Of a stretch of 64,000 nucleotides of DNA, positions 1-64,000 are shown piece after piece. A program made the position numbers and the translations under genes. The stretch is from assembly GCA_963796305.1 (NCBI GenBank), contig CAWCKZ010000006.1, positions 511,210 through 575,209 of the forward strand, in the 5' to 3' direction. Source of the DNA: an uncultured Solirubrobacteraceae bacterium. GTDB lineage: Bacteria > Actinomycetota > Thermoleophilia > Solirubrobacterales > Solirubrobacteraceae. Numbering within the stretch: the first letter of the stretch is position 1; each line of letters starts with the position of its first letter. The notes beneath the pieces are model-generated. The model ran no database searches, was not told where the DNA came from, and saw nothing but the letters and a program-made list of their open reading frames with translations.

Positions 1-1758
1 TCGATCAACTCGGACAAGACCGGCACCCTTACGATGAACCAGATGACGGCGGTCGAGGTGCTCGATCCTACGGACCGCTACACGATCTCCGGTTCCGGTT
101 ACGAGCTCGAGGGGAAGGTGCAGCGAGTCGCCGGCAGCTCCGACACGATCGACGACGCGATCGTGCCGTACGTCATCGCAAACGATGCGCAGCTCGTCGA
201 AGGCAGCGTCGTCGGCGACCCCACCGAGGGCGCGCTGCTCGTGCTCGCCCACAAGGCCGGCCTCGACATCGACGCCAGCAGAGAGCGCTTCCCGCGGCTT
301 GCGACGCTGCCGTTCGACCCCACCTACAAGCTGATGGCCGTGTTCGCCGAGTGCACCGACGCGACCGGCGAGCGGTTGATCCGCTGCCACGTGAAGGGGG
401 CGGCGCCCGCCGTGATGAGCCACGCCGACAGCGCGCTGTCAGCGGGAGAGGCGATCCCCTGGGACGACGATCTCCGCACCCGAGCCGAGGGGAACGTACG
501 CAGGATGGGCGAAGAAGGGCTGCGCGTGATGGCGGCGGGCTTCCGCGACATCGATCCGGCGTCGTTCGATCCCGACGGCGAGCTGCTCGGGCATGTCGAC
601 GGGCTCCGGATCACGAGCCTCGTCGGGATGGTGGATCCGCCGCGGCGGGAGTCCAAGCCAGCCGTCGAAGATGCTCAGAAGGCGCACATCCGGGTGCGGA
701 TGGTGACCGGGGACGACCTCGTCACAGGAGCCGCGATCGCCGGGCAGCTCGGCATCGAGGGTGAGGCGATCCTCGGCGCGGACTTCGCCGCGCTCGGTGA
801 AGAGGAGCGGCTGGCGCGTGTCGACCGCATCGGCGTGGTCGGTCGCGTGGCGCCCGAGCACAAGGTGCTGCTCGCCGACACGCTGAAGCGCAAGGGTGAG
901 ATCGTGGCGATGACCGGCGACGGGGTGAACGACGCGCCGTCCATCAAGGCGGCACACATCGGAGTGGCGATGGGGAGCGGCACCGAGGTAGCCAAGAACG
1001 CAGCCCGCATGATCCTCACCGATGACAACTTCGCGACGATCGTGCGCGCGATCGAGCAGGGTCGCAAGCTCTACGACAACCTCACGAAGTACGTCCGCTT
1101 CGTCCTCATCTCGCTCGTCGCGTTCGTCCTCACGTTCCTCGGAGCCACGCTGCTGAACATCGCGGCGGGCGAGCCGTTCTCGCCGGCGCAGGTGCTGTAC
1201 ATCCACTTCTTCGTCAGCGCGCCGTTCGGCGTCGCCTTGGGTCTCGACGAAGCGATCCCCGGTCTGATGACACGCCGCCCGCGCCCCAGCACCGAGTCGA
1301 TCATGACCACCGGGGTGAAGCTGACCTCCGGCCTCGTAGGCCTCTATATCGCGATCGTCCTCGACGCTCTGATCCACCTCGGCAAAGAGCACTACCACAG
1401 CGCCGTCATAGGATCGTCGGTCGGGCTGAGCGCCTTCGCCCTGACGCTGATCGTGGCCGCCTACGAGAGCCGCAGCGTCTCGCGCTCGATACTCGTCCGC
1501 GAGACCTTCGACAACGCGAAAATGAACTGGACCGCGCTTGCGGAGATCGCGCTCGCGGTGATGATCACGCAGATGGATCTGTTCAACCGGCTGCTGGACA
1601 CGACGCCGCTGAGCGCCGGACAGTTCGGACTCGCGCTCGCAGCCGCCGTGCTGCTGTTCGTCCTGTGGGAGGCGGGCAAGCTGATCGCCCGCAGCCGGGT
1701 GACGCCGCCGGATGATGCGCCGGCCTCGGACGCGCCGACGCAACGCCTCACCTCCTGA
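1..1758 (+). CDS. Cation-transporting P-type ATPase (5'-truncated by window edge)
   Basis: Frame from base 1 reads [11 protein letters not shown] (phosphorylation motif); also [23 protein letters not shown] and C-terminal TM helices. Confidence 0.95.
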
Positions 1759-1766
1759 GACCTCAC

Positions 1767-2521
1767 GTGAGCGCGCGCGCCGCCATCGCCATCGAGGATC
1801 TGCACGTGCGAAGGGGAGGACGCTCCGTCCTGCGCGGGCTGTCGCTGGAGGTTGCGGACGGCACGGTGACGGGCCTGCTCGGCCCCAGCGGCTGCGGCAA
1901 GACGACGCTGATGCGAGCGGTCGTGGGAGTGCAGATCGTCGCGCGCGGAAGCGTGAGCGTGCTCGGCCTGGCGGCTGGCGCTCCCGAGCTTCGCCCTCGC
2001 GTCGGCTATGTCACGCAGGCACCGTCGGTGTACGGAGACCTCACGATCGAGGAGAACCTGCGCTACTTCGCCGCGATCGCCGGTGCTCCGCGCGAGCGGA
2101 TCGCAGAGACGATGCAGACGGTCGGGCCTCGGCGGCCGCGGAGCGCGAGCTGGTCGGCGCGCTCTCGGGAGGCGAGCGCTCCCGCGTGTCGCTCGCCTCG
2201 GCGCTGCTCGCCCGTCCCGGGCTGCTCGTCCTCGACGAGCCGACGGTGGGGCTCGACCCCGTCCTGCGCGCGGAGCTGTGGGCGACGTTCCACGAGCTCG
2301 CCGACGCCGGGGCACGACGTTGCTCGTATCGAGCCATGTGATGGACGAGGCGGGCGAATGCGACTCGCTGCTGTTGATGCGCGACGGCTCGCTGCTCGCC
2401 CACCTCACTCCGGACGAGCTCCGCGAGCGTACCGGCGAGCGCGATCTCGGCCGGGCCTTCCTCGCGGTGATCGAGCGGGAGGGCGCGAGCGAGAGCTCGG
2501 GCTCGGGCGGCGGATCGATGA
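1767..2521 (+). CDS. ABC transporter ATP-binding protein (frameshifted in assembly)
   Basis: Walker A GPSGCGKT, signature LSGGE, Walker [13 protein letters not shown] and H-loop SSH are spread over three frames. Confidence 0.9.
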
Positions 2522-3259
2522 GCGCGCGCACGACGTTCGCGACGGCGCGGCGCGTGCTCTGGCAGATCCGCCGCGATCCGCGCACGGTCGCGCTGCTGCT
2601 CGCGGTGCCCACCGGGCTGCTGGTCCTCCTCTACTTCCTCTTCGAAAAGCAGCCGCACACCTTCCAGCGGATCGGCGCGCCGCTGTGCGGGCTGTTCCCG
2701 TTCATCGTCATGTTCCTCGTCACCTCGATCGCGATGCTGCGCGAGCGAACCAGCGGGACGCTCGAGCGGCTGATGACGCTGCCCGTCGCGAAGGCGGACA
2801 TCCTCTTCGGCTACGGGATCGCGTTCGGCGTGCTCGCGAGCGCTCCAGGCGCTCGTCGTGTGCACGGTCGGCTTCGCGCTGCTCGGGCCTCGACGCAGCC
2901 CACGGCGCGTGGCTGGTCGGCCTGCTTGCGGTCGCCAACGCGATCCTCGGGATGGCGCTCGGGCTGTTCGCGAGCGCATTCGCGCGAACCGAGTTCCAGG
3001 CCGTTCAGTTCATGCCCGCGCTGATCTTCCCCCAGCTGCTGCTCTGCGGCCTGTTCGTTCCCCGCAACCAGATGGCGGGCTGGCTGCACGCGATCTCGTG
3101 GCTGATGCCGCTCACCTATGCATACGACGCGCTCGCCCGGGCGACGCGGCCGGAGTCGCTCGGCTCGGCGTTTCGCGGCGGATGTGGCTGCGATCGTGGG
3201 CGTTCACGCTCGCTGCGATCGCACTCGGCGCGGTGACGCTGCGCAGGCGCACAGCGTGA
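2518..3259 (+). CDS. ABC-2 type permease (frameshifted)
   Basis: RRDPRT N-terminus, RERTSGTLERL motif, 'TEFQAVQFMP...LCGLFVP' and hydrophobic helices. Confidence 0.9.
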
Positions 3260-3283
3260 GGGCCTGCCGCGCAGCCCTCGGCC

Positions 3284-5187
3284 TCAGAGCACGAACCGCC
3301 GCTTACCGCCCGGCGTGCGGTACGTGCAGTCGAGCACTTCGGGAACACTCCGCAGCCAGCCGTAGTCGTGGCCCGGATGCAGCGTGACGATGATCGCGAG
3401 CGCGTAGTCTTCGGGTCCCGAGTCCGGAGGCGTCGCGGCGCGGGTCGGGATCGACACCGCTGATCCACTCTTCGCCGATCTGCAGCTCGGGCACGAGCGG
3501 GATCGTGGTAGTCGACGTCGCGCGCCCTCGGCGAGCAGCCGGCCGATGATCTCGAGCGCCGGCGCTTGGCGGATGTCCGCGACGCCCGGGTCTGCAGGAG
3601 GCGCCGACGACGAGGATCGGCGCGCCGGCGAGCTCTCGGCCCGAGCGGACGAGCAGTTCCTGCGCCCGCCAGACCACCTGGCGCGGGCGTGCCGCGAGCT
3701 TGCGCAGCGCCTCCTCGGTGATCGTTGCGGGTCTGCCGCCGCCGCGGAGCGGCTGCGCGAGGTGGTGGGCGTCCACGCCCACCGCGCAACCGTCGAGGTC
3801 CGGCGAGGTCCAGCCTGCGCGGCGAACGCCGCCGGCTCGCCGCCGATCGCGTCCGCCACCTCGATCGGGTTCAGCCCGTTCGCGCGGCAGGCATCCGCCA
3901 TCTCGAACGCGAGCGCGACGCTCACGGCGCCGAAGGTGTCGGCGTACAGCTTCGCCATCTCCGCGGTCTCGGGCGAGGAGACCCGGCGCAGCTCGCCCGC
4001 CGAGGTGCCGCAGCAGCGCGACGCCCGCTCGTAGCAGCGACTCGCTGACGGCTCCCACCACCAGGGGAAGTCTTCGCTGCTGAATGCTCGTCGGCGCCGC
4101 GCTGCCGGGCTCGCCCGCGTACGCCACGAACACGTCCTCGCCCACCCGCAGGCCCCGCTCTTCGAGCGGGTCGACGAGCAGCTCGCGCGTGCTCCCCACG
4201 TGCGAGGTGGAGGTGAGCAGGAACGTCTGCCCCGGCGCGCGCCTCGCTCGACGACTGCCGCGCACGCGCGCTTCGAGCGGCTCGAGGTTCGGTCGGCGCT
4301 CGCGGTCCACGCCCGCGGCGACGCACACGACGACGTACTCGGCTGCCGCGAGCGTCTCGAGATCCTCGCTGAGGACGAACCCGCGGCCCGCCAGCAGGCT
4401 CGCGCAGCTCGTGCCGAGCGGCGCTGCGCAAGCTCCGACGGCGCCGCTGCGGATCCGCTCGAGCCTGCTCGCCGAGCGTTCGATGCCGATCACCTGCGCT
4501 CCCGCCCTGCGCAGCGCTATCGCGGCGATCGAGGCCCGCCGGTTCGAGACCGAGGACCGCCACGACCAGCTCTGTCGAGATCGGGGCGCGGCTCGCGCTC
4601 TCGCGCGCTCGGCTGCGTCGGCCGGCGGCTCGAGGATCAGCGTGCCGTTCCGGTGCGCAGACTCCGTGGCAGCTTCGTGCAGGGCGGACACCGCCTCCGC
4701 CACCGAAGCCGCCTCCGCACGAGCTCGGCGAGCGCGCCGTCAGCGGTGAGATGGCCGGTGGCGAGCCGCGACTCGAGCGGCGGACAGCTCGGAGAGCGCA
4801 GCTGCTCGGTGCCGGCGGATCGCGGCGAGGCGGCTTCTCCGTGAGGTTCCGCGGGCTCGGTCGCGAGGCCCTCCGGCGCAGGCGTCGGCTCGATCGGTGA
4901 CGAGGCGCGAACTCGACGAGCCCGCCCATCGCCATGCCGCAGCTCCTCCACGAGCAGCTCGCCGGCCGCGAACTCGTCCAGCCCGCCCGGCTGGTGGTAC
5001 GCGAGCGGCGGCGGTGCGCTCAGCGACGGTGCCCATCGCGAGCGCAAGCTCGAGCTCGGCTGCCCGCGGGCCGGTGTGGGCGGCGAGCTCGGCGGCGTCC
5101 GCCTCCGCGTCCTCGACAGTCGGTTCGGGCTCTGGCTCGGCAGACCCGTGCGCTTCGTTGCAACCCCAAAGTCAGCTTCAGCGTCAT
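3284..5187 (-). CDS. UDP-glucose/GDP-mannose dehydrogenase-like protein, divergent, with N-terminal extension (frameshifted; start uncertain)
   Basis: Segments 'GLRVGEDVFVAY', 'EMAKLYADTF...EMADAC', 'PGVADIRQAPALEII', 'YHDP' and 'IIVTLHPGHDY...VLDCTY' follow family order. Confidence 0.7.
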
Positions 5188-5453
5188 TGCCGCACCCTTT
5201 CTCGTCCAGCACTCGACCGCCGCCCCTCCCTGGCCGCGGTCGCGGGGCGGTTCGCTTCAACTCCCGCGAGTGCCGCGACCAGCTCGGGCGACTCCGCGTC
5301 GGTGTCGTGTCTGGAGAAGTGTGGACGCCCGCAGCCCGCTTGGCACGGGACTGGACATCTGATCGAGTGGGGCTCGGGCGGCGCCTGCGCGCTGTTCGGG
5401 CTCGCCCGGCAACGCGGGCGCCCTGCGGCGCCCGCGTGTGCCTCGTCAGGCCC

Positions 5454-5726
5454 TCAGCCGTTGAGGACCTTCGCCTTCGCTGCTGCGAACTCCTCGTCGG
5501 TGAGGACGCCCGATTCGTGCAGCTGGCCGAGTTCCCGAAGCTTCTCCATCGGGTCTTCCTGCTGCGGGGGCGGTTGCTGCGCGGCCTGCTGCTGCTGCTG
5601 CTGTTCGTACTGCTGCTGTTCCTGGTCGGCCCAGCGTGCCTGCTGCCGGCGGCTCACACGGTTGGACACGGCGGTTGCCGTACCCGCGATGACCGCGGTG
5701 CGTGCAACTCCACGAAGTAGCGGCAT
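5454..5726 (-). CDS. Small SHOCT-domain protein with Gln-rich linker
   Basis: ARTAVIAGTATAVSNRV N-terminus; C-terminal LxxLHESGVLTDEEFAAAKAKVL; AGGAG RBS. Confidence 0.85.
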   Translation of the reverse strand: MPLLRGVARTAVIAGTATAVSNRVSRRQQARWADQEQQQYEQQQQQQAAQQPPPQQEDPMEKLRELGQLHESGVLTDEEFAAAKAKVLNG

Positions 5727-5745
5727 TGTCTTCTCCTTTCGGATC

Positions 5746-6189
5746 TCAGGACGCCTCGAGCGCCTCGACTATCTCGATGACCTCCTCGGCGGGCACGCGC
5801 TGGAAGGCGAGCACGTGGCCGCCGTTCCTGCGCACCTCGGTCGACGAACGGCGCCGCCCAGGTGTTCTCGAAGCAGATCATCACCGCGGCCTCGCCGGGC
5901 TCGAGCGCCTCGCCGGCGACATCCGCGTCTTCCTCGCCGAGCATCCCTGAGCGCGCGCCGTCGAATACGACCAGGTCGGCGGACACCTCGTCGCCGAGGT
6001 CCTTGATGTCGAGCGCCACCACCGTGCCCTCGGCGTCCTTCTGCACCATCAGCACGTCGAGCACGCGGATGATCCCGCGGTCGACGAGGTCCACGAACAT
6101 CGGGATCGCCGAGCCGGTCTTCGGTGCGTCCGGCGGGAAGCCGATCACGACGATGTCAACGGGCCAAGCTGCAAGTCGTTGCTGCTCAC
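5746..6189 (-). CDS. DUF6325/DUF1269-like protein (frameshifted)
   Basis: LGP(V)DIVVIGFP, LVDRGIIRVLD and FENTWAAPF; GAGGAGG RBS; usually found next to the SHOCT gene. Confidence 0.75.
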
Positions 6190-6359
6190 ATCTCCTCCTC
6201 TCGAGGCTCGCCCAGGTCCGCGCAGGCCCTGATCGACTTGGGGGTCGGGTTCGGCGCGGAGTCTAGCGTGGATGGAAGGCGGGGGCGCGTGGGAACATGG
6301 GGGCGAGGAACATCGGACGCGAAGCGGAAAAGGACGTCGCAGGAGAGGAGACCCGGAGC

Positions 6360-7450
6360 ATGGCCACTGAGTTGACCACAGAAGCGGCGCAAGCGGCTGC
6401 AGCGAGTTCATCGAGCCGCTGCGCGTGCGCCCGGGCGCTCGGTGAAGCTCGCGCGCGACTTCGACCCCGCGTACAAGGACGGGGTCGCCGACAAGGAGGA
6501 GGGCCGCGACGCTGCTCGAAGAGGGCGTGGAGCTGCTGAGCACCTACCAGGCGCGCCTGGCCGCGCAGAGCACGTGGGCGGTGCTCGTCGTGCTCCAGGG
6601 GCATGGACACCTCGGGCAAGGACGGGCTGATCCGCCACGTGATGAGCGGCGTGAACCCGCAGGGCGTGGCAGTCAGCAGCTTCAAGGTGCCCTCCGCCGA
6701 GGAGCTCGCCCACGACTACCTCTGGCGCTACGAGCAGCGCCTGCCGGCGCGCGGGCAGATCGGCATCTTCAACCGCTCGCACTACGAGGAGGTGATCGCG
6801 GTGCGCGTGCACCCCGAGTACCTCGAGCGCCAGAAACTGCCCAGGGGCGCCACGCGGGACATGTGGAAGCGGCGCTATCCGCGAGATCAACGACTGGGAG
6901 CGCTACCTCTCAGACAACGGCTTCAGGATCGTGAAGCTGTTCCTCAACATCTCCAAGGAGGAGCAGCGGCGCCGGCTCCTGCGCCGGATCGACCTGCCGG
7001 ACCACAACTGGAAGTTCTCCGAGGCCGACATCGCCGAGCGCGGGCTGTGGGACGACTACCAGAAGGCGATCTCGGCGACGCTCTCGCACACGAGCACCGA
7101 CTGGGCTCCCGTGGCACGTGATCCCGGCGGACCGCAAGTGGTTCGCGCGCACCGCTGCCGCCTGCGTGATCGTCGAGGCGCTGATGGAGATCGACCCGCG
7201 CTACCCGAAGGTCAGCAAGGAGCAGCGCCGAGCGCTGCAGGCCGTCAAGGAGCACCTCGAGGCACAGGCGCCCGAGGGTGCGGCGCCGGACCCGAACGAA
7301 AAGGCGGCGGGCGCCCCGGGCCGAGATGGCCACGAGGCGCCCGCAAGCGCCGATGGCACCGAAGGGGGACGCCGGCGACGCCCCCCCGGCGATCACGGTT
7401 TAGGAACGAACGAGAGGTTCCCGGCCTTCAGGGTGAGTTCTTCGAGTTAG
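6360..7450 (+). CDS. Polyphosphate kinase 2 family protein (frameshifted; 3' end uncertain)
   Basis: [51 protein letters not shown] and IPADRKW. Confidence 0.9.
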
Positions 7451-8136
7451 CCTTCCATTTTGCCGGTTGGAGAATTCGACTTCGTGGGTTTCCGGGTTTT
7501 CTTTCCCGCCTTCGTAATGGCAGTCAGGCGTGACCTTGGCGTTGACGTTGATGCCTTTCAGTTCCCATTCGATTTCGAGCCGTTCGCGGAATTCGCCGAA
7601 TTTTTTGATTCCGCCTTTCGACGTCTGTTTTTCTTTTTCGGTCTTGTAGCTGACGGCTTCGAATTCGTGGAAGTCGCCTTTCGTTTCCGCGCCGGCGGGG
7701 ATCCACTGCGGCGGGATCGTCACTTCGCACGAGCTTTTCGATCGCCTTCAGCGTGACGGTGGACGGTCCCAGTTTGACCGAGTTGTTCGAGTGGAATTCC
7801 ATGTTGAGCGTGAAGCTCACGAGGACCTTTTCTTTGAGCCGCGCCCAGGCTGCGGCTCGGTCACGCACTTTTTGAATTTGACTTCGAGCGGAAGCGTTTC
7901 CGATTCGCCCGCGGTCGCCGTGCCCTTGGCTTTCAGTTCCTTTTCGCATTCTTCGAACTTGTACGGCCCGAGCACCATTTCGCCTGCTTCGCCGATCCCT
8001 TTCACGGGACCCGACAACGCTCGCCTTGAATTTGCCGAATACGGCAGGTTCTTTGAGCGCCATCGCGGGCGAGCTGAGCACCATGAGGGCGCAGGCAGCT
8101 GACCGCGAGGCCAACCATCATCCTGATCCTTCTCAT
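7393..8136 (-). CDS. Secreted Glu/Lys-rich hypothetical protein (frameshifts and one in-frame TAA near 7448)
   Basis: Signal peptide [20 protein letters not shown]; beta-strand-like segments with several Cys; GAA/AAA-rich codons. Confidence 0.65.
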
Positions 8137-8359
8137 TCTCAGAGACTCCTTGCTTTCGCCGTGGGCGGGCCGTGCAAGGACGGTCTGAGCTGCGGCCGGT
8201 GGATAGCTCATCCGCTTGCGCTCGCCTCTCCCTCGTGGCGTGCGCTCCTCCCGTCCCTCGACCCAGTGCTGAAGATACCACGGCCCGGGCGAGCGCGGGC
8301 CCGCATGGGCACGCCGCTGCGATACCCCGCGCGCGCGCCCTTCAAACCCGGGTCGGGCC

Positions 8360-9952
8360 TCAGTGATGCTTGGCGCGCGGCGCGACGACCACTTTCAGCG
8401 TCGCTGCGCCCATCCCGTTGGCGTTCTGCACGGTGAACGTAACCGCCACGGGCGTGCGCGACCCGGCTTCGAGCGTCCTTACAGCCGCAGCGGGGAGCCG
8501 CAGCACGACCGCCGGCGCAGGCACGTTCGGCGCCGATTTCGCCGCGACGGCGGCGAGCGACACCTTTTTCGCCTTCGTGCGCACGTGCCCGTGGGTGGCC
8601 GCCGGGATCGTTGCGACGCCCGTGATGCCGAACGTTCGCCGCCTGGTCGCACGTGTACGTGACGAGCAGCACGGGCACGGTGATCTTGCGCGGTTTGTGT
8701 TTGGGGTTCGGCACCGATCGCCACTGCGAGGTCACCATGAGGTGACACTTGGGGACCGTCGCGGGCGGCGGCGGGGGTGACGGCGGCGGCGGCGGCACGG
8801 GCTGGGTGACGGCGCCTACCGGGAGCGTGGTTGCGCCTTCGCTCGCGCCGTGGAAGGCGTCGCCTTCGTACTTCGCGGTGATCGTGTGCGTGCCCGAGCC
8901 GGCCTGGCCGGGGGTGTAGGTCGTCAGGCAGCTCGATTCGGCGGTGGTGGAATCGGCGCGAGCGGCACATGTCTCGCGGGCGGGCAAAGCTGCCGCCGGC
9001 GGTGTCGGAGCTGAAGCTCACTGCTCCCGTCGGGCGCCGAGCCTGCGTTCCGGCCGAGCATGTCGGTCACGGTCGCGGTGCACGTGGCCGCCTGTCCGAC
9101 GAACACGGCCGTCCCGCAGTTCAGCGTGACGGCGGTCGGCGCTTGGTCGCACCGGCGAGCGGCGGCTGCGCCGGTTGCTTCTTTGTGGACGTTCGTCCCG
9201 TCGGTTCGTAGGAGGCTTCGATGCTCGGTGACGCGCGATGTCCTGTCGGCGTGTATTTGATCGAGCAGGCCGCTTCTGCGGCGCCGTGCACCGGTTCGAG
9301 TTCGCAGCTCGGGCCGGCGAAGGTGCCATGGCGCTGGCCGTCCGGCTTTGACCGATCCTTCGGGCGCCGATCCGTGCTCCGTCTGCTTCGTCTGCGACCG
9401 TGAACGTGCACGTGGTTTCGACGAACACGGCCACGGCTGGGCCCGCAGCTGACGTGCACCGTCGTCGGGACGCGCAGGTCGACTGTCGAGCGGTTTCGGC
9501 CGCTGTTCGGCGCTTCGTGGGCATGCGTTTCGCCGCCGTTCGTATTTCGGCTGTGAATTTGTTCGCGCCCGGGCGTTCGGCGTGTACTGCGACTTCGCAG
9601 GCCGCTGTGTCTTCGGTTTCTGCGGACCGGCTGAGCGAGCACATCCGTCGAGAAGGTGCCTGTCGGGGTCCGATTTGAAGCTCACTGGCCCGTCGGGCGC
9701 GAGGCGTTCGGCCTTCGGCCCGTGTCCTCGACGGTCGGCTTTGCATGTCGCCGTTTCATCGACGAGCGAGGTCGCGGCCGCATCGCACGTGACCGCGATC
9801 GAGGTGCTGCGTTGCCCACGGCCAGCGCGGGTGCGCGGCACGAGCGCGCACCACGCCGCGAGCGCGAGCGCGGCTGCGAGCGCGCACCGCAGGGGCGCAC
9901 GTCGGGGTGGCGCCCCGCGGCGCCGCATCGCGCTGTCGCGGTCAGCCCTCAT
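8360..9952 (-). CDS. Secreted protein with tandem Ig-like repeats, Pro linker and basic C-terminal domain (frameshifted)
   Basis: Signal peptide; about three repeats of TxVxxxC..V...TCTxTVxD...PxGxVxF; 'HTITAKYEGD'; PPPPPSPPPPP. Confidence 0.7.
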
Positions 9953-10351
9953 ACCGCGATTCTAAAGTCGAGGCGACCCCGTTGCACGCCGGTTCGATGC
10001 TCTGGGCGGCGGCTGTCAGCGCCCAGGCAGGCGCCGCAAGGGGCCGCGACGGACTCGCGCGGGCGCCCGAGCCGGCGGGATCGGTGCGCGCAGGAGCTCG
10101 CTACGAGCGGGGCGGACACCCTGCTCCCAACCCGCCGCTCGGGCAGCGCGCATCGTGATTGGACATCCCCGGGGCGGGTACGTCTCCGGTGAACGACGCC
10201 GCGGTGACCCCTCGCCTGCTGCGCACCCGCACCGAATAGCGGAGGCGCGTGCAGCCGCCGGGCGGTCGCTCCTGAAAGGGATCGCAGGGGCGCCGCCCTG
10301 CGGACTGCTGTCGAGATGCGCTCGGGCGATCGCGTGTAGGGTGCGCGGGCG

Positions 10352-11176
10352 ATGCGCATCCACGCGCTCACCACGGGCACGGTGCGGCTCAAGCACGCCT
10401 TCCTGTTCGCGCGCACGGGCATGCGCCGCCAGCTCGATCTGTTCCTGCCGGGACCCTGGTCAGAGCCGATGCCGATCCACTGCTGGGCGATCGAGCACGA
10501 CGGCAGGCTTCTGCTCGTGGACACGGGCGAGGCGGCAACCGTGAAGAACATCCCCTTCGCGCGCTTCGACGTGCGACCCGAGCAGGAGCTGCCCGGCGCA
10601 CTCGCCGGCGCAGGCCTGTCGATCGGGGACGTATCGGAGGTGGTGCTCACGCACCACCACGGCGATCACGTGGACGGGCTCGGGCACGTGCACGCGCCCG
10701 TTCGGATCAACGACGTGGAGCTGCAGTTCACCAAGCAGGCGTTCCCGAGCGTGATGCGGCGCGTGCTGCGCCAGCCGCTGCCGGCGGCATTCCACCCCGA
10801 GCCGTTCACCCTCGACGACGGGCCGTTCGGTGCGTTCCCGCGCAGCAAGGCGCTCAGCGCCGACGGGCGGATCGTCGCGGTGGACACCCCCGGTCATACG
10901 CCCGGACACATCTCGGTCGTGTGCATCGACGACGGCGGCCGGCACGTGATGCTCGCGGGCGACACCAGCGACTCGCTCGAGCAGCTGCTCTCGAGGCGTG
11001 CCGACGCTGTGGGAGATCCCGCCGTCTACGTCGCGACGCTCGACCGGATCCTCGCCCACTGCGCCGAGCACCCCACCGTCTATTTGCCCTCGCACGACCC
11101 GGACACGGTGTCGCGCCTGGCTGGAATGGTGACGGTGGACGCTCGCCCGCAGGGCGCCCCGGCGAGCACGCCCTAG
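10352..11176 (+). CDS. MBL-fold metallo-hydrolase, AHL-lactonase-like
   Basis: LVDTG, THHHGDH (HxHxDH), TPGHTPGH, LAGD and PSHDP. Confidence 0.85.
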   Translation: MRIHALTTGTVRLKHAFLFARTGMRRQLDLFLPGPWSEPMPIHCWAIEHDGRLLLVDTGEAATVKNIPFARFDVRPEQELPGALAGAGLSIGDVSEVVLTHHHGDHVDGLGHVHAPVRINDVELQFTKQAFPSVMRRVLRQPLPAAFHPEPFTLDDGPFGAFPRSKALSADGRIVAVDTPGHTPGHISVVCIDDGGRHVMLAGDTSDSLEQLLSRRADAVGDPAVYVATLDRILAHCAEHPTVYLPSHDPDTVSRLAGMVTVDARPQGAPASTP

Positions 11177-11178
11177 GC

Positions 11179-12633
11179 CTAGCCCCGGCGCCGAGCACCT
11201 CGCCGAGCAGCTCCACGTACTGCCCGAGGTGACGCGGACCGAGGAACCGCTCGCGCACGCGCGCCTGTGCGGCTTCGCCCACGCGGTCTGCTCCGTGCGG
11301 ATCTTCGAGCAGCCAGCTGAGCCTCTCTCCGAACCCGCGCAGGTCCTTCGGGTCCACGAGGAAGCCCGTGCGTCCGTCTTCGATCTGCTCGCCTATGCCC
11401 CCGACGTCCGATGCAACCACCGGGCGTGCCTTCCACATCGCCTCCGACACGGTCAGGCCGAAGCCCTCCGCGAGGCTCTTCTGCACGACGATGTCGGCGC
11501 GGCGCTGAAGCGCGTTCACCATCACCGCGTTCTCGTCGGGGTCGTCCATCGGCAGAAGCGCGAGGTGCGCGCGCCGGCGTACGCGGCGGGGCAGCTCCAA
11601 CCACGCCGCCCGCACCTCCTCGTACGCTTCGAGTCCCTCGGGGTCGTCGGCGACCGCCGCCACGTCCGGCCCGGCGAGCAGCAGATGGGGCTGGTCGGCG
11701 TCGCGCACGTGCTCGGCGAAGGCGGCGAGCACGCCGAGCGGGTCCTTGAGGCGATCCCAGCGCGAGATCTGCAGCATCGAGCGGGACGTCGAGGCGGAGC
11801 TGCTGCTCCTCGACGAGCTCTGCGCGCCTGCGCACGAGCCGCACGGTGCCGTCGATGCGCTCGAACACCGCTCGTGGGCCGACGTGGTTGCCCGCGGCGA
11901 GACCCGCCGCGCGAAGCACCGCGGTGATGCCGGTGAAGCCCATCGGATGGTTCTTCGGCGAGAACGCGTCGATCGAGGGCGGGATCACGGTGAGCTTCGC
12001 ACGGTCCAGGCCGTCCCACAGATATGCCGCGTCGGTGAAGACGTACGCGGCGGCGCGCTCGACGTACGGGATGAGGAAGCGCCAGGCCTCGCGCGCGAGA
12101 TCGTTCGGCGTTCTCCACGCCGATGTGCGAGCGCCAGATCACGGACGCGCCCGTATCGAGCACGCGCGGGATCATCCCCGCCGTCTGCGGATCGTGGAGG
12201 AGCACGACGTCCTGCGGGCGGACGCTCGCGACGAGCAGCTCGGCGTTCGTACAAGCAGCGCGCCTCGTAGTGCTCGCGCTCGGGCTCGCCCAGCGGCCCT
12301 CCGTCGCCGGGGCTGCCGTGCAGGCGGTTGTGCAGGCGCTTCGTGATCCGGAAGAACTCGGCGTCGCCGTCGACCGTCGTCCAGCGCGCATCGAGCCCCG
12401 CCCCACGTGCGTAGCCGATCAGCGAGCGCAGCATCTCCGCCACGCCCCCGCCGCGAGCGGTTGAGTTCACGTTCCAGAACGTGCGCCCCTCGCAGGAGCT
12501 CGGTGCCGCGCGCGATCGTGTGGTCGAAGCCGGCGAGGGCGTTTGGGCCGAGCACGTTGCGCAGCCGGCCCGGATCCAGTGGCGTAACGGTTACTTCCTC
12601 GAGCGCGATCGACGAGATCGTATTCGAGTGCAT
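11179..12633 (-). CDS. GT4 glycosyltransferase, trehalose synthase TreT-like (frameshifted)
   Basis: NSTARGGGVAEML, HDPQ, WRSHI, SRWDRLKDPLG and QKSLAEGFGLTVSEAMWK. Confidence 0.85.
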
Positions 12634-12672
12634 GCGCCGCGACGCGACGCCGTTCGCCCGGGCGGCCCTCGA

Positions 12673-14079
12673 TCAGGGGAGCGGCGTGATCGTGACGATG
12701 CTGCTCGGGGCGAGGAGCAGCTTCACCGCTCCATGGGCGAGGGCGGGCTGCGAGGTGACGAGCCCAGGAGCAAGCGCGCTCAGCGTTTCCACCCGCACGG
12801 GCCCGGCGGCGCGCACGATCACCGGGCGCGCCTGCGGGCGCTCGTTGTCGAGGATCAGCACCGGTACGCCTGCCGGCGTGGTGGCCGAGCTCGCGACCAG
12901 GCCGCGCACCGACAGCGTGCGCAGCGAGGATCCCGGCAGGAGCCACTGGTTGAGCGCCACGAGCGCGCTCTCGAGCGGCCGGGCGACGAGTTCGGGGCCG
13001 CGCATCACGAACGGGTCGTAGGCGCCGCCGCTGAAGTGGAAGCGCACCTCCTGGAACCCGGTCTTGAGGGCAGCGAGCACGAAGCGCACCGCCCACACGG
13101 CGGCGGCGGGTGAGTCCGAGACACCGGGCTGGCCTCCGCAGGAGACGGAGTTCGCCTCGGAGACGATCGCGGGAACGCCCGCCGCGCGCGCGTCTGCGAC
13201 AACCCACGCCTGGCGGCGCGGCGCTTCCGCGGCGCTGGTGGAGAGAAGCCCTTTGATCGTCGCCGTCTTCGGCGTCGCACATACCGTGAGCGGATACGCG
13301 TGGACGCCCACCGCTTGCTCGTGCAGAGCCGCGATCACGCGTGGCAGTTCGCGCTGCCAGTGAGCGGCGCGCGCGAGTTCTGGGCCGATCAGCGGAAGCG
13401 ATCCGCCTGAGCTCTGCAGCAGGTAGCCGGCAACCTGCAGGTACAGGCTCACCTCTGACGCTTCTTCGCCCGGCAGCGGCTTGGCGAGCGAGGCGTAGTT
13501 GGGCAGGTAGTAGAGGTCGGGCTCGTTGCCGAGCGAGAAGTCGAGGCCCGCGGTGGCGGCGCTCTGCGCCCCCGCGACGATCTTCGCCGTCCACGACGGC
13601 GATCCGATCCGAGCGTTCAGGCCGACCGTGAGCGGGTCGCTCGAGCCCGTGAGCAGGCAGTGGAGCTGCGCCCAGAAGGCGCTCGGCAGCGGGTACGCCG
13701 TCACAGCCGTCCACGATTCTGGTGTGCCGCTCGCAGCTTCAGCCGGAACCGTGAGGTCTTGACTGACGCCCGACAGCGCGAGCGGGGGCGAGCCGAGCCG
13801 GACGAGCTCCGCCGTGAGCGCGGGCGGCGGGCACGGCCCGGTGCCGAGATAGCGCGCCATCAAGGGGTACTCGAGCGACAGCCCGACGGGACGCATCGTC
13901 ACCGGCACGCCCGATCCGGCGGGCGCCGCGGCGAGCGACACTTCGGAGGGCTTGACGGCGTGGCGCGCGGGGCCGTGCGTGGAGGCCGCCTGTGCGCCCG
14001 CCGACGCCCACAGGCATGCGAACGCGCAGGCGAGCGCGAGCAGCCTCAGGTGCGGCGGTCGCCAGGGACGGCGCGGCAT
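12673..14079 (-). CDS. Secreted glycoside hydrolase, GH79-like (clan A)
   Basis: Signal peptide, GLSLEY, acid/base GNEPDLY, HAYP and nucleophile region VSEANSVSCGG. Confidence 0.7.
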   Translation of the reverse strand: MPRRPWRPPHLRLLALACAFACLWASAGAQAASTHGPARHAVKPSEVSLAAAPAGSGVPVTMRPVGLSLEYPLMARYLGTGPCPPPALTAELVRLGSPPLALSGVSQDLTVPAEAASGTPESWTAVTAYPLPSAFWAQLHCLLTGSSDPLTVGLNARIGSPSWTAKIVAGAQSAATAGLDFSLGNEPDLYYLPNYASLAKPLPGEEASEVSLYLQVAGYLLQSSGGSLPLIGPELARAAHWQRELPRVIAALHEQAVGVHAYPLTVCATPKTATIKGLLSTSAAEAPRRQAWVVADARAAGVPAIVSEANSVSCGGQPGVSDSPAAAVWAVRFVLAALKTGFQEVRFHFSGGAYDPFVMRGPELVARPLESALVALNQWLLPGSSLRTLSVRGLVASSATTPAGVPVLILDNERPQARPVIVRAAGPVRVETLSALAPGLVTSQPALAHGAVKLLLAPSSIVTITPLP

Positions 14080-14183
14080 CGAGCGAACGTACCAAGCGCC
14101 GCCGCTGTCGGCGCCGGGCAAGACGCCGCCGCTCGCCGCGCGCCGGCGCTGGGAGCGCTACCCGCCGGTGGCGCCCGGCGGTG

Positions 14184-14669
14184 TCAGCCGCTGAACGCGC
14201 CGGCCTCCACAGGACGCACGATCGGCCTCAGCTCGTCGAGCTCCAGAGCGAGGCGGCCCATCGCCTTCGCGAGTGCGCGTCGCAGCAGGGCGCGGAGGGC
14301 GGGTTCGAGCGCCTGCTCGAGCAGCGTCGCCTGGACCCACTCGAGATCGAGCGACACGCGCGTGCCGACGCCGGGCGCCTCGTCGAGCACGTAGACCGCC
14401 CGCGTGACGCTACGGCCCCCTGCTGCAACCGCCTGATCGACGATCGTGCGCGGCGGGTGGGCCTCCACGAGCGCGAGCGTCATCGGCACGGACGGCCCTC
14501 CACCCAGGCGCACGTGCGCCTGCCCGCCCGGCCCCGTGAGCGGACCGGACACGCGCCATCGCGTGAGCACGTGGTCGAACAGGTCCTCGTGGTTCGCAAG
14601 CACGCTCAGGTAGTCGAACACCTTCGTGCGGTCGTGCGGAACGGTCACAGAGACGGACACGGGATTCAT
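14184..14669 (-). CDS. SRPBCC family protein
   Basis: VSVSVTV...VFDYL START-like pattern; AAGGAGG RBS. Confidence 0.75.
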   Translation of the reverse strand: MNPVSVSVTVPHDRTKVFDYLSVLANHEDLFDHVLTRWRVSGPLTGPGGQAHVRLGGGPSVPMTLALVEAHPPRTIVDQAVAAGGRSVTRAVYVLDEAPGVGTRVSLDLEWVQATLLEQALEPALRALLRRALAKAMGRLALELDELRPIVRPVEAGAFSG

Positions 14670-14851
14670 GTCGCCCTCCTTGGTAGCGGTCACCTACGGC
14701 CTTGCCTGGCCGCCGCCCGAGGCTACCCGGAGAACGGATCGAGAAACGCCCCGCCGCAGCCTCGTAACAGGGCACGCCCCGCCGCGCAGGGCTCATCCGC
14801 TCCGTGGCGCGCCGGGCGCGCTTGCCCGGAGCGACGTCCGCGGCGCCTTCG

Positions 14852-15256
14852 TCAGCCGTCCGCCCGCGGGAGGTGCTCCTCGATGTAGCCCTGCGCGAGC
14901 CGCTTCGGCGCACGGGCGAGCCAGGCTTCCACGACCAGCTCCTCGAGCTCGTCGTGCTCGATCCGCTCGAGCTGCACGAGGACCGCGGGATAGCCGTCGA
15001 AGTGCGGCGTGGTGAAGAACACGGCGGGATCGCCCGCGATCAGCGCCTCCTTCACGCCGAGGCTCTCCACGCGAACGCCGAGGATCGGCCCGTCCGGCGC
15101 AGAGGAGCCGAGCTGGCGAACTTCGCCCGGGCGAAGCGGCCGCTCCCACACGAACAGCTTCTCGCGCACGCGCCACTGCGCACGGCCGCGAGAGGAGCGC
15201 TCGCTCGCCTCCGGCAGCGACAGCGCGACACGCCGCACGTGCTGCCAGTCCGCCAC
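14852..15256 (-). CDS. MmcQ/YjbR family protein
   Basis: ALSLPE, FFTTPHFDGYPAVLV and EAWLARAPKRL. Confidence 0.85.
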   Translation of the reverse strand: MADWQHVRRVALSLPEASERSSRGRAQWRVREKLFVWERPLRPGEVRQLGSSAPDGPILGVRVESLGVKEALIAGDPAVFFTTPHFDGYPAVLVQLERIEHDELEELVVEAWLARAPKRLAQGYIEEHLPRADG

Positions 15257-15262
15257 CCGCCC

Positions 15263-15834
15263 TCAGTCCTCCCGGACGGGAGGCAGCGCGCCGCGCCGGC
15301 AGCGCCTTGCAGGCGCGGTTCGAGCTCCGCGAGAGCGGACGCGAACACCGTGTGCGCCCGTGCGTCGAACAGCCAGAAGCGCGCCTCCTCGACATCCGGA
15401 TGCTGATCGAGCGCCTCCGCCGTCGCACCGAGCGCCACCCGCGCCGCGGGGCCGAGCGGATAGCCGTACACGCCCGTGGAGATGGCGGGGAACGCGATCC
15501 GGTGGCAGCCGTGCTCGGCGGCGAGCGCTACCGCCCAGCGATGGCACGAGGCGAGAAGCTCGGGCTCGCCCGCCTCGCCCCCGCTCCACACCGGGCCGAC
15601 GGCGTGGATGACGTGGCGCGCGTGCGCGATCCGCCCGGCGCCCGTGATCCGCGCCTCGCCCGTGGGACAGCCGCCGAGCACGCTGCACTCCCGCCCCAGG
15701 TCGGGTCCCGCCGCGCGGTGGATCGCCCCATCCACACCTGCCCCGCCCCGCAGACCGGTGTTCGCGGCGTTCACGATCGCGTCCGCGTGCACGTCGGTTG
15801 TGATGTCTCCTTTGTGCAGCGTGATCCGCCCCAT
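15263..15834 (-). CDS. Macro-domain O-acetyl-ADP-ribose deacetylase (YmdB-like)
   Basis: GDIT, DAIVNAAN, GGAGVDGAIHRAAG, HAVGP and FPAISTGVYGYP; indel near the 3' end. Confidence 0.9.
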
Positions 15835-15944
15835 TCCGCCACTGTAGCCCGACGTATGCTCGGCGGGGCGGTGCAGCTGCTCGGCCGGCGATGCGGGGTC
15901 CGCGCGTGCCCGCGATCCGCGGGCGCGGGCCGCTCGCGGGCCGG

Positions 15945-17675
15945 TCAGGACGTCTTCAGTTTCTTGCCCTTGCCCACGCTCGTACCGCCCGAGCTCGTGG
16001 CGGCGATGCGGAAGTGGTAGGCCGTTTTCGGCGTGAGCCCGGCGAGCGTCGCCGACACCGCCACGGGGCTCGTGCCCGATCCCGGCAGCGAGCTGCACGG
16101 GACGCTCTGACCGTAGGCGGTGGTGAGCCCGTATTCGAAGCTGCAGGCGAGCACTTCGTTGCCGTTCGGATCGACCGTCGCGTTCAGCACCGCACCCGTT
16201 TCCTGGATCGAACTCGCGGCTGTCGTGTGCACCGTCGGAATCGCCTGCGAGGCGCCGCCGAGCGCCACGAGGCCGTTGGGCGTGCCCACCCCCGCCGGCC
16301 CGTCGAGGCCCGGGGCGGCGTCGCAGGCGGTGGTGCCCAGGCAGTCGAGCGGGCCGAGCAGTTCGTTGAGTTCGGGCTCGCCGCACGGTCCCGGGGCTTC
16401 GCCGTCGCAGAAGCCGTTGCCGCCCGCGGTGACGTCGTAGAGCGAGGGCTGCCCGAGATGCGCGTACAGCGTCGCCGCCGGATAGCTCGCGCCGTGGCTC
16501 CCGCCGGCAAGCGCGAACAGCCCGGCGATGACGGGCGAGGAGAGCGAGGTGCCGCCGACCGTGAGCCAGCCGCCGGCGAAGCTCGGTTCGTACTTGTAGG
16601 TGTCGTAGATGTCGAAGCCGGTGAACGGGTCGCCGTCGGCGGCGACATCGTTGTCGAGGCGCGCGCTGCCACACCCTGCAGCCGCGAATCCGGCAGCTTC
16701 GTGCTGCCAGGTGGGCGCTGCGAACCGCGTGGAGCAGCCGCCTCCACTGCCGGCGAGCTGCTTCAGTTCTTCGCGCGACGGGCGTCCCGTGCCGTTCCAC
16801 ACGGTCTCGCTCTTGCGCGCGCCGCTTGCCTTCAGCTTCAGCGACGTGCCACCCACGGACACGACGGAGGGAAGGGCAGCGGGCGCGTCCGGGAGGCCGG
16901 GTGCGGCGCCGAGTTCGAAGACGAAGTCCCAGTTGAGGTAGCCCGAGTCGCCCGATGCCGCCGTGACAACGGTGCCCGGGTGGTCGTAGGCGGCGATTTC
17001 GCTCGCGCCGAATTCGGTCTCGAACCCGCCGTAGGAGTTCGACACCTCATCCGCGCCGAGCGCCACAGCCTCGTTCACGGCCGCGGCGAGGTCGGCGAAC
17101 GTTTCCGAGTTGGCCTCGACGAGCAGGATCTTGCAGTTGGGGCAGACACTGTGCGCGCTCTCGACGTCGAGCGTGATCTCCACAGACCATCCGCGCGTGT
17201 CGGCGGAGGGCAGTTCGCTCGCGCTCCCCGTCTGGCCCACCTTCTCGAGGCACCCGTTGCCCGCGGTGCACGCGGGCAGGCCGTACTGCGCGTCGAAGGC
17301 GGCGAGGTCTTCTTCGAGCTTGGGGTCGTCGAAGGCATCGACGATCGCGAGCGTCTGGCCGCCCCCTCCGAACGCGGGCACGAAGCCGTATGCGCCGGCG
17401 AGGTCCGCCGGTGTGAGGCCCCCGGCGGGCCCCGCCGACGCCGACCCGGCGCCCGCCTGCGCAAGGCTCGCACCCGAGGCGCCGGGTCGCGAGGGCACGA
17501 GAGCGAGCGCCAAGCAGCTGGCGCGTGCGGGAGGCGGTGCAGCGCACACGTGTCGCACGGTGGCGTACCGCGTAGCGCCCCCGGGCAGAGCGGCGCTCGC
17601 CGGCGGCGCTCCTGCGGCGTAGAGGATCGCCGCGAGCGAGAGCACGGACAGTGAGGGAACCCCGAGTCGTCGCAT
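15945..17675 (-). CDS. Secreted S53/S8 serine peptidase with C-terminal Fn3-like domain
   Basis: Signal peptide, EITLD, SNSYG, ASGDSG and GGTSLSSP; C-terminal 'FEYG.TTAYG...YHFRI'. Confidence 0.85.
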   Translation of the reverse strand: MRRLGVPSLSVLSLAAILYAAGAPPASAALPGGATRYATVRHVCAAPPPARASCLALALVPSRPGASGASLAQAGAGSASAGPAGGLTPADLAGAYGFVPAFGGGGQTLAIVDAFDDPKLEEDLAAFDAQYGLPACTAGNGCLEKVGQTGSASELPSADTRGWSVEITLDVESAHSVCPNCKILLVEANSETFADLAAAVNEAVALGADEVSNSYGGFETEFGASEIAAYDHPGTVVTAASGDSGYLNWDFVFELGAAPGLPDAPAALPSVVSVGGTSLKLKASGARKSETVWNGTGRPSREELKQLAGSGGGCSTRFAAPTWQHEAAGFAAAGCGSARLDNDVAADGDPFTGFDIYDTYKYEPSFAGGWLTVGGTSLSSPVIAGLFALAGGSHGASYPAATLYAHLGQPSLYDVTAGGNGFCDGEAPGPCGEPELNELLGPLDCLGTTACDAAPGLDGPAGVGTPNGLVALGGASQAIPTVHTTAASSIQETGAVLNATVDPNGNEVLACSFEYGLTTAYGQSVPCSSLPGSGTSPVAVSATLAGLTPKTAYHFRIAATSSGGTSVGKGKKLKTS

Positions 17676-17882
17676 GACCTTGCCCACCTTCCGATCGATT
17701 GGAGGCGCGCCCGAGCGTACCCCACCATCCGCCGCTGATCGGGCCGTGTGGACGGATGGACATCGTGGCTCCCGGCGGCGTCGGCGTGCCCGCGGGCAGC
17801 TGCTCGCGCGGGGCGAACTCCCGCGAGCCCGGCGGCGGCGCGTTGGATCAGCGGGCGGGTTCCGGGCGAGCCCGGCGGCGGA

Positions 17883-19856
17883 TCAGTGGCTGGGTTCCGG
17901 CGCGGTGAACATCTCCTGGCCGAGGCGCACCGCGGGGACTCCCGCGTCGAGGGAGATGAGATCCGAGAGCGAGTGCTTGTAGCTGACGCCGTACTGCTGC
18001 TTGATGGCTTCCAGCGCGGGATCGTTCAGATAGAAGAAGCGGTCGCCGTCGCGCAGCGCTTCGAACTGCCGGCGCCACATGGCGGACTGCAGTTCGCCGA
18101 GGTCGCTGCCGGGAAGATGCGGCTCGGAGACCATGCCGACGTAGGCGTCGAGGTTGTCAACCGATCCGTAGATCGCCTTCAGCCGAGCGGCGAGCGTGGT
18201 ACGCCGCGTCGCGTATACGGCGCGTCCGCCGGACCCTGCGGCGACGGGTTCGCCGAAGAAGTTCTTCAACGACGTGAAGTCGAGGATGTGGGGGTCGTCG
18301 ATCGCGTCGGTCGCCGGGATCAGCGGGTCGTCGGAGGGGAATTCTTCGCTCGCCTCGCCGGTCACCTGCGCGAACGTGCTCTGCGGCGCGAGCCCGAGCG
18401 ATTCGCGAAGCTGGTTGTAGGTCGGCATGCCGTTGTCGCGGGAGCGCTGGATGTCGACGGCGGCGAGGTCCTCGACGACGCTGAAGCACCCGGGCGGGAC
18501 GGGTTCGCCGAAGCACGTCGCGGGGTCGGTGCCGGGACCGGGGATGCCGAACAGCACGCTGCGCAACGCGTCGCCCACCTGCTCGTCGTTCTTGACCGCG
18601 GGGTCGAGCCACAGCGCTTCGAGCATCGGGCCGAGCCCGGCGGCGGGCACGACGGCGGGGTCGAAGAACGCCGCCCCCTGCGGGATCGTCACCTGTATCA
18701 GCTTGGGGCGCTTGCTGATGAGGTCGACCTGCAGCCCCAGCGCCTTCATGGCGGCCAGCTTCTTGCCGCTGTACCTTGCGGGCGCGAGCGCGAGCGAGCT
18801 GTTCACCATCGAGTGCAGGCGGAAGCCGATCGTCGCGAATTCGTCGCTGAGCTCGCTGTTCACGCTCGGGTCGTAGCCGTGGTAGGGGCTCAGGCTCACT
18901 CCCATCGCGGGAAGGAATTCGGTGTAGGTGATGTACTGCTCCTCCGCCGCCACCACGCGCCGCGCGATCTGGAAGCGTTCTTCGGCGCTCAGCGTCCCGG
19001 GCAGCGCGGCGGCGATGCGATTGTGCTCGCGTGCGAACAGCGTGGTGACGGCGGTGAGCTCCGCGTTCTCGTTGGCGCGCACGTCGCCGGCCTCGACGGC
19101 GCTCTGGGGCGCGCCCGCGAGCGCGCCTTCGGTGACCATCCAGGGAGCGGTGGACGCATTGCCGCGCGCCGTGGCGGCGGGGAGGTACTTGCGCGGCATG
19201 AGCAGTTCCGCTCCGGCGGTGCCGGGCTTGCCGTTGTCGGGCCCCGTCCGCAGCCATTCCAGACGCTTGGGGCTCGAGCCGTAGATCGCCGAGCCGTCGA
19301 TGTGGGAGCCGACGGTGTTGACCTGCTCCCGCGGGTTCGCCGCGCTCGTGCCGGTGCCCGCAAGCACCGCGCTGCGCGTGAACGGGATCGCACCGAGCGT
19401 GTCGCTGAAGCTCTCGAGCGGGTCGGCGGCGTCGAAGGGGATCGGCGCTTCTTCATCGCCCGTTTCGGCACGCCCGAAGGTGTGGTCGAGGAACTGCCCC
19501 CACGCCCACACCCACTGGCTGAGGTTGCGCTCGGAGTAGAGGTCGACGCCGAGCGAGTTGAAGATCCGGTTGCTCACGTAGCGAGGGTTGGGACCACCAG
19601 CCATCGCCCCGGCACCGTCGGCGTAGCGCGCGGGAGCGAGGCGCAGATAGGCAGAGCCGGCCTCGCCCCAGGTGGGGTGGGCGGCGTTGTTGGCGCTGCC
19701 GTCGAGGCTCTCCACTTCCATCGCCGCTCCGGCCGTGCGAACCGCCGCGTGCCGCTTGGCGCTCGCGGGCGTCACGGGGGCCGCCAGCAGCAGACCGGCG
19801 CACGCCAGCGCTGCGACCGCGGCGCTTCGCGCCCTGCATCCCCTCGTGCCGTCCAT
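17883..19856 (-). CDS. Secreted animal-type heme peroxidase family protein
   Basis: SLDGSANN, WGQFLDH, GDVRANEN, FAREHN, FRLHS, IQRSRDNG and RDGDRFFY. Confidence 0.9.
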   Translation of the reverse strand: MDGTRGCRARSAAVAALACAGLLLAAPVTPASAKRHAAVRTAGAAMEVESLDGSANNAAHPTWGEAGSAYLRLAPARYADGAGAMAGGPNPRYVSNRIFNSLGVDLYSERNLSQWVWAWGQFLDHTFGRAETGDEEAPIPFDAADPLESFSDTLGAIPFTRSAVLAGTGTSAANPREQVNTVGSHIDGSAIYGSSPKRLEWLRTGPDNGKPGTAGAELLMPRKYLPAATARGNASTAPWMVTEGALAGAPQSAVEAGDVRANENAELTAVTTLFAREHNRIAAALPGTLSAEERFQIARRVVAAEEQYITYTEFLPAMGVSLSPYHGYDPSVNSELSDEFATIGFRLHSMVNSSLALAPARYSGKKLAAMKALGLQVDLISKRPKLIQVTIPQGAAFFDPAVVPAAGLGPMLEALWLDPAVKNDEQVGDALRSVLFGIPGPGTDPATCFGEPVPPGCFSVVEDLAAVDIQRSRDNGMPTYNQLRESLGLAPQSTFAQVTGEASEEFPSDDPLIPATDAIDDPHILDFTSLKNFFGEPVAAGSGGRAVYATRRTTLAARLKAIYGSVDNLDAYVGMVSEPHLPGSDLGELQSAMWRRQFEALRDGDRFFYLNDPALEAIKQQYGVSYKHSLSDLISLDAGVPAVRLGQEMFTAPEPSH

Positions 19857-20008
19857 GACGTGCTGCGCCCCTCCTGTCCGGCGCAGCCGCCGACCGCGCT
19901 CGCTGTTCCCTCTTGGCGCGGGGCGATTGCGGCGCCCCGCGGCGGAGGAGTGTGCCACGCGCGAGCGCGCGCCGTCAAGCTGCAACCGCGCGGGCGGCGC
20001 AGCCCGGC

Positions 20009-21080
20009 CTAGGCGACGCCGCGCAGCCGGGTGCGCTGTGTCTTGTGGCTGCAGAGCGCGTCGTCGGCGGCAACGAGGACTTCCTCGCTGCTCATCCCGG
20101 GCGTCAGCTCGGCGACTCCGGTGCCGATCGTCACGGGCCGCCCGTCGGGCCGCCTGCACACGCGCAGGACCTGCTCGCGCAGTCGCGCCGCCATCCGCCG
20201 GCCGCCCACGCTGTCGCTCTCGCGGAGGATCACCGCGAACTCGTCGCCCGCCCACCTGAACGCGACGTCGGGCCTGCGTACCGCGCCGGCGAGCGCCTCG
20301 GCGATTGCTCGCAGCACCGTGTCGCCCGCCGTGTGTCCGAAGCTGTCGTTGATCTCCTTGAACTGGTTCACGTCGCACAGCAGCAGCGACACCGGGGTGT
20401 TGTCGAAGCGTGCGCGCTCCACCGCGACGGCGAGCGCCTCGTCGAACGCACGGCGGTTGGGCATGCCCGTGAGCGGGTCCACGTGCGCGAGCGCGTTCGC
20501 CTGGTCGCCCGCGTCCTTCAGGCGTGCGCGGTGCACGCGGGTGCTGCTCATCACCGCGGAGATCATCAGCGTCATGACCCACAGCAGCCACAGCTCGGTG
20601 ACGATCAGCGGTACGTCGATCGTGCTGTAGAGGAGCGGCGAGAGCGCCGCTGCGGTGGCAGCCATCAGGACCCACACGCAGCGCCGCACGTGCTGCCCGC
20701 CCGCGGAGCCGATCGTCGTGAGCACCAGGAGCTGGCGTGTAGGGCGCGCGCCCCCCGCCCGCGAGCCACGCTAGGAGGGCTACCTGCGCGGCGCCTGTGA
20801 ACGACGTGGCATGGATCGTCGCCACCGACGGGCGGTGCTTGAGCATGAGGCAGAGCACGCCCGTCACGAGACCTCCCACCATCAGCGGCAGCATGACCAG
20901 CCACCCCGCCCAGCCGATCCGCGCCGTGGGCGGGAAGAAGATGCTCAGCACGAGCGCTGTAGCCGCGCCGACCGCCCACAGGAAGCCGGCGCCCCGGATG
21001 ATCACCTCGAGCTGCGCGCCCCGATACTCGTCGAGCGCGGGAGCGGGCTGCCTGGCGGTCGTGGTCGAGAGCGTTTCCAT
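20009..21080 (-). CDS. Membrane diguanylate cyclase (AGDEF variant; frameshift near 20735)
   Basis: TM helices, DPLTGMPNRR, FKEINDSFGH and RWAGDEF. Confidence 0.9.
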
Positions 21081-21298
21081 GGGCGGGTCGTTTCCTCACC
21101 TAGTTCTCGACCCTCTGCTGAGCGAGCTTTACGAGCACGGGATCGCAGCGGACGCGCTGCCGCTTGGCTTGCACGACGGCGCGCAGCGACGCGAGATCAC
21201 GCCAGTGCGAAGCCGCGATGGCGCGGCGCGCGTGCGGCGCGCCGCTGCGGACTCAGAGTGTCGATCCGCCTCTTCGAAGGGGCGACGCGATCCGGTGA

Positions 21299-21371
21299 TG
21301 GCGAGACCCAGACTCGAACTGGGGACACCACGATTTTCAGTCGTGTGCTCTACCAACTGAGCTATCTCGCC
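21299..21371 (-). tRNA. tRNA-Phe (GAA), CCA not encoded
   Basis: GGCGAGA/TCTCGCC acceptor stem, D-arm AGCTCAGTTGGTAGAGC, anticodon loop CTGAAAA and T-loop TTCGAGT. Confidence 0.97.
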
Positions 21372-21416
21372 GGAACGCCGTCCGATGCTAGCGGCTCGCC
21401 ATAGCGAGCGACTGAC

Positions 21417-22490
21417 CTACCAGGCTTCGAGATAGGGCAGCGGATCGATCGGTTCGCCGCCCGCCGCCCGCCAGCCGCCCACCCACATCTCGAAGTGCAG
21501 ATGCGGCCCGGTTGCATCGCCCGTGGCTCCCACGCGGCAGAGCTCCTGGCCGGCCGCGACCGCCTGTTCGGAAGAGACGGCGGTGGAGCCGGCCTGGCAG
21601 TGGGCGAACATGAAGTCGAATCCCACGCGTGTGTGCTCGACCACGTAGTAGCCGGCGCCGCCCGCCTGGTAGGCGGTGGTGAGGATCGAGCCGTTGAGCG
21701 GTGCGACGACGGGCAGGCCTTCTGCGGCGAGCACATCCTGCCCCTGATGGATGTGGCCTTCGCGCGGTGCGCCGAAGCGGTTTTCGGCGTCACCGAAGCT
21801 GTGTGGGCCCGCCACCGGGAACACGGCGCCGTCCGCTGCGAGCTGCGCGGGCGTGGGCACGCCCGCGGGCGGCGGCGCGGGGGCAGGTGCGCTCGGCGGG
21901 CTCGCCGGCTTGGGCGGCGGGGCAGGCGCATGAACGAGCAGGTTGGCGCGCCCGGAGGCGTGGGCGGAGCGCAGCAGCAGGCCGCCGTGGTGGTCGTGCG
22001 CGCTCACGCTCACGCGGTAGCTCCCGGGCTTCACGCGCGCGCCGGACGGCCAGCGCACGGCGAACGTGTGGCCGGTGCGCACCCAGCCCGGCTGGGCGAG
22101 CACCACCACCCGGCGCGTGACCAGGTCGGTGATGAGCACCCGCACGAACACGGTGGCGACGCCGGGCTCGCGGACTTCTACGAGCGTGCGCGGCGGGCTG
22201 CCTGCGAGCGCGCTCCCGGGCACGCTCATGCGCGCCACCACGGGCCGCAGCGGCGCGCGGACCACCACGCCGTACTCGCTGCCGCCCGCCGTCGGGGCGG
22301 AGGGTGCCTGGGCGCCGCCGCCCGTGCCGCTCGTGCGCGGGACGGCGGGGGCGTTGTCGGCTGCGGGCGCCGTACCCGAGGGGGCGCGGGCACCGCCGCT
22401 CGCGCTGGGCAGCGCGTCGGCGCGGCCGGCGCCGGCGAGGACGAGGACGGACGCGAGAACGGCGGACAGAAGCGCGCGAGGACGCCGCAT
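21417..22490 (-). CDS. Secreted M23 family peptidase
   Basis: Signal peptide, HQGQD, FAH and GPHLHFE. Confidence 0.9.
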   Translation of the reverse strand: MRRPRALLSAVLASVLVLAGAGRADALPSASGGARAPSGTAPAADNAPAVPRTSGTGGGAQAPSAPTAGGSEYGVVVRAPLRPVVARMSVPGSALAGSPPRTLVEVREPGVATVFVRVLITDLVTRRVVVLAQPGWVRTGHTFAVRWPSGARVKPGSYRVSVSAHDHHGGLLLRSAHASGRANLLVHAPAPPPKPASPPSAPAPAPPPAGVPTPAQLAADGAVFPVAGPHSFGDAENRFGAPREGHIHQGQDVLAAEGLPVVAPLNGSILTTAYQAGGAGYYVVEHTRVGFDFMFAHCQAGSTAVSSEQAVAAGQELCRVGATGDATGPHLHFEMWVGGWRAAGGEPIDPLPYLEAW

Positions 22491-22557
22491 GCCTCTTTGT
22501 CGGCAGCGAAGGCGCCGCGCGAGAAGCGTTGGGCCGGCTCTTGCAGCCCGAAGCGGT

Positions 22558-23490
22558 CTACGCGGCGGCTTCGAATTCGGCGACGAGTGCCCGGTAGGTC
22601 TCGCGCAGCCCGTCGGCGAGAGCTGTTTGCGCTCGCCATCCGAGCTCCCGCTCGGCCTTCGTCACATCGAGGCAGCTGCGCTGGAGCTCGCCGGGTCGCA
22701 GGTCGGCGAGCACCGGCGCAATCTCCTTGCCGGCGGCGGCGCTCAGCTCCCTCCACACCGTCGCCACGTCGGTCTCCACGCCGGTGGCGACGTTGTAGGT
22801 GCCCGACGTCCCCGCGGCGGCGAGCAGCGCGCCGACGACGTCGCCGACGTACACGTAGTCGCGGGTGGGCGAGCCTTCGCCGTACAGCTTCGGCGCGCGC
22901 CCGGTGTGCAGGTGGTGGGTGAAGATCGCAACCACGCCCGCCTCCCCATGCGGGCTCTGGCGCGGCCCGTAGACGTTGCCGAGCCGGCACACCGCGTGAG
23001 GGATCCCGGACGAGCGCGACCACGTCGTCACGTAGGACTCCGCCGCCCACTTCGAGGCCCCATACGGGGACAGCGGCTGCGGGATCTGCTGCTCCGAGGT
23101 GGGCATCGGTACGTCGTCGCCGTAGAGCGCGCCGCCCGTCGAGGTGAACACGACGGACGCGCCGCAGGGTCCGGCGGCCTGCACCACGTTGAGCGTGCCC
23201 TCGACGTTCACCTGGCAGTCGCGCAGGGGATCCTCGACGGACACCACGACGCTCGCCTGCGCGGCGAGGTGGTAGATCGCCTCGGGGCGCACCTCCTCGA
23301 CGACCGCGCGCAGCGCCGCCCCGTCGACGATGTCGAGCACCTTCAGCTCGGCGCCGCCGGCGACGCGCTCCGCCGCGCCGGAGGACAGGTCGTCGAGCAC
23401 CGTCACCTCGTCGCCCCTGGCGAGCAGCGCGTCCACCACATGCGAGCCGATGAACCCGGCGCCGCCGGTGACGATCGCGCGGGATGACAT
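22558..23490 (-). CDS. NAD-dependent epimerase/dehydratase (GalE-like)
   Basis: TGGAGFIG, HLAAQ, YGASK and NVYGPRQ. Confidence 0.92.
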   Translation of the reverse strand: MSSRAIVTGGAGFIGSHVVDALLARGDEVTVLDDLSSGAAERVAGGAELKVLDIVDGAALRAVVEEVRPEAIYHLAAQASVVVSVEDPLRDCQVNVEGTLNVVQAAGPCGASVVFTSTGGALYGDDVPMPTSEQQIPQPLSPYGASKWAAESYVTTWSRSSGIPHAVCRLGNVYGPRQSPHGEAGVVAIFTHHLHTGRAPKLYGEGSPTRDYVYVGDVVGALLAAAGTSGTYNVATGVETDVATVWRELSAAAGKEIAPVLADLRPGELQRSCLDVTKAERELGWRAQTALADGLRETYRALVAEFEAAA

Positions 23491-23500
23491 CCGCAGGAAT

Positions 23501-25129
23501 CTATACGGACGCCGCGGGCGCGGACTTCGCGAGCACGTCTTCGACCGCTTCCACCGACTCGTCGATGCGCTCGAGCACGCGCATCCCGCCGCGCTCGCGC
23601 GGGAGCCCGCCGCCCACCGCCGGGCCCCCGAGGAGGATCGGCAGCTGCGGATGCCCGGCTCGCAGCTCGCGCAGGGCGAGCTCGACGGTTTCGGCGCGCG
23701 CCGGTTCGGTGGCGCCGACGAGCACGAGGTCCGGCGAACGGCTGTCGACGACCTCGAGCAGCTGCTCGGAGGAGAGGTCGGTGTCGAAGATCGTCTGGTA
23801 ACCCGCCGCGGCGAGCTGGTCGTGCACCATCTGCAGCCCGAGCGTGTGCTCGTCGCCCTGCACGCCGGCGAGCAGAACGCGCTCGCGCGTCTGCTCGGTG
23901 TCGAGCGTCATGTAGCGGTAGAGCGTGGCGAGGACGCGGCGCGTGATCGTGCCGGCGCGGTGCTCGCATTCGCCGTCGATCTCACCGGTACCGGACAGGA
24001 CGCTGATGCGGCGCAGCGCGGGGCCGATCACCTCGGCGTGAAGCGTCACAGGCGCGATGCCGTCCTCGATCGCCGTCGCGATGGCGCCCTCGGCGATCTC
24101 GGCGTCGCCGCGTTCGAGCGCGCTCGCAAACGTCTCGAGCGTGCTCTCGACGAGTACGGTCGGATCCGAGCGCGCCTCGCGTGCATCGGGGCCGGTCTGG
24201 CCGAGGACTTCCATGAACGCATCGAGCAGCACGGGGTCGAAGTGGCGCCCGCGCTGTTCGCGCATCATCTGCACGGCCTCCTCGACGGAGAAGGCCCTGC
24301 GGTAGACGCGATCGCTCGTGAGCGCGTCGAAGACGTCGGCCACGGCGACGATGCGGCCCTCGATCGGGATCGCCTCCCCCTTGAGCCCGCGGGGGTAGCC
24401 GCTCCCGTCCCACTTCTCCTGGTGGCTGAGCGCAATCGTCGCCGCCATGTCGAGGATCGAGGAGGAGGATCCCCGCACCAGGCGATGCCCCTCCTCGGCG
24501 TGGGTCTCGACGATCGCGCGCTCCTCAGACGTGAGCGGGCCGGGCTTCAACAGGATCGCGTCGGGGATCGCCACCTTGCCCACGTCGTGCAGCGGCGCCG
24601 CGTGCCCGAGCCGCTCGCAGAACTCCGGGTCCATGCCGATCTGTTCGGCGAGCAGCGTCGAGAAGCGGCCGATCCGCTCGATGTGGGCGCCGGTGTCCTC
24701 GTCGCGGAACTCGACTGCCATCGAAAGCCGGCGCACCGTCTCTGCCTGTGCGATCTCGAGCTCGGAGAGCGCTCGTTTGAGCTCGCTCGTGCGGCCCTCC
24801 ACCTCGAGCTCGAGCGCGGCGCGGCCGCGGTCGCCGACGAGGAAGCCGAGCGCCGCCGCCGAGAAGCCGAGGACTGCGATGCACACGCCGACCGTCGCCG
24901 AGATGCCGCTCGCGATCGCCACGCCGACCGCGGCAGCGGCAATCAGCGCCCACGGAAGGAGGGAGAGGATCCCACGGGGACCCTCGGGCGCCGAGTGGTT
25001 GCGACGGCGGCGGCCGCCCGGGGACAGGCCGGTGCTACGCATCGGCTTGCCACCGCCCGCTCGACGCTGCTCCCGGCCGTGTCCTTGAGCCCCATCCTCT
25101 ACGGGATGCCGGAGGAAGCTCACGTGCAT
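23501..25129 (-). CDS. Membrane HD-GYP phosphodiesterase with C-terminal cobalamin-binding domain (start uncertain)
   Basis: Two TM helices; RDEDTGAH, LHDVGK, HQEKWDGSGYP, ADVFDAL; then helical cap 'CEH' and Rossmann 'GDEHTLG...ILLGG'. Confidence 0.88.
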   Translation of the reverse strand: MHVSFLRHPVEDGAQGHGREQRRAGGGKPMRSTGLSPGGRRRRNHSAPEGPRGILSLLPWALIAAAAVGVAIASGISATVGVCIAVLGFSAAALGFLVGDRGRAALELEVEGRTSELKRALSELEIAQAETVRRLSMAVEFRDEDTGAHIERIGRFSTLLAEQIGMDPEFCERLGHAAPLHDVGKVAIPDAILLKPGPLTSEERAIVETHAEEGHRLVRGSSSSILDMAATIALSHQEKWDGSGYPRGLKGEAIPIEGRIVAVADVFDALTSDRVYRRAFSVEEAVQMMREQRGRHFDPVLLDAFMEVLGQTGPDAREARSDPTVLVESTLETFASALERGDAEIAEGAIATAIEDGIAPVTLHAEVIGPALRRISVLSGTGEIDGECEHRAGTITRRVLATLYRYMTLDTEQTRERVLLAGVQGDEHTLGLQMVHDQLAAAGYQTIFDTDLSSEQLLEVVDSRSPDLVLVGATEPARAETVELALRELRAGHPQLPILLGGPAVGGGLPRERGGMRVLERIDESVEAVEDVLAKSAPAASV

Positions 25130-25263
25130 GGCGTCGGTTACTGAGAACACTCGTGTCCCTGACGGATCTCAGGAGGGGGTCGATGGGCAAGCCATCGTTC
25201 GGCGCCTTGCGTCCCAGCCTTGACTCGGCTTGCAGAGGTTTCGACATTTGACCGACAAGCCGC

Positions 25264-25968
25264 TCAGCGGCCGTTCTGGAGCTGATTGATGTTGATCGGG
25301 TTGGGTGGAGGAGTGATCGTCACCGGCTCGTTCCAGTGGTTGAAGCGGATCCGGCCGCCTTCCTTGCCGCCCTTGGAGATCTGGAGCGGGTAGGGGGCTC
25401 CGGTCGTAGCGACGTACAGTGTGCCGCCCTTTGCTGTGTCCTTGACGCCGACCGCCGGCTGGCCGTCGACCGTGCTCGTCCCCGCGTGCTCGAGCGCGCC
25501 GTGCGAGGCGAGCGAGGAGTCGATCACCGTGCCCAGGTCGGTTAGCTTGGTGAGCGAGGCGAAGTTGCCGCTGCTCGTCGGGGCCTTGAGCCACTTGCCC
25601 TCGAGCAGCTGCGCGGCAGCGGGGCCGGCGACGCGGCTGTAGAACGCGGGACTGCCGTTCAGGTAGAACGCGTGTTCGAGCTCGATGATGTCGATGCGCA
25701 GCCCTTCGATCGATATGTGGCCCTTTGCGCCCTTGCCCGCAACGAGTTCCATATCTAGAGATATCGGTTTGTTTTCGCTGATTGTTGAGCCCGTGACGTG
25801 AACGCTTGCCGCCTTCGCGGCGGCTGCTTTCGACGCTTCAACGATCTGCTCGGGCGATTTCGAGGCGACGCCGTTGCTCGAGGATGAGGAGCCGCCGCCA
25901 CAGCCGGCGAGGCCGGCGAGGGCGAGCAGGAGGGCGAACAGGCGCGCGACTGCGGGCCGGGAGAGCAT
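25264..25968 (-). CDS. Lipoprotein, LppX/LprAFG-like
   Basis: Lipobox LAGC; 'KWLK'; C-terminal 'WNEPVTITPP'. Confidence 0.7.
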   Translation of the reverse strand: MLSRPAVARLFALLLALAGLAGCGGGSSSSSNGVASKSPEQIVEASKAAAAKAASVHVTGSTISENKPISLDMELVAGKGAKGHISIEGLRIDIIELEHAFYLNGSPAFYSRVAGPAAAQLLEGKWLKAPTSSGNFASLTKLTDLGTVIDSSLASHGALEHAGTSTVDGQPAVGVKDTAKGGTLYVATTGAPYPLQISKGGKEGGRIRFNHWNEPVTITPPPNPININQLQNGR

Positions 25969-25980
25969 CCGCCGCAGACT

Positions 25981-28053
25981 CTAGCTGGGGGCGTAGGCGT
26001 CGGCGCGGGTTGGGGCGGCGTCTTGCAACGCCTCCCCCTGCTGCCATCCGTGTTCCACGACCTCGCACACGGCCGCCACCACGTCGGCGTCGAACTGGCT
26101 GCCCGCGCACGCCCGCAGCTCCGCCAGCGCCTCCTGTTCGGAGCGGGCCTCTTGATAGGGGCGGCGCGAGATGATCGCGTCGAACGCGTCGCAGGCGAAG
26201 ATGATGCGCGAGCCGAGGGGGATGTCGGTGCCCTGCGAGGCCGTCGGGGTAGCCGTTGCCGTCCCAGCGCTCGTGGCTGGAGCGCACGAGCCGCGCAACC
26301 GGCTCGAGCGCCGGCGCAGCGGCGAGGATGCGCTCGCCGAAGATCGTGTGGCGGCGCATGAACGCCCACTCGCCCTCGTCGAGCGGGCCGGGCTTCGCGA
26401 GGATCGCTTCGGGTATCGCCGTCTTGCCGACGTCGTGCATCTCGGCGGCGCGCACGAGCTCGTCGAGCTCCTCGGGCTCGAGGCGCATCCGCCGCCCGAC
26501 CGCGAGCGCGAGCGCAGCGACGCCGCCGAGGTGATCGGCGAGCGTCGGCAGGCGTGCCCCGAGGATCTCGAGCAGCACCCCGCGCAGCTGATGCTTGACG
26601 CCGACGGGCCGGGTCTCCTTGTCGGCGTACAGCCGGCGATCGGCGAGCTGCAGGGCGCTCGAGGCGTCGGCGGCGTCGAGCGGCAGCGTGCACAGCCCGT
26701 AGGCAGTCGTGATCTCGAAGCCGTCCCCGCTCTCGCTGAGCGCCGCCACGGTCGCCGCGATCAGCGTCTCGGCCGCGACACTCGCCGGGCCACAGCAGCG
26801 CGCAGAACTCGTCGCCGCCCATCCGGTAGGCGCGCCCGAAGGGCGCCGGCGGCGGCCGCCAGCTTGCGCACCGAGGCGCCCGAGCAGCACGTCGCCGGCG
26901 GGATGGCCGAAGCTGTCGTTGTAGAGCTTGAAGCCGTTGAGGTCGTAGAGAACCAGCAGGCAGGGGCGTCTGCGGCGTGGCGCGCTCGAGGGCGCTCGTC
27001 GAGGTCCTCGACAGCATGCGGCGGTTCCACAGCCCCGTGAGCGCGTCCGTGACCGCCAGCGCGTGGCTCTCCCGCTGGCGGCGCAGGCTCTCGCGGAAGG
27101 CGAGGCCGACGCGCACCGCCGCGGCGAGGAGCGTCGCGAGCGCGAGCACGCGCGCCGGCGTGTTGATGTGCGTGTCGCCGTGGTCGACGAACAGCAGCAG
27201 CGACCGCCGCGGCCGCGCCGAGGGCGGGCGCGGCGAGCGCGCGCCAGCCGTCGTCGCGCGCCGCTGCGCACGGGCCGCGGCGGCGAGAGCGTCGCCGCGA
27301 GCATCAGCAGCGAGGCGAGTCGGCCAGAGCGTTTCGAGCCAGCTGTTTTCGACGTAGGCGCCGGTGGCGACCTGGAACAGGTAGACGGTGTCCGCGCGAG
27401 ATCTGCACGAGCAGGCTGAGCGCGAGCAGGCCCCACATGCAGGCCGGGGCGCCAGCCCGTGAGGCCGATCGCGGTGATGACGAGCAGCGAGCAGCAGCAG
27501 GTCGCCCACCGGGTAGGCGAGGTTCGTGGCGACGACCGGCAGGCTGCCGCCCGTCGCGCTGAGCACGGGGTCGAGCACGAGGCCCGCCGCGACCGCGCAC
27601 AGCCCGAGCCCCGCGATCAGCCCGTCGAGCCACATCGTCGCCCGGACGCGCCTGGCGCGCCTGGCGATCAGCAGCCCGATGCCCGCGTACAGCAGGGGGT
27701 AGTAGAGGAGGTAGAGCGCGTCGTCGACCGACGGCGTCGGCGGTTCGGACTGGCCGCTGTAGAAGATCGTGTAGTAGAGGTCGCCGAGCGCCCAGGCGAG
27801 CATGCCCGCGCCGATCAGCAGCAGCGGCGCGCGGTCGCTGCCGGCGCGTGAGCGCGCGCACGCACAGCGTCAGCGCGGCGCCGAGCATCACGGCGTTGTA
27901 GGCGACGTCGTCGAAGGCGCCGTCCGTGGACGCGCCGCCGAGGCCGAAGTAGACGTGGGCGCAGTAGGCGCAGGTGAGCGCGGCGAGCGCGGCGAAGCAC
28001 CAGGCTGCGCGGCCGGCCGCGGGCAGTTGGGTGCTCGAGAGTCGTCGTGACAC
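25981..28053 (-). CDS. Membrane GGDEF + HD-GYP bifunctional protein (frameshifted)
   Basis: Multiple TMs, TDALTGLWNRR, DLNGFKLYNDSFGH, RMGGDEF, HDVGK and HERWDGNGYP. Confidence 0.88.
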
Positions 28054-28137
28054 TTCGCTGCGATCCCTATCGGCCGCCGCGGGCCGCGGCTGGAGGGAGG
28101 CCCGCGCACCTGCCGGGACGGATATATGGTGCGCGCG

Positions 28138-29410
28138 ATGAGCCGCGACCTCGACGTGGTGGTGCTGGGCGCAACCGGCGTGACGGGACGCCAGGTGGCC
28201 GTCTACCTCGACCAGCGTGCGCCGGACGAGCGGCCTGCGCTGGGCCGCGGCGGCGCGCGATCCGGCGAAGGCGGTGCGCGATGCTCGCCGAGCTCGGCGT
28301 GAGCGCGCCGCAGACGATCGCTGCCGACGTGAGCGATCCGGCCTCGCTGCGCGGCGCTCGCCGAGCGCACGAAGGTCGTGCTCGACCTCGTCGGGCCCAT
28401 ACACGCGCTACGGCCGGCCCGTGATCGAGGCGTGCGTCGACGGGCGGCGCCCACTACGCGGACCTCACCGGCGAGATCCCGTTCGTGCGCCTGATGATCG
28501 ACGAGTTCGACCGCCGCGCGCAGGAGGGCGGCGTGAAGGTCGTGCAGGTGTGCGGCTTCGAGGCGCTGCCGGCGGACCTCGCGATCCTGCTGGCCGCGGA
28601 CGCCGCTCGCGAGCGCTGGGGCGAGGAGCTCGTGAGCGTGGATCTCGACGCGGCCGTCGCCTCGCCGCCGGGGATGCCCCGCCTCTCGGACAGCATCTCC
28701 GGCGGGACGCTGCAGAGCATGCTCGAGGTGGCGAGGGCGGAGAACGCCGGCGCCGCCGCCGATCCGGCCGCGCTGATCGACGACGCCGACGCGGCCGCGG
28801 CGGTACGGCGCGTGAGCCCGATCGTGCTGGCGCCGCGGCGGGGACGGGACGAGGACGTGATCGCGCCGATGATGCCCGGCGCCGTTCATCAACCCCGCCG
28901 TCATCCACCGCACAGCGGTGCTCGGCGCCGCACGCGACGGCCGGCGCGCCGTCGCGTTCCGCTATCGCGAGGGGATCGCGCTCGGCGGCGGCCGCGCGAC
29001 GCTGCCGCTGCGCTGGGGCGCGGCGGGGGCGATGACGGCGACGCAGGTGGGGCTGCGCGCGCTCACACGCGCGAGCCCAGGCGCTCCGGCGCAGGCTCGT
29101 GGGCGCGCTCGCGCACGTCACTCCGTCCTCCGGCTTCGGCCCGGCGGCGGACCGGCTCGAGGGCTGGACGATGGCGGATGGCGGTCGACGCGCGGACCTC
29201 GAGCGGCAACGAGATACGGGCGAGCGTCGCACGGCGAGGGCCACCCCGGCTATCTCGCCACCGCGAGGATGCTCGGCGAGGCCGGCATCCTGCTGGCCGA
29301 GGACGGCGCGACGCCGCCCGCGCGCCGGCTGCCTCACGCCCGCGCTCGCGCTCGGGAGCGCCAGCGCGCCGCGCTTCGCCCGGGCGGGCGTGCGCTTCTC
29401 GGTGGACTAG
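28138..29410 (+). CDS. Saccharopine dehydrogenase-like/trans-acting enoyl reductase family (frameshifted)
   Basis: GATGVTG, GPYTRYG, YADLTGE, CGFEALPAD, SGGT and PGYLATARMLGE. Confidence 0.8.
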
Positions 29411-29960
29411 CTCGGCGCCGGCGACGGCGCCGCATGCCGTGCGCTCGGCGAGCGCCTTCAGGTTGAGCAGCTGGCGGCGCGCCATCACGAGGTCGCCGGC
29501 CGGCAGCAGCAGCGCGCATCGGCAGCCAGCGGACGCCCATGCGCTCGGCGGACGCGCAGCTTCGCGAGCAAGCGCGAGCGCCGGGCGCGAGCTGCTCGAC
29601 GGAATAGGTGACGGCCACTCGTCCGAACACGGTCCCGGAGGAGAGCAGCGTGATCGAGCGCCCGGGCTCGAAGTCGACGAGCCGGAAGATCTTCATCACC
29701 CGCTGTCCGATCTCGAGACGCTCGAGCCCCTCGGTCAGCCGCTGCGGGCTGCGCCGGCCGCGGTTGTCGAGGAGGTCGTAGCTGTAGGGAGCAGCGCGCA
29801 GCTGGCACAGCCAGCGGAATACGACTGCGCCGTCGGCGTTCACGTCGACCGCGCGGAAGAGCGCCTGGTCGCTCTCGTCGGCGAGCCCGTCGCAGGGCAG
29901 TCGGCGACGGCGCTCCTGCGGCGTCGAACCCCACTCGTAGACCACGCGCGGCCAGCTCAT
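29407..29960 (-). CDS. Conserved actinobacterial hypothetical protein (SRPBCC-like; frameshifted)
   Basis: WGSTPQE, LPCD, FRWLCQLRAAPYSYD and GDLVMARRQLLNLKALAE. Confidence 0.65.
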
Positions 29961-30113
29961 CGAGCCGCCGTCCGGGTCGGGCGCTCGTCGGCGCGCGTCG
30001 CTCGCTCATCGGCCGCCGAGTCTCGCACTCCGCGGCGCCCGCGCCCGCGTGCGCCCGGCAGCGCGCTGCTCGCGCCGCGCTGCGCGCGTCGCTCTAGATT
30101 CTCTGCCGTTCAG

Positions 30114-31268
30114 ATGGAGCCGCCGCTCGCCGCCGCCGAACGGATCGCGCCTCTCGCCGCCTCGATGGCGGAGCAGATCGAGCGCGAGCGACAGGCTGCC
30201 CGACGAGCTCGTGCGCGAGCTCCTGGACGGCGGCCTGCTCGGGCTCTGCCTGCCGCGCGCGCTGGGCGGCCGCGAGGCGGACCCGGCGGAGATGGTCGAC
30301 CGCGCTCGAGCGGCTCGCGCGCGGCGACGGCTCGACCGCGTGGTGCGCGATGATCGCCTCGACGAGCTGCCTGCTCGGCGGCCTATCTGCACGAGGAGGA
30401 CGCCGCCCGCGTGTACGACGGCGGGCGCGCGGTCGTGGTCGGCGTGTTCGCGCCGCGCGGCCGCGCCGAGCGCTCGGCGGACGGCTTCCGCGTGAGCGGC
30501 CGCTGGCCGTTCGCCAGCGGCGTGCAGCATTGCGACTGGGCGATGGGCGGCTGCGTCGTGCAGAGCGACGGCGAGCCCGAGCTGCTGCCGAACGGCATGC
30601 CCGACGTGCGCCTGATGCTGATGCCCGCCGCGAGCCTGGAGGTGCTCGACACCTGGTCGGTCGCGGGCCTGCGTGGCACGGGCAGCCACGACATGAGCCG
30701 CGAGCGATGTGCTCGTCGCGCCCTCGCTCACCGGCTTCGGTGTTCAGCGAGCCGCCGCGCGCCGAGGGACCGCTCTACCGCTTCCCGCTGTTCGGGTTGC
30801 TCGCCTGGGCATCTGCGCCGTCGCGCTCGGCGTCGCGAGGGCCGTCGATCGAGGAGCTGATCGAGCTCGCGGCGGGCAAGGTCCCGCAGGCGGGCACGAG
30901 GACGCTCGCGCAGCGCGCGACCGTGCAGAGCGAGGTCGCGGAGGCGGAGGCGATGCTGCGCGCGCGCACGCGCTTTCGTGCTCGACGAAGCCGGGCCGGC
31001 GTGGGAGGCGGCGCAGCGGGGAGCGCTCGACACCGAGCGCCGGCTCGGGCTGCGCCTCGCCGCGACGCACGCAACGCGCACCGCCGCGGCGGTGACGACC
31101 GCGATGTACGAGGCCGGCGGCGGCAGCTCGATCTACGACACGAACCCACTGCAGCGGCGCTTCCGCGACGTCCACGTCGCCACGCAGCACATGCTCGTCG
31201 CGCCCGCGACGTGGGAGCTCGCCGGGCGGCTGCTGCTGGGCGTCCCCACGGACACGCTGCAGCTCTGA
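30114..31268 (+). CDS. Acyl-CoA dehydrogenase-fold flavin monooxygenase (frameshifted)
   Basis: SGRWPFASG, DTWSVAGLRGTGSHD and LQRRFRDVHVATQH. Confidence 0.85.
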
Positions 31269-31290
31269 CGCGCCGTGGGCGCGGCGCTGC

Positions 31291-31950
31291 TCAGCGCCCC
31301 GCTGCGGGCTCGTCTGCGCCGTATATGGCGCGCAGCCAAACCTCGAGCAGCGTGTCGACGACGGCGTCCGCGCGGACGGCTGGCCCGTCGCCGGCGAAGC
31401 TCGCGTGCAACACGCGCTCGTTCATCCAGTTGAGGGAGATCGCGAGATCGCGCGCACCGACACCCGGTGGCGCCGCGCCGCGCGCACGCTCGCCTTCGAT
31501 CGCCTCGGTTGTTTCCTGCACGAATCCCTCCATCACGCGCGCCCACAGCTCGCGCACCTCGGCGCTGCCGGCTCGCGCTTCGATCGCGGCGAGCGCGATC
31601 GCCCGGTGCGCGTTGAACGTGTCGTGCGTGGTCTGCAGCCCCTCCCGCAGGACGCGCCGCGGGTCCTCTGCAAGGAAGGCGAGCGCCACTCCTTCGCGGA
31701 CCTCCTCGACGAGCGTGTCGAGCAGGGTGAGCAGCACCGCCTCCTTCGAGGCGAAGTAGAAGTAGAAGGTGGGCCGCGATATGCCCGCACCGCGGGCGAG
31801 GTCGTCGACGGAGATGTCGTGCAGCGACCGCTCGCCCAGCAGGCGCTCAGCCGTTTGCAGGATCGCGCGTTCGCGCTCCTCGCCGCGCACGCGGGGGACG
31901 CGCCGGCCGCGCGGCGGGCTGAGCTCCGGTGACGCCGAGGAAGCGCTCAT
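31291..31950 (-). CDS. ethR: TetR family regulator, EthR-like
   Basis: ISVDDLARGAGISRPTFYFYF, LNWMNER and WLRAIYG; divergent from an EthA-like gene. Confidence 0.8.
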   Translation of the reverse strand: MSASSASPELSPPRGRRVPRVRGEERERAILQTAERLLGERSLHDISVDDLARGAGISRPTFYFYFASKEAVLLTLLDTLVEEVREGVALAFLAEDPRRVLREGLQTTHDTFNAHRAIALAAIEARAGSAEVRELWARVMEGFVQETTEAIEGERARGAAPPGVGARDLAISLNWMNERVLHASFAGDGPAVRADAVVDTLLEVWLRAIYGADEPAAGR

Positions 31951-31972
31951 CGGAGAGCACGTTACCCCATTC

Positions 31973-32008
31973 TCAACGATGTGTCGAGAGTTCTCGACAG
32001 TGCGTTGA
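31973..32008. promoter_or_regulatory. Candidate EthR operator (two inverted TCAAC-N5-GTCGA boxes)
   Basis: TCAACGATGTGTCGA-gagttc-TCGACAGTGCGTTGA, overlapping the -35 box. Confidence 0.75.
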
Positions 32009-32033
32009 CAGCTTGTCCGGGGGTAGCTAGAGT
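32005..32033 (+). promoter_or_regulatory. Sigma70-type promoter of the ethA-like gene
   Basis: TTGACA, 17-bp spacer, TAGAGT. Confidence 0.75.
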
Positions 32034-32071
32034 GCCATGCAACCCGTCCGCGATCGAGGAGAGCGTAGGCC

Positions 32072-33569
32072 GTGCAACCAGAACACTTCGACGTGCTGAT
32101 CGTCGGCGCCGGCCTCTCCGGCATCGGCGCCGCGTGCCACCTGAAGGCGGAATGCCCCGGCAAGAGCTTCGCGATCCTCGAGGCGCGCGAGGCGAGCGGG
32201 GGCACGTGGGACCTGTTCCGCTACCCCGGCATCCGCTCGGACTCGGACATGTTCACGCTCGGCTACGTGTTCAAGCCCTGGGAAGAGGTGAAATCGATCA
32301 CCGACGGGCCCTCGATCCTCGCCTACATCCGCGAGACGGCGCGCGAGCACGGCGTCGATGAGCTGATCCGCTACGGGCGGCGCGTGGTGCGGGCGACGTG
32401 GTCCACGCCGGAGGCGCGCTGGACGGTCGAGGTGGAGCGCGCCGACACCGGCGAGACCGAGCGGCATCACCTGCGGGTTCCTGTTCGCGAACACCGGCTA
32501 CTACCGCTACGACGAGGGATACACGCCGGAGCTGCCCGGCATCGAGCGCTTTCGCGGCGAAGGTGATCCACCCGCAGCACTGGCCCGAGGACCTCGACTA
32601 CACCGGCAAGCGCGTCGTCGTCATCGGCAGCGGCGCGACGGCGGTGACGCTCGTGCCCGCGATGGCGGAGCGCGCGGCGCACGTGACGATGCTGCAGCGC
32701 TCGCCGAGCTACATCCTCTCGCTGCCCGGATCGGACCCGGTCGCGCGCGTGGTGCGCCACGTGCTGTCGCCGCGTGCGGCCTACGCGCTCGTGCGCTGGA
32801 AGAACGTGGCTGCTCGCCGCCGCGCTCTACGAGGTCAGCCGCCGCGCCCCGCGCTTCATGAAGCGCCTGCTGCGCAACGGCGTGGTCAAGCGGCTTCCGC
32901 CCGACTACGACGTCGACACTCATTTCAAACCGTCCTACGAGCCCTGGGATCAGCGCCTGTGCTTCGTGCCCGACGGCGACCTGTTCGAGTCGCTCTCCCA
33001 GGGAGCGCGCGTCGATCGTCACAGACCGCATTCGCACGATCACCGAGCACGGGCTCCAGCTCGAGTCGGGCGCTGAGCTCGACGCCGACATCATCATCAC
33101 GGCTACCGGGCTGAACCTGCTTGCGCTCGGCGGCATCGAGCTGTCGGTGGACGGCGAGCGGGTGGACATCGGTGACACCGTCGCCTACAAGGGGATGATG
33201 CTCAGCGGCGTGCCGAACCTCGCGTTGACCGTGGGCTACACGAACGCATCGTGGACGCTCAAGGCGGATCTCGTGGCGTCGTATGTGTGCCGGCTGCTCA
33301 ACCACATGGACGCGCACGGCTACACGCACTGCACCACGCACGCGCCCGATCCTGCCCTACCCCGCAGGCCCTTCCTCGATCTCAACTCGGGGTACGTGAT
33401 GCGCTCGGTAGACAAGCTTCCCAAGCAGAGCACCACCGCGCCCTGGCGGCTGCACCAGAGCTATCCGCTCGACCGGCGTGAGCTGCGTCGCTGCCCGCTC
33501 GAGGACGACGCCATCGAGTTCGCGCGCGCCCAGGCACCGGAGCGCGAGGCGGAGCCGATCGCCGCCTAG
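32072..33569 (+). CDS. ethA: Baeyer-Villiger monooxygenase, EthA-like (frameshifted)
   Basis: [42 protein letters not shown] and [10 protein letters not shown]. Confidence 0.85.
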
Positions 33570-33678
33570 CGCCAGGGCGCGCCGAGCCGACGGCGAGGCG
33601 TTCGTCGGCGACGCCATCACCGTGCTGCGCCGGCCTGCCCGGCGAGGGGCGGATTGACGCCGCCCCTCGCGAGCGGAG

Positions 33679-34053
33679 TCAGGCTCTCTCGGGCTCCCCG
33701 AGAACGACCAGGCCGTGGATGCAGATGATGCAGATCGCGAAGATCCCGAGTGACCACCACGGGTGGTCGCCGCCGATGTTGAGCAGCGACTCGATCGCGC
33801 CGAGCGTCGCGGCCACGAGGCCCACGACGCGGCCGTAGGTGCCTCCCCCGAAGAGCGACAGCGACCCCGTGAGCTGGATCGCGCCGATGACGATCGTGAT
33901 CCATCCCCACGTGTGCAGGCTGGAGAACACGAAAGCCGTGTTTTCGGTGTAGAAGTGCGAGTCGCTGACGGCGGCGATGCCGTAGATCAGGTTGAGGATC
34001 CCCGCAACCATCAGCAGGATCCCCACGAACAGGGCGCTACCCACTCCTCTCAT
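33679..34053 (-). CDS. Small 4-TM membrane protein (DUF7144-like)
   Basis: Four hydrophobic helices, TWGW and PWWS. Confidence 0.7.
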   Translation of the reverse strand: MRGVGSALFVGILLMVAGILNLIYGIAAVSDSHFYTENTAFVFSSLHTWGWITIVIGAIQLTGSLSLFGGGTYGRVVGLVAATLGAIESLLNIGGDHPWWSLGIFAICIICIHGLVVLGEPERA

Positions 34054-34185
34054 AGATGCACACCTTTCGTCAACGGCGCCGGCTGGCGCCACCCGGGACA
34101 CTAGCGCGGGCGCCCGCGGCGCCTGCACGCGCCCTTTCAGCGCCGCCGGCCCCCGAGGCGGTGCAAATTCGCCTGCTCGCGGGGC

Positions 34186-36048
34186 TCAGTAATAGTCTTC
34201 GACCGTCATCGACCAGCGCGCCTGGTCCTGGCCGGCGGTGACTTCCACACGATAGGTACCCCGCCCCTGTTCGAAGACGTGCGTGTGTGGTCCGCCTTCG
34301 TCGAGTTCGAAGCTGCCGAAGCCCGCGCCGCCGCCGACGTCGCGCGCCTGCGCGCTGGGCCCCATGCACACGAGCAGGAGCAGGCAGGTGCCCTGGTAGG
34401 ACATCCGGTAGCTCACGCGCCAGCGCTCGCCGAGGATGCTGAACGGAACCGAGTTGCCGGCTCCGGTGCCCGAGAACGTCGTCAGCGCCCGCCAGTGCGG
34501 CGCCTCCACGACGCTGAGGTCGACGGTCCTCCCGCGCGGCACCGTCGCGCCGCCGGCGGGCGACTGCCGCGTCACCGAGCCCACCGCCTTGCCGGGGGCT
34601 GCGACGAGGATCGTGTGGTAGCGCAGGCCGGCGCCCGCGATCGCGCTCTCGGCGGCGGTGGCCTGTTCGCCGACGACCCCCGGCACCTTCACGGGCGGCG
34701 GCCCGGCGCTGAGCACCACCGCCACGGACGTGCCGTCGGCGACGCGCTTGCCGGGCGAGGGGGACTGCGCTATTGCCACCCCTGCAGGCGCTTCGGAGTG
34801 GCGCTCGGTGAAGACGGGGCGCACGTGCAGTCGGCGGGCGCGCGCCTCGACACCCCCGCGCGGCAAACCGCGCAGATCGGGAACGGTCGTGTGGCCGGTG
34901 CCGCCGCTGAGCAGGAGCACCAGCGCGAGCGCACCAGCCGCCAGCGCGAGCAATGCCGCTGCCGCGATCCAGCGACGGCGCCGGTGGCGCGGCGAGGGCG
35001 CGCGCGTAGGCGGCGGGAGCCGCCCCGGCCCGTCCGCCGGCGGGTGGGCAGGCGCGGCACCCCCATCTCCGTTCGCCCCGGCGGCGGCTGCGCCCGTTGC
35101 TCGCGCCGGCTGCGTGAGCGCGGCGGCGAGGTCGATCGTGGGCGGATCTGCGAGCACTTCCGTGACCCCGGTGCCCTCGTCCTCGAGCGGGGTGCGGCGC
35201 GGGCCGGTGATCCCCGGGGAGTCGGGGTCGAGATCGACCTCGGCGAGGGCGCTCGCCATCGCCAGCCCGTCTCGGTAGCGCCGCCGCGGCTCCTTCTCGA
35301 GTGCCTTCTCGGCGATCCGGCGAAGGTCTCGCGGGACCTGCGCCGGCAGCGACTGCGGACGCTCGCCGACGTGGCGCAGCCCCAGCTCGACCGGAGACCC
35401 GGTTGCGAACGGCGGCTCTCCGGCGAGCATCTCGTAGAGGACCACGCCGGCGCTGTAGACGTCCGTTGCGGGCGTCGCCGGGAGACCGCGCGCCTGCTCG
35501 GGCGCCATGTAGCGCGGCGTGCCCGCAATCGTCGCCGAGGGAGCCTGGGAGGTGGCGTCGGCGAGCCGTGCCACACCGAAGTCGCCCACCTTCACGCCGC
35601 CGTCGCTCGCGAGCAGGACGTTGGCGGGCTTGACATCGCAGTGCACCACCCCCTGCGCGTGCGCGCTGCCCAGCGCGCGGCAGAGCTGCTCGGCGATCGC
35701 CCGCGCCTGCGCGGGCGCGAGCGCCCCGGCGCTCAGCCGTTCGGCGAGGCTCTCCCCGTCGATCAGCTCGGCGACGTAGTAGGGGCCCTCGTCGGCGTCG
35801 CCGATGTCGAAGATCTGCACGATCCCCGGATCGGTGACGCTCGCGAGCAGCTGCGCCTCGCGCTGAAAGCGCTCCACCCAGTCGCTGTCCTCCGCCCACC
35901 ACGGCTTGATCACCTTCACGGCGACGGGCCGCGCGAGCCGCCGGTCGATCCCGCGATAGACGCGGCCGAAGGCGCCTTCGCCGATCACCGCGTGCAGCTC
36001 GTAGCGGCCGTCGAGCGCGCGGCCGGCGAGATCGGGTGCGACGGGCAT
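34186..36048 (-). CDS. Ser/Thr protein kinase with TM and two PASTA domains
   Basis: IGEGAFG, VAVK, HCDVKPAN, DFG, YMAPEQ, TM helix and two VP..G PASTA repeats. Confidence 0.92.
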   Translation of the reverse strand: MPVAPDLAGRALDGRYELHAVIGEGAFGRVYRGIDRRLARPVAVKVIKPWWAEDSDWVERFQREAQLLASVTDPGIVQIFDIGDADEGPYYVAELIDGESLAERLSAGALAPAQARAIAEQLCRALGSAHAQGVVHCDVKPANVLLASDGGVKVGDFGVARLADATSQAPSATIAGTPRYMAPEQARGLPATPATDVYSAGVVLYEMLAGEPPFATGSPVELGLRHVGERPQSLPAQVPRDLRRIAEKALEKEPRRRYRDGLAMASALAEVDLDPDSPGITGPRRTPLEDEGTGVTEVLADPPTIDLAAALTQPARATGAAAAGANGDGGAAPAHPPADGPGRLPPPTRAPSPRHRRRRWIAAAALLALAAGALALVLLLSGGTGHTTVPDLRGLPRGGVEARARRLHVRPVFTERHSEAPAGVAIAQSPSPGKRVADGTSVAVVLSAGPPPVKVPGVVGEQATAAESAIAGAGLRYHTILVAAPGKAVGSVTRQSPAGGATVPRGRTVDLSVVEAPHWRALTTFSGTGAGNSVPFSILGERWRVSYRMSYQGTCLLLLVCMGPSAQARDVGGGAGFGSFELDEGGPHTHVFEQGRGTYRVEVTAGQDQARWSMTVEDYY

Positions 36049-36259
36049 CCACCGAGTATTCCGCGCGGACGGGTTCGCTGCCACGGCAAACCGCGCCCGC
36101 ACGAGCGCGGGCAGCGCCTGGCGCTACGCTCCGGCGGCGCTTCAATCGCGGCGCCACCGGCGCACGGCAGGCGCCCGATGCAGCGCAGTCGAGTGTGATG
36201 ATGACCGCCGAGATCCAACAGGGCCGTCGCTGCGCGAGCGCCATCCAGGTCGATCGCGA

Positions 36260-37243
36260 ATGCGGCTGAGTGGCTTGAGCCGCCGCACGCACGAGCTCGC
36301 CGAGCGCGCGGGCGAGTACGGCCGGACCGCAGCGGCGCGCGTCGAGTTGCTGCGCCCACGGGTGCCCGCGCTCGACAGGGCGCTGCACGCGCACGAGCGC
36401 GACCGGAGCATCGGCGGGAGCCTGCTGGCGGGAGCCCTCGCCTTCCGTCTGTTCGTCTCGCTGCTGCCGTTCGCGCTGCTGGTGGTGGCGCTGCTCGGGC
36501 TCGCTGCGCGCGAAGACTCCTCGGCGCCGCGTGACATCGCCGGCGGGATCGGCATGAGCGAAGCGACCCTCAGCTCGGTGGCGGACTCGGCGAAGCTGTC
36601 CCAGGGCGCACAGCTGAGCGTCATCGTCTTCGCGCTGTTCGCGCTGGCGGTCGCCTCGTTCTCCGCGGTCAGGGCGCTGCGGACGGTTCACGCCCTCGCC
36701 TGGGGGCTGCCGCTGCGCCGCTTCCAGCGGACGGTGTCGGCATCCGCGGCGTTCGTGGGCTGGTCCACGCTGTTCTTCGCGATGTGGGCGCTCGGCGGCT
36801 GGTCGCGCGCGAGCCTCGGCGCCGCCGGCCTGCCGCTCACGATCGCCCTGCTCGGCGGGTTCTTCTTGCTGTGGCTCGCGGTGTCGAGCGAGCTGCCGCA
36901 CCCCGAGGGACTCTCGTGGCGCGCGTTCATCCCGGGGGCAGCGCTCGTCGCGGCCGGGATGGAGGCGATCCACCTCGCCACGGTCCTCTACTTCTCACAC
37001 AAGGCAGAGCAGGCGTCGGCCTCGTACGGCGCCCTCGGCGCCGCGCTCGTGCTGCTGCTCTGGCTCTACCTCCTCGGCCGGCTGATCGTGGCTGCGGCGT
37101 TCCTCAACGCGGCGGTTTGGGAAAGCCGCTCGGGCCAGCGGGGCTCGCCGCCGGATGCTGTGGGCTCAGCGTCGCTTGGAGGCCCGGACGCCGCCGGCGA
37201 CGGTTCAGCGGCACAAGGCACAGCACGGGCATCAGGGCATTAA
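36260..37243 (+). CDS. YihY/BrkB family membrane protein
   Basis: ALAFRLFVSLLP, PGAALVA and YGALG...LLWLY. Confidence 0.8.
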   Translation: MRLSGLSRRTHELAERAGEYGRTAAARVELLRPRVPALDRALHAHERDRSIGGSLLAGALAFRLFVSLLPFALLVVALLGLAAREDSSAPRDIAGGIGMSEATLSSVADSAKLSQGAQLSVIVFALFALAVASFSAVRALRTVHALAWGLPLRRFQRTVSASAAFVGWSTLFFAMWALGGWSRASLGAAGLPLTIALLGGFFLLWLAVSSELPHPEGLSWRAFIPGAALVAAGMEAIHLATVLYFSHKAEQASASYGALGAALVLLLWLYLLGRLIVAAAFLNAAVWESRSGQRGSPPDAVGSASLGGPDAAGDGSAAQGTARASGH

Positions 37244-37608
37244 CGCGCGTCGAAGCCGAAGGTTGGCGGGACGCACGCACTTGCCGAACATCCGCAAACA
37301 GCGCAGATCCGCGAGCGCCTCCTGCCAACCTCGCCGGGCGGGGGGCGTTAACAACAACGCAGTGATCGACGGGAAGAAAGCGAACGCGGCACCCTGGCAC
37401 GGCGGCTTGCCCGGCGGCGGAGACCGCCGCGGCGATGTCGCTGAGCCGAGCCGGTGCCTTGTGTGGTGTGGCTGCAGGGACGAACAAGCGAGCACGGTCG
37501 AGGAGAGGCTCTATGGGCCTGCCGCGGTCATCGCCTGAGTCAGTCACCCTCCGAGGGAGGTCCCCGCTGGAACCCGGGGGCCTCCCTCTCCCCGCTCGCG
37601 AGGCCGAG

Positions 37609-38085
37609 ATGACGGAGAGCAACCTCGGGTTGCACGCGGCGATCGTGGAGGCGGTTCGAGCCCGTGAGGTGCCGGAGCAGGTGCTCTCGCCCACGTTCGT
37701 GATGGTGAACCGCGCGAGCACCGTCACCGACCGCATCTACCGCGGCGCGATGGGGTGGCGCGACTGGATGAACGACATCTTCGAAGAGTTCCGCCAGGAC
37801 GCGCGCTTCGAACTCGACGAGCTCCTCGCAGCAACCGACGAGCTCGTCGTGGCGAGCTACAGCATCGCGGGCACGAGCGTGCGCTCGGGGCGGCCGCTCT
37901 TCTTCGGCTGGGTGGGGGTCACCTGGTTCCACCACGGCCGTGCCGTCCACGCGATGGCCCACTCGACGCGCACCCGTGCGCTCGAGGCGGCGAGGGCGCA
38001 GCCGGCGATCCGCCGGCCCTCGCGCGAGCCGCGCCCGCGCCCGCGCCTGCGACCGGTGCCGGCGAGCCCGTTCGCCAGGCGCTAG
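37609..38085 (+). CDS. SnoaL/NTF2-like protein
   Basis: YRGAMGWRDW, VV...G...SG and ALEAA pattern. Confidence 0.65.
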   Translation: MTESNLGLHAAIVEAVRAREVPEQVLSPTFVMVNRASTVTDRIYRGAMGWRDWMNDIFEEFRQDARFELDELLAATDELVVASYSIAGTSVRSGRPLFFGWVGVTWFHHGRAVHAMAHSTRTRALEAARAQPAIRRPSREPRPRPRLRPVPASPFARR

Positions 38086-38162
38086 CGGGTTGCAATGAAG
38101 GTGTCGTGGCGAGGGCGTTGCTGATCTACACTTCGATGGCGGACGGAACTGCGAGGAGAGGG

Positions 38163-39507
38163 ATGACAAGGGTCGCGGACTCTGGAGATCGGTGGGCAGC
38201 TTGGCGCGCGCTGCGGTTCGCTTGGGTGGCCGTGGCGGTGGTGCTCGGAGCGCTGACGATCGGCGCGGCGAGCGCGCCGGCGATCATCCTGCACGTCGGT
38301 CACAAGCGGCTCAGCTACCAGCCTGTGGCAGCGTCGCGAGGGTTGGCGAGTCCGTTCTCGAGCCCGAAAAACACCCAGGGCCCGAAAAACAGTTCGAACA
38401 CGCCGCTCGAATACTACGGCGGGCCCGTTATGACGTCGAACACGAACTACCCCCTCTACTGGGCTCCGGGGGGAGCCGGCGAATACCCCGCCGGCTACCA
38501 GAGCGGGATCAACAAGTGGTTCGAAGACCTCGCCGCATGACAGCGGCGGCGTGCAGAACACCGACTCCGTCCTCACGCAGTACAAAGACTCCGCAGGCGA
38601 ATTCGCCAACTACGACTCGCACTTCGGTGGGGCGCTCCTCGACACGAACCCCTACCCCGCGAACGGCTGCACCCAGGCGACCGTGTGCCTCACCGACCAG
38701 CAGCTGACGGCGCAGCTCGTGAGCTTCATCGAACAGCACAAACTGCCCACCGGCCTCGCACACGAGTACTTCATCCTCACGCCACCCGGCGTCGAGACCT
38801 GCACCGAACAAAAAGGGAAAACGTGCTCGGAGGGCTCGAAACACCCGAGCTACTGCGCGTATCACAGCTACGTCAACGCCCCGAGCGGCGTCGTGATCTA
38901 CGCCGACAACCCGTACGTGAACGGCCTCAACTGCGACTTCGCCGAAAGCGGCGAAGAAGAACAGCACCCCAACGGGGTCGCCGACTCGGCGATCGGGGGC
39001 GGCCTCGCGCACGAGCACAGCGAGTCGGTCACAGACCCCGAGATCAACGCGTGGCACGACAGCAAAGAACGCGAGGCCGCGGACAAGTGCCGCACGTTCA
39101 ACGTCCCCAACGAATACGGCGAAAAGCTCGGGAACGCGCCCGACGGGGCGAAGTACAACCAGGTGATAAACGGCGACCTCTACTGGTACCAGCAGGAGTG
39201 GAGCAACGAAACCGGCGGCTGCCAGCAGCGCCTCGCGGCGGCGCCGTCGATCAAGAAGCTCAAGCCGAAAAGCGGTGCGCTCGGAGGAAAAACGCTGGTA
39301 ACGATCACCGGGGCGGGCTTCACCGCCCCCGCCAGCGTCCAGTTCGGCGCACACCCGGGTGCAAACGTGAAAGTCGCCTCCCCGACCACGATCACCGTCG
39401 AAAGCCCTGCGGGCGAAGCACCCGGCTTCGTCAACGTGACCGTGACCACGTCAGGGGGCACGAGCCCCGTGACGAGCAAGACCCGCTTCAAGTACAAGAA
39501 CAAGTAG
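38163..39507 (+). CDS. Secreted Phi-1/EXORDIUM-like protein with C-terminal IPT/TIG domain (frameshift near 38535)
   Basis: Signal peptide, YYGGPVM, CAYHS, HEHSESVTDP and EAADKC; IPT 'PKSG..GG..VTITG.GF...V.FG'. Confidence 0.7.
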
Positions 39508-39854
39508 CGCCGCGTTCTGGGCGGGCGCGGTTTGACCGCCTGCACCGCTGCGGGACGTGCGTCGCGCGGCGTGCCCTGGGCGAGCGCGGTTGACACTCGT
39601 CGGCGCCGCGGGAGTGCGTCGCGCCGCGGCCGGCCGCGGCCGACGGACCGCCGACTCACCGGGGCCACGGCGGCTGTCGGCGCCGGAGCGCCCGGGCGAT
39701 GCTCCCGGAGGCCCGAGCGCTACGAAGGCGCGGCGGCAGCCCCTCGACTCGCCGGTGAGCGAGCCGCCAACAAACGCGGGCGACGGACCCACGACTCAGC
39801 GACCGGCTGAGCCTGCACGAGCTCGGGCGACGGCCGGCGACTCAGACCGCCGGG

Positions 39855-41418
39855 TCAGGGTGCGGCGTGTTCTTCGCGTCTGCGCTGGCGTTCTTCGCGC
39901 AGCTTGAGGCGTTCTTCTTCGGTGCGCGGCGGTCGTTCGCTTTTACCGAAGCGTTTTTCTTCGCGTTTGTGTTCGCGTTCTTCTTCGCTCGGCGGCGTGC
40001 GAGATCCGCCCACCTTGTGCCGTTCTTCTTCGTCCTTGCGCTTGTTTTCTTCCGATTTGCGCTTGTGTTCTTCCGCCTTGTGCTGGCGTTCTTGGGCTTT
40101 CAGGGCACGTTCTTCGCTTTGCTTCTTGCGTGTCTTCTTCGGTCTTGTGGGTATGGCTCGAGCCACCGCCCGAAGACGACTTGGACGAGGATTCGCCGCC
40201 CTTGCCGTGGCTTTCCTTCGCCTTGCCCGAGCCGCCGCCACCACCGGCGCCGAGGTCGGGGATGGCGCCGGGCTGCACCTGCCCCCAGGTGTGCGTGACG
40301 CCGCTCTGCCCGCCGCCGGCGACGCGTCCGCCCGTTGCCGGGCGACCGCCCTGTGCGGTCCCTTCGCTCGCGGCGCCGAGGTAGCCGCCGCCGCTCGCGC
40401 GGCCCGTGGAGGCGGTGAGACGCAGCGAGCTGCGCCCCGATGACGACGCGCCGCTTTCGGAGCCCAGGGAGCCGTCGAGCGCGGCGACGCCGACTCCGGA
40501 GGCGGCGCCGACCGCAACGACCCCGGCGGCGACCTTTGCGACGAGCGCCTTCATGCCGCCGCCCGCGATCACCGCGGTCCCCGCCACCGAGCCGCCCACC
40601 GCGGTGCCGCCGACATACAGGCCGGGCATACCCGCGTTGTCGATCACGTCCTGGAGCGCCCGCATCTTCAGAGCGAGGGAGGGCACGATCGGCATCAGCG
40701 CGGCGAAGTGCCGGCGCTGTCCCGCGAGCGCGTCCTCGTACTCGCGGCATCCACCGCAGGTGCGCAGGTGCCGGCGCAGCCGGCGCTTGCGCAGCGCCGC
40801 GCCGCGCGCGGTGGCGAGCTCCTTGCGGATGTCCGTGCAGTCAGCCTCGCGGGCGACTCGCTCGGAGATCAGGTTGGTGCGCGCCTGGTAGGCATAGGCC
40901 TTCACCTGCTCGGAGCGCACGCCGAGGACCGTGGCGATCTCCGCCTGGCTCAGGCCGTGGAGCTCGGACAACACGAGCGTCGCCCGCTGGCGCTCGGGGA
41001 GCTCGCGCAGGTTGGCGAGCATGTGGCGGACCTCGTCGTGTACTTCGAGTTCGTGGTAGGGGTCGCCGTTCAGCGCCGGCTCGCCGTTGAGCTCCACCCA
41101 CGGGTGGCGCTTGCGCAGGGTGCTCAGGCAGCTGTTGCGCGCGATCGTGAACAGCCACGGCCGCAGCGTCACCGGCTTCTCGGTGGCGAGCAGCGACCGG
41201 TAGGCCGAGGCGAACGTCGCCTGGACGGCGTCCTCGGCGTCGTGCCGGGAGGCGAGCATGTAGAGGCAGAACGACAGGAGGCTCGACGAGTAGCGGTCGT
41301 ACAGCACCTCGAAGGCGGCGGGGTCGCCGTTGCGCACGCCTTTGACGAGCCGCTCGTCACCCGCCAGACGCAGCACGACGCGAGAGCCCTTCTGGAACGG
41401 TTGGTACCTCTCCGCCAA
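39855..41418 (-). CDS. ECF sigma factor with fused zinc-finger, TM-like segment and charged tail (frameshift near 40120)
   Basis: DAEDAVQATF, WLFTIARN, LPERQR...EIA and HLRTCGGC. Confidence 0.85.
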
Positions 41419-41765
41419 TTCTGCTCCCGTCGCGCACGCCGCACACCAGCCCGGCGTCTCTCCCTCTTGATGGTTCGAGCCCGTCGAACCGGCCTACAAA
41501 CTCGCGGTCATTATATGCCCTCGGATGCCTAGGCATGAACATTAGGCGCCCGGCAAGGCTCACTGAGCCGGTGCGCAAGCTGCTGTACGCCGGCACATCT
41601 CGGCGGCTGCTGCTTCATCGGGGCGCAACCCTTACTGCGTGGCGAGCAGACCAGCCGCCGCGCGGACACGGTCCACCGGTGCTTATGGTCGATTTAGCGC
41701 CGGCTTATCCTGAGCCCACACCATCCGGGTGCACTGCGGGGACGCCCGCTTAGTCAGAGGTCTCG

Positions 41766-42371
41766 ATGAAAGCGCTCCTGAAAAAGAAGCTGTTGGTGAC
41801 GGCGATCGCGGCGACGCTGCTCGGCGGCGGCGCCGTGGCGGTGGCGGCGACTCGCTCCGGCTCGTCCTCGAGCCGCGAAGCCTACCTCTCCGACGTCGCC
41901 AAACGGCTCGGCGTCTCGACGAGCGCGCTGACGAGCGCGATGCAGGCTGCCGGCATCGACAGGCTCGAAGCCGCGGTTGCGGAAGGCCGGCTGACGCCGG
42001 CCCAGGCGAGCAAGCTCGAGCAGAAGATCCGCGAAGGGAAGGGCCCGCTCTCCGGCAAGCCCGGCGCCCACGGCGGTCTGCTCGGCGTGACGGCGCGCTA
42101 CCTGGGCCTCACTCCACTGGCCCTGCGCACCCAGCGCGCCGCGGGCAAGTCGCTCGCGCAGATCGCGGCTGCCACCCCCGGCAAGTCGGCGGCGGGGCTC
42201 AGCGCGGCGATCACCTCCGCCGAGAAGGCGAAGCTGGCGGCGGCTGCCTCGAACGGGCGCATCACCTCGCAGCAGGCGCAAAGGCGGCTCCATGCGCTCG
42301 CCCCGCACGTCCAGACGCTCCTCCAGCGCACTGCTCCGCCGCGGGCGGGCGGGAAGCGGCACCGTGGCTGA
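41766..42371 (+). CDS. Secreted helical hypothetical protein
   Basis: Signal peptide; repeated AV..GRLT..QA; GKSLAQIA. Confidence 0.7.
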   Translation: MKALLKKKLLVTAIAATLLGGGAVAVAATRSGSSSSREAYLSDVAKRLGVSTSALTSAMQAAGIDRLEAAVAEGRLTPAQASKLEQKIREGKGPLSGKPGAHGGLLGVTARYLGLTPLALRTQRAAGKSLAQIAAATPGKSAAGLSAAITSAEKAKLAAAASNGRITSQQAQRRLHALAPHVQTLLQRTAPPRAGGKRHRG

Positions 42372-42984
42372 GAGCCCTCGGCAGCGGGACGGCGAGCGAG
42401 CTGCCGCCGGACGCCCGGGGATCGCGAAACGGCGATCCCGTGCGCTGAACAGCGCGGCCTCGCTCGTGGCGGCGGCGATGCTCGCGCTGGGGCTCGCCGC
42501 ATGCGGAAGCAGCGGCGGCTCCGGGGGAGAAGGTGGCGGGCAGGAACCGGCGGCGAGCGCCGAAGGAAGCCCGCAGCCGAAGAACCCGGTTCAGGCGCGC
42601 CTCGAAGCGGAAGCGTCGACGGTCGCGAAGGCCACCCCCCAGGCAGCCGTACCCGCGCAGGCCGCGACGGCGCACAAGCACAAGCACACGAAGACCCACC
42701 ACGCCAGGCATGGCTCCAAGACGACCTCCTCGCAGTCAACGAAGAGCCCCGCGCCCACCGGCAAGAACAAGAAGAACGCCGGAACCACGCCGAAACAGGC
42801 GCCGGCTACGGGCGGCCTCGAAGGGGTCGTGGTGACGCCCGTGAGCGGCACGCCCTCCCCGACCGCGCCGCCGTCGAGCTCCGGCTCGGGCTCGTCCGGT
42901 GGATCGAGCAAACATCACGGCTCGAAAAAAGAACCCACCCACACCAAAGAACACCACAAGAAAGAACCCAAAAAAGGGCCGTAG
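42364..42984 (+). CDS. Low-complexity lipoprotein
   Basis: Lipobox LAAC; S/G/K/H-rich. Confidence 0.55.
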   Translation: MAESPRQRDGERAAAGRPGIAKRRSRALNSAASLVAAAMLALGLAACGSSGGSGGEGGGQEPAASAEGSPQPKNPVQARLEAEASTVAKATPQAAVPAQAATAHKHKHTKTHHARHGSKTTSSQSTKSPAPTGKNKKNAGTTPKQAPATGGLEGVVVTPVSGTPSPTAPPSSSGSGSSGGSSKHHGSKKEPTHTKEHHKKEPKKGP

Positions 42985-42992
42985 GGGCGTCC

Positions 42993-44048
42993 TCAGAGCG
43001 TGCTGAGCCGGGGGATGACCTGCTCACCCATGAGCCGGACCTGCTCACCCAACGTGGGCAGGCCCTCGACCTCTATCCCCGCCCAGGCGTTCAGCGTGAA
43101 GGGGTCGGTGAACGACACCAGCGCGTGATTGAAGCCGGCTGCGGCGTAGGTGTCGGTCAGCCAGCGCACCCACTCCTCGGGCGTTCCGGCAACCATCACC
43201 CGGTCGGCGATCTCATCCGGAGTGGCTTCCAGCGCGCGCTGGACGTCGCCCGCCTCGAACGCTTCGTTGACCGGGGCGAGGAGCTCGGGCTCGATCCCGT
43301 GGCGCTCGAGGAGCGCCGGCGGCATCGAGGGGAGGTAGAAGGCGGCGAGCACCCTCCCGGCCCGGCGCGCCACCTCACCGTCGGGGGCGATCGCGCCGAG
43401 CAGGGAGTCGCCGAGGTCGAGGCCCTCGCGGCTGCGCCCGGCCCGCTCCGCGCCCGCGAAGAAATGGTGTGCCGCGTAACGCAGCGCCTCGGATGAATAG
43501 GCGCAGCCGGTGTGCAGGCCGTCGGCGATCTCGCCCGCGAGCTCCATCGACATAGGTCCGCCCATCGCCCCGATCTTGAGCGGCACGTGCTCCTGGACGG
43601 GGCGGGCTGCGGTGGTGACGCCGGTGTAGCTGTAGAAGTCGCCCTGGAAGTCGATCGAGCCCTCCTCGAGGAAAGTGCGCATCACGCGGTGCGCCTCGCG
43701 CAGGCGGGCGATCGGGCGCGTCCCCTGCCACTCGACGCCGTACTGCTCGAGCATCGCGATGTTGCCGATGCCGATCACGACCTCGGCCCGTCCGTCGCTG
43801 AGCTCGTCGAGCGTCGCGGCGAGCTGGGCGACATAGGTCGGCTCGCGCATGTAGATCGGCGCAACGCACGGCCCCAGTCGGATCCGCTCGGTGTGTTTCG
43901 CCGCCGCCGCGAACAGCAGCCAGGGATCGCGGTGGTAGATCTCGTCGGCGCTGTAGCAGGCGTGGTAGCCGAGCCGGTCGGCGAGCGCGATCGCATCGAG
44001 CAGCTCCGACGCCGGCTGCTGTGGGAGCAGCTGGAGGCTCAGCAGCAT
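42993..44048 (-). CDS. LLM-class flavin/F420-dependent oxidoreductase
   Basis: TERIRLG, ATLDELSDGR, GAMGGP..ELAGEIADG and VAGTPEE. Confidence 0.9.
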   Translation of the reverse strand: MLLSLQLLPQQPASELLDAIALADRLGYHACYSADEIYHRDPWLLFAAAAKHTERIRLGPCVAPIYMREPTYVAQLAATLDELSDGRAEVVIGIGNIAMLEQYGVEWQGTRPIARLREAHRVMRTFLEEGSIDFQGDFYSYTGVTTAARPVQEHVPLKIGAMGGPMSMELAGEIADGLHTGCAYSSEALRYAAHHFFAGAERAGRSREGLDLGDSLLGAIAPDGEVARRAGRVLAAFYLPSMPPALLERHGIEPELLAPVNEAFEAGDVQRALEATPDEIADRVMVAGTPEEWVRWLTDTYAAAGFNHALVSFTDPFTLNAWAGIEVEGLPTLGEQVRLMGEQVIPRLSTL

Positions 44049-44083
44049 GCGCGGGTGAGCGTAGCCCGTTCTGGCTCGGTGCC

Positions 44084-44097
44084 TACTCCACCGCGAA
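44084..44097 (+). repeat. Target-site direct repeat copy 1 (TACTCCACCGCGAA)
   Basis: Identical to 47231-47244 and 53720-53733; extends to 16 bp with the 53718 copy. Confidence 0.9.
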
Positions 44098-44122
44098 GAG
44101 AAGATAGATCCTGGCTCTCGAC

Positions 44123-44140
44123 CTGGACTAGCCGTGACAG
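44123..44140 (+). repeat. Left subterminal inverted repeat CTGGACTAGCCGTGACAG
   Basis: Exact reverse complement of 53676-53693; both lie about 25 bp inside the direct repeats. Confidence 0.9.
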
Positions 44141-44204
44141 GTCTTGGGCGGAGGGCCGATAGAGGGGCGGGGGGCTGCTGCTTCTCGTCTCTATGAAGGA
44201 GGGC

Positions 44205-44350
44205 TGGTTGTCAAGTGGCGATCTGTGGTTCGGGTCGTCGTCCTTTCACGGCTGTTGGTCTTGGAGCGACGCTCATGTCTCTATGGCCTCCTCATCGGGA
44301 GGACCAGGCGAAATTGGATGTTCGCTCGGGCGCAAGTCCAAAGAGGGCGG
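44205..44350 (-). ncRNA. Candidate seekRNA/bridge RNA region of the IS1111-type element
   Basis: Non-coding region after the transposase stop; contains CATAGAGAC (identical to the right-end/core sequence) and TTGGAC (identical to the target flank plus core). Confidence 0.6.
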
Positions 44351-45394
44351 TCAGGCCGCCAGACGAAAAGCGGCGCCTCGGGGAGCGAACTTCTCTTTGC
44401 GGGAAAGCATGTGCCAGATCGTGTGGGCGAGCCTTCGGGCGATGTCGACCTGGGCGACCTTGGCACCGCGCTGCTTTCCTAGCCGGCGCTTGGTTCGCTG
44501 GTACCGCTCGGAGTAGGCGGGGTGCCTCAGCGCGTGCATCGTCGCCTCGAGTAGCGCCCAGCGCAGGTAGGTCGGCCCGTGCTTGGTCAATGGGCCGCGG
44601 CGATCCTTCTCTCCAGACTGGTTCACGCGCGGACAAAGACCCGTGTAGCCGGCGAGCTTCTCTGGCGATGAGAAGCGCTCGATCTCGCCGATCTCGGCGG
44701 CGATCGTAAAGGCAAGGACCCAGCCGATCCCGGGCACCGTCAAGAGCAGCGGGACGTAGGGGTGCTCGGCGTGGCCCTCCTTCAGGCGGCGGTTGATCTC
44801 GGCGATCTGGCGTTCGAGGTCGTCGATCAGCTCGATCGAGGCGGTGATGTTGCCCCGCCAGGGCTCGGGCACCTGCAGTCGCTTCAACAGCCGGCGGCCC
44901 TCGACCCCGAACAGGTCGGTGACCGGGCACGGCTTGCCGAAGTTGATCAGGCTCGAGTGGATGCGGTTCTTGAGCGCCGACTTGTGCTTCACGAGATGCA
45001 ACCGGAAGCGGGCGAGCTCACGCTCCTCGCGGACGCTGGGATCGGGCAACCAGATCGCCGGCACCAGGTCGCGGTGACTGAGCACCGCAAGAACCTTCGA
45101 GTCGATCTTGTCGGTCTTGCACGCCAGCGGCGCGAGACCCTTGACCTTCTGGGCGTCGGCGATCTCGACAGACCAGCCCTGCTGCTCAAGCGTGTCGTGG
45201 ACGATCCTTGCGCCGGTCATCGACTCGATCACTGCGCAGACCGGCTGGCAATGGACTTCCTCGATGCGGCGAGCGAGCCTCCTAAGCGAGTCGACGTCGG
45301 GCGGCACGGCGAGCTGATCCAGATGCTCTCCCCGATCGGAGAGCAGGCAAACGTCAAGCTTCTTTCGACTTAGATCGAGTCCAGCGTGCAACAT
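44351..45394 (-). CDS. IS110 family transposase/recombinase
   Basis: AGLDLS, IES and KTDKID (DEDD); VPGIG, YTGLCP..QSG and LRWAL; AGGAGG RBS. Confidence 0.95.
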   Translation of the reverse strand: MLHAGLDLSRKKLDVCLLSDRGEHLDQLAVPPDVDSLRRLARRIEEVHCQPVCAVIESMTGARIVHDTLEQQGWSVEIADAQKVKGLAPLACKTDKIDSKVLAVLSHRDLVPAIWLPDPSVREERELARFRLHLVKHKSALKNRIHSSLINFGKPCPVTDLFGVEGRRLLKRLQVPEPWRGNITASIELIDDLERQIAEINRRLKEGHAEHPYVPLLLTVPGIGWVLAFTIAAEIGEIERFSSPEKLAGYTGLCPRVNQSGEKDRRGPLTKHGPTYLRWALLEATMHALRHPAYSERYQRTKRRLGKQRGAKVAQVDIARRLAHTIWHMLSRKEKFAPRGAAFRLAA

Positions 45395-45614
45395 GTAAAC
45401 GGGCCTCCTCGAGGTTGGTTCTCGATGACAAGCGGAGCTTGCCACCGAGGAGGCCCTCCTTCATGGCAGTCCAACCCAGGAGCCGAGGCGGTGTGCCTCG
45501 CCGCGCTCGCACCCGCACGGAAGCACTCGTGTCCGGCGCTTGCCGACCTGGGCCTCACACCGCGCGGTTATAGACTCCGCGGGCCCGCAGCCACGTTAGG
45601 TAGCGAGCGCCGAG

Positions 45615-47069
45615 ATGCCGAGCGACAAGATGAACCTGCTGCTGATCGTCACCGACCAAGAGCGCGCGCCGATGCACGTGCCGCCGGGGTTCGTGCAGAG
45701 CCGCCTAAGGACGCGCGAGCGGCTGTTGCGCAACGGTGTGAGCTTCGATAGCGCCGTCTGCAACGCGGCGATGTGCTCGCCGAGCCGCGCGACGTTCCTG
45801 ACCGGTGTGATGCCGGCTCGGCATGGGGTGCTCGACACGCTCACGACGAACGGTCCGGTATCTGCGACCGAGCGCGAGCTGCCCCTGGATCTGCCGAACA
45901 TCGCTTCGATGCTCGGCGCGGCCGGCTATGACGTCCACTACCGGGGGAAGTGGCATCTGAGCAAGCCATCCGGCGGCTCAGAGCTGACCGCCGATGACCT
46001 CGCACGCTACGGATTTCACGGCTGGGGAGCGCCGGATGCGGGCGAGGACACTCAGCCTGAGAACTTCGGAGGCGGCCGCGCTGGCCACGACGCTCGCTAC
46101 ATCCGCGAAGCGGTCGACTTCCTGGGGGAGCGCTCATCGGGAGTCTCGGAGCGTCCGTTCTGTCTTGTCCTTTCGCTCGTGAACCCTCACGACGTGCTCG
46201 CCTATCCGCGCAGCTGGTCGGATGACTACTCGGCCGAGGATCTCGAGGGCGACGTCGGTCTCCCGGCGAGCCACGGCGAGGACCTCGCGGGGAACCTCAA
46301 GCCGACGGCTCACGTGAAGATGGCTCCGATCCTCGACATGGCTGTTGGCGAGTTCGAGAGTGAGTCCGAGCGGCTGGCCTATGTGAACTTTTACGCGAAC
46401 CTGACTGCGAAGATAGACGAGCAGCTCGCGACGCTGATCGACCTGTTCTACGAGCGTGACGGCACGCCCACGAAGCTCGGCGAGGAGACGCTGATTGTTC
46501 GCTTCGCCGATCACGGAGAGCTCGCGATGTCCCACGGGGGTCTTCGCCAGAAGGCCTTCAACGTCTACGAGGAGACACTTCGCGTCCCGCTCATCTTCTC
46601 CAACCCACGCCTGGCGCCCAGCGGCGGCGGCGTGTGCGCGCACCCTGCGTCGCTCATCGACATCATCCCGACTGTCGCTTCGGTCCTGGACGTGAAGCCA
46701 ATCGAGCGCCTGGACGGAGCGGACCTCTCGCCGCTGATCCGCGAACCTGACGGGCCGGCGGTCCGAAAGGACGCTTATTTCACCTATGACGATCTCCACG
46801 CTAGCGCCGGGATGGTCAAGGAACTCCTGCCCGGGGTGCCAGGCAACATCCGCTGCGTGCGTGAGCCGCGTTTCAAGTTCGCGCGCTACTTCAACGAAGC
46901 CGGCGAGGCGCCCGACGAGCACGAGATGTACGACCTCGAGGCCGACCCCGGCGAGCTCGAGAACCTCGCCCACCCAGCGCACCCGCGCTTCTCCGACCCA
47001 GTCATCTGCTCAGAGCGGGAGCGCCTCGCATCACGCCTGGCGCAGCTCGAGCAGCAGCACACCGGGTAG
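45615..47069 (+). CDS. Sulfatase-like hydrolase
   Basis: TDQE, CSPSRATFLTG (FGly motif), GKWHL, NPHD, ADHGE and YDL..DPGE..NL. Confidence 0.9.
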   Translation: MPSDKMNLLLIVTDQERAPMHVPPGFVQSRLRTRERLLRNGVSFDSAVCNAAMCSPSRATFLTGVMPARHGVLDTLTTNGPVSATERELPLDLPNIASMLGAAGYDVHYRGKWHLSKPSGGSELTADDLARYGFHGWGAPDAGEDTQPENFGGGRAGHDARYIREAVDFLGERSSGVSERPFCLVLSLVNPHDVLAYPRSWSDDYSAEDLEGDVGLPASHGEDLAGNLKPTAHVKMAPILDMAVGEFESESERLAYVNFYANLTAKIDEQLATLIDLFYERDGTPTKLGEETLIVRFADHGELAMSHGGLRQKAFNVYEETLRVPLIFSNPRLAPSGGGVCAHPASLIDIIPTVASVLDVKPIERLDGADLSPLIREPDGPAVRKDAYFTYDDLHASAGMVKELLPGVPGNIRCVREPRFKFARYFNEAGEAPDEHEMYDLEADPGELENLAHPAHPRFSDPVICSERERLASRLAQLEQQHTG

Positions 47070-47135
47070 GCGGTTCGATCGGCGCGTCGCGGCGGCCGGC
47101 GGCGTTGCGAGCGCAAACCCGTCAGGCCACAGAGA

Positions 47136-47165
47136 CCGGACCGCTCGCAGCGGAAGGCGGTCCGG
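47136..47165 (+). terminator. GC hairpin downstream of the sulfatase
   Basis: CCGGACCGC-N12-GCGGTCCGG; no U-tract. Confidence 0.35.
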
Positions 47166-47230
47166 CCGCAGCACCGCGCCAACGCCGCAGCGGTTGCCAG
47201 CCTCAATCGTTTCCCGAGCCAGCTCCACGG

Positions 47231-47244
47231 TACTCCACCGCGAA
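47231..47244 (+). repeat. Target-site direct repeat copy 2
   Basis: TACTCCACCGCGAA, intergenic, followed by GGGAG. Confidence 0.85.
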
Positions 47245-47323
47245 GGGAGTAAGGGAGCGCCCCTAAGTCGGACGCCGGTGACGAGTATCTCGGCAGCGAG
47301 TACGCGACCTTCAGCGTCTGAGG

Positions 47324-47349
47324 GGGATAGGAGATAGGGAGTCTGGGAA
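47324..47349 (+). repeat. Imperfect left terminal inverted repeat matching the 53695-53719 end
   Basis: GGGATAGGAGATAGGGAGTCTGGGAA versus GGGAGAGCAGATAGGGGGTC-GGGAA (22 identities, 1 gap). Confidence 0.7.
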
Positions 47350-47416
47350 TGGCCCCTCCGAGCGGCGAGTGCGATCCGTAGGGGCAGTTCAACGTGGTCG
47401 GCTTTGCGAGGGCGCG

Positions 47417-47876
47417 TTAGCGCCTTGCTCTCCGGTTCTGCCGCCGGCGCACGCCACAAACGGATACTGGACTCAACGGTCGGCCGATCGGGTCGATGAA
47501 CAGCGAGCACGGTCCCGAGCTGCCGGGCACCTTCCCCTCCAGGACGGTGGCGCTGTATGTGAGGCTGGCCCCGTCGAGGCGTGGGTTGGTGAGCGTCACG
47601 ACGACGTCCTCGGGCATCTGGTCACCCTCCTCGAGGAACGAGAGGACAGCGTTCGGAGGATCGTCGAGGAAGCTGTTTTCACCGTCTGCCCAGCCCTCTA
47701 ACGAACTGGGCGGCTGTGAGATGTCCGACGATGCGCTCGGGCCTGTCCGAGAACATCAGAGTTGAGGGCGCGAGATCGTGCAGCGTGAACTCGCCGTTGC
47801 GGCTCGTGACTCCCTGTGCGCTCTGTACGTATAGAGCCTCGAACTCGTCTGGCTGCACCTCTGGCTGTGATGACAT
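47417..47876 (-). CDS. Conserved hypothetical protein (frameshift near 47700)
   Basis: LYVQSA, FSDRPERIVG, SF..DPPNAVL and LFIDPIGRPLSPVSV; AAGGAGG RBS. Confidence 0.7.
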
Positions 47877-47987
47877 CTGAGCCTCCTTCTGGGGCGTCGA
47901 ACATTCGCTTCGGACGAAGCACAGCGGACATCCTCCAATGGCGCGCGACAGCTTCCATCGGTAGTCGCCCGCACAGGGTTCCGCTGT

Positions 47988-48635
47988 TCAGCGGCGGGAC
48001 CGGCGGCGGGACTGGTGTCGTGGAAGCGCCGCGAAGAGGATCATGTATAGCGCGACCGCGAAGTAGAGCGCTACGGCCACCCGGGGTGCGACGAGCCCGA
48101 TCAGGATCGCGACCAGGTACCCGCCGAGCACGGGAAGCAGTTCGAGGGGCTCATCCTGCTGCGCTTCGCCGGCTTCCGGGGGCGAGGAGAGATGCTCGCG
48201 TCGGGCATAGGCGTCCAGGGCGAAGCCGAGAACCCGGATGGCCAGCAAGGTGAGCCCGTACATCGTCACAAAGACGCGCTCGCTTGTGTTGGAGTGCAAG
48301 GCGTCCGCGACTAGTTTCGTCGGGAATGGCAGGAACGCCACCACGAGCAACACCAGCAGGTTGATTCGCAGAAACAGCGGATCTGTCCGCGTGAGCCCCT
48401 CGGTGAGCTGCGTGTGTCCCAGCCAGGCTGCGCCGATCGTGAGGAAGCTGACGACATACGCGAAGTAGAACGGCCAGGCTTTGAGCACCTGTTCGAGTGC
48501 TGTGCCCGGCGGATGAATCGCGATGTCGAGCACGAGCAGCGTCGCGGCGATCGAGAACACGCCGTCGCTGAACGCTTCCATACGCGTAGTGCTGAGCGAT
48601 CGGCGCGCGCGCGGCAAGTCGTCGCCGGAGGCCAT
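47988..48635 (-). CDS. TMEM175 (DUF1211) family potassium channel
   Basis: RMEAFSDGVFSIAATLLVL, YVVSF..IG..W..H and FLPFPT. Confidence 0.9.
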   Translation of the reverse strand: MASGDDLPRARRSLSTTRMEAFSDGVFSIAATLLVLDIAIHPPGTALEQVLKAWPFYFAYVVSFLTIGAAWLGHTQLTEGLTRTDPLFLRINLLVLLVVAFLPFPTKLVADALHSNTSERVFVTMYGLTLLAIRVLGFALDAYARREHLSSPPEAGEAQQDEPLELLPVLGGYLVAILIGLVAPRVAVALYFAVALYMILFAALPRHQSRRRSRR

Positions 48636-48828
48636 GCGGCATCCTTACAGGTCGCCGATCGAGACTCAGATGGCCCAGCCACGAGCGGCCAGGGGCAGGC
48701 GAAACACGGACTGGCGACCGTATTACTCCCGGATGCTCGCCAGCCCCTCCGAGGCGCATAGTGCGCCGCAGAAGGACGGTGCGGGGGGCGGAGATCTCTC
48801 GCGGCTATCACGATGAGGAGGTCAGATC

Positions 48829-49404
48829 GTGTCTACGCTTGATGAGGAGCACGGTGCACTAGCACGCGCTTGGTGGTTGGTGATGTTGTTCGGCGCGGCG
48901 GTATTCTGCGTCGGCGTCTTCTTCGTCGTTTCACCACACGAAACGCTGAGCACGTTCACCGTGATCGCCGGGATCTTTCTGCTGGTCGACGGGTTACTGG
49001 CAATCGGCACGTCGATCTTCGCCAGAGGGGAAGGGCGCGGCATGCTGGCGTTGATCGGGGTGCTCAGCGCGATCGCCGGCCTGGTCCTCATCAAGAAACC
49101 GTTCGGCACGCTCGTCGTCTTCGTGCTCGTCCTCGGAGTGTGGTTCATCGTGGCCGGCGTGGTGCGCTTCGTTTCCGCTTTCGGTGAGCCCGAGGGGCGT
49201 GCGTCGAACATCGCGATCGCGATCCTCGACGTAGTCGCCGGCATCGTCATCCTGTCCTGGCCCGGTATCGGCCTGACCACGCTCGCAGTGATAATCGGCA
49301 TCGTGCTAATCGTGCGCGGCGCCCTGTTCTTCATAGGCGGCTGGGAGCTGCGCCGACTCGGTCACGAAGCCGACAGCGCACTAAGGGCGCACCCCGCAAC
49401 CTGA
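48829..49404 (+). CDS. HdeD/DUF308 membrane protein
   Basis: WW N-terminus and six TM helices in a repeated G..G pattern. Confidence 0.8.
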   Translation: MSTLDEEHGALARAWWLVMLFGAAVFCVGVFFVVSPHETLSTFTVIAGIFLLVDGLLAIGTSIFARGEGRGMLALIGVLSAIAGLVLIKKPFGTLVVFVLVLGVWFIVAGVVRFVSAFGEPEGRASNIAIAILDVVAGIVILSWPGIGLTTLAVIIGIVLIVRGALFFIGGWELRRLGHEADSALRAHPAT

Positions 49405-49525
49405 CAGTCGAAATACCTGGGGTCGTGGCGCGGGGCGTCGAATGGTTTGTCCGAGCGCCGTAGACCCGCGTAGGTGGGCCGCCGACGCTGACAATCAGAA
49501 CCTCGTTCAAACAAAAGGAGAGCCG

Positions 49526-49986
49526 ATGTTCAAGACCTTCAGCAGACCGGCAGTCGTAGCGGCAATTCTGCTTCTCCCGATAGGGCTGGCCGCGTGTGGC
49601 GAATCGTCTGAAGAAAAAGCGACAGCGCAGGTCTGCTCCTCCACCAAGGAAATCCAGGCCCAGCTCTCCAAACTGTCAAGCCTGTCGATTTCCTCAACGG
49701 CACCGGAAGAAATCAAGACCGCCGCCGAAGTGATGAAAAAGGAAGCGGCGAAGATCAACGAATCCGTCTCCGAATCTGCCCGCTTCGAGCAAGAGTCAAG
49801 TGGAAACCGCGCAGAAAGCGCTCCAGGCCGAGCTTGTAGCACTCGCGAAAGACTGCGGCGTCAACAGCAAAATCCTCAGGGAACGTCGAAGCCGTGCTCA
49901 AGGAATCCGCGCCCGCGGTGAAGACTGCGGTCGCCGGGCTTGCGGTGAGCTACAAGCAGGCATTCGAATCCCTGAAATGCTCTTAG
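49526..49986 (+). CDS. Lipoprotein (frameshifted)
   Basis: AAGGAG RBS, lipobox LAAC, VC...C-terminal Cys. Confidence 0.65.
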
Positions 49987-50236
49987 CTCGGTGTTGAGGG
50001 CCTCTCTCGGCGAGATTCCACGATGACTGCGGGCGGCGGAATCCGGGGTCGCCATCGCCACCGAGGGCACGTACTGGACGCGCGACTCGTCTGCATGAAG
50101 TAAAGGGACTCGCCTGCGGAAAAGCACCGACTTTGGCGCGGGCTTTCGCGGGATGCCCAGAGGGCGGACAAAAGGCATGGTTTATTGCGAATGCGCCCGG
50201 CGACGGGCGAACTACGAAGCCTGAACAGGAGATCGA

Positions 50237-50749
50237 ATGAGCGACAACCCGGTTTTCATCTACGCCGCGACCTACGCCGACCGCGCCGGCGCCGAAGCGG
50301 ACTACGACGCCCTTCTTGAACTGCATGCGGCGAAGCTCGTGGGCACCTATGACGTTGCGCTGGTCACCAAGGACGCTGATGGCAAGGTCCAGGTCGAGAA
50401 GCACGAGAAGCCCACCCAGCACGGAGCATGGGGAGGCATCGCCGTCGGAGCGGCGGTCGGGGTCGTGGCCGCGCCAGCGGTCATCCCCGCGGCACTGGTC
50501 GGCGGTGTCATCGGAGGTCTCGGCGGACACTTCAAAAAGGGCATCCCGGGGGACGCCGCCAAGGAACTGGGCGACCTCATCGAAGCCGGAGAGGCAACGC
50601 TGTTCGTGATCGGCGAATCGCGCCTTGAAGAACAGCTCGACAAGCTGCTCACGCGCGCTGAAAAGACGGTCGAGAAGGAAATCGACGTCGACGCCAAGGA
50701 GTTCAAGAAGGAACTCGACAAGGCCGAGAAGGAATACGCGGCGGCCTAG
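50237..50749 (+). CDS. DUF1269 family protein
   Basis: YD.A.V.KD.DGKV followed by a glycine-zipper hairpin. Confidence 0.8.
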   Translation: MSDNPVFIYAATYADRAGAEADYDALLELHAAKLVGTYDVALVTKDADGKVQVEKHEKPTQHGAWGGIAVGAAVGVVAAPAVIPAALVGGVIGGLGGHFKKGIPGDAAKELGDLIEAGEATLFVIGESRLEEQLDKLLTRAEKTVEKEIDVDAKEFKKELDKAEKEYAAA

Positions 50750-50784
50750 CCGGCCGATATCCCAGCGTGTGAGCGTGGAAGGGC

Positions 50785-52449
50785 GTGAACGAGGTGTCGA
50801 GTAAGGCAGCCGCGGCAGCGGCCGGCGGTGTTCTGCTGACGCTGTGCGCGGGCCAGTTCCTGATGATGCTCGACAGCTCGGTGATGAACGTGTCGATCGC
50901 GACGGTCGCAAAGGACGTCGGCACGACCGTCACCGGGATCCAGACGGCGATCACGCTCTACACGCTGGTGATGGCCGCGTTCATGATCACCGGCGGGAAG
51001 GTCGGCCAGATCATCGGCCGCAAGCGCGCCTTCGCGATCGGGTGCGTGATCTACGGCTGCGGCTCGTTCATCACGGCGATCTCTACGAGCCTCGGGGTGC
51101 TGCTGCTCGGATGGTCCTGCCTCGAGGGCATCGGGGCGGTGCTGATCCTGCCGTCGATCGTCGCGCTGGTGGCGGTGAACTACGGAATCGACGAACGGCC
51201 GCGCGCCTACGGGCTGATCGCCGCCGCGACCGCGATCGCGATCGGGGTCGGCCCGATCGTTGGCGGCCTGTTCACCACCTACCTCTCGTGGCGCTGGGTG
51301 TTCGCGGGCGAGGTAGTGATCGTGCTGGGGATTCTCGTCCTCGCCCGCCGCATACCCGAGGGGCCGCGTGAGAAGGGGGGGCACCTGGACCTCGTGGGGA
51401 CAGCGCTGTCGGCGCTTGGACTCGGGCTGATCGTGTTCGGGGTCCTGCGTTCGGGCGTGTGGGGTTTCGTCAAACCCAAACCGGGGGCCCCCGAATGGAT
51501 CGGGCTCTCGCCCGTGATCTGGCTGATGCTCGCGGGCGCTCTGGTCATCTATCTGTTCATTGAGTGGGAGGATCGGGTGCTCGCCCGCGGCGGCGAGCCG
51601 CTGATCGACCCCAAGATCCTGCAGGTCCACGTGCTGCGCGGCGGCCTGAACTCGTTCTTCTTTCAGTTCTTCGTGCAAAGCGGCGTGGCCTTTGCCGTCC
51701 CGCTGTTCCTCTCGGTCGCGCTCGGGCTCTCCGCGATCCAGACAGGCGTGAGGTTTCTGCCGCTGTCGATCGCCCTGATCCTCGCGGCAGCCGGCATCCC
51801 CAAGCTCTTCCCCAAAGCATCGCCGCGCCGGGTGGTCCGGCTCGGTTTCATTGCGATGTTTGCCGGCCTCGTGATCTTGGTCGCGGCGCTCCAGGAAGGC
51901 GCGGGTGCGGAGATAACCACCTTCCCGATGCTGCTCGTCGGCCTGGGAATCGGAGCGTTGTCCTCCCAGCTCGGGGCCGTCACCGTCTCCTCCGTTCCCG
52001 ATGAGCAGAGCAGCGCGGTGGGCGGGCTGCAGAACACGATCACCAACCTCGGCATCTCCATGGGCACCGCGCTGACGGGAGCGATCGTCATCGCGGCGCT
52101 CAGCACCTCGTTCCTGACGGGGGTGCAGCAAAACTCCGCCGTCCCCGCGCCGGTCAAATCGCAGGCCTCCACCCAGCTCGCCGGAGGCGTCCCCTTCATC
52201 TCCGACAAACAATTGACGGAGGCGCTCCACAAGGCCCATGTGCCACCAAGGGCCACAGACGCCATCGTCGAAGAGAACGCGAAAGCGCGCCTCGACGGGC
52301 TGCGCGAGGCACTGTCGATACTCGCAATCTTCGCCTTGATCGGACTGGCCTTCAGCCGGCGGATCCCTGCCGACCCACCCGGTTCGTCGAAAGAACCGGC
52401 TCCCGCGGCAGAAACGGCCCCCATAACGCAAACGGCTGCAGCAGCGTGA
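50785..52449 (+). CDS. MFS transporter (14-TM DHA2-like)
   Basis: QFLMMLDSSVMNVS, GGKVG.IIGRKR and GPIVGG....SWRW. Confidence 0.9.
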   Translation: MNEVSSKAAAAAAGGVLLTLCAGQFLMMLDSSVMNVSIATVAKDVGTTVTGIQTAITLYTLVMAAFMITGGKVGQIIGRKRAFAIGCVIYGCGSFITAISTSLGVLLLGWSCLEGIGAVLILPSIVALVAVNYGIDERPRAYGLIAAATAIAIGVGPIVGGLFTTYLSWRWVFAGEVVIVLGILVLARRIPEGPREKGGHLDLVGTALSALGLGLIVFGVLRSGVWGFVKPKPGAPEWIGLSPVIWLMLAGALVIYLFIEWEDRVLARGGEPLIDPKILQVHVLRGGLNSFFFQFFVQSGVAFAVPLFLSVALGLSAIQTGVRFLPLSIALILAAAGIPKLFPKASPRRVVRLGFIAMFAGLVILVAALQEGAGAEITTFPMLLVGLGIGALSSQLGAVTVSSVPDEQSSAVGGLQNTITNLGISMGTALTGAIVIAALSTSFLTGVQQNSAVPAPVKSQASTQLAGGVPFISDKQLTEALHKAHVPPRATDAIVEENAKARLDGLREALSILAIFALIGLAFSRRIPADPPGSSKEPAPAAETAPITQTAAAA

Positions 52450-52486
52450 CTTTGCCCAGCTCAGCCACAAAGGATCGTGGTCGCGG

Positions 52487-53185
52487 ATGCCTGAGGGTCT
52501 TTCAGCGACCGAGGTGGGCAAAGAGATCGCCGAGCATCGCGAGCACCACGCCCCAGAGGATCACTCCCGGCGTGACCGCTACGTTTCGATCGCTGAGGCC
52601 GTGCTGCTCTCGCTCGTGGCGATCATGGCCGCATGGTCGGGGTACGCAGCGGCCAAGTGGGGCACCGACTCCTCGCTTTCACTGGCGAAAGCCTCCTCCA
52701 CACGGACGAAAGCCAACCAAGCCGCCATCGAAGCGACGCAGATCCGCACGCTGGACTCGGTGGACTTCAATGCCGCAATCACTGCCTACGCCTCGCACAA
52801 TCCCCTGCTCTTCCGCGTCGCGCTCAAGCGGCTGCGCCCGAGCGCACTCGCCGCCGTCGAAGCATGGCGGGCCACCAAGCCCCTCACGAACCCAAACGCG
52901 CCAGCGGATCCGTCTGACATGCCGCAGTACCGGATACCACAACAGGCCCAAGCCAAGGCCCTGAACGCGAAGGCCGATGCCTACTTCAACCGCGGCCAGT
53001 CAGCCGCTGGAACGGCAGACAAGTACGTGCGCCTCACAGTCTTCCTGGCGGCCGTCCTATTCCTCGTCGGGATCGGTAGCCGCCTTCCGCTGCCCGCCGC
53101 TCGCTACGGGCTGGTCGGGGTCGCCAGCGTGATGTTCGTCGTATCGGTCGTGGAGCTCCTCAGCCTTCGGGGACCACCGAGCTGA
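52487..53185 (+). CDS. Membrane protein (DUF4337-like)
   Basis: EAVLLS...AWSGY.AAKW; one N-terminal and two C-terminal TM helices. Confidence 0.65.
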   Translation: MPEGLSATEVGKEIAEHREHHAPEDHSRRDRYVSIAEAVLLSLVAIMAAWSGYAAAKWGTDSSLSLAKASSTRTKANQAAIEATQIRTLDSVDFNAAITAYASHNPLLFRVALKRLRPSALAAVEAWRATKPLTNPNAPADPSDMPQYRIPQQAQAKALNAKADAYFNRGQSAAGTADKYVRLTVFLAAVLFLVGIGSRLPLPAARYGLVGVASVMFVVSVVELLSLRGPPS

Positions 53186-53375
53186 CGCCGCGTAGCGCCT
53201 CCCAATGCCGCGGGTGGGGGACGCGCTTCCCGAGCCGGATAAGCGAGCAGTAGTGCTCGGATAGGTCGGTGGCGGCGACGAGCTTCCCGATGGGCAGGTA
53301 CCGCAGGCCGGGCAGGATCTCGCTCGTGAAAACCGCTGGGTCGGGTCGCCCCCCGGCCCACGCCTTGACGGCGAC
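53160..53375 (-). pseudogene. C-terminal HTH remnant resembling solo Cas1 (casposase-like) proteins
   Basis: W..GRPDPAVF..EILPGL...ATDLSEHYCSLIRLGKRVPHPRHW; recalled resemblance only; no Cas1 catalytic domain present. Confidence 0.55.
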
Positions 53376-53630
53376 GCGTTCGCGCGGCGAAGGTTCGACG
53401 TTCTGCTTTCGCGCGCCCGTGAGACAATCCGTCTGCCTTACGACGAACCGAGCGAGAAGGCCTACTTGAAGGCGGGCCAAGAGATCGCTAACCAAAGTGA
53501 GGTCTTGCTTGCCGTCTGGGACGGCCAACCAGCGGGAGGTCTCGGCGGCACCGCCGACGTCGTTCGTTATGCGCTTGGGAGCGGCACGAACGTGAAAGTC
53601 GTTTGGCCTGCGGGCTGCGCCCGCGTATGA
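53373..53630 (+). pseudogene. 5'-truncated SLOG-superfamily (YspA-like) gene, absent from the ORF track
   Basis: Translates RRFDVLLSRARETIRLPYDEPSEKAYLKAG...LLAVWDGQPAGGLGGTADVVRYA...VVWP; TGA at 53628; no start codon. Confidence 0.7.
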
Positions 53631-53675
53631 CGTGGTTGATCCGGCCAGGGCTTGGCTGATCCCGCCCGTGGCGTG

Positions 53676-53719
53676 CTGTCACGGCTAGTCCAGCTTCCCG
53701 ACCCCCTATCTGCTCTCCC
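53676..53719 (-). repeat. Right end of the element (terminal and subterminal inverted repeat)
   Basis: Reads inward GGGAGAGCAGATAGGGGGTCGGGAAG-CTGGACTAGCCGTGACAG. Confidence 0.85.
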
Positions 53720-55203
53720 TACTCCACCGCGAACGCGACGTACTTCGTCTCGAGGTACTCCTCGATCCCCTCGAAGCCGCCCTCGCGGCCGAAGCCCGAC
53801 TGCTTGACGCCGCCGAAGGGGGCGGCGGCGTTGGACACCATGCCCTGGTTGAGCCCCACCATCCCGGTTTCGATCCCCTCGCACACGCGGAAGGCCCTGC
53901 CGAGGTCGCGCGTGTAGACGTAGGCGACGAGCCCGTACTCGGTGCGGTTGGCGGCGGCGATCGCCTCCGCCTCACTCGTGAACGCGCACACCGGAGCGAC
54001 CGGGCCGAAGATCTCCTCGCTCAGCAGCCGCGCATCCGCGGGCACGTCGGCGAGCACGGTGGGCTCGAAGAAGTAGCCGCGGCCGTCCACGGCGCTGCCG
54101 CCGATCAGCACCTTCGCGCCGCGATCCGCGGCATCGCCGACGAGCTCCTCCACCTTGCCGCGCTGAGCAGCGTCGATCAGCGGCCCGACGTCCACGCCCT
54201 CATCGGTGCCGCGGCCGAGCTTCAGCTCGCTCATGCGCTGGGCGAGCCGTGCGGCGAACTCGCCGGCAAGCGACTCGTGCACGTGGAAGCGGTTGGCGGC
54301 GGTGCACGCCTCGCCGACGTTGCGCATCTTCGCGAGCATCGCGCCGTCCACCGCCGCGTCGAGGTCGGCGTCCTCGAACACGACGAACGGAGCGTTGCCC
54401 CCGAGCTCCATCGACACCCTCAGCACCTGATGCGCCGACTGCTCGATCAGCCTCCGTCCGACCTCTGTGGACCCCGTGAACGAGAGCTTGCGCGTGCGCG
54501 GATCCTTCAGCAGCGGTTCCACCACCGCGCTCGAGCGCCTCGCCGTGATCACGTTGAGCACGCCCTCGGGCAGTCCCGCCTCCTCGAGGATGCGCGCGAG
54601 CGCGAGCATCGAGAGCGGCGTCTGCTGCGCGGGCTTCACCACCATCGTGCAGCCGGCGGCGATCGCCGGAGCGATCTTGCGCGTCCCCATCGCGGTGGGG
54701 AAGTTCCAGGGCGTGACGAACACACACGGTCCCACCGGCTGGTGCATCGTGAGGATCCGGCCATTGCCCGTCGTGTTCACCATGTAGCGGCCGTGGATCC
54801 GCACCGCCTCCTCGGAGAACCAGCGGAAGAACTCTGCGGCGTAGGTGATCTCCGCCCGCGACTCGGCGAGCGCCTTACCCATCTCGAGCGTCATCAGCAG
54901 AGCGAGTTCGTCGCGCTGCTCGACGATCGCCTCGAATGCCCGGCGCAGGATCTCGCCGCGCTCGCGCGGAGCGTGAGCGCCCCACGCCGCCTGCGCGTCC
55001 GCGGCGGCGGCGAGCGCGTCGAGCGCATCCTGCTCCTGGGCGTCCGCCACCTCCACCAGCGCCTCGCCCGTCGCCGGGTCCTCGACGGGGAGCGTGCCGC
55101 CGCCCGAGGCCGCGCGCCAGCGCCCGCCGATGAAGAGCTCCTTCGGTGCCCGGTCGAGCACCGCCTGCTCTGAGGGAGCCGCCGTGATCGTGCCGTCGCT
55201 CAC
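53719..55203 (-). CDS. gabD: NAD(P)-dependent succinate-semialdehyde dehydrogenase
   Basis: PWNFP, FTGSTEVG, MELGGNAP, EACTAANR, EEIFGP and PFGGVKQSG.GREG. Confidence 0.88.
   Translation of the reverse strand: MSDGTITAAPSEQAVLDRAPKELFIGGRWRAASGGGTLPVEDPATGEALVEVADAQEQDALDALAAAADAQAAWGAHAPRERGEILRRAFEAIVEQRDELALLMTLEMGKALAESRAEITYAAEFFRWFSEEAVRIHGRYMVNTTGNGRILTMHQPVGPCVFVTPWNFPTAMGTRKIAPAIAAGCTMVVKPAQQTPLSMLALARILEEAGLPEGVLNVITARRSSAVVEPLLKDPRTRKLSFTGSTEVGRRLIEQSAHQVLRVSMELGGNAPFVVFEDADLDAAVDGAMLAKMRNVGEACTAANRFHVHESLAGEFAARLAQRMSELKLGRGTDEGVDVGPLIDAAQRGKVEELVGDAADRGAKVLIGGSAVDGRGYFFEPTVLADVPADARLLSEEIFGPVAPVCAFTSEAEAIAAANRTEYGLVAYVYTRDLGRAFRVCEGIETGMVGLNQGMVSNAAAPFGGVKQSGFGREGGFEGIEEYLETKYVAFAVE
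53720..53733 (+). repeat. Target-site direct repeat copy 3 (last codons of the gabD-like gene)
   Basis: Minus strand TTC GCG GTG GAG TA(G) = F A V E stop. Confidence 0.9.
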
Positions 55204-55331
55204 CGATCCAACGTACCAAGCACAACCCATCCTGCAGGGCTAACGGCCGTCCCGGCGGTGCCGAGAGGGAGCACATGCGAGCCCAGCTCGACCGCTACCG
55301 CGGCAGCCTGCCAGTGTTTGGGTCCTCGAGC

Positions 55332-56447
55332 ATGTCGCACACGCGAAGCACACGCACAGGCGCGAATGCTCGCGGGCGCCCCCGCCCGGGCCGCGCGATG
55401 CTCGCCCCACTGCTCGCGCTCGCCGCGCTCGGCCCGGGCGCCGCCGCGAGCGCTCGCGTGCCCGTGAAACCGAGCGCCCACGCATCCGCAGCCGCGACGA
55501 TGCTGATCGAAGGCGCCGGCGACGGACATGGCGTGGGCATGAGCCAGGATGGCGCCTACGGCTTCGCGCGGCACGGCTGGAACTACCAGCAGATCCTCGC
55601 CCACTACTACACGGGCACCACGCTCGGCGTCGCTCCCGCGAAGGCAACCATCAAGGTGCTCGTCGGCTCGAAGGTGGTGAAGCTGCCCCTCGAGCGCTAC
55701 GTGCGCCGCGTCATCGCCGCGGAGATGCCCTCCGAATGGCCCGCCGCGGCGCTTCAGGCGCAGGCCGTGGCGAGCCGCACGTACGCCCTCACCGCGCACG
55801 CCGGCGGCTCGCGCTTCGACGTCTACTCCGACACGCGCTCGCAGGTCTACGGCGGCGCCGCCGCCGAAACCGCTCCCACGAGCGCCGCCGTCGCCGCCAC
55901 CGCCGGCCAGATCGTGCTGTACGGCGGCCATCCCGCGACGACGTATTTCTTCGCGAGCTCCGGCGGCATGACCGAGGACATCCAGAACTCGTTCCTCGGC
56001 TCGGCGCCCGAGCCGTGGCTGCGCGGCGTGCCCGACCCGTACGACAAAGGACGGGCTGCGAGCTGGCGCGTGTCGATGAGCTTCAGCTCCGTGGCGACGC
56101 GGCTGCAGGGCCTCGTCAAGGGCGCGTTCCGCGGCATCGAGGTGCTGCGGCGCGGCATCTCTCCGCGCATCGTCTCGGCGCTCGTGCTCGGCTCGCGCGG
56201 GAGGACGCCCGTCGACGGCCCCGAACTCGCGGCGCGCCTCGGCCTCGACAGCACGTGGGCGTACTTCAGCGTGCGCCGCGGAGCGACGGTCAGGCGCGAG
56301 CCCGATCACAGCGGGCTCCCGGCCGCGAACCTCCCGCATAGCACCCCGGTCGCGCCGCACGCCCCGTCGGCCGGCAAGCAGGGCGGCGCCCAGGCTCCCA
56401 GTGCGGGCAAACCCGCCTCTGCCGCGGGCGGCGTCGTCGCCGGCTAG
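55332..56447 (+). CDS. SpoIID/LytB domain protein (start uncertain)
   Basis: GHGVGMSQ.GA, ILAHYY, EMP..W...L.AQAVASRTYA and QVYGG. Confidence 0.88.
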   Translation: MSHTRSTRTGANARGRPRPGRAMLAPLLALAALGPGAAASARVPVKPSAHASAAATMLIEGAGDGHGVGMSQDGAYGFARHGWNYQQILAHYYTGTTLGVAPAKATIKVLVGSKVVKLPLERYVRRVIAAEMPSEWPAAALQAQAVASRTYALTAHAGGSRFDVYSDTRSQVYGGAAAETAPTSAAVAATAGQIVLYGGHPATTYFFASSGGMTEDIQNSFLGSAPEPWLRGVPDPYDKGRAASWRVSMSFSSVATRLQGLVKGAFRGIEVLRRGISPRIVSALVLGSRGRTPVDGPELAARLGLDSTWAYFSVRRGATVRREPDHSGLPAANLPHSTPVAPHAPSAGKQGGAQAPSAGKPASAAGGVVAG

Positions 56448-56540
56448 CGCTCTAGGCAACATCCGTCCGCGCGGCGTGCCCGCCGTCCGCTGCCCGTGCA
56501 AGATGGTCCGGTATCGGTGGCGCCTGCCGATAACCGGACC

Positions 56541-56984
56541 ATGAGAGCAACAAGCACCAACTCCGGGCTGCTCGCCTGCACCGTGCTGGCGTCCTCGCTC
56601 GCGCTGCTGGCTCCCTCCGGCGCACCCGCCTACACGGAGCGCTCCGTTGGCACGCCCGAACAGGTCGCATGGGTGCGCAGCGCCGCACAGCGCTTCCTCT
56701 CGGCGGAGCTGAAAGGCGACGGCGCGGGCGCCTGCGCGATCCTCAACGCACCGCTCCGCGCCACCGTCCACCGCCGCACGTGCGCACAGCGCTGGGACGC
56801 ACGCCTCGCAGTGATGCTGCGCCGCCATGGCGCGCGAGCGAGCCTGCGTGCACAGCTTCGCGCAACGTCTTCGGCGCGAGTGGTGGTTCACGGGGACGTC
56901 GCCTCGATCGAGCTGCCGGCGCCGCTCATCGCCGGTCCCAACCGCTTCCTGTGGACCGAAAACTGCTGGATGCTCACGGGCTGA
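56541..56984 (+). CDS. Secreted hypothetical protein (NTF2-like)
   Basis: Signal peptide; GDG..AC..L...C pattern. Confidence 0.6.
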   Translation: MRATSTNSGLLACTVLASSLALLAPSGAPAYTERSVGTPEQVAWVRSAAQRFLSAELKGDGAGACAILNAPLRATVHRRTCAQRWDARLAVMLRRHGARASLRAQLRATSSARVVVHGDVASIELPAPLIAGPNRFLWTENCWMLTG

Positions 56985-57018
56985 ACGCGGCGACGCACGG
57001 ACGCGTACGCTGCGCCGC

Positions 57019-57918
57019 GTGAGCCGCCCGCTGCTGATCGCCGACGTCCCCTGGCTGCTGTACCGATCCTTCTTCGGCCTGCCCTCGTCGATCAAGGGAT
57101 CCGACGGCCGGCCCGTGAACGCGTTGCTCGGCACCGCCAACGCGCTGCTCGCGCTGATCGACGGTGTGCCCCCCGAGGACGCTCCGCGAGCGGTGGTGGC
57201 ATGCATGGGCGCCGAGAACGCCGCTTACCGCGTGCGCCTCTACCCGCCCTACCACGCCCATCGCGATCCGATGCCTGACACCCTGCGCCTGCAGTGGGAG
57301 CGGGCGCCCGCGCTGCTCGAGAGCCTCGGCTGGCTATGCCCCACGAGCGCGGAGCTCGAGGCCGACGACCTCATGTACTCGCACGCGCTCGTCGAGGAAC
57401 GCGCCGGGGGATCCGCGCGGCTTCTCACGGGCGACCGCGACCTGTACGGAGCCGTCGGCGAGCGGGTGGCTGTGATCGAGCTGAAGAAGGGCGGCGAGCA
57501 CGGCCTGATCGGCACCGAGGGGGTGCGCGAGCGCTACGGCGTCGGCCCCGAGCTGGTCCCCGACCTGATCGCGCTGCGCGGAGACCCCTCCGACGGGATC
57601 CCGGGAGCACCCGGCGTCGGTGCGAAGACCGCCGCCGAGCTGCTGCGCGAGCACGGTTCGCTCGAGCGCGTGATCGACGCTGCGACGGCGAGTGTCGCGG
57701 GCGACGGCTCCGCCCCGGCGATGCGCCCGCGCACGGCCGCCGCCGTCGCCGAGAACGCCGAGCTGCTGCGAACGTTCAAGGAGATCGCCACGCTGCAGCG
57801 GGTGAAGGTGAAGCGTCCCGCCGACGCGCCCACCGACTTCGCGGGGGGCGCGCGCCACGCCGCCGAGCTCGGCATGCGCAGGCTCGCCGAGCGTCTCGAG
57901 CGACTCGCCGAGGGCTAG
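57019..57918 (+). CDS. 5'-3' exonuclease/flap endonuclease
   Basis: YRSFF, EADD, TGDRD and GDPSDGIPG.PGVG.KTA. Confidence 0.9.
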   Translation: MSRPLLIADVPWLLYRSFFGLPSSIKGSDGRPVNALLGTANALLALIDGVPPEDAPRAVVACMGAENAAYRVRLYPPYHAHRDPMPDTLRLQWERAPALLESLGWLCPTSAELEADDLMYSHALVEERAGGSARLLTGDRDLYGAVGERVAVIELKKGGEHGLIGTEGVRERYGVGPELVPDLIALRGDPSDGIPGAPGVGAKTAAELLREHGSLERVIDAATASVAGDGSAPAMRPRTAAAVAENAELLRTFKEIATLQRVKVKRPADAPTDFAGGARHAAELGMRRLAERLERLAEG

Positions 57919-57950
57919 CGCGAACCGCGCCAGCGAACAGGCTCCCCCGC

Positions 57951-59036
57951 TCAGGGAGTGAACTTGACGGTGATCACGTCGCCGTCTCGCATCGGATAGT
58001 CGCGGCCCTCGAGCCGCAGCGAGCCGCGCTCGCGCGCGCCCGCATAGCCGCCGGCATCCACCAGCTCGCTCCATCCGATCACCTCCGCGCGCACGAAGCC
58101 CTTCTGGATGTCGCTGTGGATCTCACCGGCGGCGTGCCAGGCGGTGAGCCCGTCGCGCAGATGCCACGACTGCGCGGGCTTGCCCTCACCCGCGGTGAAG
58201 AACGCAATCAGCTCGAGCAGCGTGAACGCCTCGCGCACCACACGCTCGAGCCCGGACTCGCTCACGCCGAGCTCCGCGCGCATCGCCGCCGCGTCCTCGT
58301 CCTCGAGCTCGGCGAGCTCGGACTCGATGCGCGAGGAGATCGCCACCGCGCGTGCGCCCTGCGCGGCGGCGTGCTCTGCAACCGCCGCAGGCACCTCGTC
58401 GGAGCCCTCGTCGACGTTCGCCACGAACAGCACGGGCTTCGCCGTGAGCGAGCCGAGATCGCGCGCAGCCCCGGGCGCCTCCTTTGGCACGGGGATGCCG
58501 CGGGCGGGACGCCCCGCGGCGAGCTCCTCGACCACGCGCCGCAACCACGCCTCCTCGGCAACCGCCGCCCGGTCGCCGCTCCGCGCCTGCTTGGCGACGC
58601 GCTCGACGCGCCGTTCGGCCTGCTCGAGATCGGCGAGCACGAGCTCGGTCTCGATCGTCTCGATGTCGCGCAGCGGGTCCACGCGCCCCTCCGGGTGGAC
58701 GACGCTCTCCTCGCCATGGGCCCGCACGACGTGCACGAGCGCATGCGTCTCGCGGATGTTCGCGAGAAAGCGGTTGCCGAGCCCCTCGCCCTCGTGCGCA
58801 CCCGCCACGAGGCCGGCGATGTCGTGGAAGTCGATCGTGTCCCAGACGATCTCCGACGCGCCCACCGTGCTCGCCACCTGCTCGAGCCGCTCGTCGCGCA
58901 CGGGCACGACGGCGACGTTCGGCTCGATCGTCGTGAACGGGTAGTTCGCCGACTCCGCCCCTGCTTTCGTGAGCGCGTTGAACAGCGAGGACTTGCCCGC
59001 GTTGGGCATACCCACGATTCCGATGCGCGTGCTCAT
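57951..59036 (-). CDS. ychF: Redox-regulated ATPase YchF
   Basis: GMPNAGKS, ANYPFTTIEPN, DIAGLV, HSDIQKGFVRAE and EGRDY..DGD. Confidence 0.95.
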   Translation of the reverse strand: MSTRIGIVGMPNAGKSSLFNALTKAGAESANYPFTTIEPNVAVVPVRDERLEQVASTVGASEIVWDTIDFHDIAGLVAGAHEGEGLGNRFLANIRETHALVHVVRAHGEESVVHPEGRVDPLRDIETIETELVLADLEQAERRVERVAKQARSGDRAAVAEEAWLRRVVEELAAGRPARGIPVPKEAPGAARDLGSLTAKPVLFVANVDEGSDEVPAAVAEHAAAQGARAVAISSRIESELAELEDEDAAAMRAELGVSESGLERVVREAFTLLELIAFFTAGEGKPAQSWHLRDGLTAWHAAGEIHSDIQKGFVRAEVIGWSELVDAGGYAGARERGSLRLEGRDYPMRDGDVITVKFTP

Positions 59037-59524
59037 CGCCCCTGCGCTCCGGACGCGAGGGCGGACACGGCCAGTCCGAGCGAAGCGCCGGCGAGCACGT
59101 CGGAGGGGTGGTGCACTCCGAGGTACAGGCGCGAGGCGGCGAGCGCGAGCGCCAGCGTGTAGAGCGGGGCGGCGGGCAGCCCGGCGCGCGCGTAGGCGCT
59201 CGCGCCCGCGAACGAGGTCGCCGCGTGGGCGCTGGGGAAGCTCAGTGCCGTGGGGGTGCCGGTGAGCGGCGGCAGCCCCGCGAGCTGCGGACGGCGCCTG
59301 CGGACGGCGAGCTTGAGGACGGTGTTGAGCGTGTAGGCGGCGAGCACCGTGCCGGTGGCGCGGCGCCATTCGCCGCGCCTGCCGCCGTCGAGCGCAGCCG
59401 CCGCCGCGCCGATGGCGAGCCACACCGCCGCGTGCTCGCCGATACGCGAGAAGCGGGCGACAGCCCGCTCGGAGGCGGGGGTGTGCAGGCGCGTACGCGC
59501 GAGCACGAGCAGACGCTCGTCCAT
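59033..59524 (-). CDS. PAP2 phosphatase family protein
   Basis: K....R.RP, SFPSAH and SRLYLGVHHPSDV. Confidence 0.9.
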   Translation of the reverse strand: MDERLLVLARTRLHTPASERAVARFSRIGEHAAVWLAIGAAAAALDGGRRGEWRRATGTVLAAYTLNTVLKLAVRRRRPQLAGLPPLTGTPTALSFPSAHAATSFAGASAYARAGLPAAPLYTLALALAASRLYLGVHHPSDVLAGASLGLAVSALASGAQGR

Positions 59525-59543
59525 CGCGCCGAGCGCGCCCGCC

Positions 59544-59759
59544 CTATCCGAAGCCGAGGTGTGGCTCGCTGCTCTCGGCACCGACGTAGACGATCTGGCC
59601 GAGGTACACCCGGATCGGGCCGTCCTCGCTGTCGATCTCGTGCCACCCGCCCTCGCCGAGCGCGTCGTAGAGGTCCTTCAGCTCCTTCTCGGACACCCTC
59701 AGCGCGAGCACCTGGCCGCCCTGGAAGCCGATGCTTATCCGCCGGTGCTCGATGGCCAT
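59544..59759 (-). CDS. Small hypothetical protein
   Basis: 71 aa, translationally coupled to mce. Confidence 0.7.
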   Translation of the reverse strand: MAIEHRRISIGFQGGQVLALRVSEKELKDLYDALGEGGWHEIDSEDGPIRVYLGQIVYVGAESSEPHLGFG

Positions 59760-60169
59760 CAGTGGCGCTCCGCCGGCTGCACGATCTCGGTGAGCACGCC
59801 GCCGGTGGAGCGCGGGTGCATGAACGCAACGCGCGATCCGCGGATGCCCGTTCGCGGCGCTTCGTCGATCAGCTTCAGCCCTGTCCGGCGGCAGGCGTCG
59901 AGGGTGGCCTCGATGTCCTCCACCTGGTAGGCGACGTGATGCAGGCCCGGTCCCCTGCTGGCGAGGAACTTCCCCACCGGCGTCTCCGGGCCGAGCGGGG
60001 CGAGCAGCTCGACGTGGTTCTCCCCGACGTCCAGCAGCACCGCCTCCACCCCCTGCTCCTCGACGATCTCGCGGTGCGCGACGTCGAGCTCGAAGGCGTC
60101 GCGATAGAGGTCCATGGCGGGCTCTATCGCCTCCACGGCGACGCCTATGTGGTCGATGCGGCTGAACAC
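59759..60169 (-). CDS. mce: Methylmalonyl-CoA epimerase
   Basis: IDHIGVAV, EEQGV, GPGLHHVAY and HP...GGVL.E. Confidence 0.9.
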   Translation of the reverse strand: MFSRIDHIGVAVEAIEPAMDLYRDAFELDVAHREIVEEQGVEAVLLDVGENHVELLAPLGPETPVGKFLASRGPGLHHVAYQVEDIEATLDACRRTGLKLIDEAPRTGIRGSRVAFMHPRSTGGVLTEIVQPAERH

Positions 60170-60179
60170 CGGCCCCAGT

Positions 60180-61962
60180 CTATAGCCGGCTGCCTCCGTC
60201 CTCCTCGGTCGGATTCTTCGGCACGATCGGCTGCGGCGCGGGCACCGGCGCGGCCTCCGTCGCCGCCACCACCCTCAGCCCGACACCCGGCGCGCGCTCC
60301 AGGCGCGGCACACCAGCCATGATCCGCTCGATCGCCTCCCGCTCGAGCACCTCCTTCTCGAGCAGCTCTTCGGCGAGCGCATCGAGCTGGCGGCGATGCG
60401 CGACGATCATCTTCTGCGCAGCCCGCCGTGCTTCCTCGATGACGTCCTGGCGCTCCTCGTCGCGGATCCGCAGCGTCGTCTCCGACAGGCGCACGTCGCC
60501 GTCGGGGGCGCGACCGACGCCGGCCGGTTCCCATCGCGTAGTCGTGAACCATCGACTGCGCGATGTCCGCCACGCGCTTGAGGTCGTCGGAGGCGCCGGT
60601 GGTGATCGCACCGAACACCACCTGCTCGGCGATGCGGCCGCCGAGCAGCACGGTCATGTAGTCGAGCAGCTCCTCGCGCGTCTTCAGGTAGCGATCCTCC
60701 GCCGGGAGGTTGAGCGTGTAGCCGAGCGCTCGCCCGCGCGGGACGATCGAGATCCGGTGCACGCGGTCCACCGACGGCAGCAGCTCCCCGCACAGGGCGT
60801 GGCCCGCCTCGTGGTAGGCGACGACGCGCTTCTCGTGCGGGGTGAGCACGCGCTTGGACTGCACCCCTGCGATCACGCGCTCGATCGCCGAGTCGAAGTC
60901 GCGGATCGAGATCAGCGTCGCGCCGCGGCGCGTGGCGAAGATGGCGGCCTCGTTGCAGATGTTGGCGAGGTCCGCGCCGGTGAGCCCGCTCGTCTGCTGC
61001 GCAACGAGCGAGAGGTCGACGTCCGCCAGCGGCTTGTCACGCGTGTGCACCTGGAGCACGCCGAGGCGGCCCTTCACGTCGGGCGGCACGACGAACACCT
61101 GCCTGTCGAAGCGGCCCGGGCGCAGCAGCGCGGGGTCGAGCTTCTCGAGCAGGTTCGAGGCAGCGATCACCACGACGCGGCCGCTCGAGTCGAAGCCGTC
61201 CATCTCGACGAGCAGCTGGTTGAGCGTCTGGTCCTTCTCGCCGGAGATGTCGGCGCCGCGGTGACCCCCGACGGCGTCGAGCTCGTCGATGAAGATGATC
61301 GCGGGTTCGTGCTTGCGCGCGACCGCGAACAGGCGGCGGATGCGCGCCGCGCCGAGGCCCGCGAACATCTCGACGAACGACGCCGCCGACTGCGCGAAGA
61401 ACTCCGCGCCGGACTCGTTCGCCACCGCCTTGGCGAGCAGCGTCTTGCCTGTCCCCGGCGGTCCGTGCAGCAGGATCCCCTTCGGCACCCGCGCGCCGAG
61501 CGCCTGGAAGGATTTCGGGTCGCGCAGGAACTCGACGATCTCCTGGAGCTCCGCCTTCGCCTCGTCCACACCGGCGATGTCGTTGAACGTCACCCCCCGG
61601 TTCGTCGACGGTTTGATGCGCTGCGGCTTGACGCGCGGCATCACCTTCAGCGTGCGCCACATGAGCCCGATCAGGCTCACGAAGAACAGGATCGCGATGA
61701 CCGGCTCCCACGCAAGTGCGAAGTTCTGGATTTCCTGCGCGAACGACGTCTTCGAGCCGGCGGGCTGGACGGCGACGGCGGGCGTGTGAACGGGCGTGCG
61801 ATGTTGGGCGGCGGCGTGCGCGAGCGCGGGATGGCTGACGGTGGCATGCGCGCCCGAGGGCGTGCCGATGCGAACCGTCCCGGCCTGCGGCCCGGTTGCC
61901 GTGTGGGCGCCTTCGGCGCCTTCGGACTGCGTCGCAGGCCCCCTTGCCTGGACGCTCACCAC
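60180..61962 (-). CDS. ftsH: FtsH-family ATP-dependent zinc metalloprotease (frameshift near 60530)
   Basis: [27 protein letters not shown] and HEAGH. Confidence 0.88.
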
Positions 61963-62087
61963 TCCATCCCTTCAACCATCGCCACCATCCTTGGGGCATC
62001 GTTGACTCGCGTCTGTGCTCATTATGCGCGAAGAGCGGCCGTTTGTCGACGGCGCGCGCGGAAGCGGCGAGCCCGCAGGCCTCAGCT

Positions 62088-63413
62088 CTAGCCGAGGATC
62101 CGCTCGGCGAGATCGCGGAACATGCCCGCCGCGAACTCGAGATCGCGCACGTCGATGCGCTCGTCGGCGCCGTGCACGAGCGGCGCCGCCTCCACCAGCG
62201 GCTGATGGCGGTGGGGGAAGAAGCCGTAGGCGACGCAGTCCGGGAACGCCGTGCGGAAGTGACGCGAGTCGGTGAAGCCGGGGAGCACCACGGGCACCAC
62301 CTGCGCGCCCGGATCGCACTCGGCGATCCACGCCGCGAGCGTGTCCATCAGCTCCGACTGCAGCGGCGAGCGGTTGCCCACCACGCGCTCGTTGAACTCG
62401 ATCCGCCACGGCTTCGCGCCGTCCGCGCCGTTGCCGAGCACCTCCTCGATGTCCTCGAGCACCTCCTCTTCGCCGAGGCCGGGGGGCACGCGGCAGTCCA
62501 CCTTCAGCTCCGCGCGGCTGGGGATCACGTTCACCTTCTCCGAGGCGCTGATGCGCGTGGGCGTGAACGTCACCCCGAACATCGGCTCGAACATCGTTGC
62601 CAGGCGCGGGTCGGCGTCGCGCATCCTGCGCAGCGAGCCCGCCGGGTCCTCGGGCGTCTCGCCGATCCCGCGCAGGAACGCCTGCGGCTCGGCCGTGAGG
62701 CGATACGAGGGCTGCTTGCGCCCGAGCCGCTCGAGCACCGGCGCCATCTTCAGCAGCGCGTTCTCCCCCATCGCCGGCATCGACGCATGGCCGGCGACGC
62801 CGTCGGTGAGCACGCTGAAACGGAACACCCCCTTCTCGGCGCAGCACACGCCGTACAGCCGCCTGCCGCCGTACTCGAACACCGCCCCGCCGCCCTCGTT
62901 GACGAGCAGGTCACAGCGCACCTTCTCGGGATGCTCGCGCGTGATCCACTGCGCTCCCAGCGAGCCACCGGTCTCCTCGTCCACCACCGCCACCATCAGC
63001 AGCTCGCCGCGCGCCGGGCGCCAGCCGGAGCGCCCCAGCGACGCCGCCGCCGCCACCTCGGCGGCGACCTGCGACTTCATGTCGAGCGCGCCGCGCCCCC
63101 ACAGGTAGCCGCCGTCGATCTCGCCCGACCACGGATCGTGCGTCCACTCCGACGGGTCGGCGAGCACCGTGTCGACGTGGCCGAGGTAGCAGAGCGTCGG
63201 GCCCTGTCGCCGCGCCTCTCCGGTGCCGAGCCTCGCGACGAGGTTGGGACGCTCGGGCTCGGCGCCCAGCAGCTCGCAGCTGAATCCGGCGCGCTCGAGG
63301 TGCGTCCGCCAGGTACTCCTGCGCGGGGCGCTCGTTGCCCGGCGGGTTGACCGTGTTGAAACGGATCAGATGCGCGAGCAGCTCGTTGGCCTCCGCGCCG
63401 ATCGAGGTCTCGC

Positions 63414-63417
<4 letters not shown>
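62088..63417 (-). CDS. M20/M25/M40 metallopeptidase (frameshifted)
   Basis: [31 protein letters not shown] and HGADER. Confidence 0.9.

Positions 63418-64000
<583 letters not shown>

Follow-up and report, generated by a model that had tools for sequence, protein, structure and literature searches.

Results

The gabD-like target gene and its 14-bp repeats

The window, a stretch of 64,000 nucleotides from an uncultured Solirubrobacteraceae bacterium, contains a gabD-like aldehyde dehydrogenase gene (53719-55230, minus strand; PF00171, 551 bits, E 2e-165) whose 3′ end borders an island of 9.6 kb. The last 14 nucleotides of the gene before its final stop base (53720-53733, plus strand; the proximal copy of the target-site duplication) recur as an exact match at the distal end of the island (44084-44097, plus strand). 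This repeat had been reported in a preliminary description of the sequence, and we find in addition a third exact copy inside the island (47231-47244, plus strand). Zero matches are expected by chance, and no further exact copies are present elsewhere in the 3.6-Mb assembly of this genome. As was also claimed, the terminal base of the inserted DNA (53719) supplies the last base of the TAG stop codon. Orthologues of the gene occur in 28 relatives at ~80% nucleotide identity. Just upstream of the stop, the codons for ETKYVA form a conserved segment. The C-terminus encoded here is atypical within the genus, and the gene end, to which the internal 14-mer is identical, is unlike the gabD ends of all 29 relatives examined, which argues that all three copies arose in this genome.

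Termini and internal ends of the island

The left terminal inverted repeat (TIR; 44098-44140, plus strand) consists of a 25-nt terminus followed by an 18-mer (44123-44140), and the right TIR (53676-53719, minus strand) of an 18-mer (53676-53693) followed by a 26-nt terminus that includes the base completing the stop codon. The 18-mers are 100% complementary and lie 25 and 26 bp inside the 14-mers, close to the ~25 bp originally given, and a genome-wide search found them to be unique to the island locus. When the left terminus was aligned with the right terminus, or the island termini with the 45-bp TIR of an intact casposon from the same genus (genome G516, described below), none of 300 shuffles reached the observed score, and the 18-mer core is shared. 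A 16-mer scan of the whole genome collection returned mostly chance matches outside the Solirubrobacterales.

The interior of the island holds further end-like sequences. Next to the internal 14-mer is a sequence of a second type that starts with GGGAG (47245-47279, plus strand); about 30 of 34 nucleotides match the sequence directly after the gabD stop in G004 (L018), and by alignment it is not significantly TIR-like. It is followed by what appears, from reading of the sequence and comparison of gabD C-termini, to be the remnant of an aldehyde dehydrogenase 3′ end that is inverted relative to gabD and closes with a TGA stop (47280-47321, plus strand). Beyond this lies a third TIR-like terminus, which lacks the 18-mer (47322-47349, plus strand). 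It matches the right terminus at 22 of 26 positions, a score reached by 0 of 300 shuffles, and resembles the G516 TIR with p ~0.003. Alignment shows no TIR-like character in the two ends that face each other across the internal 14-mer, the right end of unit A (47230) and the left end of unit B (47245). The partners of the perfect 18-mer pair lie in different units, one in A and one in B, so that a simple picture of two complete elements in tandem does not fit.

Cargo, insertion sequence and Cas1 remnant

Pfam searches identified a sulfatase in unit A (45615-47069, plus strand; PF00884, E 4e-34), a TMEM175-like channel (47988-48635, minus strand; PF06736), a DUF308 membrane protein (48829-49404, plus strand; PF03729) and an MFS transporter (50785-52449, plus strand; PF07690, E 4e-40), in agreement with the transporter and enzyme cargo first proposed. 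Five other species share the segment around the MFS gene (50739-53186) at 92-94% identity. The only transposase belongs, as had been noted, to an insertion sequence (IS) with its own ends. This IS110-family element (44187-45471, minus strand), with its transposase at 44351-45445 (PF01548 and PF02371), is a secondary insertion. Its boundaries, at about 44187 and 45471, were set by five copies in other species, and leave the 18-mer and 14-mer outside; copies in G004, G006, G051 and G126 share 90-97% identity and have unrelated flanks. An IS110/IS1111 element as the driver of the whole island, suggested by the subterminal repeats, was ruled out by these boundaries.

Near the right end lies the C-terminal remnant of a Cas1 casposase, whose tail ends with a PHPRHW motif (53160-53378, minus strand). 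Over 63 amino acids (53190-53378) it matches residues 467-529 of the full-length Cas1 from G516 at 71% identity, and HMMER aligns it to residues 437-506 at 64%. In the assembly of this genome, which is 80% complete, PF01867 (Cas1) has no match, and a tblastn search with the G516 polymerase found none in the window or in the rest of the assembly. Negative Pfam searches for Cas1 in this and five other element-bearing genomes are misleading as evidence against Cas1, because those genomes keep only C-terminal tails that fall outside the Pfam domain. Of the catalytic Cas1 and family-B polymerase that mark an autonomous casposon, the island thus retains ~63 Cas1 C-terminal codons; since no cas1 was found in its genome, it is probably immobile now. 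The reported absence of integrases holds for tyrosine integrases in the window and for serine recombinases in the genome, and an Rfam scan of the window returned tRNA-Phe only. GC content is lower in the island (about 0.65) than in its flanks (0.70-0.73).

Intact and decayed relatives

A 16.5-kb element in G516 (L294:222-16766) has perfect 45-bp TIRs and a 14-bp target duplication that spans the gabD stop. It encodes a full-length Cas1 (L294:8970-10508; PF01867, 145 bits, E 2.4e-42) whose catalytic motifs (Glu, His, Asp and Glu) line up with those of the solved Cas1 4n06 and the Methanosarcina mazei casposase 6opm; with 97 bits to the former, a CRISPR Cas1, and 80 bits to the latter, it is as close to either. 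An 1168-aa protein of the same element carries ExoI-III and PolA/B/C motifs of family-B polymerases and resembles DNA_pol_B_2 clusters in a language-model comparison (score 0.98). It has zero sequence matches in Pfam, NCBIfam or the PDB, and we regard it, from motifs and language-model similarity, as a putative divergent family-B polymerase (PolB). The module of Cas1, orf199, an HNH-like gene and PolB is also present in G121, where the HNH-like gene (a weak DUF968 match, E 0.002) is conserved, and G101 has PolB together with a Cas1 pseudogene.

Two metagenome contigs, L301 and L302, encode Cas1 and a ~1150-aa ORF, followed by an aldehyde dehydrogenase gene whose 3′ end points toward the element. 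In L301 a TIR of the G516 type abuts the stop codon; the TIRs of L302 measure 45 bp or more and are accompanied by its own 14-bp duplication over the stop. At the gabD site, the enzyme of the intact relatives (G516, L301 and L302) is Cas1, and no tyrosine or serine recombinase was found there; the one DDE gene, a DDE_Tnp_1 gene located immediately within the left end of the G516 element, is part of an independent IS5-like IS, which is bounded by repeats of its own and occurs in three further identical copies. At E below 1e-10, the Cas1 of this family matches more than 1200 database proteins, and 120 full-length proteins are at least 56% identical.

Decayed or cargo-only insertions were also found. 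G506 carries a 3.7-kb insertion at gabD, and G534 a 6.7-kb insertion away from gabD with 149-bp TIRs (92.6%). Each has intact TIRs and an independent 14-bp duplication, and cas1 was not found in either genome. In all, 14 bp are duplicated at five insertions (the island and those in G506, G516, L302 and G534), and the duplicated sequence varies with the local target. A Tn3-family transposon (GGGG-initiated TIR, 5-bp duplication) was considered, and was ruled out by the 14-bp duplication at these five insertions and the lack of a Tn3-type transposase. Cas1 tails similar to that of the island occur in G006, G536 and G073, near the gabD-proximal end and reading away from gabD, a layout that a single deletion of the core module would leave. 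The breakpoints of Cas1 tails vary by genome (residues 397, 438 and 467). A weak match in the unpublished genome G139 was set aside, and none of our conclusions draws on it.

Flanking DNA and unoccupied sites

In the preliminary description, removal of the DNA between the 14-mers brings the gabD stop to about 35 bp upstream of the co-oriented LLM gene (42993-44048). The distance of 35 bp between this gene and the left 14-mer is correct, but LLM was not next to gabD ancestrally. What follows gabD in six relatives is a block corresponding to 21296-25954 of the window; the interval from 25955 to 53719 is variable throughout. None of the relatives has LLM within 20 kb of gabD, which makes an LLM-gabD comparison for an empty site ill-posed. 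Unoccupied gabD ends were nevertheless recovered in species other than the host: in at least 15 of 29 relatives, none of the same species, the gabD stop directly abuts unrelated DNA, and unoccupied sites therefore exist. Sorting of the 29 junctions by alignment classed three as clearly end-like. Several more open with G-rich purine runs that are not significant by alignment, and the purine-rich post-stop motif is not repeated genome-wide. Public soil and peat metagenome runs, with their short contigs, gave no trustworthy joint of an empty or excised form; one X1 contig, which may derive from the source sample, spans the right junction (53514-53773).

Discussion

Our analysis indicates, with considerable confidence, that the island is the remnant of a casposon that integrated at the gabD-like stop codon and whose core has been deleted. 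Its termini are homologous to the TIRs of an intact element that carries Cas1 and PolB, its 14-bp repeat is present in triplicate, a piece of Cas1 persists within it, and elements with Cas1 and PolB occupy the same target in relatives. The idea of a Cas1-mobilized element put forward in the preliminary description is supported by the Cas1 C-terminal remnant, by the similarity of the termini to the TIR of an intact Cas1 element and by the Cas1 relatives at the site. The element was further described as lacking PolB; this is true of the copy in the window, but not of the family, the intact members of which carry the putative divergent polymerase. The loss of PolB reflects decay of this one copy.

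In the mechanism that we propose by analogy with characterized casposases, a Cas1-family casposase would take an element bounded by TIRs and join its 3′ ends to target positions staggered by 14 bp, and gap repair would then duplicate the final 14 bp of gabD. No damage is done to the gene, whose stop codon is restored by the element's first base. Two or more integrations into this one target within the lineage, comparable to the tandem casposons of Methanosarcina, would account for the three copies of the 14-mer. Later deletions would have removed the polymerase, HNH, HTH and Cas1 core, leaving the termini, 63 Cas1-tail codons by the gabD-proximal TIR and the cargo half with its transporters, channel and sulfatase; the IS110-family IS presumably inserted into the island afterwards. 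How many insertions there were, in what sequence they came and how the deletions are placed relative to the final integration are inferred in this scheme.

An alternative is that the entire 9.6 kb (44098-53719) is one non-autonomous element, moved whole by a trans-acting casposase, with the internal 14-mer and stacked ends as passengers from an earlier array. The perfect 18-mers and the significantly similar termini do pair over this full length, and cargo-only elements with intact TIRs and 14-bp duplications exist in G506 and G534, where cas1 was not found. We nevertheless consider it unlikely: the internal 14-mer is that of the resident gabD and of none of the 29 relatives, a casposase was not found in the genome, and the differing breakpoints of the Cas1 tails are as expected for independent decay in place. 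Somewhat less probable again is import of the whole locus, gabD end and island together, from a close relative by homologous recombination, in which case the casposon would never have integrated in this genome. Cargo segments that are 89-94% identical across species with gabD genes only ~80% identical, and the atypical gabD C-terminus, would fit such a transfer, but the high-identity cargo found elsewhere is not at gabD and lacks the 14-mer and 18-mer. Moreover, import would shift the place of integration and leave the identity of the island unchanged.

Explanations that dispense with a casposase fare far worse. Tandem site-specific integration, too, typically leaves direct repeats, such as the three seen here, at a gene's 3′ end, and the 14-mers could in principle be the att cores of a tyrosine- or serine-recombinase element that grew by CIME-like tandem accretion. 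This is very improbable given the absence of an integrase from the window and from intact relatives at the gabD site, the presence of TIRs, and a duplication that is 14 bp at every insertion and varies in sequence with the local target, including one outside gabD. Still harder to credit is a DDE or RNA-guided transposase, of the IS110/IS1111 type or from an IS family with long duplications, as the source of the repeats. An IS110-family gene does lie 90 bp in from the island's left end, as a DDE_Tnp_1 gene does just inside that of the G516 element, but both are parts of separate ISs with their own ends and with copies elsewhere that lack casposon TIRs. IS110-family elements are not known to make 14-bp duplications.

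Casposon integration followed by loss of the core therefore remains our preferred reading, and it invites comparison with known systems. We know of few bacterial casposons, and of none with a well-defined protein-gene target. In host type, gene content and ends, the closest are the family 3 casposons of bacteria, such as NitAL212-C1 and those of Henriciella and Streptomyces albulus (Krupovic et al. 2014, PMC4046053). Like these, the Solirubrobacteraceae elements have a bacterial host and a Cas1 with a C-terminal HTH-type extension, and their intact members (G516, L301 and L302) share the family-B polymerase, HNH-like gene, TIRs and target duplication; they differ in host family, in the aldehyde dehydrogenase stop-codon target, and in that the window copy lacks Cas1 and PolB. 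The preliminary description knew of nothing similar in this lineage. The kind was already known in the phylum, since an actinobacterial casposon has been described (PMC4046053), and what is new is a member in Solirubrobacteraceae that targets a metabolic gene.

Tandem casposons and solo-TIRs have been reported in Methanosarcina (Krupovic et al. 2016, PMC4779613). There too the target has been used twice, with nothing but a shared duplication between the elements; one of the copies has been inactivated, and intact copies are fewer than remnants. The Methanosarcina elements, however, are archaeal and occupy a tRNA-Leu gene or an intergenic target, whereas the Solirubrobacteraceae arrays have decayed further, with cargo-only units of 3-10 kb and up to ~28 kb of variable DNA. 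The casposases of Aciduliprofundum boonei and M. mazei reportedly favor the 3′ end of a conserved gene strongly and produce 14-15 bp duplications. The family described here is alike in both its duplication and its choice of target, although its similarity to 6opm is modest (80 bits). The two archaeal enzymes have been characterized in vitro (PMC5137440, PMC6977970), while ours are known from sequence. A more distant parallel is Tn7. This transposon uses the TnsABC+D machinery to insert at attTn7, downstream of glmS, with a 5-bp duplication. Both systems insert site-specifically at the end of a conserved gene and leave that gene active, and islands accumulate at one site, but the TnsABC+D genes are absent from the island and its duplication is 14 bp.

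The window has thus led to a numerous casposon family in soil Solirubrobacterales with sharply defined TIRs, 14-bp duplications and a constant target that is easy to clone. Having intact, decaying and cargo-only members side by side, it offers a tractable bacterial system for studying how casposases choose their targets, and allows trans-mobilization of casposase-less cargo elements and island building by repeated target use to be tested. We speculate, while regarding it as doubtful at present, that cargo-only derivatives of 3.7-9.6 kb, with intact TIRs and perfect 14-bp duplications in genomes in which cas1 was not found, may be actively moved in trans by casposases, making the gabD stop a Cas1-driven platform for cassette capture. 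Casposons are the presumed ancestors of CRISPR adaptation, and the gabD arrays resemble CRISPR arrays, by analogy only, in their repeat-insert-repeat order, in their proposed construction by a Cas1-family integrase and in regeneration of the target at each insertion; they differ in having kilobase-scale mobile inserts and no Cas2, leader-driven transcription or interference module. If cassette capture does occur, an array of kilobase-scale inserts between regenerated 14-bp repeats would represent a natural intermediate between casposon insertion and the CRISPR array.

Results

The 14-mer that forms the end of the gabD-like aldehyde dehydrogenase gene (503 aa, PF00171; 53719-55230, minus strand) occurs exactly at three positions in the window (44084, 47231 and 53720), against a chance expectation of 0, and nowhere else in the 3.6-Mb assembly. 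A preliminary description had read the island at 44084-53733 as casposon-like, from a 14-bp duplication at the gabD end and a perfect 18-bp inverted repeat about 25 bp inside each terminus. The duplication is exact at both outer positions, with the copy at 47231 in addition, and the inverted repeats (44123-44140 and 53676-53693) are perfect, lie 25 and 26 bp inward of the outer 14-mers and are found at no other locus of the genome in the search that the description had proposed. The final base of the gabD TAG stop is indeed contributed by the neighboring island base. By alignment, the outer termini show significant similarity to one another and to the terminal inverted repeat (TIR) of an element in a genome of the same genus, G516, and the GC content of the island is about 5 points below that of its flanks. 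The C-terminus of the gabD-like protein (53719-53745) is one residue longer than, and differs in residues from, those of 29/29 relatives examined; insertion events may have reshaped this end of the protein.

The island encodes an IS110-family transposase (44351-45445, minus strand), a sulfatase (45615-47069, plus), a TMEM175-like channel (47988-48635, minus), a DUF308 protein (48829-49404, plus) and an MFS transporter (50785-52449, plus), together with several ORFs without any Pfam family. As described, there is no tyrosine integrase in the window, nor is there a serine recombinase in the genome, and the sole transposase belongs to an IS with its own ends: copies in four other species (90-97% identity) are alignable only over ∼44187-45471 and have unrelated flanks. 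The island acquired this IS110-family element later. Just past its right end (window 45472-45562; L071-L076 for the other copies), the flanks have a patchy motif in common, a conserved core between variable stretches when compared across species, which could be an IS-owned guide-RNA region or a conserved structured target.

A Pfam search for Cas1 in the window genome and five element-bearing genomes gave no match. Homologues of a small frame at 53160-53528 (minus strand), which contains the Cas1 remnant (53190-53378, minus), include a full-length ORF of 512-538 aa in G516 that matches Pfam PF01867 (E 2.4e-42) and NCBIfam cas1 (108.6 bits; cut-off 71.7), and whose active-site motifs (Glu, His, Asp, Glu) align with those of a solved Cas1 (4n06) and the M. 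mazei casposase (6opm). Judged by these matches, the ORF is a Cas1; the remnant aligns with its residues 467-529 at 71% identity. In databases, the G516-type Cas1 has more than 1200 protein matches at E < 1e-10, among them 120 full-length proteins with 56-95% identity, several named as from Solirubrobacteraceae.

The G516 Cas1 gene lies inside a 16.5-kb element, single copy in its genome, with perfect 45-bp TIRs and a 14-bp duplication spanning the gabD stop. Its 1168-aa protein carries the family-B polymerase motifs ExoI, ExoII, ExoIII, PolA, PolB and PolC and has a language-model similarity of 0.98 to DNA_pol_B_2 clusters; an HNH-like DUF968 gene (weak match), an HTH protein and cargo consisting of a C5 methyltransferase with Vsr, MntP and a DUF5677 protein are also present. 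A separate IS5-like IS (DDE_Tnp_1, L294:294-1290) has its own repeats; one of its four identical genomic copies lies just inside the left casposon TIR, a position paralleling that of the IS110 insertion in the window. The Cas1/orf199/HNH-like/PolB module recurs in G121, and a Cas1 pseudogene adjoins PolB in G101. Two long metagenome contigs encode Cas1, an ORF of ∼1150 aa and an Aldedh gene with its 3′ end toward the element, and one of them shares SpoIID and 5′-3′ exonuclease neighbors with the window. In L302, the TIRs measure at least 45 bp and a 14-bp duplication of its own spans the stop; in L301, a G516-type TIR abuts the Aldedh stop.

The 18-mer and terminus also lie directly 3′ of the gabD-orthologue stop in several other Solirubrobacteraceae assemblies. 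In G506, both termini bound a 3.7-kb element whose cargo is a beta-helix protein and whose own 14-bp direct repeat spans the local stop. In G006, the gabD stop is occupied by a 7-kb element (17-bp TIRs), after which a second element begins. The 6.7-kb element of G534 (L254, G534:C4:1158055-1164789), with 149-bp TIRs (92.6% identical) and P450 and AbiEii-like ATPase cargo, lies at an AT-rich site other than gabD that is duplicated over 13-14 bp; target choice is therefore not absolute. Since duplications arose independently in other genomes, the 14-bp duplication is a property of the mechanism and no coincidence of the window locus. In G004 (L133/L018), the first 120 nt past the gabD stop hold a 104-nt end-like sequence between 14-nt direct repeats of the gabD end, which has the appearance of a solo TIR remaining from a lost element.

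Discussion

In intact elements Cas1 is central and reads toward gabD; in the window, G006, G536 and G073, only its tail is found, near the gabD-proximal terminus and reading away from gabD. This layout is what a single PolB-to-Cas1 core deletion would leave in an element of opposite orientation. The tails break off at different residues (397, 438 and 467), suggesting that they decayed independently. In the window, the interval from the Cas1 tail to the right TIR contains a short frame (53466-53630, plus strand) resembling the C-terminal part of an SLOG/DprA-like nucleotide-binding protein, probably a piece of a gene left where a deletion occurred.

A triplicate 14-mer implies that integration into a regenerated target happened at least twice, as in Methanosarcina casposons (PMC4779613). 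By alignment, the ends that face the middle copy (47231-47244), the right end of the left unit and the left end of the right unit, are not TIR-like, and the perfect 18-mers form a pair spanning both units together. The middle 14-mer is followed by an end-like sequence of the type found after the G004 gabD stop, then by an inverted 42-nt aldehyde dehydrogenase 3′-end remnant, and then by another terminus, equal to the right terminus at 22/26 positions. This arrangement requires that stacked elements recombined or that a foreign junction was captured; public soil and peat runs compared with the locus gave no usable joints.

The suggestion that the LLM gene (42993-44048), 35 bp from the left 14-mer, was the ancestral neighbor of gabD did not hold: it lies within 1.5 kb of gabD in 0/29 relatives and within 20 kb in 0/7. 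Six congeneric genomes have, after gabD, 1.2-11.4 kb of variable DNA and then a conserved block ending in tRNA-Phe. This block maps to 21296-25954 in the window, and all of 25955-53719 is therefore variable. The 18 kb between block and island (25955-44083), with LLM, an ECF sigma factor, a TetR/EthR regulator and others, are also missing from that position in relatives, and a search there for TIR-like ends found none. Stretches of the cargo show 89-94% identity to DNA of other species, whereas gabD of those species is only ∼80% identical, a comparison that points to recent exchange of cargo genes between species. The high-identity copies are located elsewhere, without the island repeats. Segments of 48007-53186 (channel, DUF308, MFS and neighbors) occur in congeners (G005, G101, G002, G012, G060 and G129) in differing order, not at gabD.

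The main interest lies in the family that this locus reveals rather than in the relic itself, and the locus raises the question of trans-mobilisation for derivatives that carry only cargo. Among the papers covered by our literature search, none was found that ties casposons to Solirubrobacterales or to an aldehyde dehydrogenase target. The defining features of casposons are Cas1, PolB, TIRs and a ∼14-15-bp duplication. Reviews describe the polymerase as invariably present (PMC6452270). Family 3 is bacterial, includes an actinobacterial example and has a C-terminal HTH on some Cas1 proteins (PMC4046053); tandem copies and solo-TIRs are already known (PMC4779613). At the level of sequence, the casposon interpretation of the island is supported by intact relatives with Cas1 and PolB, by their like TIRs and by the Cas1 remnant. 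The PolB-less element type envisaged in the preliminary description gives way, since the intact relatives carry PolB. These relatives have every sequence-level hallmark of casposons; the window copy retains only the TIRs and the duplication, plus a Cas1 remnant, which makes it the relic of a casposon instead of a casposon type lacking PolB.

Follow-up and report, generated by a model that had tools for sequence, protein, structure and literature searches.

The CRISPR adaptation module is presumed to descend from casposons. Tn7, a transposon with TnsABCD proteins, reads conserved coding sequence at the 3′ end of glmS (attTn7) and inserts just downstream of it with a 5-bp duplication, leaving the gene unharmed. 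This parallel with casposons has been cited (PMC4779613). Most casposons in the published work consulted come from archaea and are autonomous, and those of bacteria were reported from intergenic DNA; all bacterial (family 3) casposons known by 2016 were located in intergenic regions (PMC4779613). Tandem casposons sharing one target-site duplication have been described in Methanosarcina spp. (family 2; Krupovic et al. 2016, PMC4779613) and, for family 1, in the ef-2 gene of Ca. Nitrosopumilus adriaticus NF5 (Krupovic et al. 2019, PMC6563490). Solo casposon terminal inverted repeats (TIRs) are also known from published work. [quoted passage not shown] Tandem integration by this enzyme was observed in vitro, with the 3′ end of tRNA-Pro as the leader (Beguin et al. 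2016, PMC5137440; 2019, PMC6614799). In the casposon literature searched, we found no description of a non-autonomous casposon, of a bacterial gene-end target, or of enzyme-less cargo units with mixed ends, and a full-text search on casposon and aldehyde dehydrogenase found no paper.

Here we analyzed a 64,000-nt stretch (the window) of a 3.6-Mb, 80%-complete MAG of an uncultured Solirubrobacteraceae bacterium from soil, in which a 9.6-kb island adjoins the end of an intact gabD-like aldehyde dehydrogenase gene (hereafter gabD; 53719–55230, minus strand; 503 aa; Pfam Aldedh, 2e-165). The initial annotation proposed that an internal exact 14-mer splits this island into unit A (44098–47230) and unit B (47245–53719), and this division was borne out. 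The 14-mer, TACTCCACCGCGAA, occurs exactly three times in the window (44084–44097, 47231–47244, and 53720–53733) with no other exact copy, and one further match elsewhere in the window was found at 2 mismatches. In 100 shuffles, the mean number of matches at ≤ 2 mismatches was 0.33 and no shuffle reached four; the uniform expectation of one extra exact copy in 64 kb, a computation that the annotation had called for, is ca. 5e-4. Read in reverse complement, TACTCCACCGCGAA gives the last codons of gabD (F-A-V-E). Copy 3 (53720–53733) is these codons themselves, and the adjoining TIR contributes its first G to complete the gabD stop codon. Copy 2 (47231–47244) abuts the GGGAG tip of another TIR and is the distal duplication of unit B, while copy 1 (44084–44097), the most distal, lies 35 nt upstream of the start of an LLM gene; none of the relatives examined has such a gene downstream of gabD. 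The GC content between the outer 14-mers was 0.57–0.69 compared with 0.70–0.76 in the flanks, changing from 0.64 inside the island to 0.70 outside at the 44084 boundary. The repeat is a target-site duplication, as the annotation had supposed for each event: an exact 14-nt duplication flanks unit B, and three copies are spread across the whole island. The island is probably a decayed tandem array made up of two units derived from casposons, each put in place by a Cas1-family casposase at the 14-nt end of gabD.

Two types of TIRs were distinguished. Type-1 ends consist of the tip GGGAG, an AGATAGG box, 14 nt, and an 18-mer, a layout that recurs right after the stop codon of orthologous gabD in other species of the genus. 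In the window, the 18-mer forms a perfect inverted repeat (44123–44140 and 53676–53693) ca. 26 nt inside each outer 14-mer, and no further copy was found in the 3.6-Mb MAG; it is conserved across the whole type-1 end family. A profile built from 12 type-1 ends of other genomes, with the window excluded, matched 53719–53676 (E 9.7e-12) and 44097–44141 (E 8.6e-7). The former is the gabD-proximal right end of unit B (53676–53719, minus strand), which has a complete tip and is the one clear right end in the island. The latter is the left end of unit A (44098–44141, plus strand), which matches model positions 5–46, ca. 4 tip nucleotides being gone. The type-2 profile, built from five copies of other genomes, matched only 47245–47275 in the window (plus strand; E 2.1e-10), the left (distal) end of unit B. 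The GGGAG noted earlier after the internal 14-mer is thus present and is the tip of this full type-2 TIR. When 46600–47420 was searched by BLAST against 400 genus genomes, 47245–47275 was 30/32 identical to both ends of a complete 13.9-kb element encoding Cas1 and a PolB-like protein at gabD in G109, where the type-2 TIR stands at both ends in inverted orientation, and 94–97% identical to the sequence directly after the gabD stop codon in G109, G419, and G407. The reading of 47245–47283 as a mere degenerate end or aldehyde dehydrogenase fragment was rejected because this search identified it as a second TIR type. Type-1 and type-2 TIRs have only the 5-nt tip GGGAG in common. Directly to the left of the internal 14-mer, no TIR of either type was found with these profiles.

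The origin of these ends was indicated by complete relatives. At the orthologous gabD of G316, an uncultured Solirubrobacteraceae MAG (Microflora Danica) of a sister species, a 16.5-kb element is bounded by perfect copies of a 45-bp TIR and encodes a 538-aa Cas1 homolog (PF01867, 2.7e-42; PDB 6opm casposase, 2e-21; 4n06 Cas1, 1e-26), although in phmmer searches against PDB this casposase was no closer to the family 2 casposase 6opm than to CRISPR Cas1 4n06. Its 1168-aa protein had no sequence match in Pfam or PDB, and its nearest ESM-Atlas clusters were family-B polymerases (DNA_pol_B/DNA_pol_B_2), so that it may be called PolB-like by language-model likeness only. The element also has a small HNH-like ORF, an HTH protein, and a C5 methyltransferase. 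A Vulcanimicrobiota MAG and G109 each have a homolog of the large PolB-like gene next to Cas1, and the Cas1 gene of G109 is nearly full length. The family to which these ends belong is a casposon family. Since complete relatives with the same ends encode Cas1, the island is casposon-derived; it is not an autonomous casposon, and an intact Cas1 gene is absent from it. The likeness to spacer acquisition that the initial annotation had drawn is therefore one of homology to Cas1-based integration, not just analogy. As for the CRISPR array itself, its features were absent: the inserts are 3.1 and 6.5 kb long, and no other Cas1 was found in the MAG beyond the relic described below.

In addition to the genes described above, the G316 casposon (L050, G316:C1:726200–745200; 1023–17567), which is complete and apparently recent, carries a DDE IS, an MntP-like pump, a cation-efflux fragment, and a DUF5677/SEC-C protein; its subterminal site is present in one extra, internal copy (14599–14617). 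In other phyla, casposases 38–46% identical to the G316 enzyme were present in L056 (the Vulcanimicrobiota MAG), where the same divergent PolB-like gene accompanies the casposase in the same arrangement as in G316, and in L057 (a Coriobacteriia MAG).

gabD orthologs (79–85% aa identity, same upstream neighbor) were the target at every other locus examined, with variable DNA downstream, and empty gabD sites were found in other species (G027, G036, and G021). A conserved segment of gabD encoding EYLETKYVA (53734–53760, minus strand) contains AAGTACGT at 53738–53745. In seven elements from six genomes, the duplication starts 4 nt after AAGTACGT (codons K-Y-V), while its own sequence differs each time. 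The duplication is 14 nt in unit B of the window, in G207, G316, and G109, and in a 2.4-kb element of G419; in G353, 13 of 14 nt agree. The pattern AAGTACGT-N18-GGGAG was present in 19 of 151 genus genomes and its reversed control in none of the 151, AAGTACGT being also under coding constraint. Thirteen of 20 such matches lay at a gabD ortholog; the profiles confirmed two as type-1 and four as type-2 ends, and several others look degenerate. From this comparison, we infer that the end of gabD behaves like a leader, in keeping with the role first assigned to it.

These findings also bear on a site-specific accretion, in which the 14-mer would be the att core of a lost tyrosine or serine recombinase, as in the tandem accretion of CIME/ICE. 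A direct repeat at the 3′ end of a gene whose ORF is preserved would suit such a history, as would the lack of any recombinase in the island, in whose ORFs no recombinase domain was found by Pfam. However, the ends of the units are inverted repeats, the direct repeat is constant in length (14 nt) and position, and complete relatives with the same ends encode Cas1, with no integrase domain among their ORFs scanned. Moreover, the sequence of the repeat follows the gabD end of each host, which argues for duplication by staggered cuts and not for a shared att core. We therefore regard accretion by an integrase as highly improbable. Integrase, Tn7, and integron readings were all rejected because Pfam detected no matching domains in the ORFs of the island and its relatives; Tns-type domains were absent from the ORFs of the island and G316, and the duplication is 14 nt, not 5 bp.

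Unit B has perfect 14-nt duplications and perfect tips on both sides, although its TIRs differ in type (type 2 on the left and type 1 on the right). It is a complete, Cas1-less, non-autonomous hybrid unit with mixed ends. Immediately inside its type-2 TIR, 47276–47323 (plus strand) encodes the 3′ end of a foreign aldehyde dehydrogenase (translation ending ..EYLGSEYATFSV*). This relic consists of a "leader" of ca. 33 nt and its own 14-nt duplication (47310–47323), and it obeys the same rule of leader, 4 nt, and 14 nt. It is followed by the outer half of a type-1 TIR (47324–47349, plus strand), from which the subterminal site has been lost; its profile match alone is weak (E 13), and it is believable as a half TIR only from its context. 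The initial annotation had described a 26-nt sequence here that matched the right terminus at 22 positions. We obtained 22/26 against the reverse complement of the right terminus when one 1-nt gap was allowed, but 20/26 ungapped. Because the matched region includes the spacer, which is variable in the family and here resembles that of the right end, the half TIR and the right end of unit B probably began as the two ends of a single type-1 element.

A composite of type-2 TIR, relic, and type-1 TIR adjoins the real gabD in G187 with 72% identity, and homology to the window ends at 47349 (BLAST). The same composite being present there, the end at 47324 was inherited in a travelling composite end and did not arise from a third local insertion. 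Similar relics were seen in four genomes, in which a type-1 TIR is preceded by ca. 47 nt of a foreign aldehyde dehydrogenase tail comprising the leader and its own 14-nt segment: the window (47276–47323), L028 (G187:C10, ca. 3634–3680), L026 (G004:C4, ca. 10169–10215), and L027 (G027:C9, ca. 4867–4910). All four start within a codon of the EYL motif, and two of the four have no full gene after them. The common left limit suggests a mechanism such as a long duplication, carry-over of the flank, or a portable target.

The cargo of unit B (47419–53186) comprises genes for a TMEM175-like channel, DUF308, DUF1269, an MFS transporter, and two unnamed genes (Pfam). It is 89–94% identical at the nucleotide level to rearranged chromosomal clusters in G005, G012, G002, and G004, unlike gabD, which is at most 86% identical to that of any of 60 relatives. 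Since the cargo is this similar although the core genes are far more diverged, the comparison points to the membrane-protein cluster having been exchanged recently within the genus. The counterparts, in which the gene order differs, lie at G005:C1:1197652–1207237 and on G012:C1, G002:C1, and G004:C2.

Next to the cargo, 53181–53390 (minus strand) encodes the C-terminal relic of a casposase (ca. 65–70 aa), which shows 64–70% aa identity to residues 463–532 of the G316 enzyme. The similarity fades ca. 50 codons into its ORF, and ca. 290 nt of other DNA (53390–53675) precede the right TIR. When the right-end region was compared with 200 genus genomes, no close match was found; the best matches (77–78%) were all casposase coding sequence. 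No trace of the 1168-aa protein of G316 was detected by tblastn in the window from 40000 to 58000, and the 80%-complete MAG contained no intact casposase and no trace of Cas1 besides the relic. In the genus, casposase matches occurred in at least 13 of 401 genomes. Full-length uninterrupted genes were found only in G316 and G129, and most of the remaining matches were C-terminal relics. The relics in G353, G081, G006, G020, G004 (two), and the window nearly always retain only the C-terminal part, from residue 330–477 to the end. For the C-terminal 209 aa of the casposase, PDB and Pfam gave nothing useful. The relics of the window, G353, and G006 are oriented away from gabD, whereas the near-complete genes of G316 and G109 are oriented towards it. 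The MAGs appear to be derived from Nanopore reads, and small frameshifts in the relatives may be sequencing errors; no weight was therefore placed on single ones.

Cas1-less units with intact tips and duplications were present in G207 (3.7 kb), G353 (6.3 kb), and G419 (2.4 kb) as well as in the window. The simplest reading is that such units were mobilized in trans; since the MAG has no intact casposase, mobilization in trans would lie in the past or have depended on a donor since lost.

Unit A is bounded on the left by its type-1 TIR and contains an IS110-family insertion sequence (44174–45562, minus strand) with a transposase at 44351–45445 (Pfam DEDD_Tnp_IS110 and Transposase_20), whose limits were set from copies at 90–94% identity in G004, G035, and G006. 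This complete IS110/IS1111-type element sits 32 nt inside the left TIR. As the agent of the island it was rejected, being a separate nested copy whose limits touch no 14-mer. The cargo of unit A is a sulfatase gene (45615–47069, plus strand; Pfam Sulfatase, 3.8e-34), which is only 37–43% identical at the amino acid level to homologs of the genus and lower in GC than the flanks. For the right end of unit A, neither profile matched 47070–47230 even at E 100, and no relative of 47189–47230 was found by BLAST among the 400 genus genomes. Unit A thus has a chipped tip, an IS110 inside, and no right end, which agrees with the decay that had been proposed for the island. The published tandem arrangement consists of two complete TIR-bounded units with one shared duplication; with unit A lacking its right TIR, this locus is a decayed form of it. 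Abortive excision or integration of a one-ended fragment can only be guessed at as the way in which unit A lost its proximal end at the border of the duplication.

Units A and B might alternatively have been fused earlier, as the inner ends of an array decayed in a lineage with the same gabD end, and have arrived or last been moved as one 9.6-kb block bounded by the outer pair of type-1 TIRs, the internal 14-mer being an inherited scar that does not record the latest local event. This reading would explain why both outer ends are of type 1 with a perfect 18-nt subterminal site in common and why both flanks of the internal 14-mer are non-canonical for a simple array of type-1 units, and the G187 locus indicates that composite ends do travel as units. 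Against it, the 18-mer is family-wide, so its identity at the two ends shows no partnership, and the left tip lacks ca. 4 nt whereas both junctions of unit B are perfect. In addition, the 14-mer differs in every other element examined, and the most likely birthplace of the internal copy is this gabD or another with an identical end; two sequential integrations are therefore implied even by a fused block. We consider the movement of one block unlikely.

It was also considered that the assembler had joined the gabD inserts of two strains at the shared 14-mer. The genome is a MAG, and among the Logan contig pieces listed none bridges 47231; the joints listed have sides of 18–38 nt and look like other organisms. 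Short Logan contigs (X1 and X2; depth 3–5) contain the organism, and the X1 contig (53514–53773) spans the right end, the 14-mer, and gabD. However, an overlap of 14 nt is far too short for a long-read join, the right side of unit A does not resemble a TIR-bearing end that once lay against gabD, and comparable arrays exist in other assemblies (G353 and G187). An artificial join is thus very improbable. Neither the relatives nor the read contigs searched contained a form of this gabD allele with A only, with B only, or empty, no relative among the genus genomes searched carried unit A or B at the gabD site, and a 26-mer of this gabD end had no match in JGI metagenome contigs.

For the two-unit array, we propose the following history. 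By analogy with the A. boonei enzyme, the casposase would read the conserved gabD coding sequence around AAGTACGT as a leader and cut the strands with a 14-nt stagger that begins 4 nt downstream of AAGTACGT, where the 3′ ends of the element would be joined; gap repair would then duplicate the 14 nt. The gene-proximal copy would retain the leader and could be used again, so that a new unit would land between gabD and the older unit. The right duplication of unit B is continuous with gabD, which suggests that B entered the gene-proximal copy beside an existing A, and hence that A is the older and B the younger unit. Unit A, with its type-1 TIR and sulfatase, would have arrived first, received the IS110 later, and then lost 4 nucleotides of its tip along with its proximal end. 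Unit B would have followed after its polymerase and most of its casposase gene had been replaced by the 5.8-kb membrane-protein cargo, carrying from an earlier site an old junction of foreign gabD leader, duplication, and half type-1 TIR. That unit B is perfect at gabD and unit A more decayed fits an order with the newest unit next to the leader, as in G353, where a complete Cas1-less 6.3-kb unit adjoins gabD and is followed distally by a copy of the duplication, a TIR tip, and a casposase relic.

The initial annotation had envisaged three left ends facing one right end and repeated integration at the gabD-proximal copy. All three left ends exist, as does the single right end, but they are unequal in strength: the one at 47245 is of type 2, and the one at 47324 is half of a type-1 TIR. 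The latter comes with a foreign leader and duplication of its own and therefore arrived with unit B, leaving two local integrations, not three. The proposed mechanism was right in kind for a two-unit array; the number of local events was not.

Compared with the archaeal tandem arrays, the host here is bacterial, the target is a gabD-like aldehyde dehydrogenase gene, and both units are without Cas1 and PolB; furthermore, one unit has two TIR types and the older unit has no proximal end. The family resembles family 3 casposons (PMC4046053, PMC4779613) in its bacterial hosts, which include Actinobacteria, and in its gene content, since the elements of G316 and G109 carry Cas1 with a C-terminal extension, a large PolB-like gene, a small HNH-like ORF, and a methyltransferase. 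Unlike the intergenic family 3 casposons, the elements here overlap the last codons and the stop codon of a gene. In sequence comparisons, the length of the duplication and its fixed offset from an upstream motif are as in A. boonei, whereas the putative leader is conserved coding sequence (codons E-T-K-Y-V) in place of the end of tRNA-Pro. As with Tn7, a site that is used again and again comes to hold an island of partly dead elements; unlike Tn7, the duplication is 14 nt, and Pfam scans of the ORFs tested detected no Tns homolog. CRISPR spacer acquisition by Cas1–Cas2 shares with this family a homologous enzyme, staggered cuts over a repeat of fixed length beside a leader, duplication of that repeat, and a leader-proximal position of the newest insert. 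In contrast to CRISPR, the inserts are 3–6.5 kb long with genes and ends of their own, the end of a host gene acts as the "repeat", and there are no Cas2, effector genes, or palindromic repeat.

In this bacterial lineage, the conserved end of a housekeeping gene serves as a putative leader with 14 nt duplicated at a fixed offset, and units appear to accumulate directionally, including enzyme-less cargo units of 2.4–6.5 kb and one mixed-end unit. If such units are mobilized in trans, casposases would be general cassette-capture machines that need little of the inserted DNA, and this minimal end requirement would be a property later exploited by spacer acquisition. A bolder and doubtful extension is that the gabD end is a natural leader at which Cas1 enzymes stack enzyme-less, gene-sized cassettes with the GGGAG tip as the sole requirement, some cassettes carrying a portable leader and duplication (ca. 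47 nt, in four genomes) that could seed arrays away from gabD. Were this so, different TIR types could be paired, and the family would represent an extant intermediate linking a transposon insertion site to a leader–repeat array. The family offers a simple bacterial system, composed of a target plasmid and a mini-element, for studying leader reading and end requirements.

Two further loci of the family showed features of their own. In L027 (G027:C9), genes for a ParA-like AAA_31 ATPase and then a RiboL-PSP HEPN protein (3160–4804) lie just inside the type-1 TIR and are defense-like cargo in a casposon-derived unit. In L052 (G338:C14), one end (6334–6428) has the ca. 19-nt subterminal site in two direct copies spaced 51 nt apart, a doubling that looks like the multiple protein-binding sites in a transposon end.

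Follow-up and report, generated by a model that had tools for sequence, protein, structure and literature searches.

The window, a stretch of 64,000 nucleotides from an uncultured Solirubrobacteraceae bacterium, holds an island at the 3' end of an intact gabD-like aldehyde dehydrogenase gene (PF00171; minus strand, 53719-55230), the true start of which may lie slightly downstream of the ORF call. One 14-mer occurs in three copies in the 3.6-Mb genome, and all three lie in the island, on the plus strand, as copies of a target-site duplication (TSD). The first copy (44084-44097) marks the outer boundary, with an LLM oxidoreductase gene next to it; the second is found at 47231-47244; and the third (53720-53733) is the end of gabD itself, namely four codons and two bases of a stop codon to which the right terminal inverted repeat (TIR) contributes its first base as the third. 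Adjoining this last copy are the gabD codons for EYLETKYVA (53734-53760, minus strand), a conserved coding leader and the putative recognition site. The ends of the island were found by exact k-mer matching; a generic repeat search was swamped by GC-rich chance repeats.

The duplications separate the units of a stack. Unit A (44098-47230), distal to the leader and with eroded ends, consists of an IS110-family element, with its transposase gene at 44351-45445 on the minus strand, and a sulfatase gene (45615-47069); at its left end an 18-bp subterminal motif has been kept (44123-44140). Copies of the IS110-family transposase 90-96% identical to this one flank a cas1 tail in another locus, L042. 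Unit B is reduced to a 79-bp stub (47245-47323, plus strand) carrying a left TIR of a second TIR class, and the rest of the unit is missing from the window along with the duplication between B and C. Unit C (47324-53719), a decayed casposon, is bounded by a left TIR at 47324-47349 (plus strand), which matches the right tip at 20 of 26 ungapped positions, and by the gabD-proximal TIR at 53676-53719 (minus strand), made up of a 26-bp tip and an 18-bp subterminal motif. Between them lie cargo genes for TMEM175 (47988-48635), DUF308 (48829-49404), DUF1269 (50237-50749) and MFS (50785-52449) proteins and for a 232-aa membrane protein (52487-53185), the last of which overlaps a cas1 tail by 26 nt. 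A 5'-truncated cargo fragment on the plus strand (53391-53630) resembles YpsA/SLOG proteins, as a lead only (Atlas 0.95, PF06908 on 17% of cluster members; no Pfam or NCBIfam match to the fragment itself). It faces away from the cas1 tail and is absent from both sister elements within the sequence compared.

The island is a tandem stack of casposon units, now decayed, that abuts the end of gabD. The TIRs and TSD of its element are of the same class, and at the same site, as those of the intact casposons described below. The element has no catalytic Cas1 and no PolB and is not an autonomous casposon; no cas1 core, polB or cas2 was found in its own genome (80% complete).

What remains of the casposase (cas1-solo) gene in unit C is its 3' end, the last 70 codons and the stop codon (53160-53372, minus strand; stop at 53162-53160). 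This is exactly the frame quoted in an earlier note on this DNA, whose right-hand bound of 53375 agrees to within 3 nt with the start of homology at 53372. In tblastn, residues 442-507 of P0002 (510 aa) aligned to 53372-53175 at 86% identity with E 5e-31, and the closest full-length relative is likewise 86% identical to the remnant. The remnant represents residues ~442-510 of a protein of ~510 aa composed of Cas1, a C4 zinc ribbon and a helix-turn-helix (HTH). Two sister elements no longer resemble the window above 53370, where DNA identity is at background level; together with the start of homology, this places the break at about 53372. There, at 53373-53390, a deletion junction joins the cas1 tail to the unrelated, divergently oriented gene fragment. 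Short-read contigs from two runs span the break with 0 mismatches (53308-53536 and 53231-53472; both runs come from one study, possibly of the source site, and do not represent a second population), and an assembly error is thereby excluded.

The earlier note had seen no credible start for this frame, and we found none either. The in-frame ATG, GTG or TTG codons upstream of the remnant (53528, 53495 and 53480) all lie beyond the break, in the antisense of another gene fragment, and the sole other one, at 53177, falls within the last five codons. The interval from the break to the HTH is free of all three codons, the domain itself contains three in-frame CTG codons, and no promoter-like site was found in 52900-53800. 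A 122-aa ORF call at 53160-53528 was rejected as a gene, its first ~52 codons being the antisense of the SLOG-like fragment. Having neither a usable start nor the catalytic domain, which is missing from the window's copy of cas1, the tail is a pseudogene remnant. Its placement just inside the right TIR was also correct: that TIR is real and adjoins the 14-bp duplication, and ~300 bp separate its inner edge from the remnant. As the earlier note had said, the window yielded no CRISPR array.

The tail is predicted to fold as an Xre-type HTH, albeit with modest scores. A model of the 70-aa fragment consists of four helices (pLDDT 80), which recur in the model of the full-length protein, and the predicted HTH corresponds to helices 2-3 of this four-helix Xre/Cro-like domain (53232-53291, minus strand). 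Nearly all top fold matches were Xre/Cro-type HTHs, the best reaching E 0.43 in Foldseek and, in VIA, Z 5.6 with an rmsd of 4.0 over 63 aligned residues. Searches of the fragment against Pfam and NCBIfam profiles gave no match. A C-terminal HTH had been put forward as a known property of casposases; it does not hold for all of them, as family 1 and two members of family 3 lack it (PMC4046053).

A search for longer proteins returned 205 homologs. Among the 120 listed, 108 also aligned to the Cas1 core, 11 to the zinc ribbon and linker, and one to the HTH only, and the fragment matched at a median of 6 aa from the C-terminus. The supposition that the fragment is the tail of a long solo Cas1 is therefore borne out both by homology and by C-terminal position, most of the listed matches falling near the C-termini of proteins with a Cas1 core. 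In a search free of length limits, 80 of 147 representatives were short or tandem-HTH entries, and the best representative by E-value was a triple-HTH protein. The closest of the short and tandem-HTH entries, P0122 at 81%, proved to be a gene called on a further truncated cas1. Other entries, including P0121, carry two or three tandem copies of the casposase HTH without Cas1, and L013 contains, in addition to a near-complete cas1, a second, stand-alone zinc-ribbon and HTH half of a casposase (residues 373-495; L013:16964-17332).

The typical homolog, of ~510 aa, comprises a Cas1 core (PF01867, residues 18-304, E 9e-41), the zinc ribbon and the HTH tail. Of 87 sequences, 85-86 retain the catalytic residues E166, H249 and E264, and 83-86 the four zinc-ribbon cysteines (C374, C377, C389 and C392). 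Judged by these residues, the intact relatives carry a Cas1-family integrase with its catalytic site preserved. The best structural match to the AlphaFold model of the full-length protein (pLDDT 90) was the Methanosarcina mazei casposase 6OPM (E 2e-18); all CRISPR Cas1 structures ranked below it, 4N06 among them (2e-14). Databases label the homologs "CRISPR-associated endonuclease Cas1", and their scores against CRISPR subtype models lie far below the cut-offs. Named relatives come from Solirubrobacterales, Acidimicrobiales, Chloroflexota, Eremiobacterota and Acidobacteriota.

Upstream of cas1 the relatives carry a gene of 1000-1150 aa with polymerase and exonuclease motifs, including the family-B polymerase motifs DxxSMYP and DTDS. 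Its product scored 0.97 in the Atlas to clusters bearing DNA_pol_B_2 and matched PF03175 weakly, and searches of PDB sequences and NCBIfam gave no match. We found this polB in 28 loci and then in 7 of 7 later contigs with available DNA and a full-length cas1 (L229 by gene table); it is present in L002, L003, L013, L081, L082 and L224-L230. The gene tables of the relative loci contain no cas2, and repeat scans of 37 of these loci revealed no CRISPR array. A repeat run in L013 was rejected as a CRISPR, being a coding tandem repeat. Four loci hold a complete element at gabD, in which polB and cas1 lie between TIRs and the flanking 14-bp TSDs are identical: L003 (13.9 kb), L226 (17.6 kb), L227 (15.0 kb) and L228 (16.8 kb). 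The intact relatives are casposons, with a Cas1 integrase, PolB, TIRs and a TSD, and with neither cas2 nor an array. This combination of features in the relatives identifies the enzyme from which our fragment derives as a casposase. As a key clue to the mobilising enzyme, which the earlier note took it to be, the fragment does name that enzyme, but it cannot itself mobilise anything. In L227 a 137-aa gene beside polB matched DUF968 (E 4e-4) and HNHc_6 (E 0.06), both below cut-off. Related casposons with similar TIR tips and TSD-sized direct repeats occupy non-gabD sites in Acidimicrobiales, Eremiobacterota and Acidobacteriota (L011, L014, L016, L020, L025, L044 and L059).

Fourteen occupied gabD sites could be compared: cas1 had led to nine of them (the window included), the TIR alone to four and the junction pattern to one. 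In all 14 the TIR follows the codons for ETKY(V/I)A at an offset of exactly 14 nt; none of the other offsets between 8 and 21 was observed. A scan of metagenomes yielded 45 gabD junctions, and 30 of the 43 that were scored matched a TIR class beyond the searched bases, a slightly inflated figure in that one of the three TIR classes scored came from the hits themselves, as against 0 of 24 unselected gabD ends from the family. The duplicated 14-mers vary in the metagenomic set (26 kinds, mean identity 7/14; 2-8/14 to that of the window). The codons upstream of the duplication are nearly fixed, although protein-coding constraint alone would fix them. The fixed offset combined with a varying 14-mer points to targeting by a leader plus a ruler.

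Occupancy of gabD is low, at most 1 of 24 unselected genomes of the family. A search of 400 family genomes with the TIR alone gave ~11 with credible ends, 5 at gabD (our own genome included) and 6 elsewhere, credibility having been judged post hoc from a TIR match that extends further, a TSD that agrees or the exact offset. The one-mismatch TIR pattern gave 21 matches, no more than its reversed control (~28). One non-gabD match, L183, belongs to an unpublished genome (G003) and carries no claim alone. Thus, gabD is the main, preferred site, and not an exclusive one. In L176/L200 (G163:C82) the same TIR class occurs at a second protein-coding target, the 3' end of a response-regulator gene, in an element with a divergent cas1 (41%), and the sequence upstream of this target shares an 8-base stretch with the gabD leader, positioned 4 nt closer. 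No TIR was found at the response-regulator gene adjoining L230.

Several units at gabD have TIRs and a TSD and no enzyme. They include a 1.75-kb unit with perfect ends (G062, L198:1434-3187), one of 5.9 kb (G328, L199) and a stack of two units in G315 (L196). Together with a 718-bp element of L080 (below), such units range from 0.7 to 5.9 kb, occur singly or stacked and lack both cas1 and polB; we regard them as candidate non-autonomous mini-casposons.

Two relatives of the cargo element bear on its history. The sister strain L080 is 96-98% identical to the window (95.6% in unit C) and has a fourth boundary: at the position of unit B it carries a 718-bp, TSD-bounded mini-element (12687-13404) with 16-bp perfect ends. 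The more distant sister L231, 85% identical over 5.5 kb and bearing a near-identical TIR, sits at the gabD of another host in the opposite orientation; L231:10001-18075 corresponds to 47982-53372 of the window, and its far end lies beyond the 10-kb flank. The cas1 gene is truncated at a different point in each copy, being kept from residue 303 in L080, 431 in L231 and 442 in the window. Between the window and L231 the tail differs by 25 synonymous and 10 non-synonymous codons, which indicates purifying selection, as expected if the tail was part of a working enzyme until recently. We found no intact copy of the cargo element; the window, L080 and L231 all lack the catalytic domain, so an autonomous phase of this element is presumed rather than seen.

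In the tail, the window and L080 differ almost entirely within the 60 nt that adjoin the break (53310-53372), with a single further difference in the last 150 nt; this cluster is possibly a recombination patch from another casposase copy. In another locus, L026:3639-18838, a stack of at least three casposon-type units stands at gabD with near-identical 14-bp copies between them, and holds a further truncated cas1, of which residues 348-504 remain. We found no near-identical strain with an empty site; G637, the one genus member with the same LLM gene, shows no gabD in the 20 kb compared.

The explanation that we consider very probable is that a bacterial casposon akin to family 3 has decayed here and that the tail is what is left, without function, of the 3' end of its casposase gene. 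By analogy with the casposases of A. boonei and M. mazei, the enzyme would recognise the conserved coding leader and attach the TIR ends at two points, the nick nearest the leader and a second one 14 bp beyond it, the distance being set by a ruler and not by sequence. Gap repair would then duplicate the last codons, so that gabD stays intact, and the regenerated site could be used again, giving the stack of units A, B and C, of which the one beside gabD is probably the newest, as the erosion of the ends suggests. After insertion, deletion would have removed polB and most of cas1, independently in the three copies. The last 26 nt of the tail overlap the end of the retained, convergent cargo gene, which is most likely why it survived. 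The island would now be immobile unless a casposase were supplied in trans.

The timing of the loss could have been different. The cargo element may already have been dead when it spread, in which case it and the mini-units would be non-autonomous cassettes, moved in trans by casposases of other copies and stacked like an integron or a CRISPR array. All three copies lack the Cas1 core, and yet L231 lies in the opposite orientation at the gabD of another host; TIR- and TSD-bounded units without cas1 or polB exist in L080 (the 718-bp element), G062, G328 and the G315 stack; and in vitro the five terminal bases of the TIR suffice (PMC6614799). We nevertheless hold this account, the main rival, to be unlikely, though worth keeping in mind. 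The three different truncation points and the purifying selection on the tail of the 85%-identical pair both agree with decay that took place independently, after insertion as an autonomous element. Internal deletion in situ can also produce small units, and the 80% complete genome yielded no helper cas1.

Decay of a once working casposase gene also has to be weighed against retention of the tail for a function of its own. It is improbable that the tail is a small, working Xre-type DNA-binding protein that represses or blocks further casposition, since nothing between the break and the HTH could serve as an ATG, GTG or TTG start, no promoter-like site was found, and an isolated M. mazei HTH showed no DNA binding (PMC6977970). 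The tail is indeed retained in three sister elements and many other loci, but the breakpoints vary among copies, the overlap with the convergent cargo gene explains the retention, and searches seeded on this most conserved motif over-sample tails. This leaves in its favour the short and tandem HTH-only proteins such as P0121, the extra zinc-ribbon and HTH copy in L013, and a predicted fold that resembles, with modest scores, that of Xre regulators. An origin from a CRISPR-associated Cas1, a stand-alone HTH regulator or an assembly chimera has been largely refuted, and we give it hardly any credence. The database label of the homologs and the triple-HTH top representative might be cited for it; however, the relatives have no cas2 in their gene tables and no arrays in 37 loci, they score far below the CRISPR subtype cut-offs, the TIR class and target are common to intact PolB-bearing elements, and short-read contigs bridge the junction.

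The fragment itself is dead DNA, and its interest lies in the casposon clade, and the landing site in gabD, to which it ties the island. Casposases are the proposed ancestors of CRISPR Cas1. Casposons as such, the HTH tail, 14-bp duplications, tandem stacks and decayed copies are already in print. Our search of the literature, with most subscription papers outside its reach, found neither a gabD-targeting clade nor a protein-coding target for a bacterial casposon. The many natural sites, with a common upstream leader and a varying 14 bp, provide a natural comparison set for leader recognition. In M. mazei the casposase HTH is essential for integration and was unresolved in the crystal, and that it reads sequence upstream of the target is speculation only (PMC6977970). 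The clade would also offer a mesophilic, site-specific integrase that carries ~15 kb of cargo and leaves its target gene intact. A wider reading, tentative and on balance unlikely, has these casposons of soil actinobacteria taking the conserved last codons of gabD as their leader and stacking gene-carrying units in polarised order, with 14-bp repeats between them; Cas1-less mini-casposons and dead cargo elements, moved in trans, would be among the units. The clade would then be a natural intermediate between a transposon, an integron and a CRISPR array at a protein-coding landing site.

Among known systems, the element most resembles casposons of family 3. AceAut-C1 of Ca. "Acetothermum autotrophicum" (Krupovic et al. 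2014, PMC4046053) has a casposase of the same build, a Cas1 with a zinc-binding domain and an HTH at the C-terminus, and shares PolB, HTH accessory genes, TIRs with a TSD, a bacterial host, the lack of cas2 and array and possibly, as a candidate below cut-off, an HNH-like gene. The placement with family 3, which is one of likeness, relies on domain order and bacterial host and not on a tree with reference casposases; a quick Cas1 tree comprised sequences of this analysis only and was not used for family assignment. In contrast to family 3, which has been reported only in intergenic sites (PMC4779613), the gabD clade inserts into the last codons of a protein-coding gene; its PolB is long (1000-1150 aa) and divergent, and the copy in the window has no PolB and is reduced to a pseudogene remnant.

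Family 2 (M. mazei 6OPM and A. boonei) supplies the best structural match and several parallels: a C-terminal HTH essential for integration in M. mazei (PMC6977970), a TSD whose length of 14 bp is fixed by a ruler, together with a leader motif upstream (PMC6614799), and tandem stacks sharing TSDs as well as solo TIRs (PMC4779613). It differs in being archaeal, in its targets (tRNA 3' ends or intergenic sites), in an identity of only ~24%, and in that no zinc ribbon has been reported before the HTH. Family 1 of Nitrosopumilus, with aEF-2 as its target, holds the only casposons reported at the 3' end of a protein-coding gene (PMC4779613). Unlike the gabD clade, it is archaeal, has a casposase without HTH and a protein-primed PolB, and uses another target gene. 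The same logic is followed by Tn7 at attTn7 (glmS), where the conserved 3' end of a coding sequence marks the site, insertion occurs at a fixed distance and tandem islands accumulate. Tn7 differs in using a DDE transposase with TnsD and in inserting downstream of the gene, and the enzymes are unrelated. The TSD of Tn7 is 5 bp. The parallel between Tn7 and casposons has been drawn before (PMC6614799, PMC4046053).
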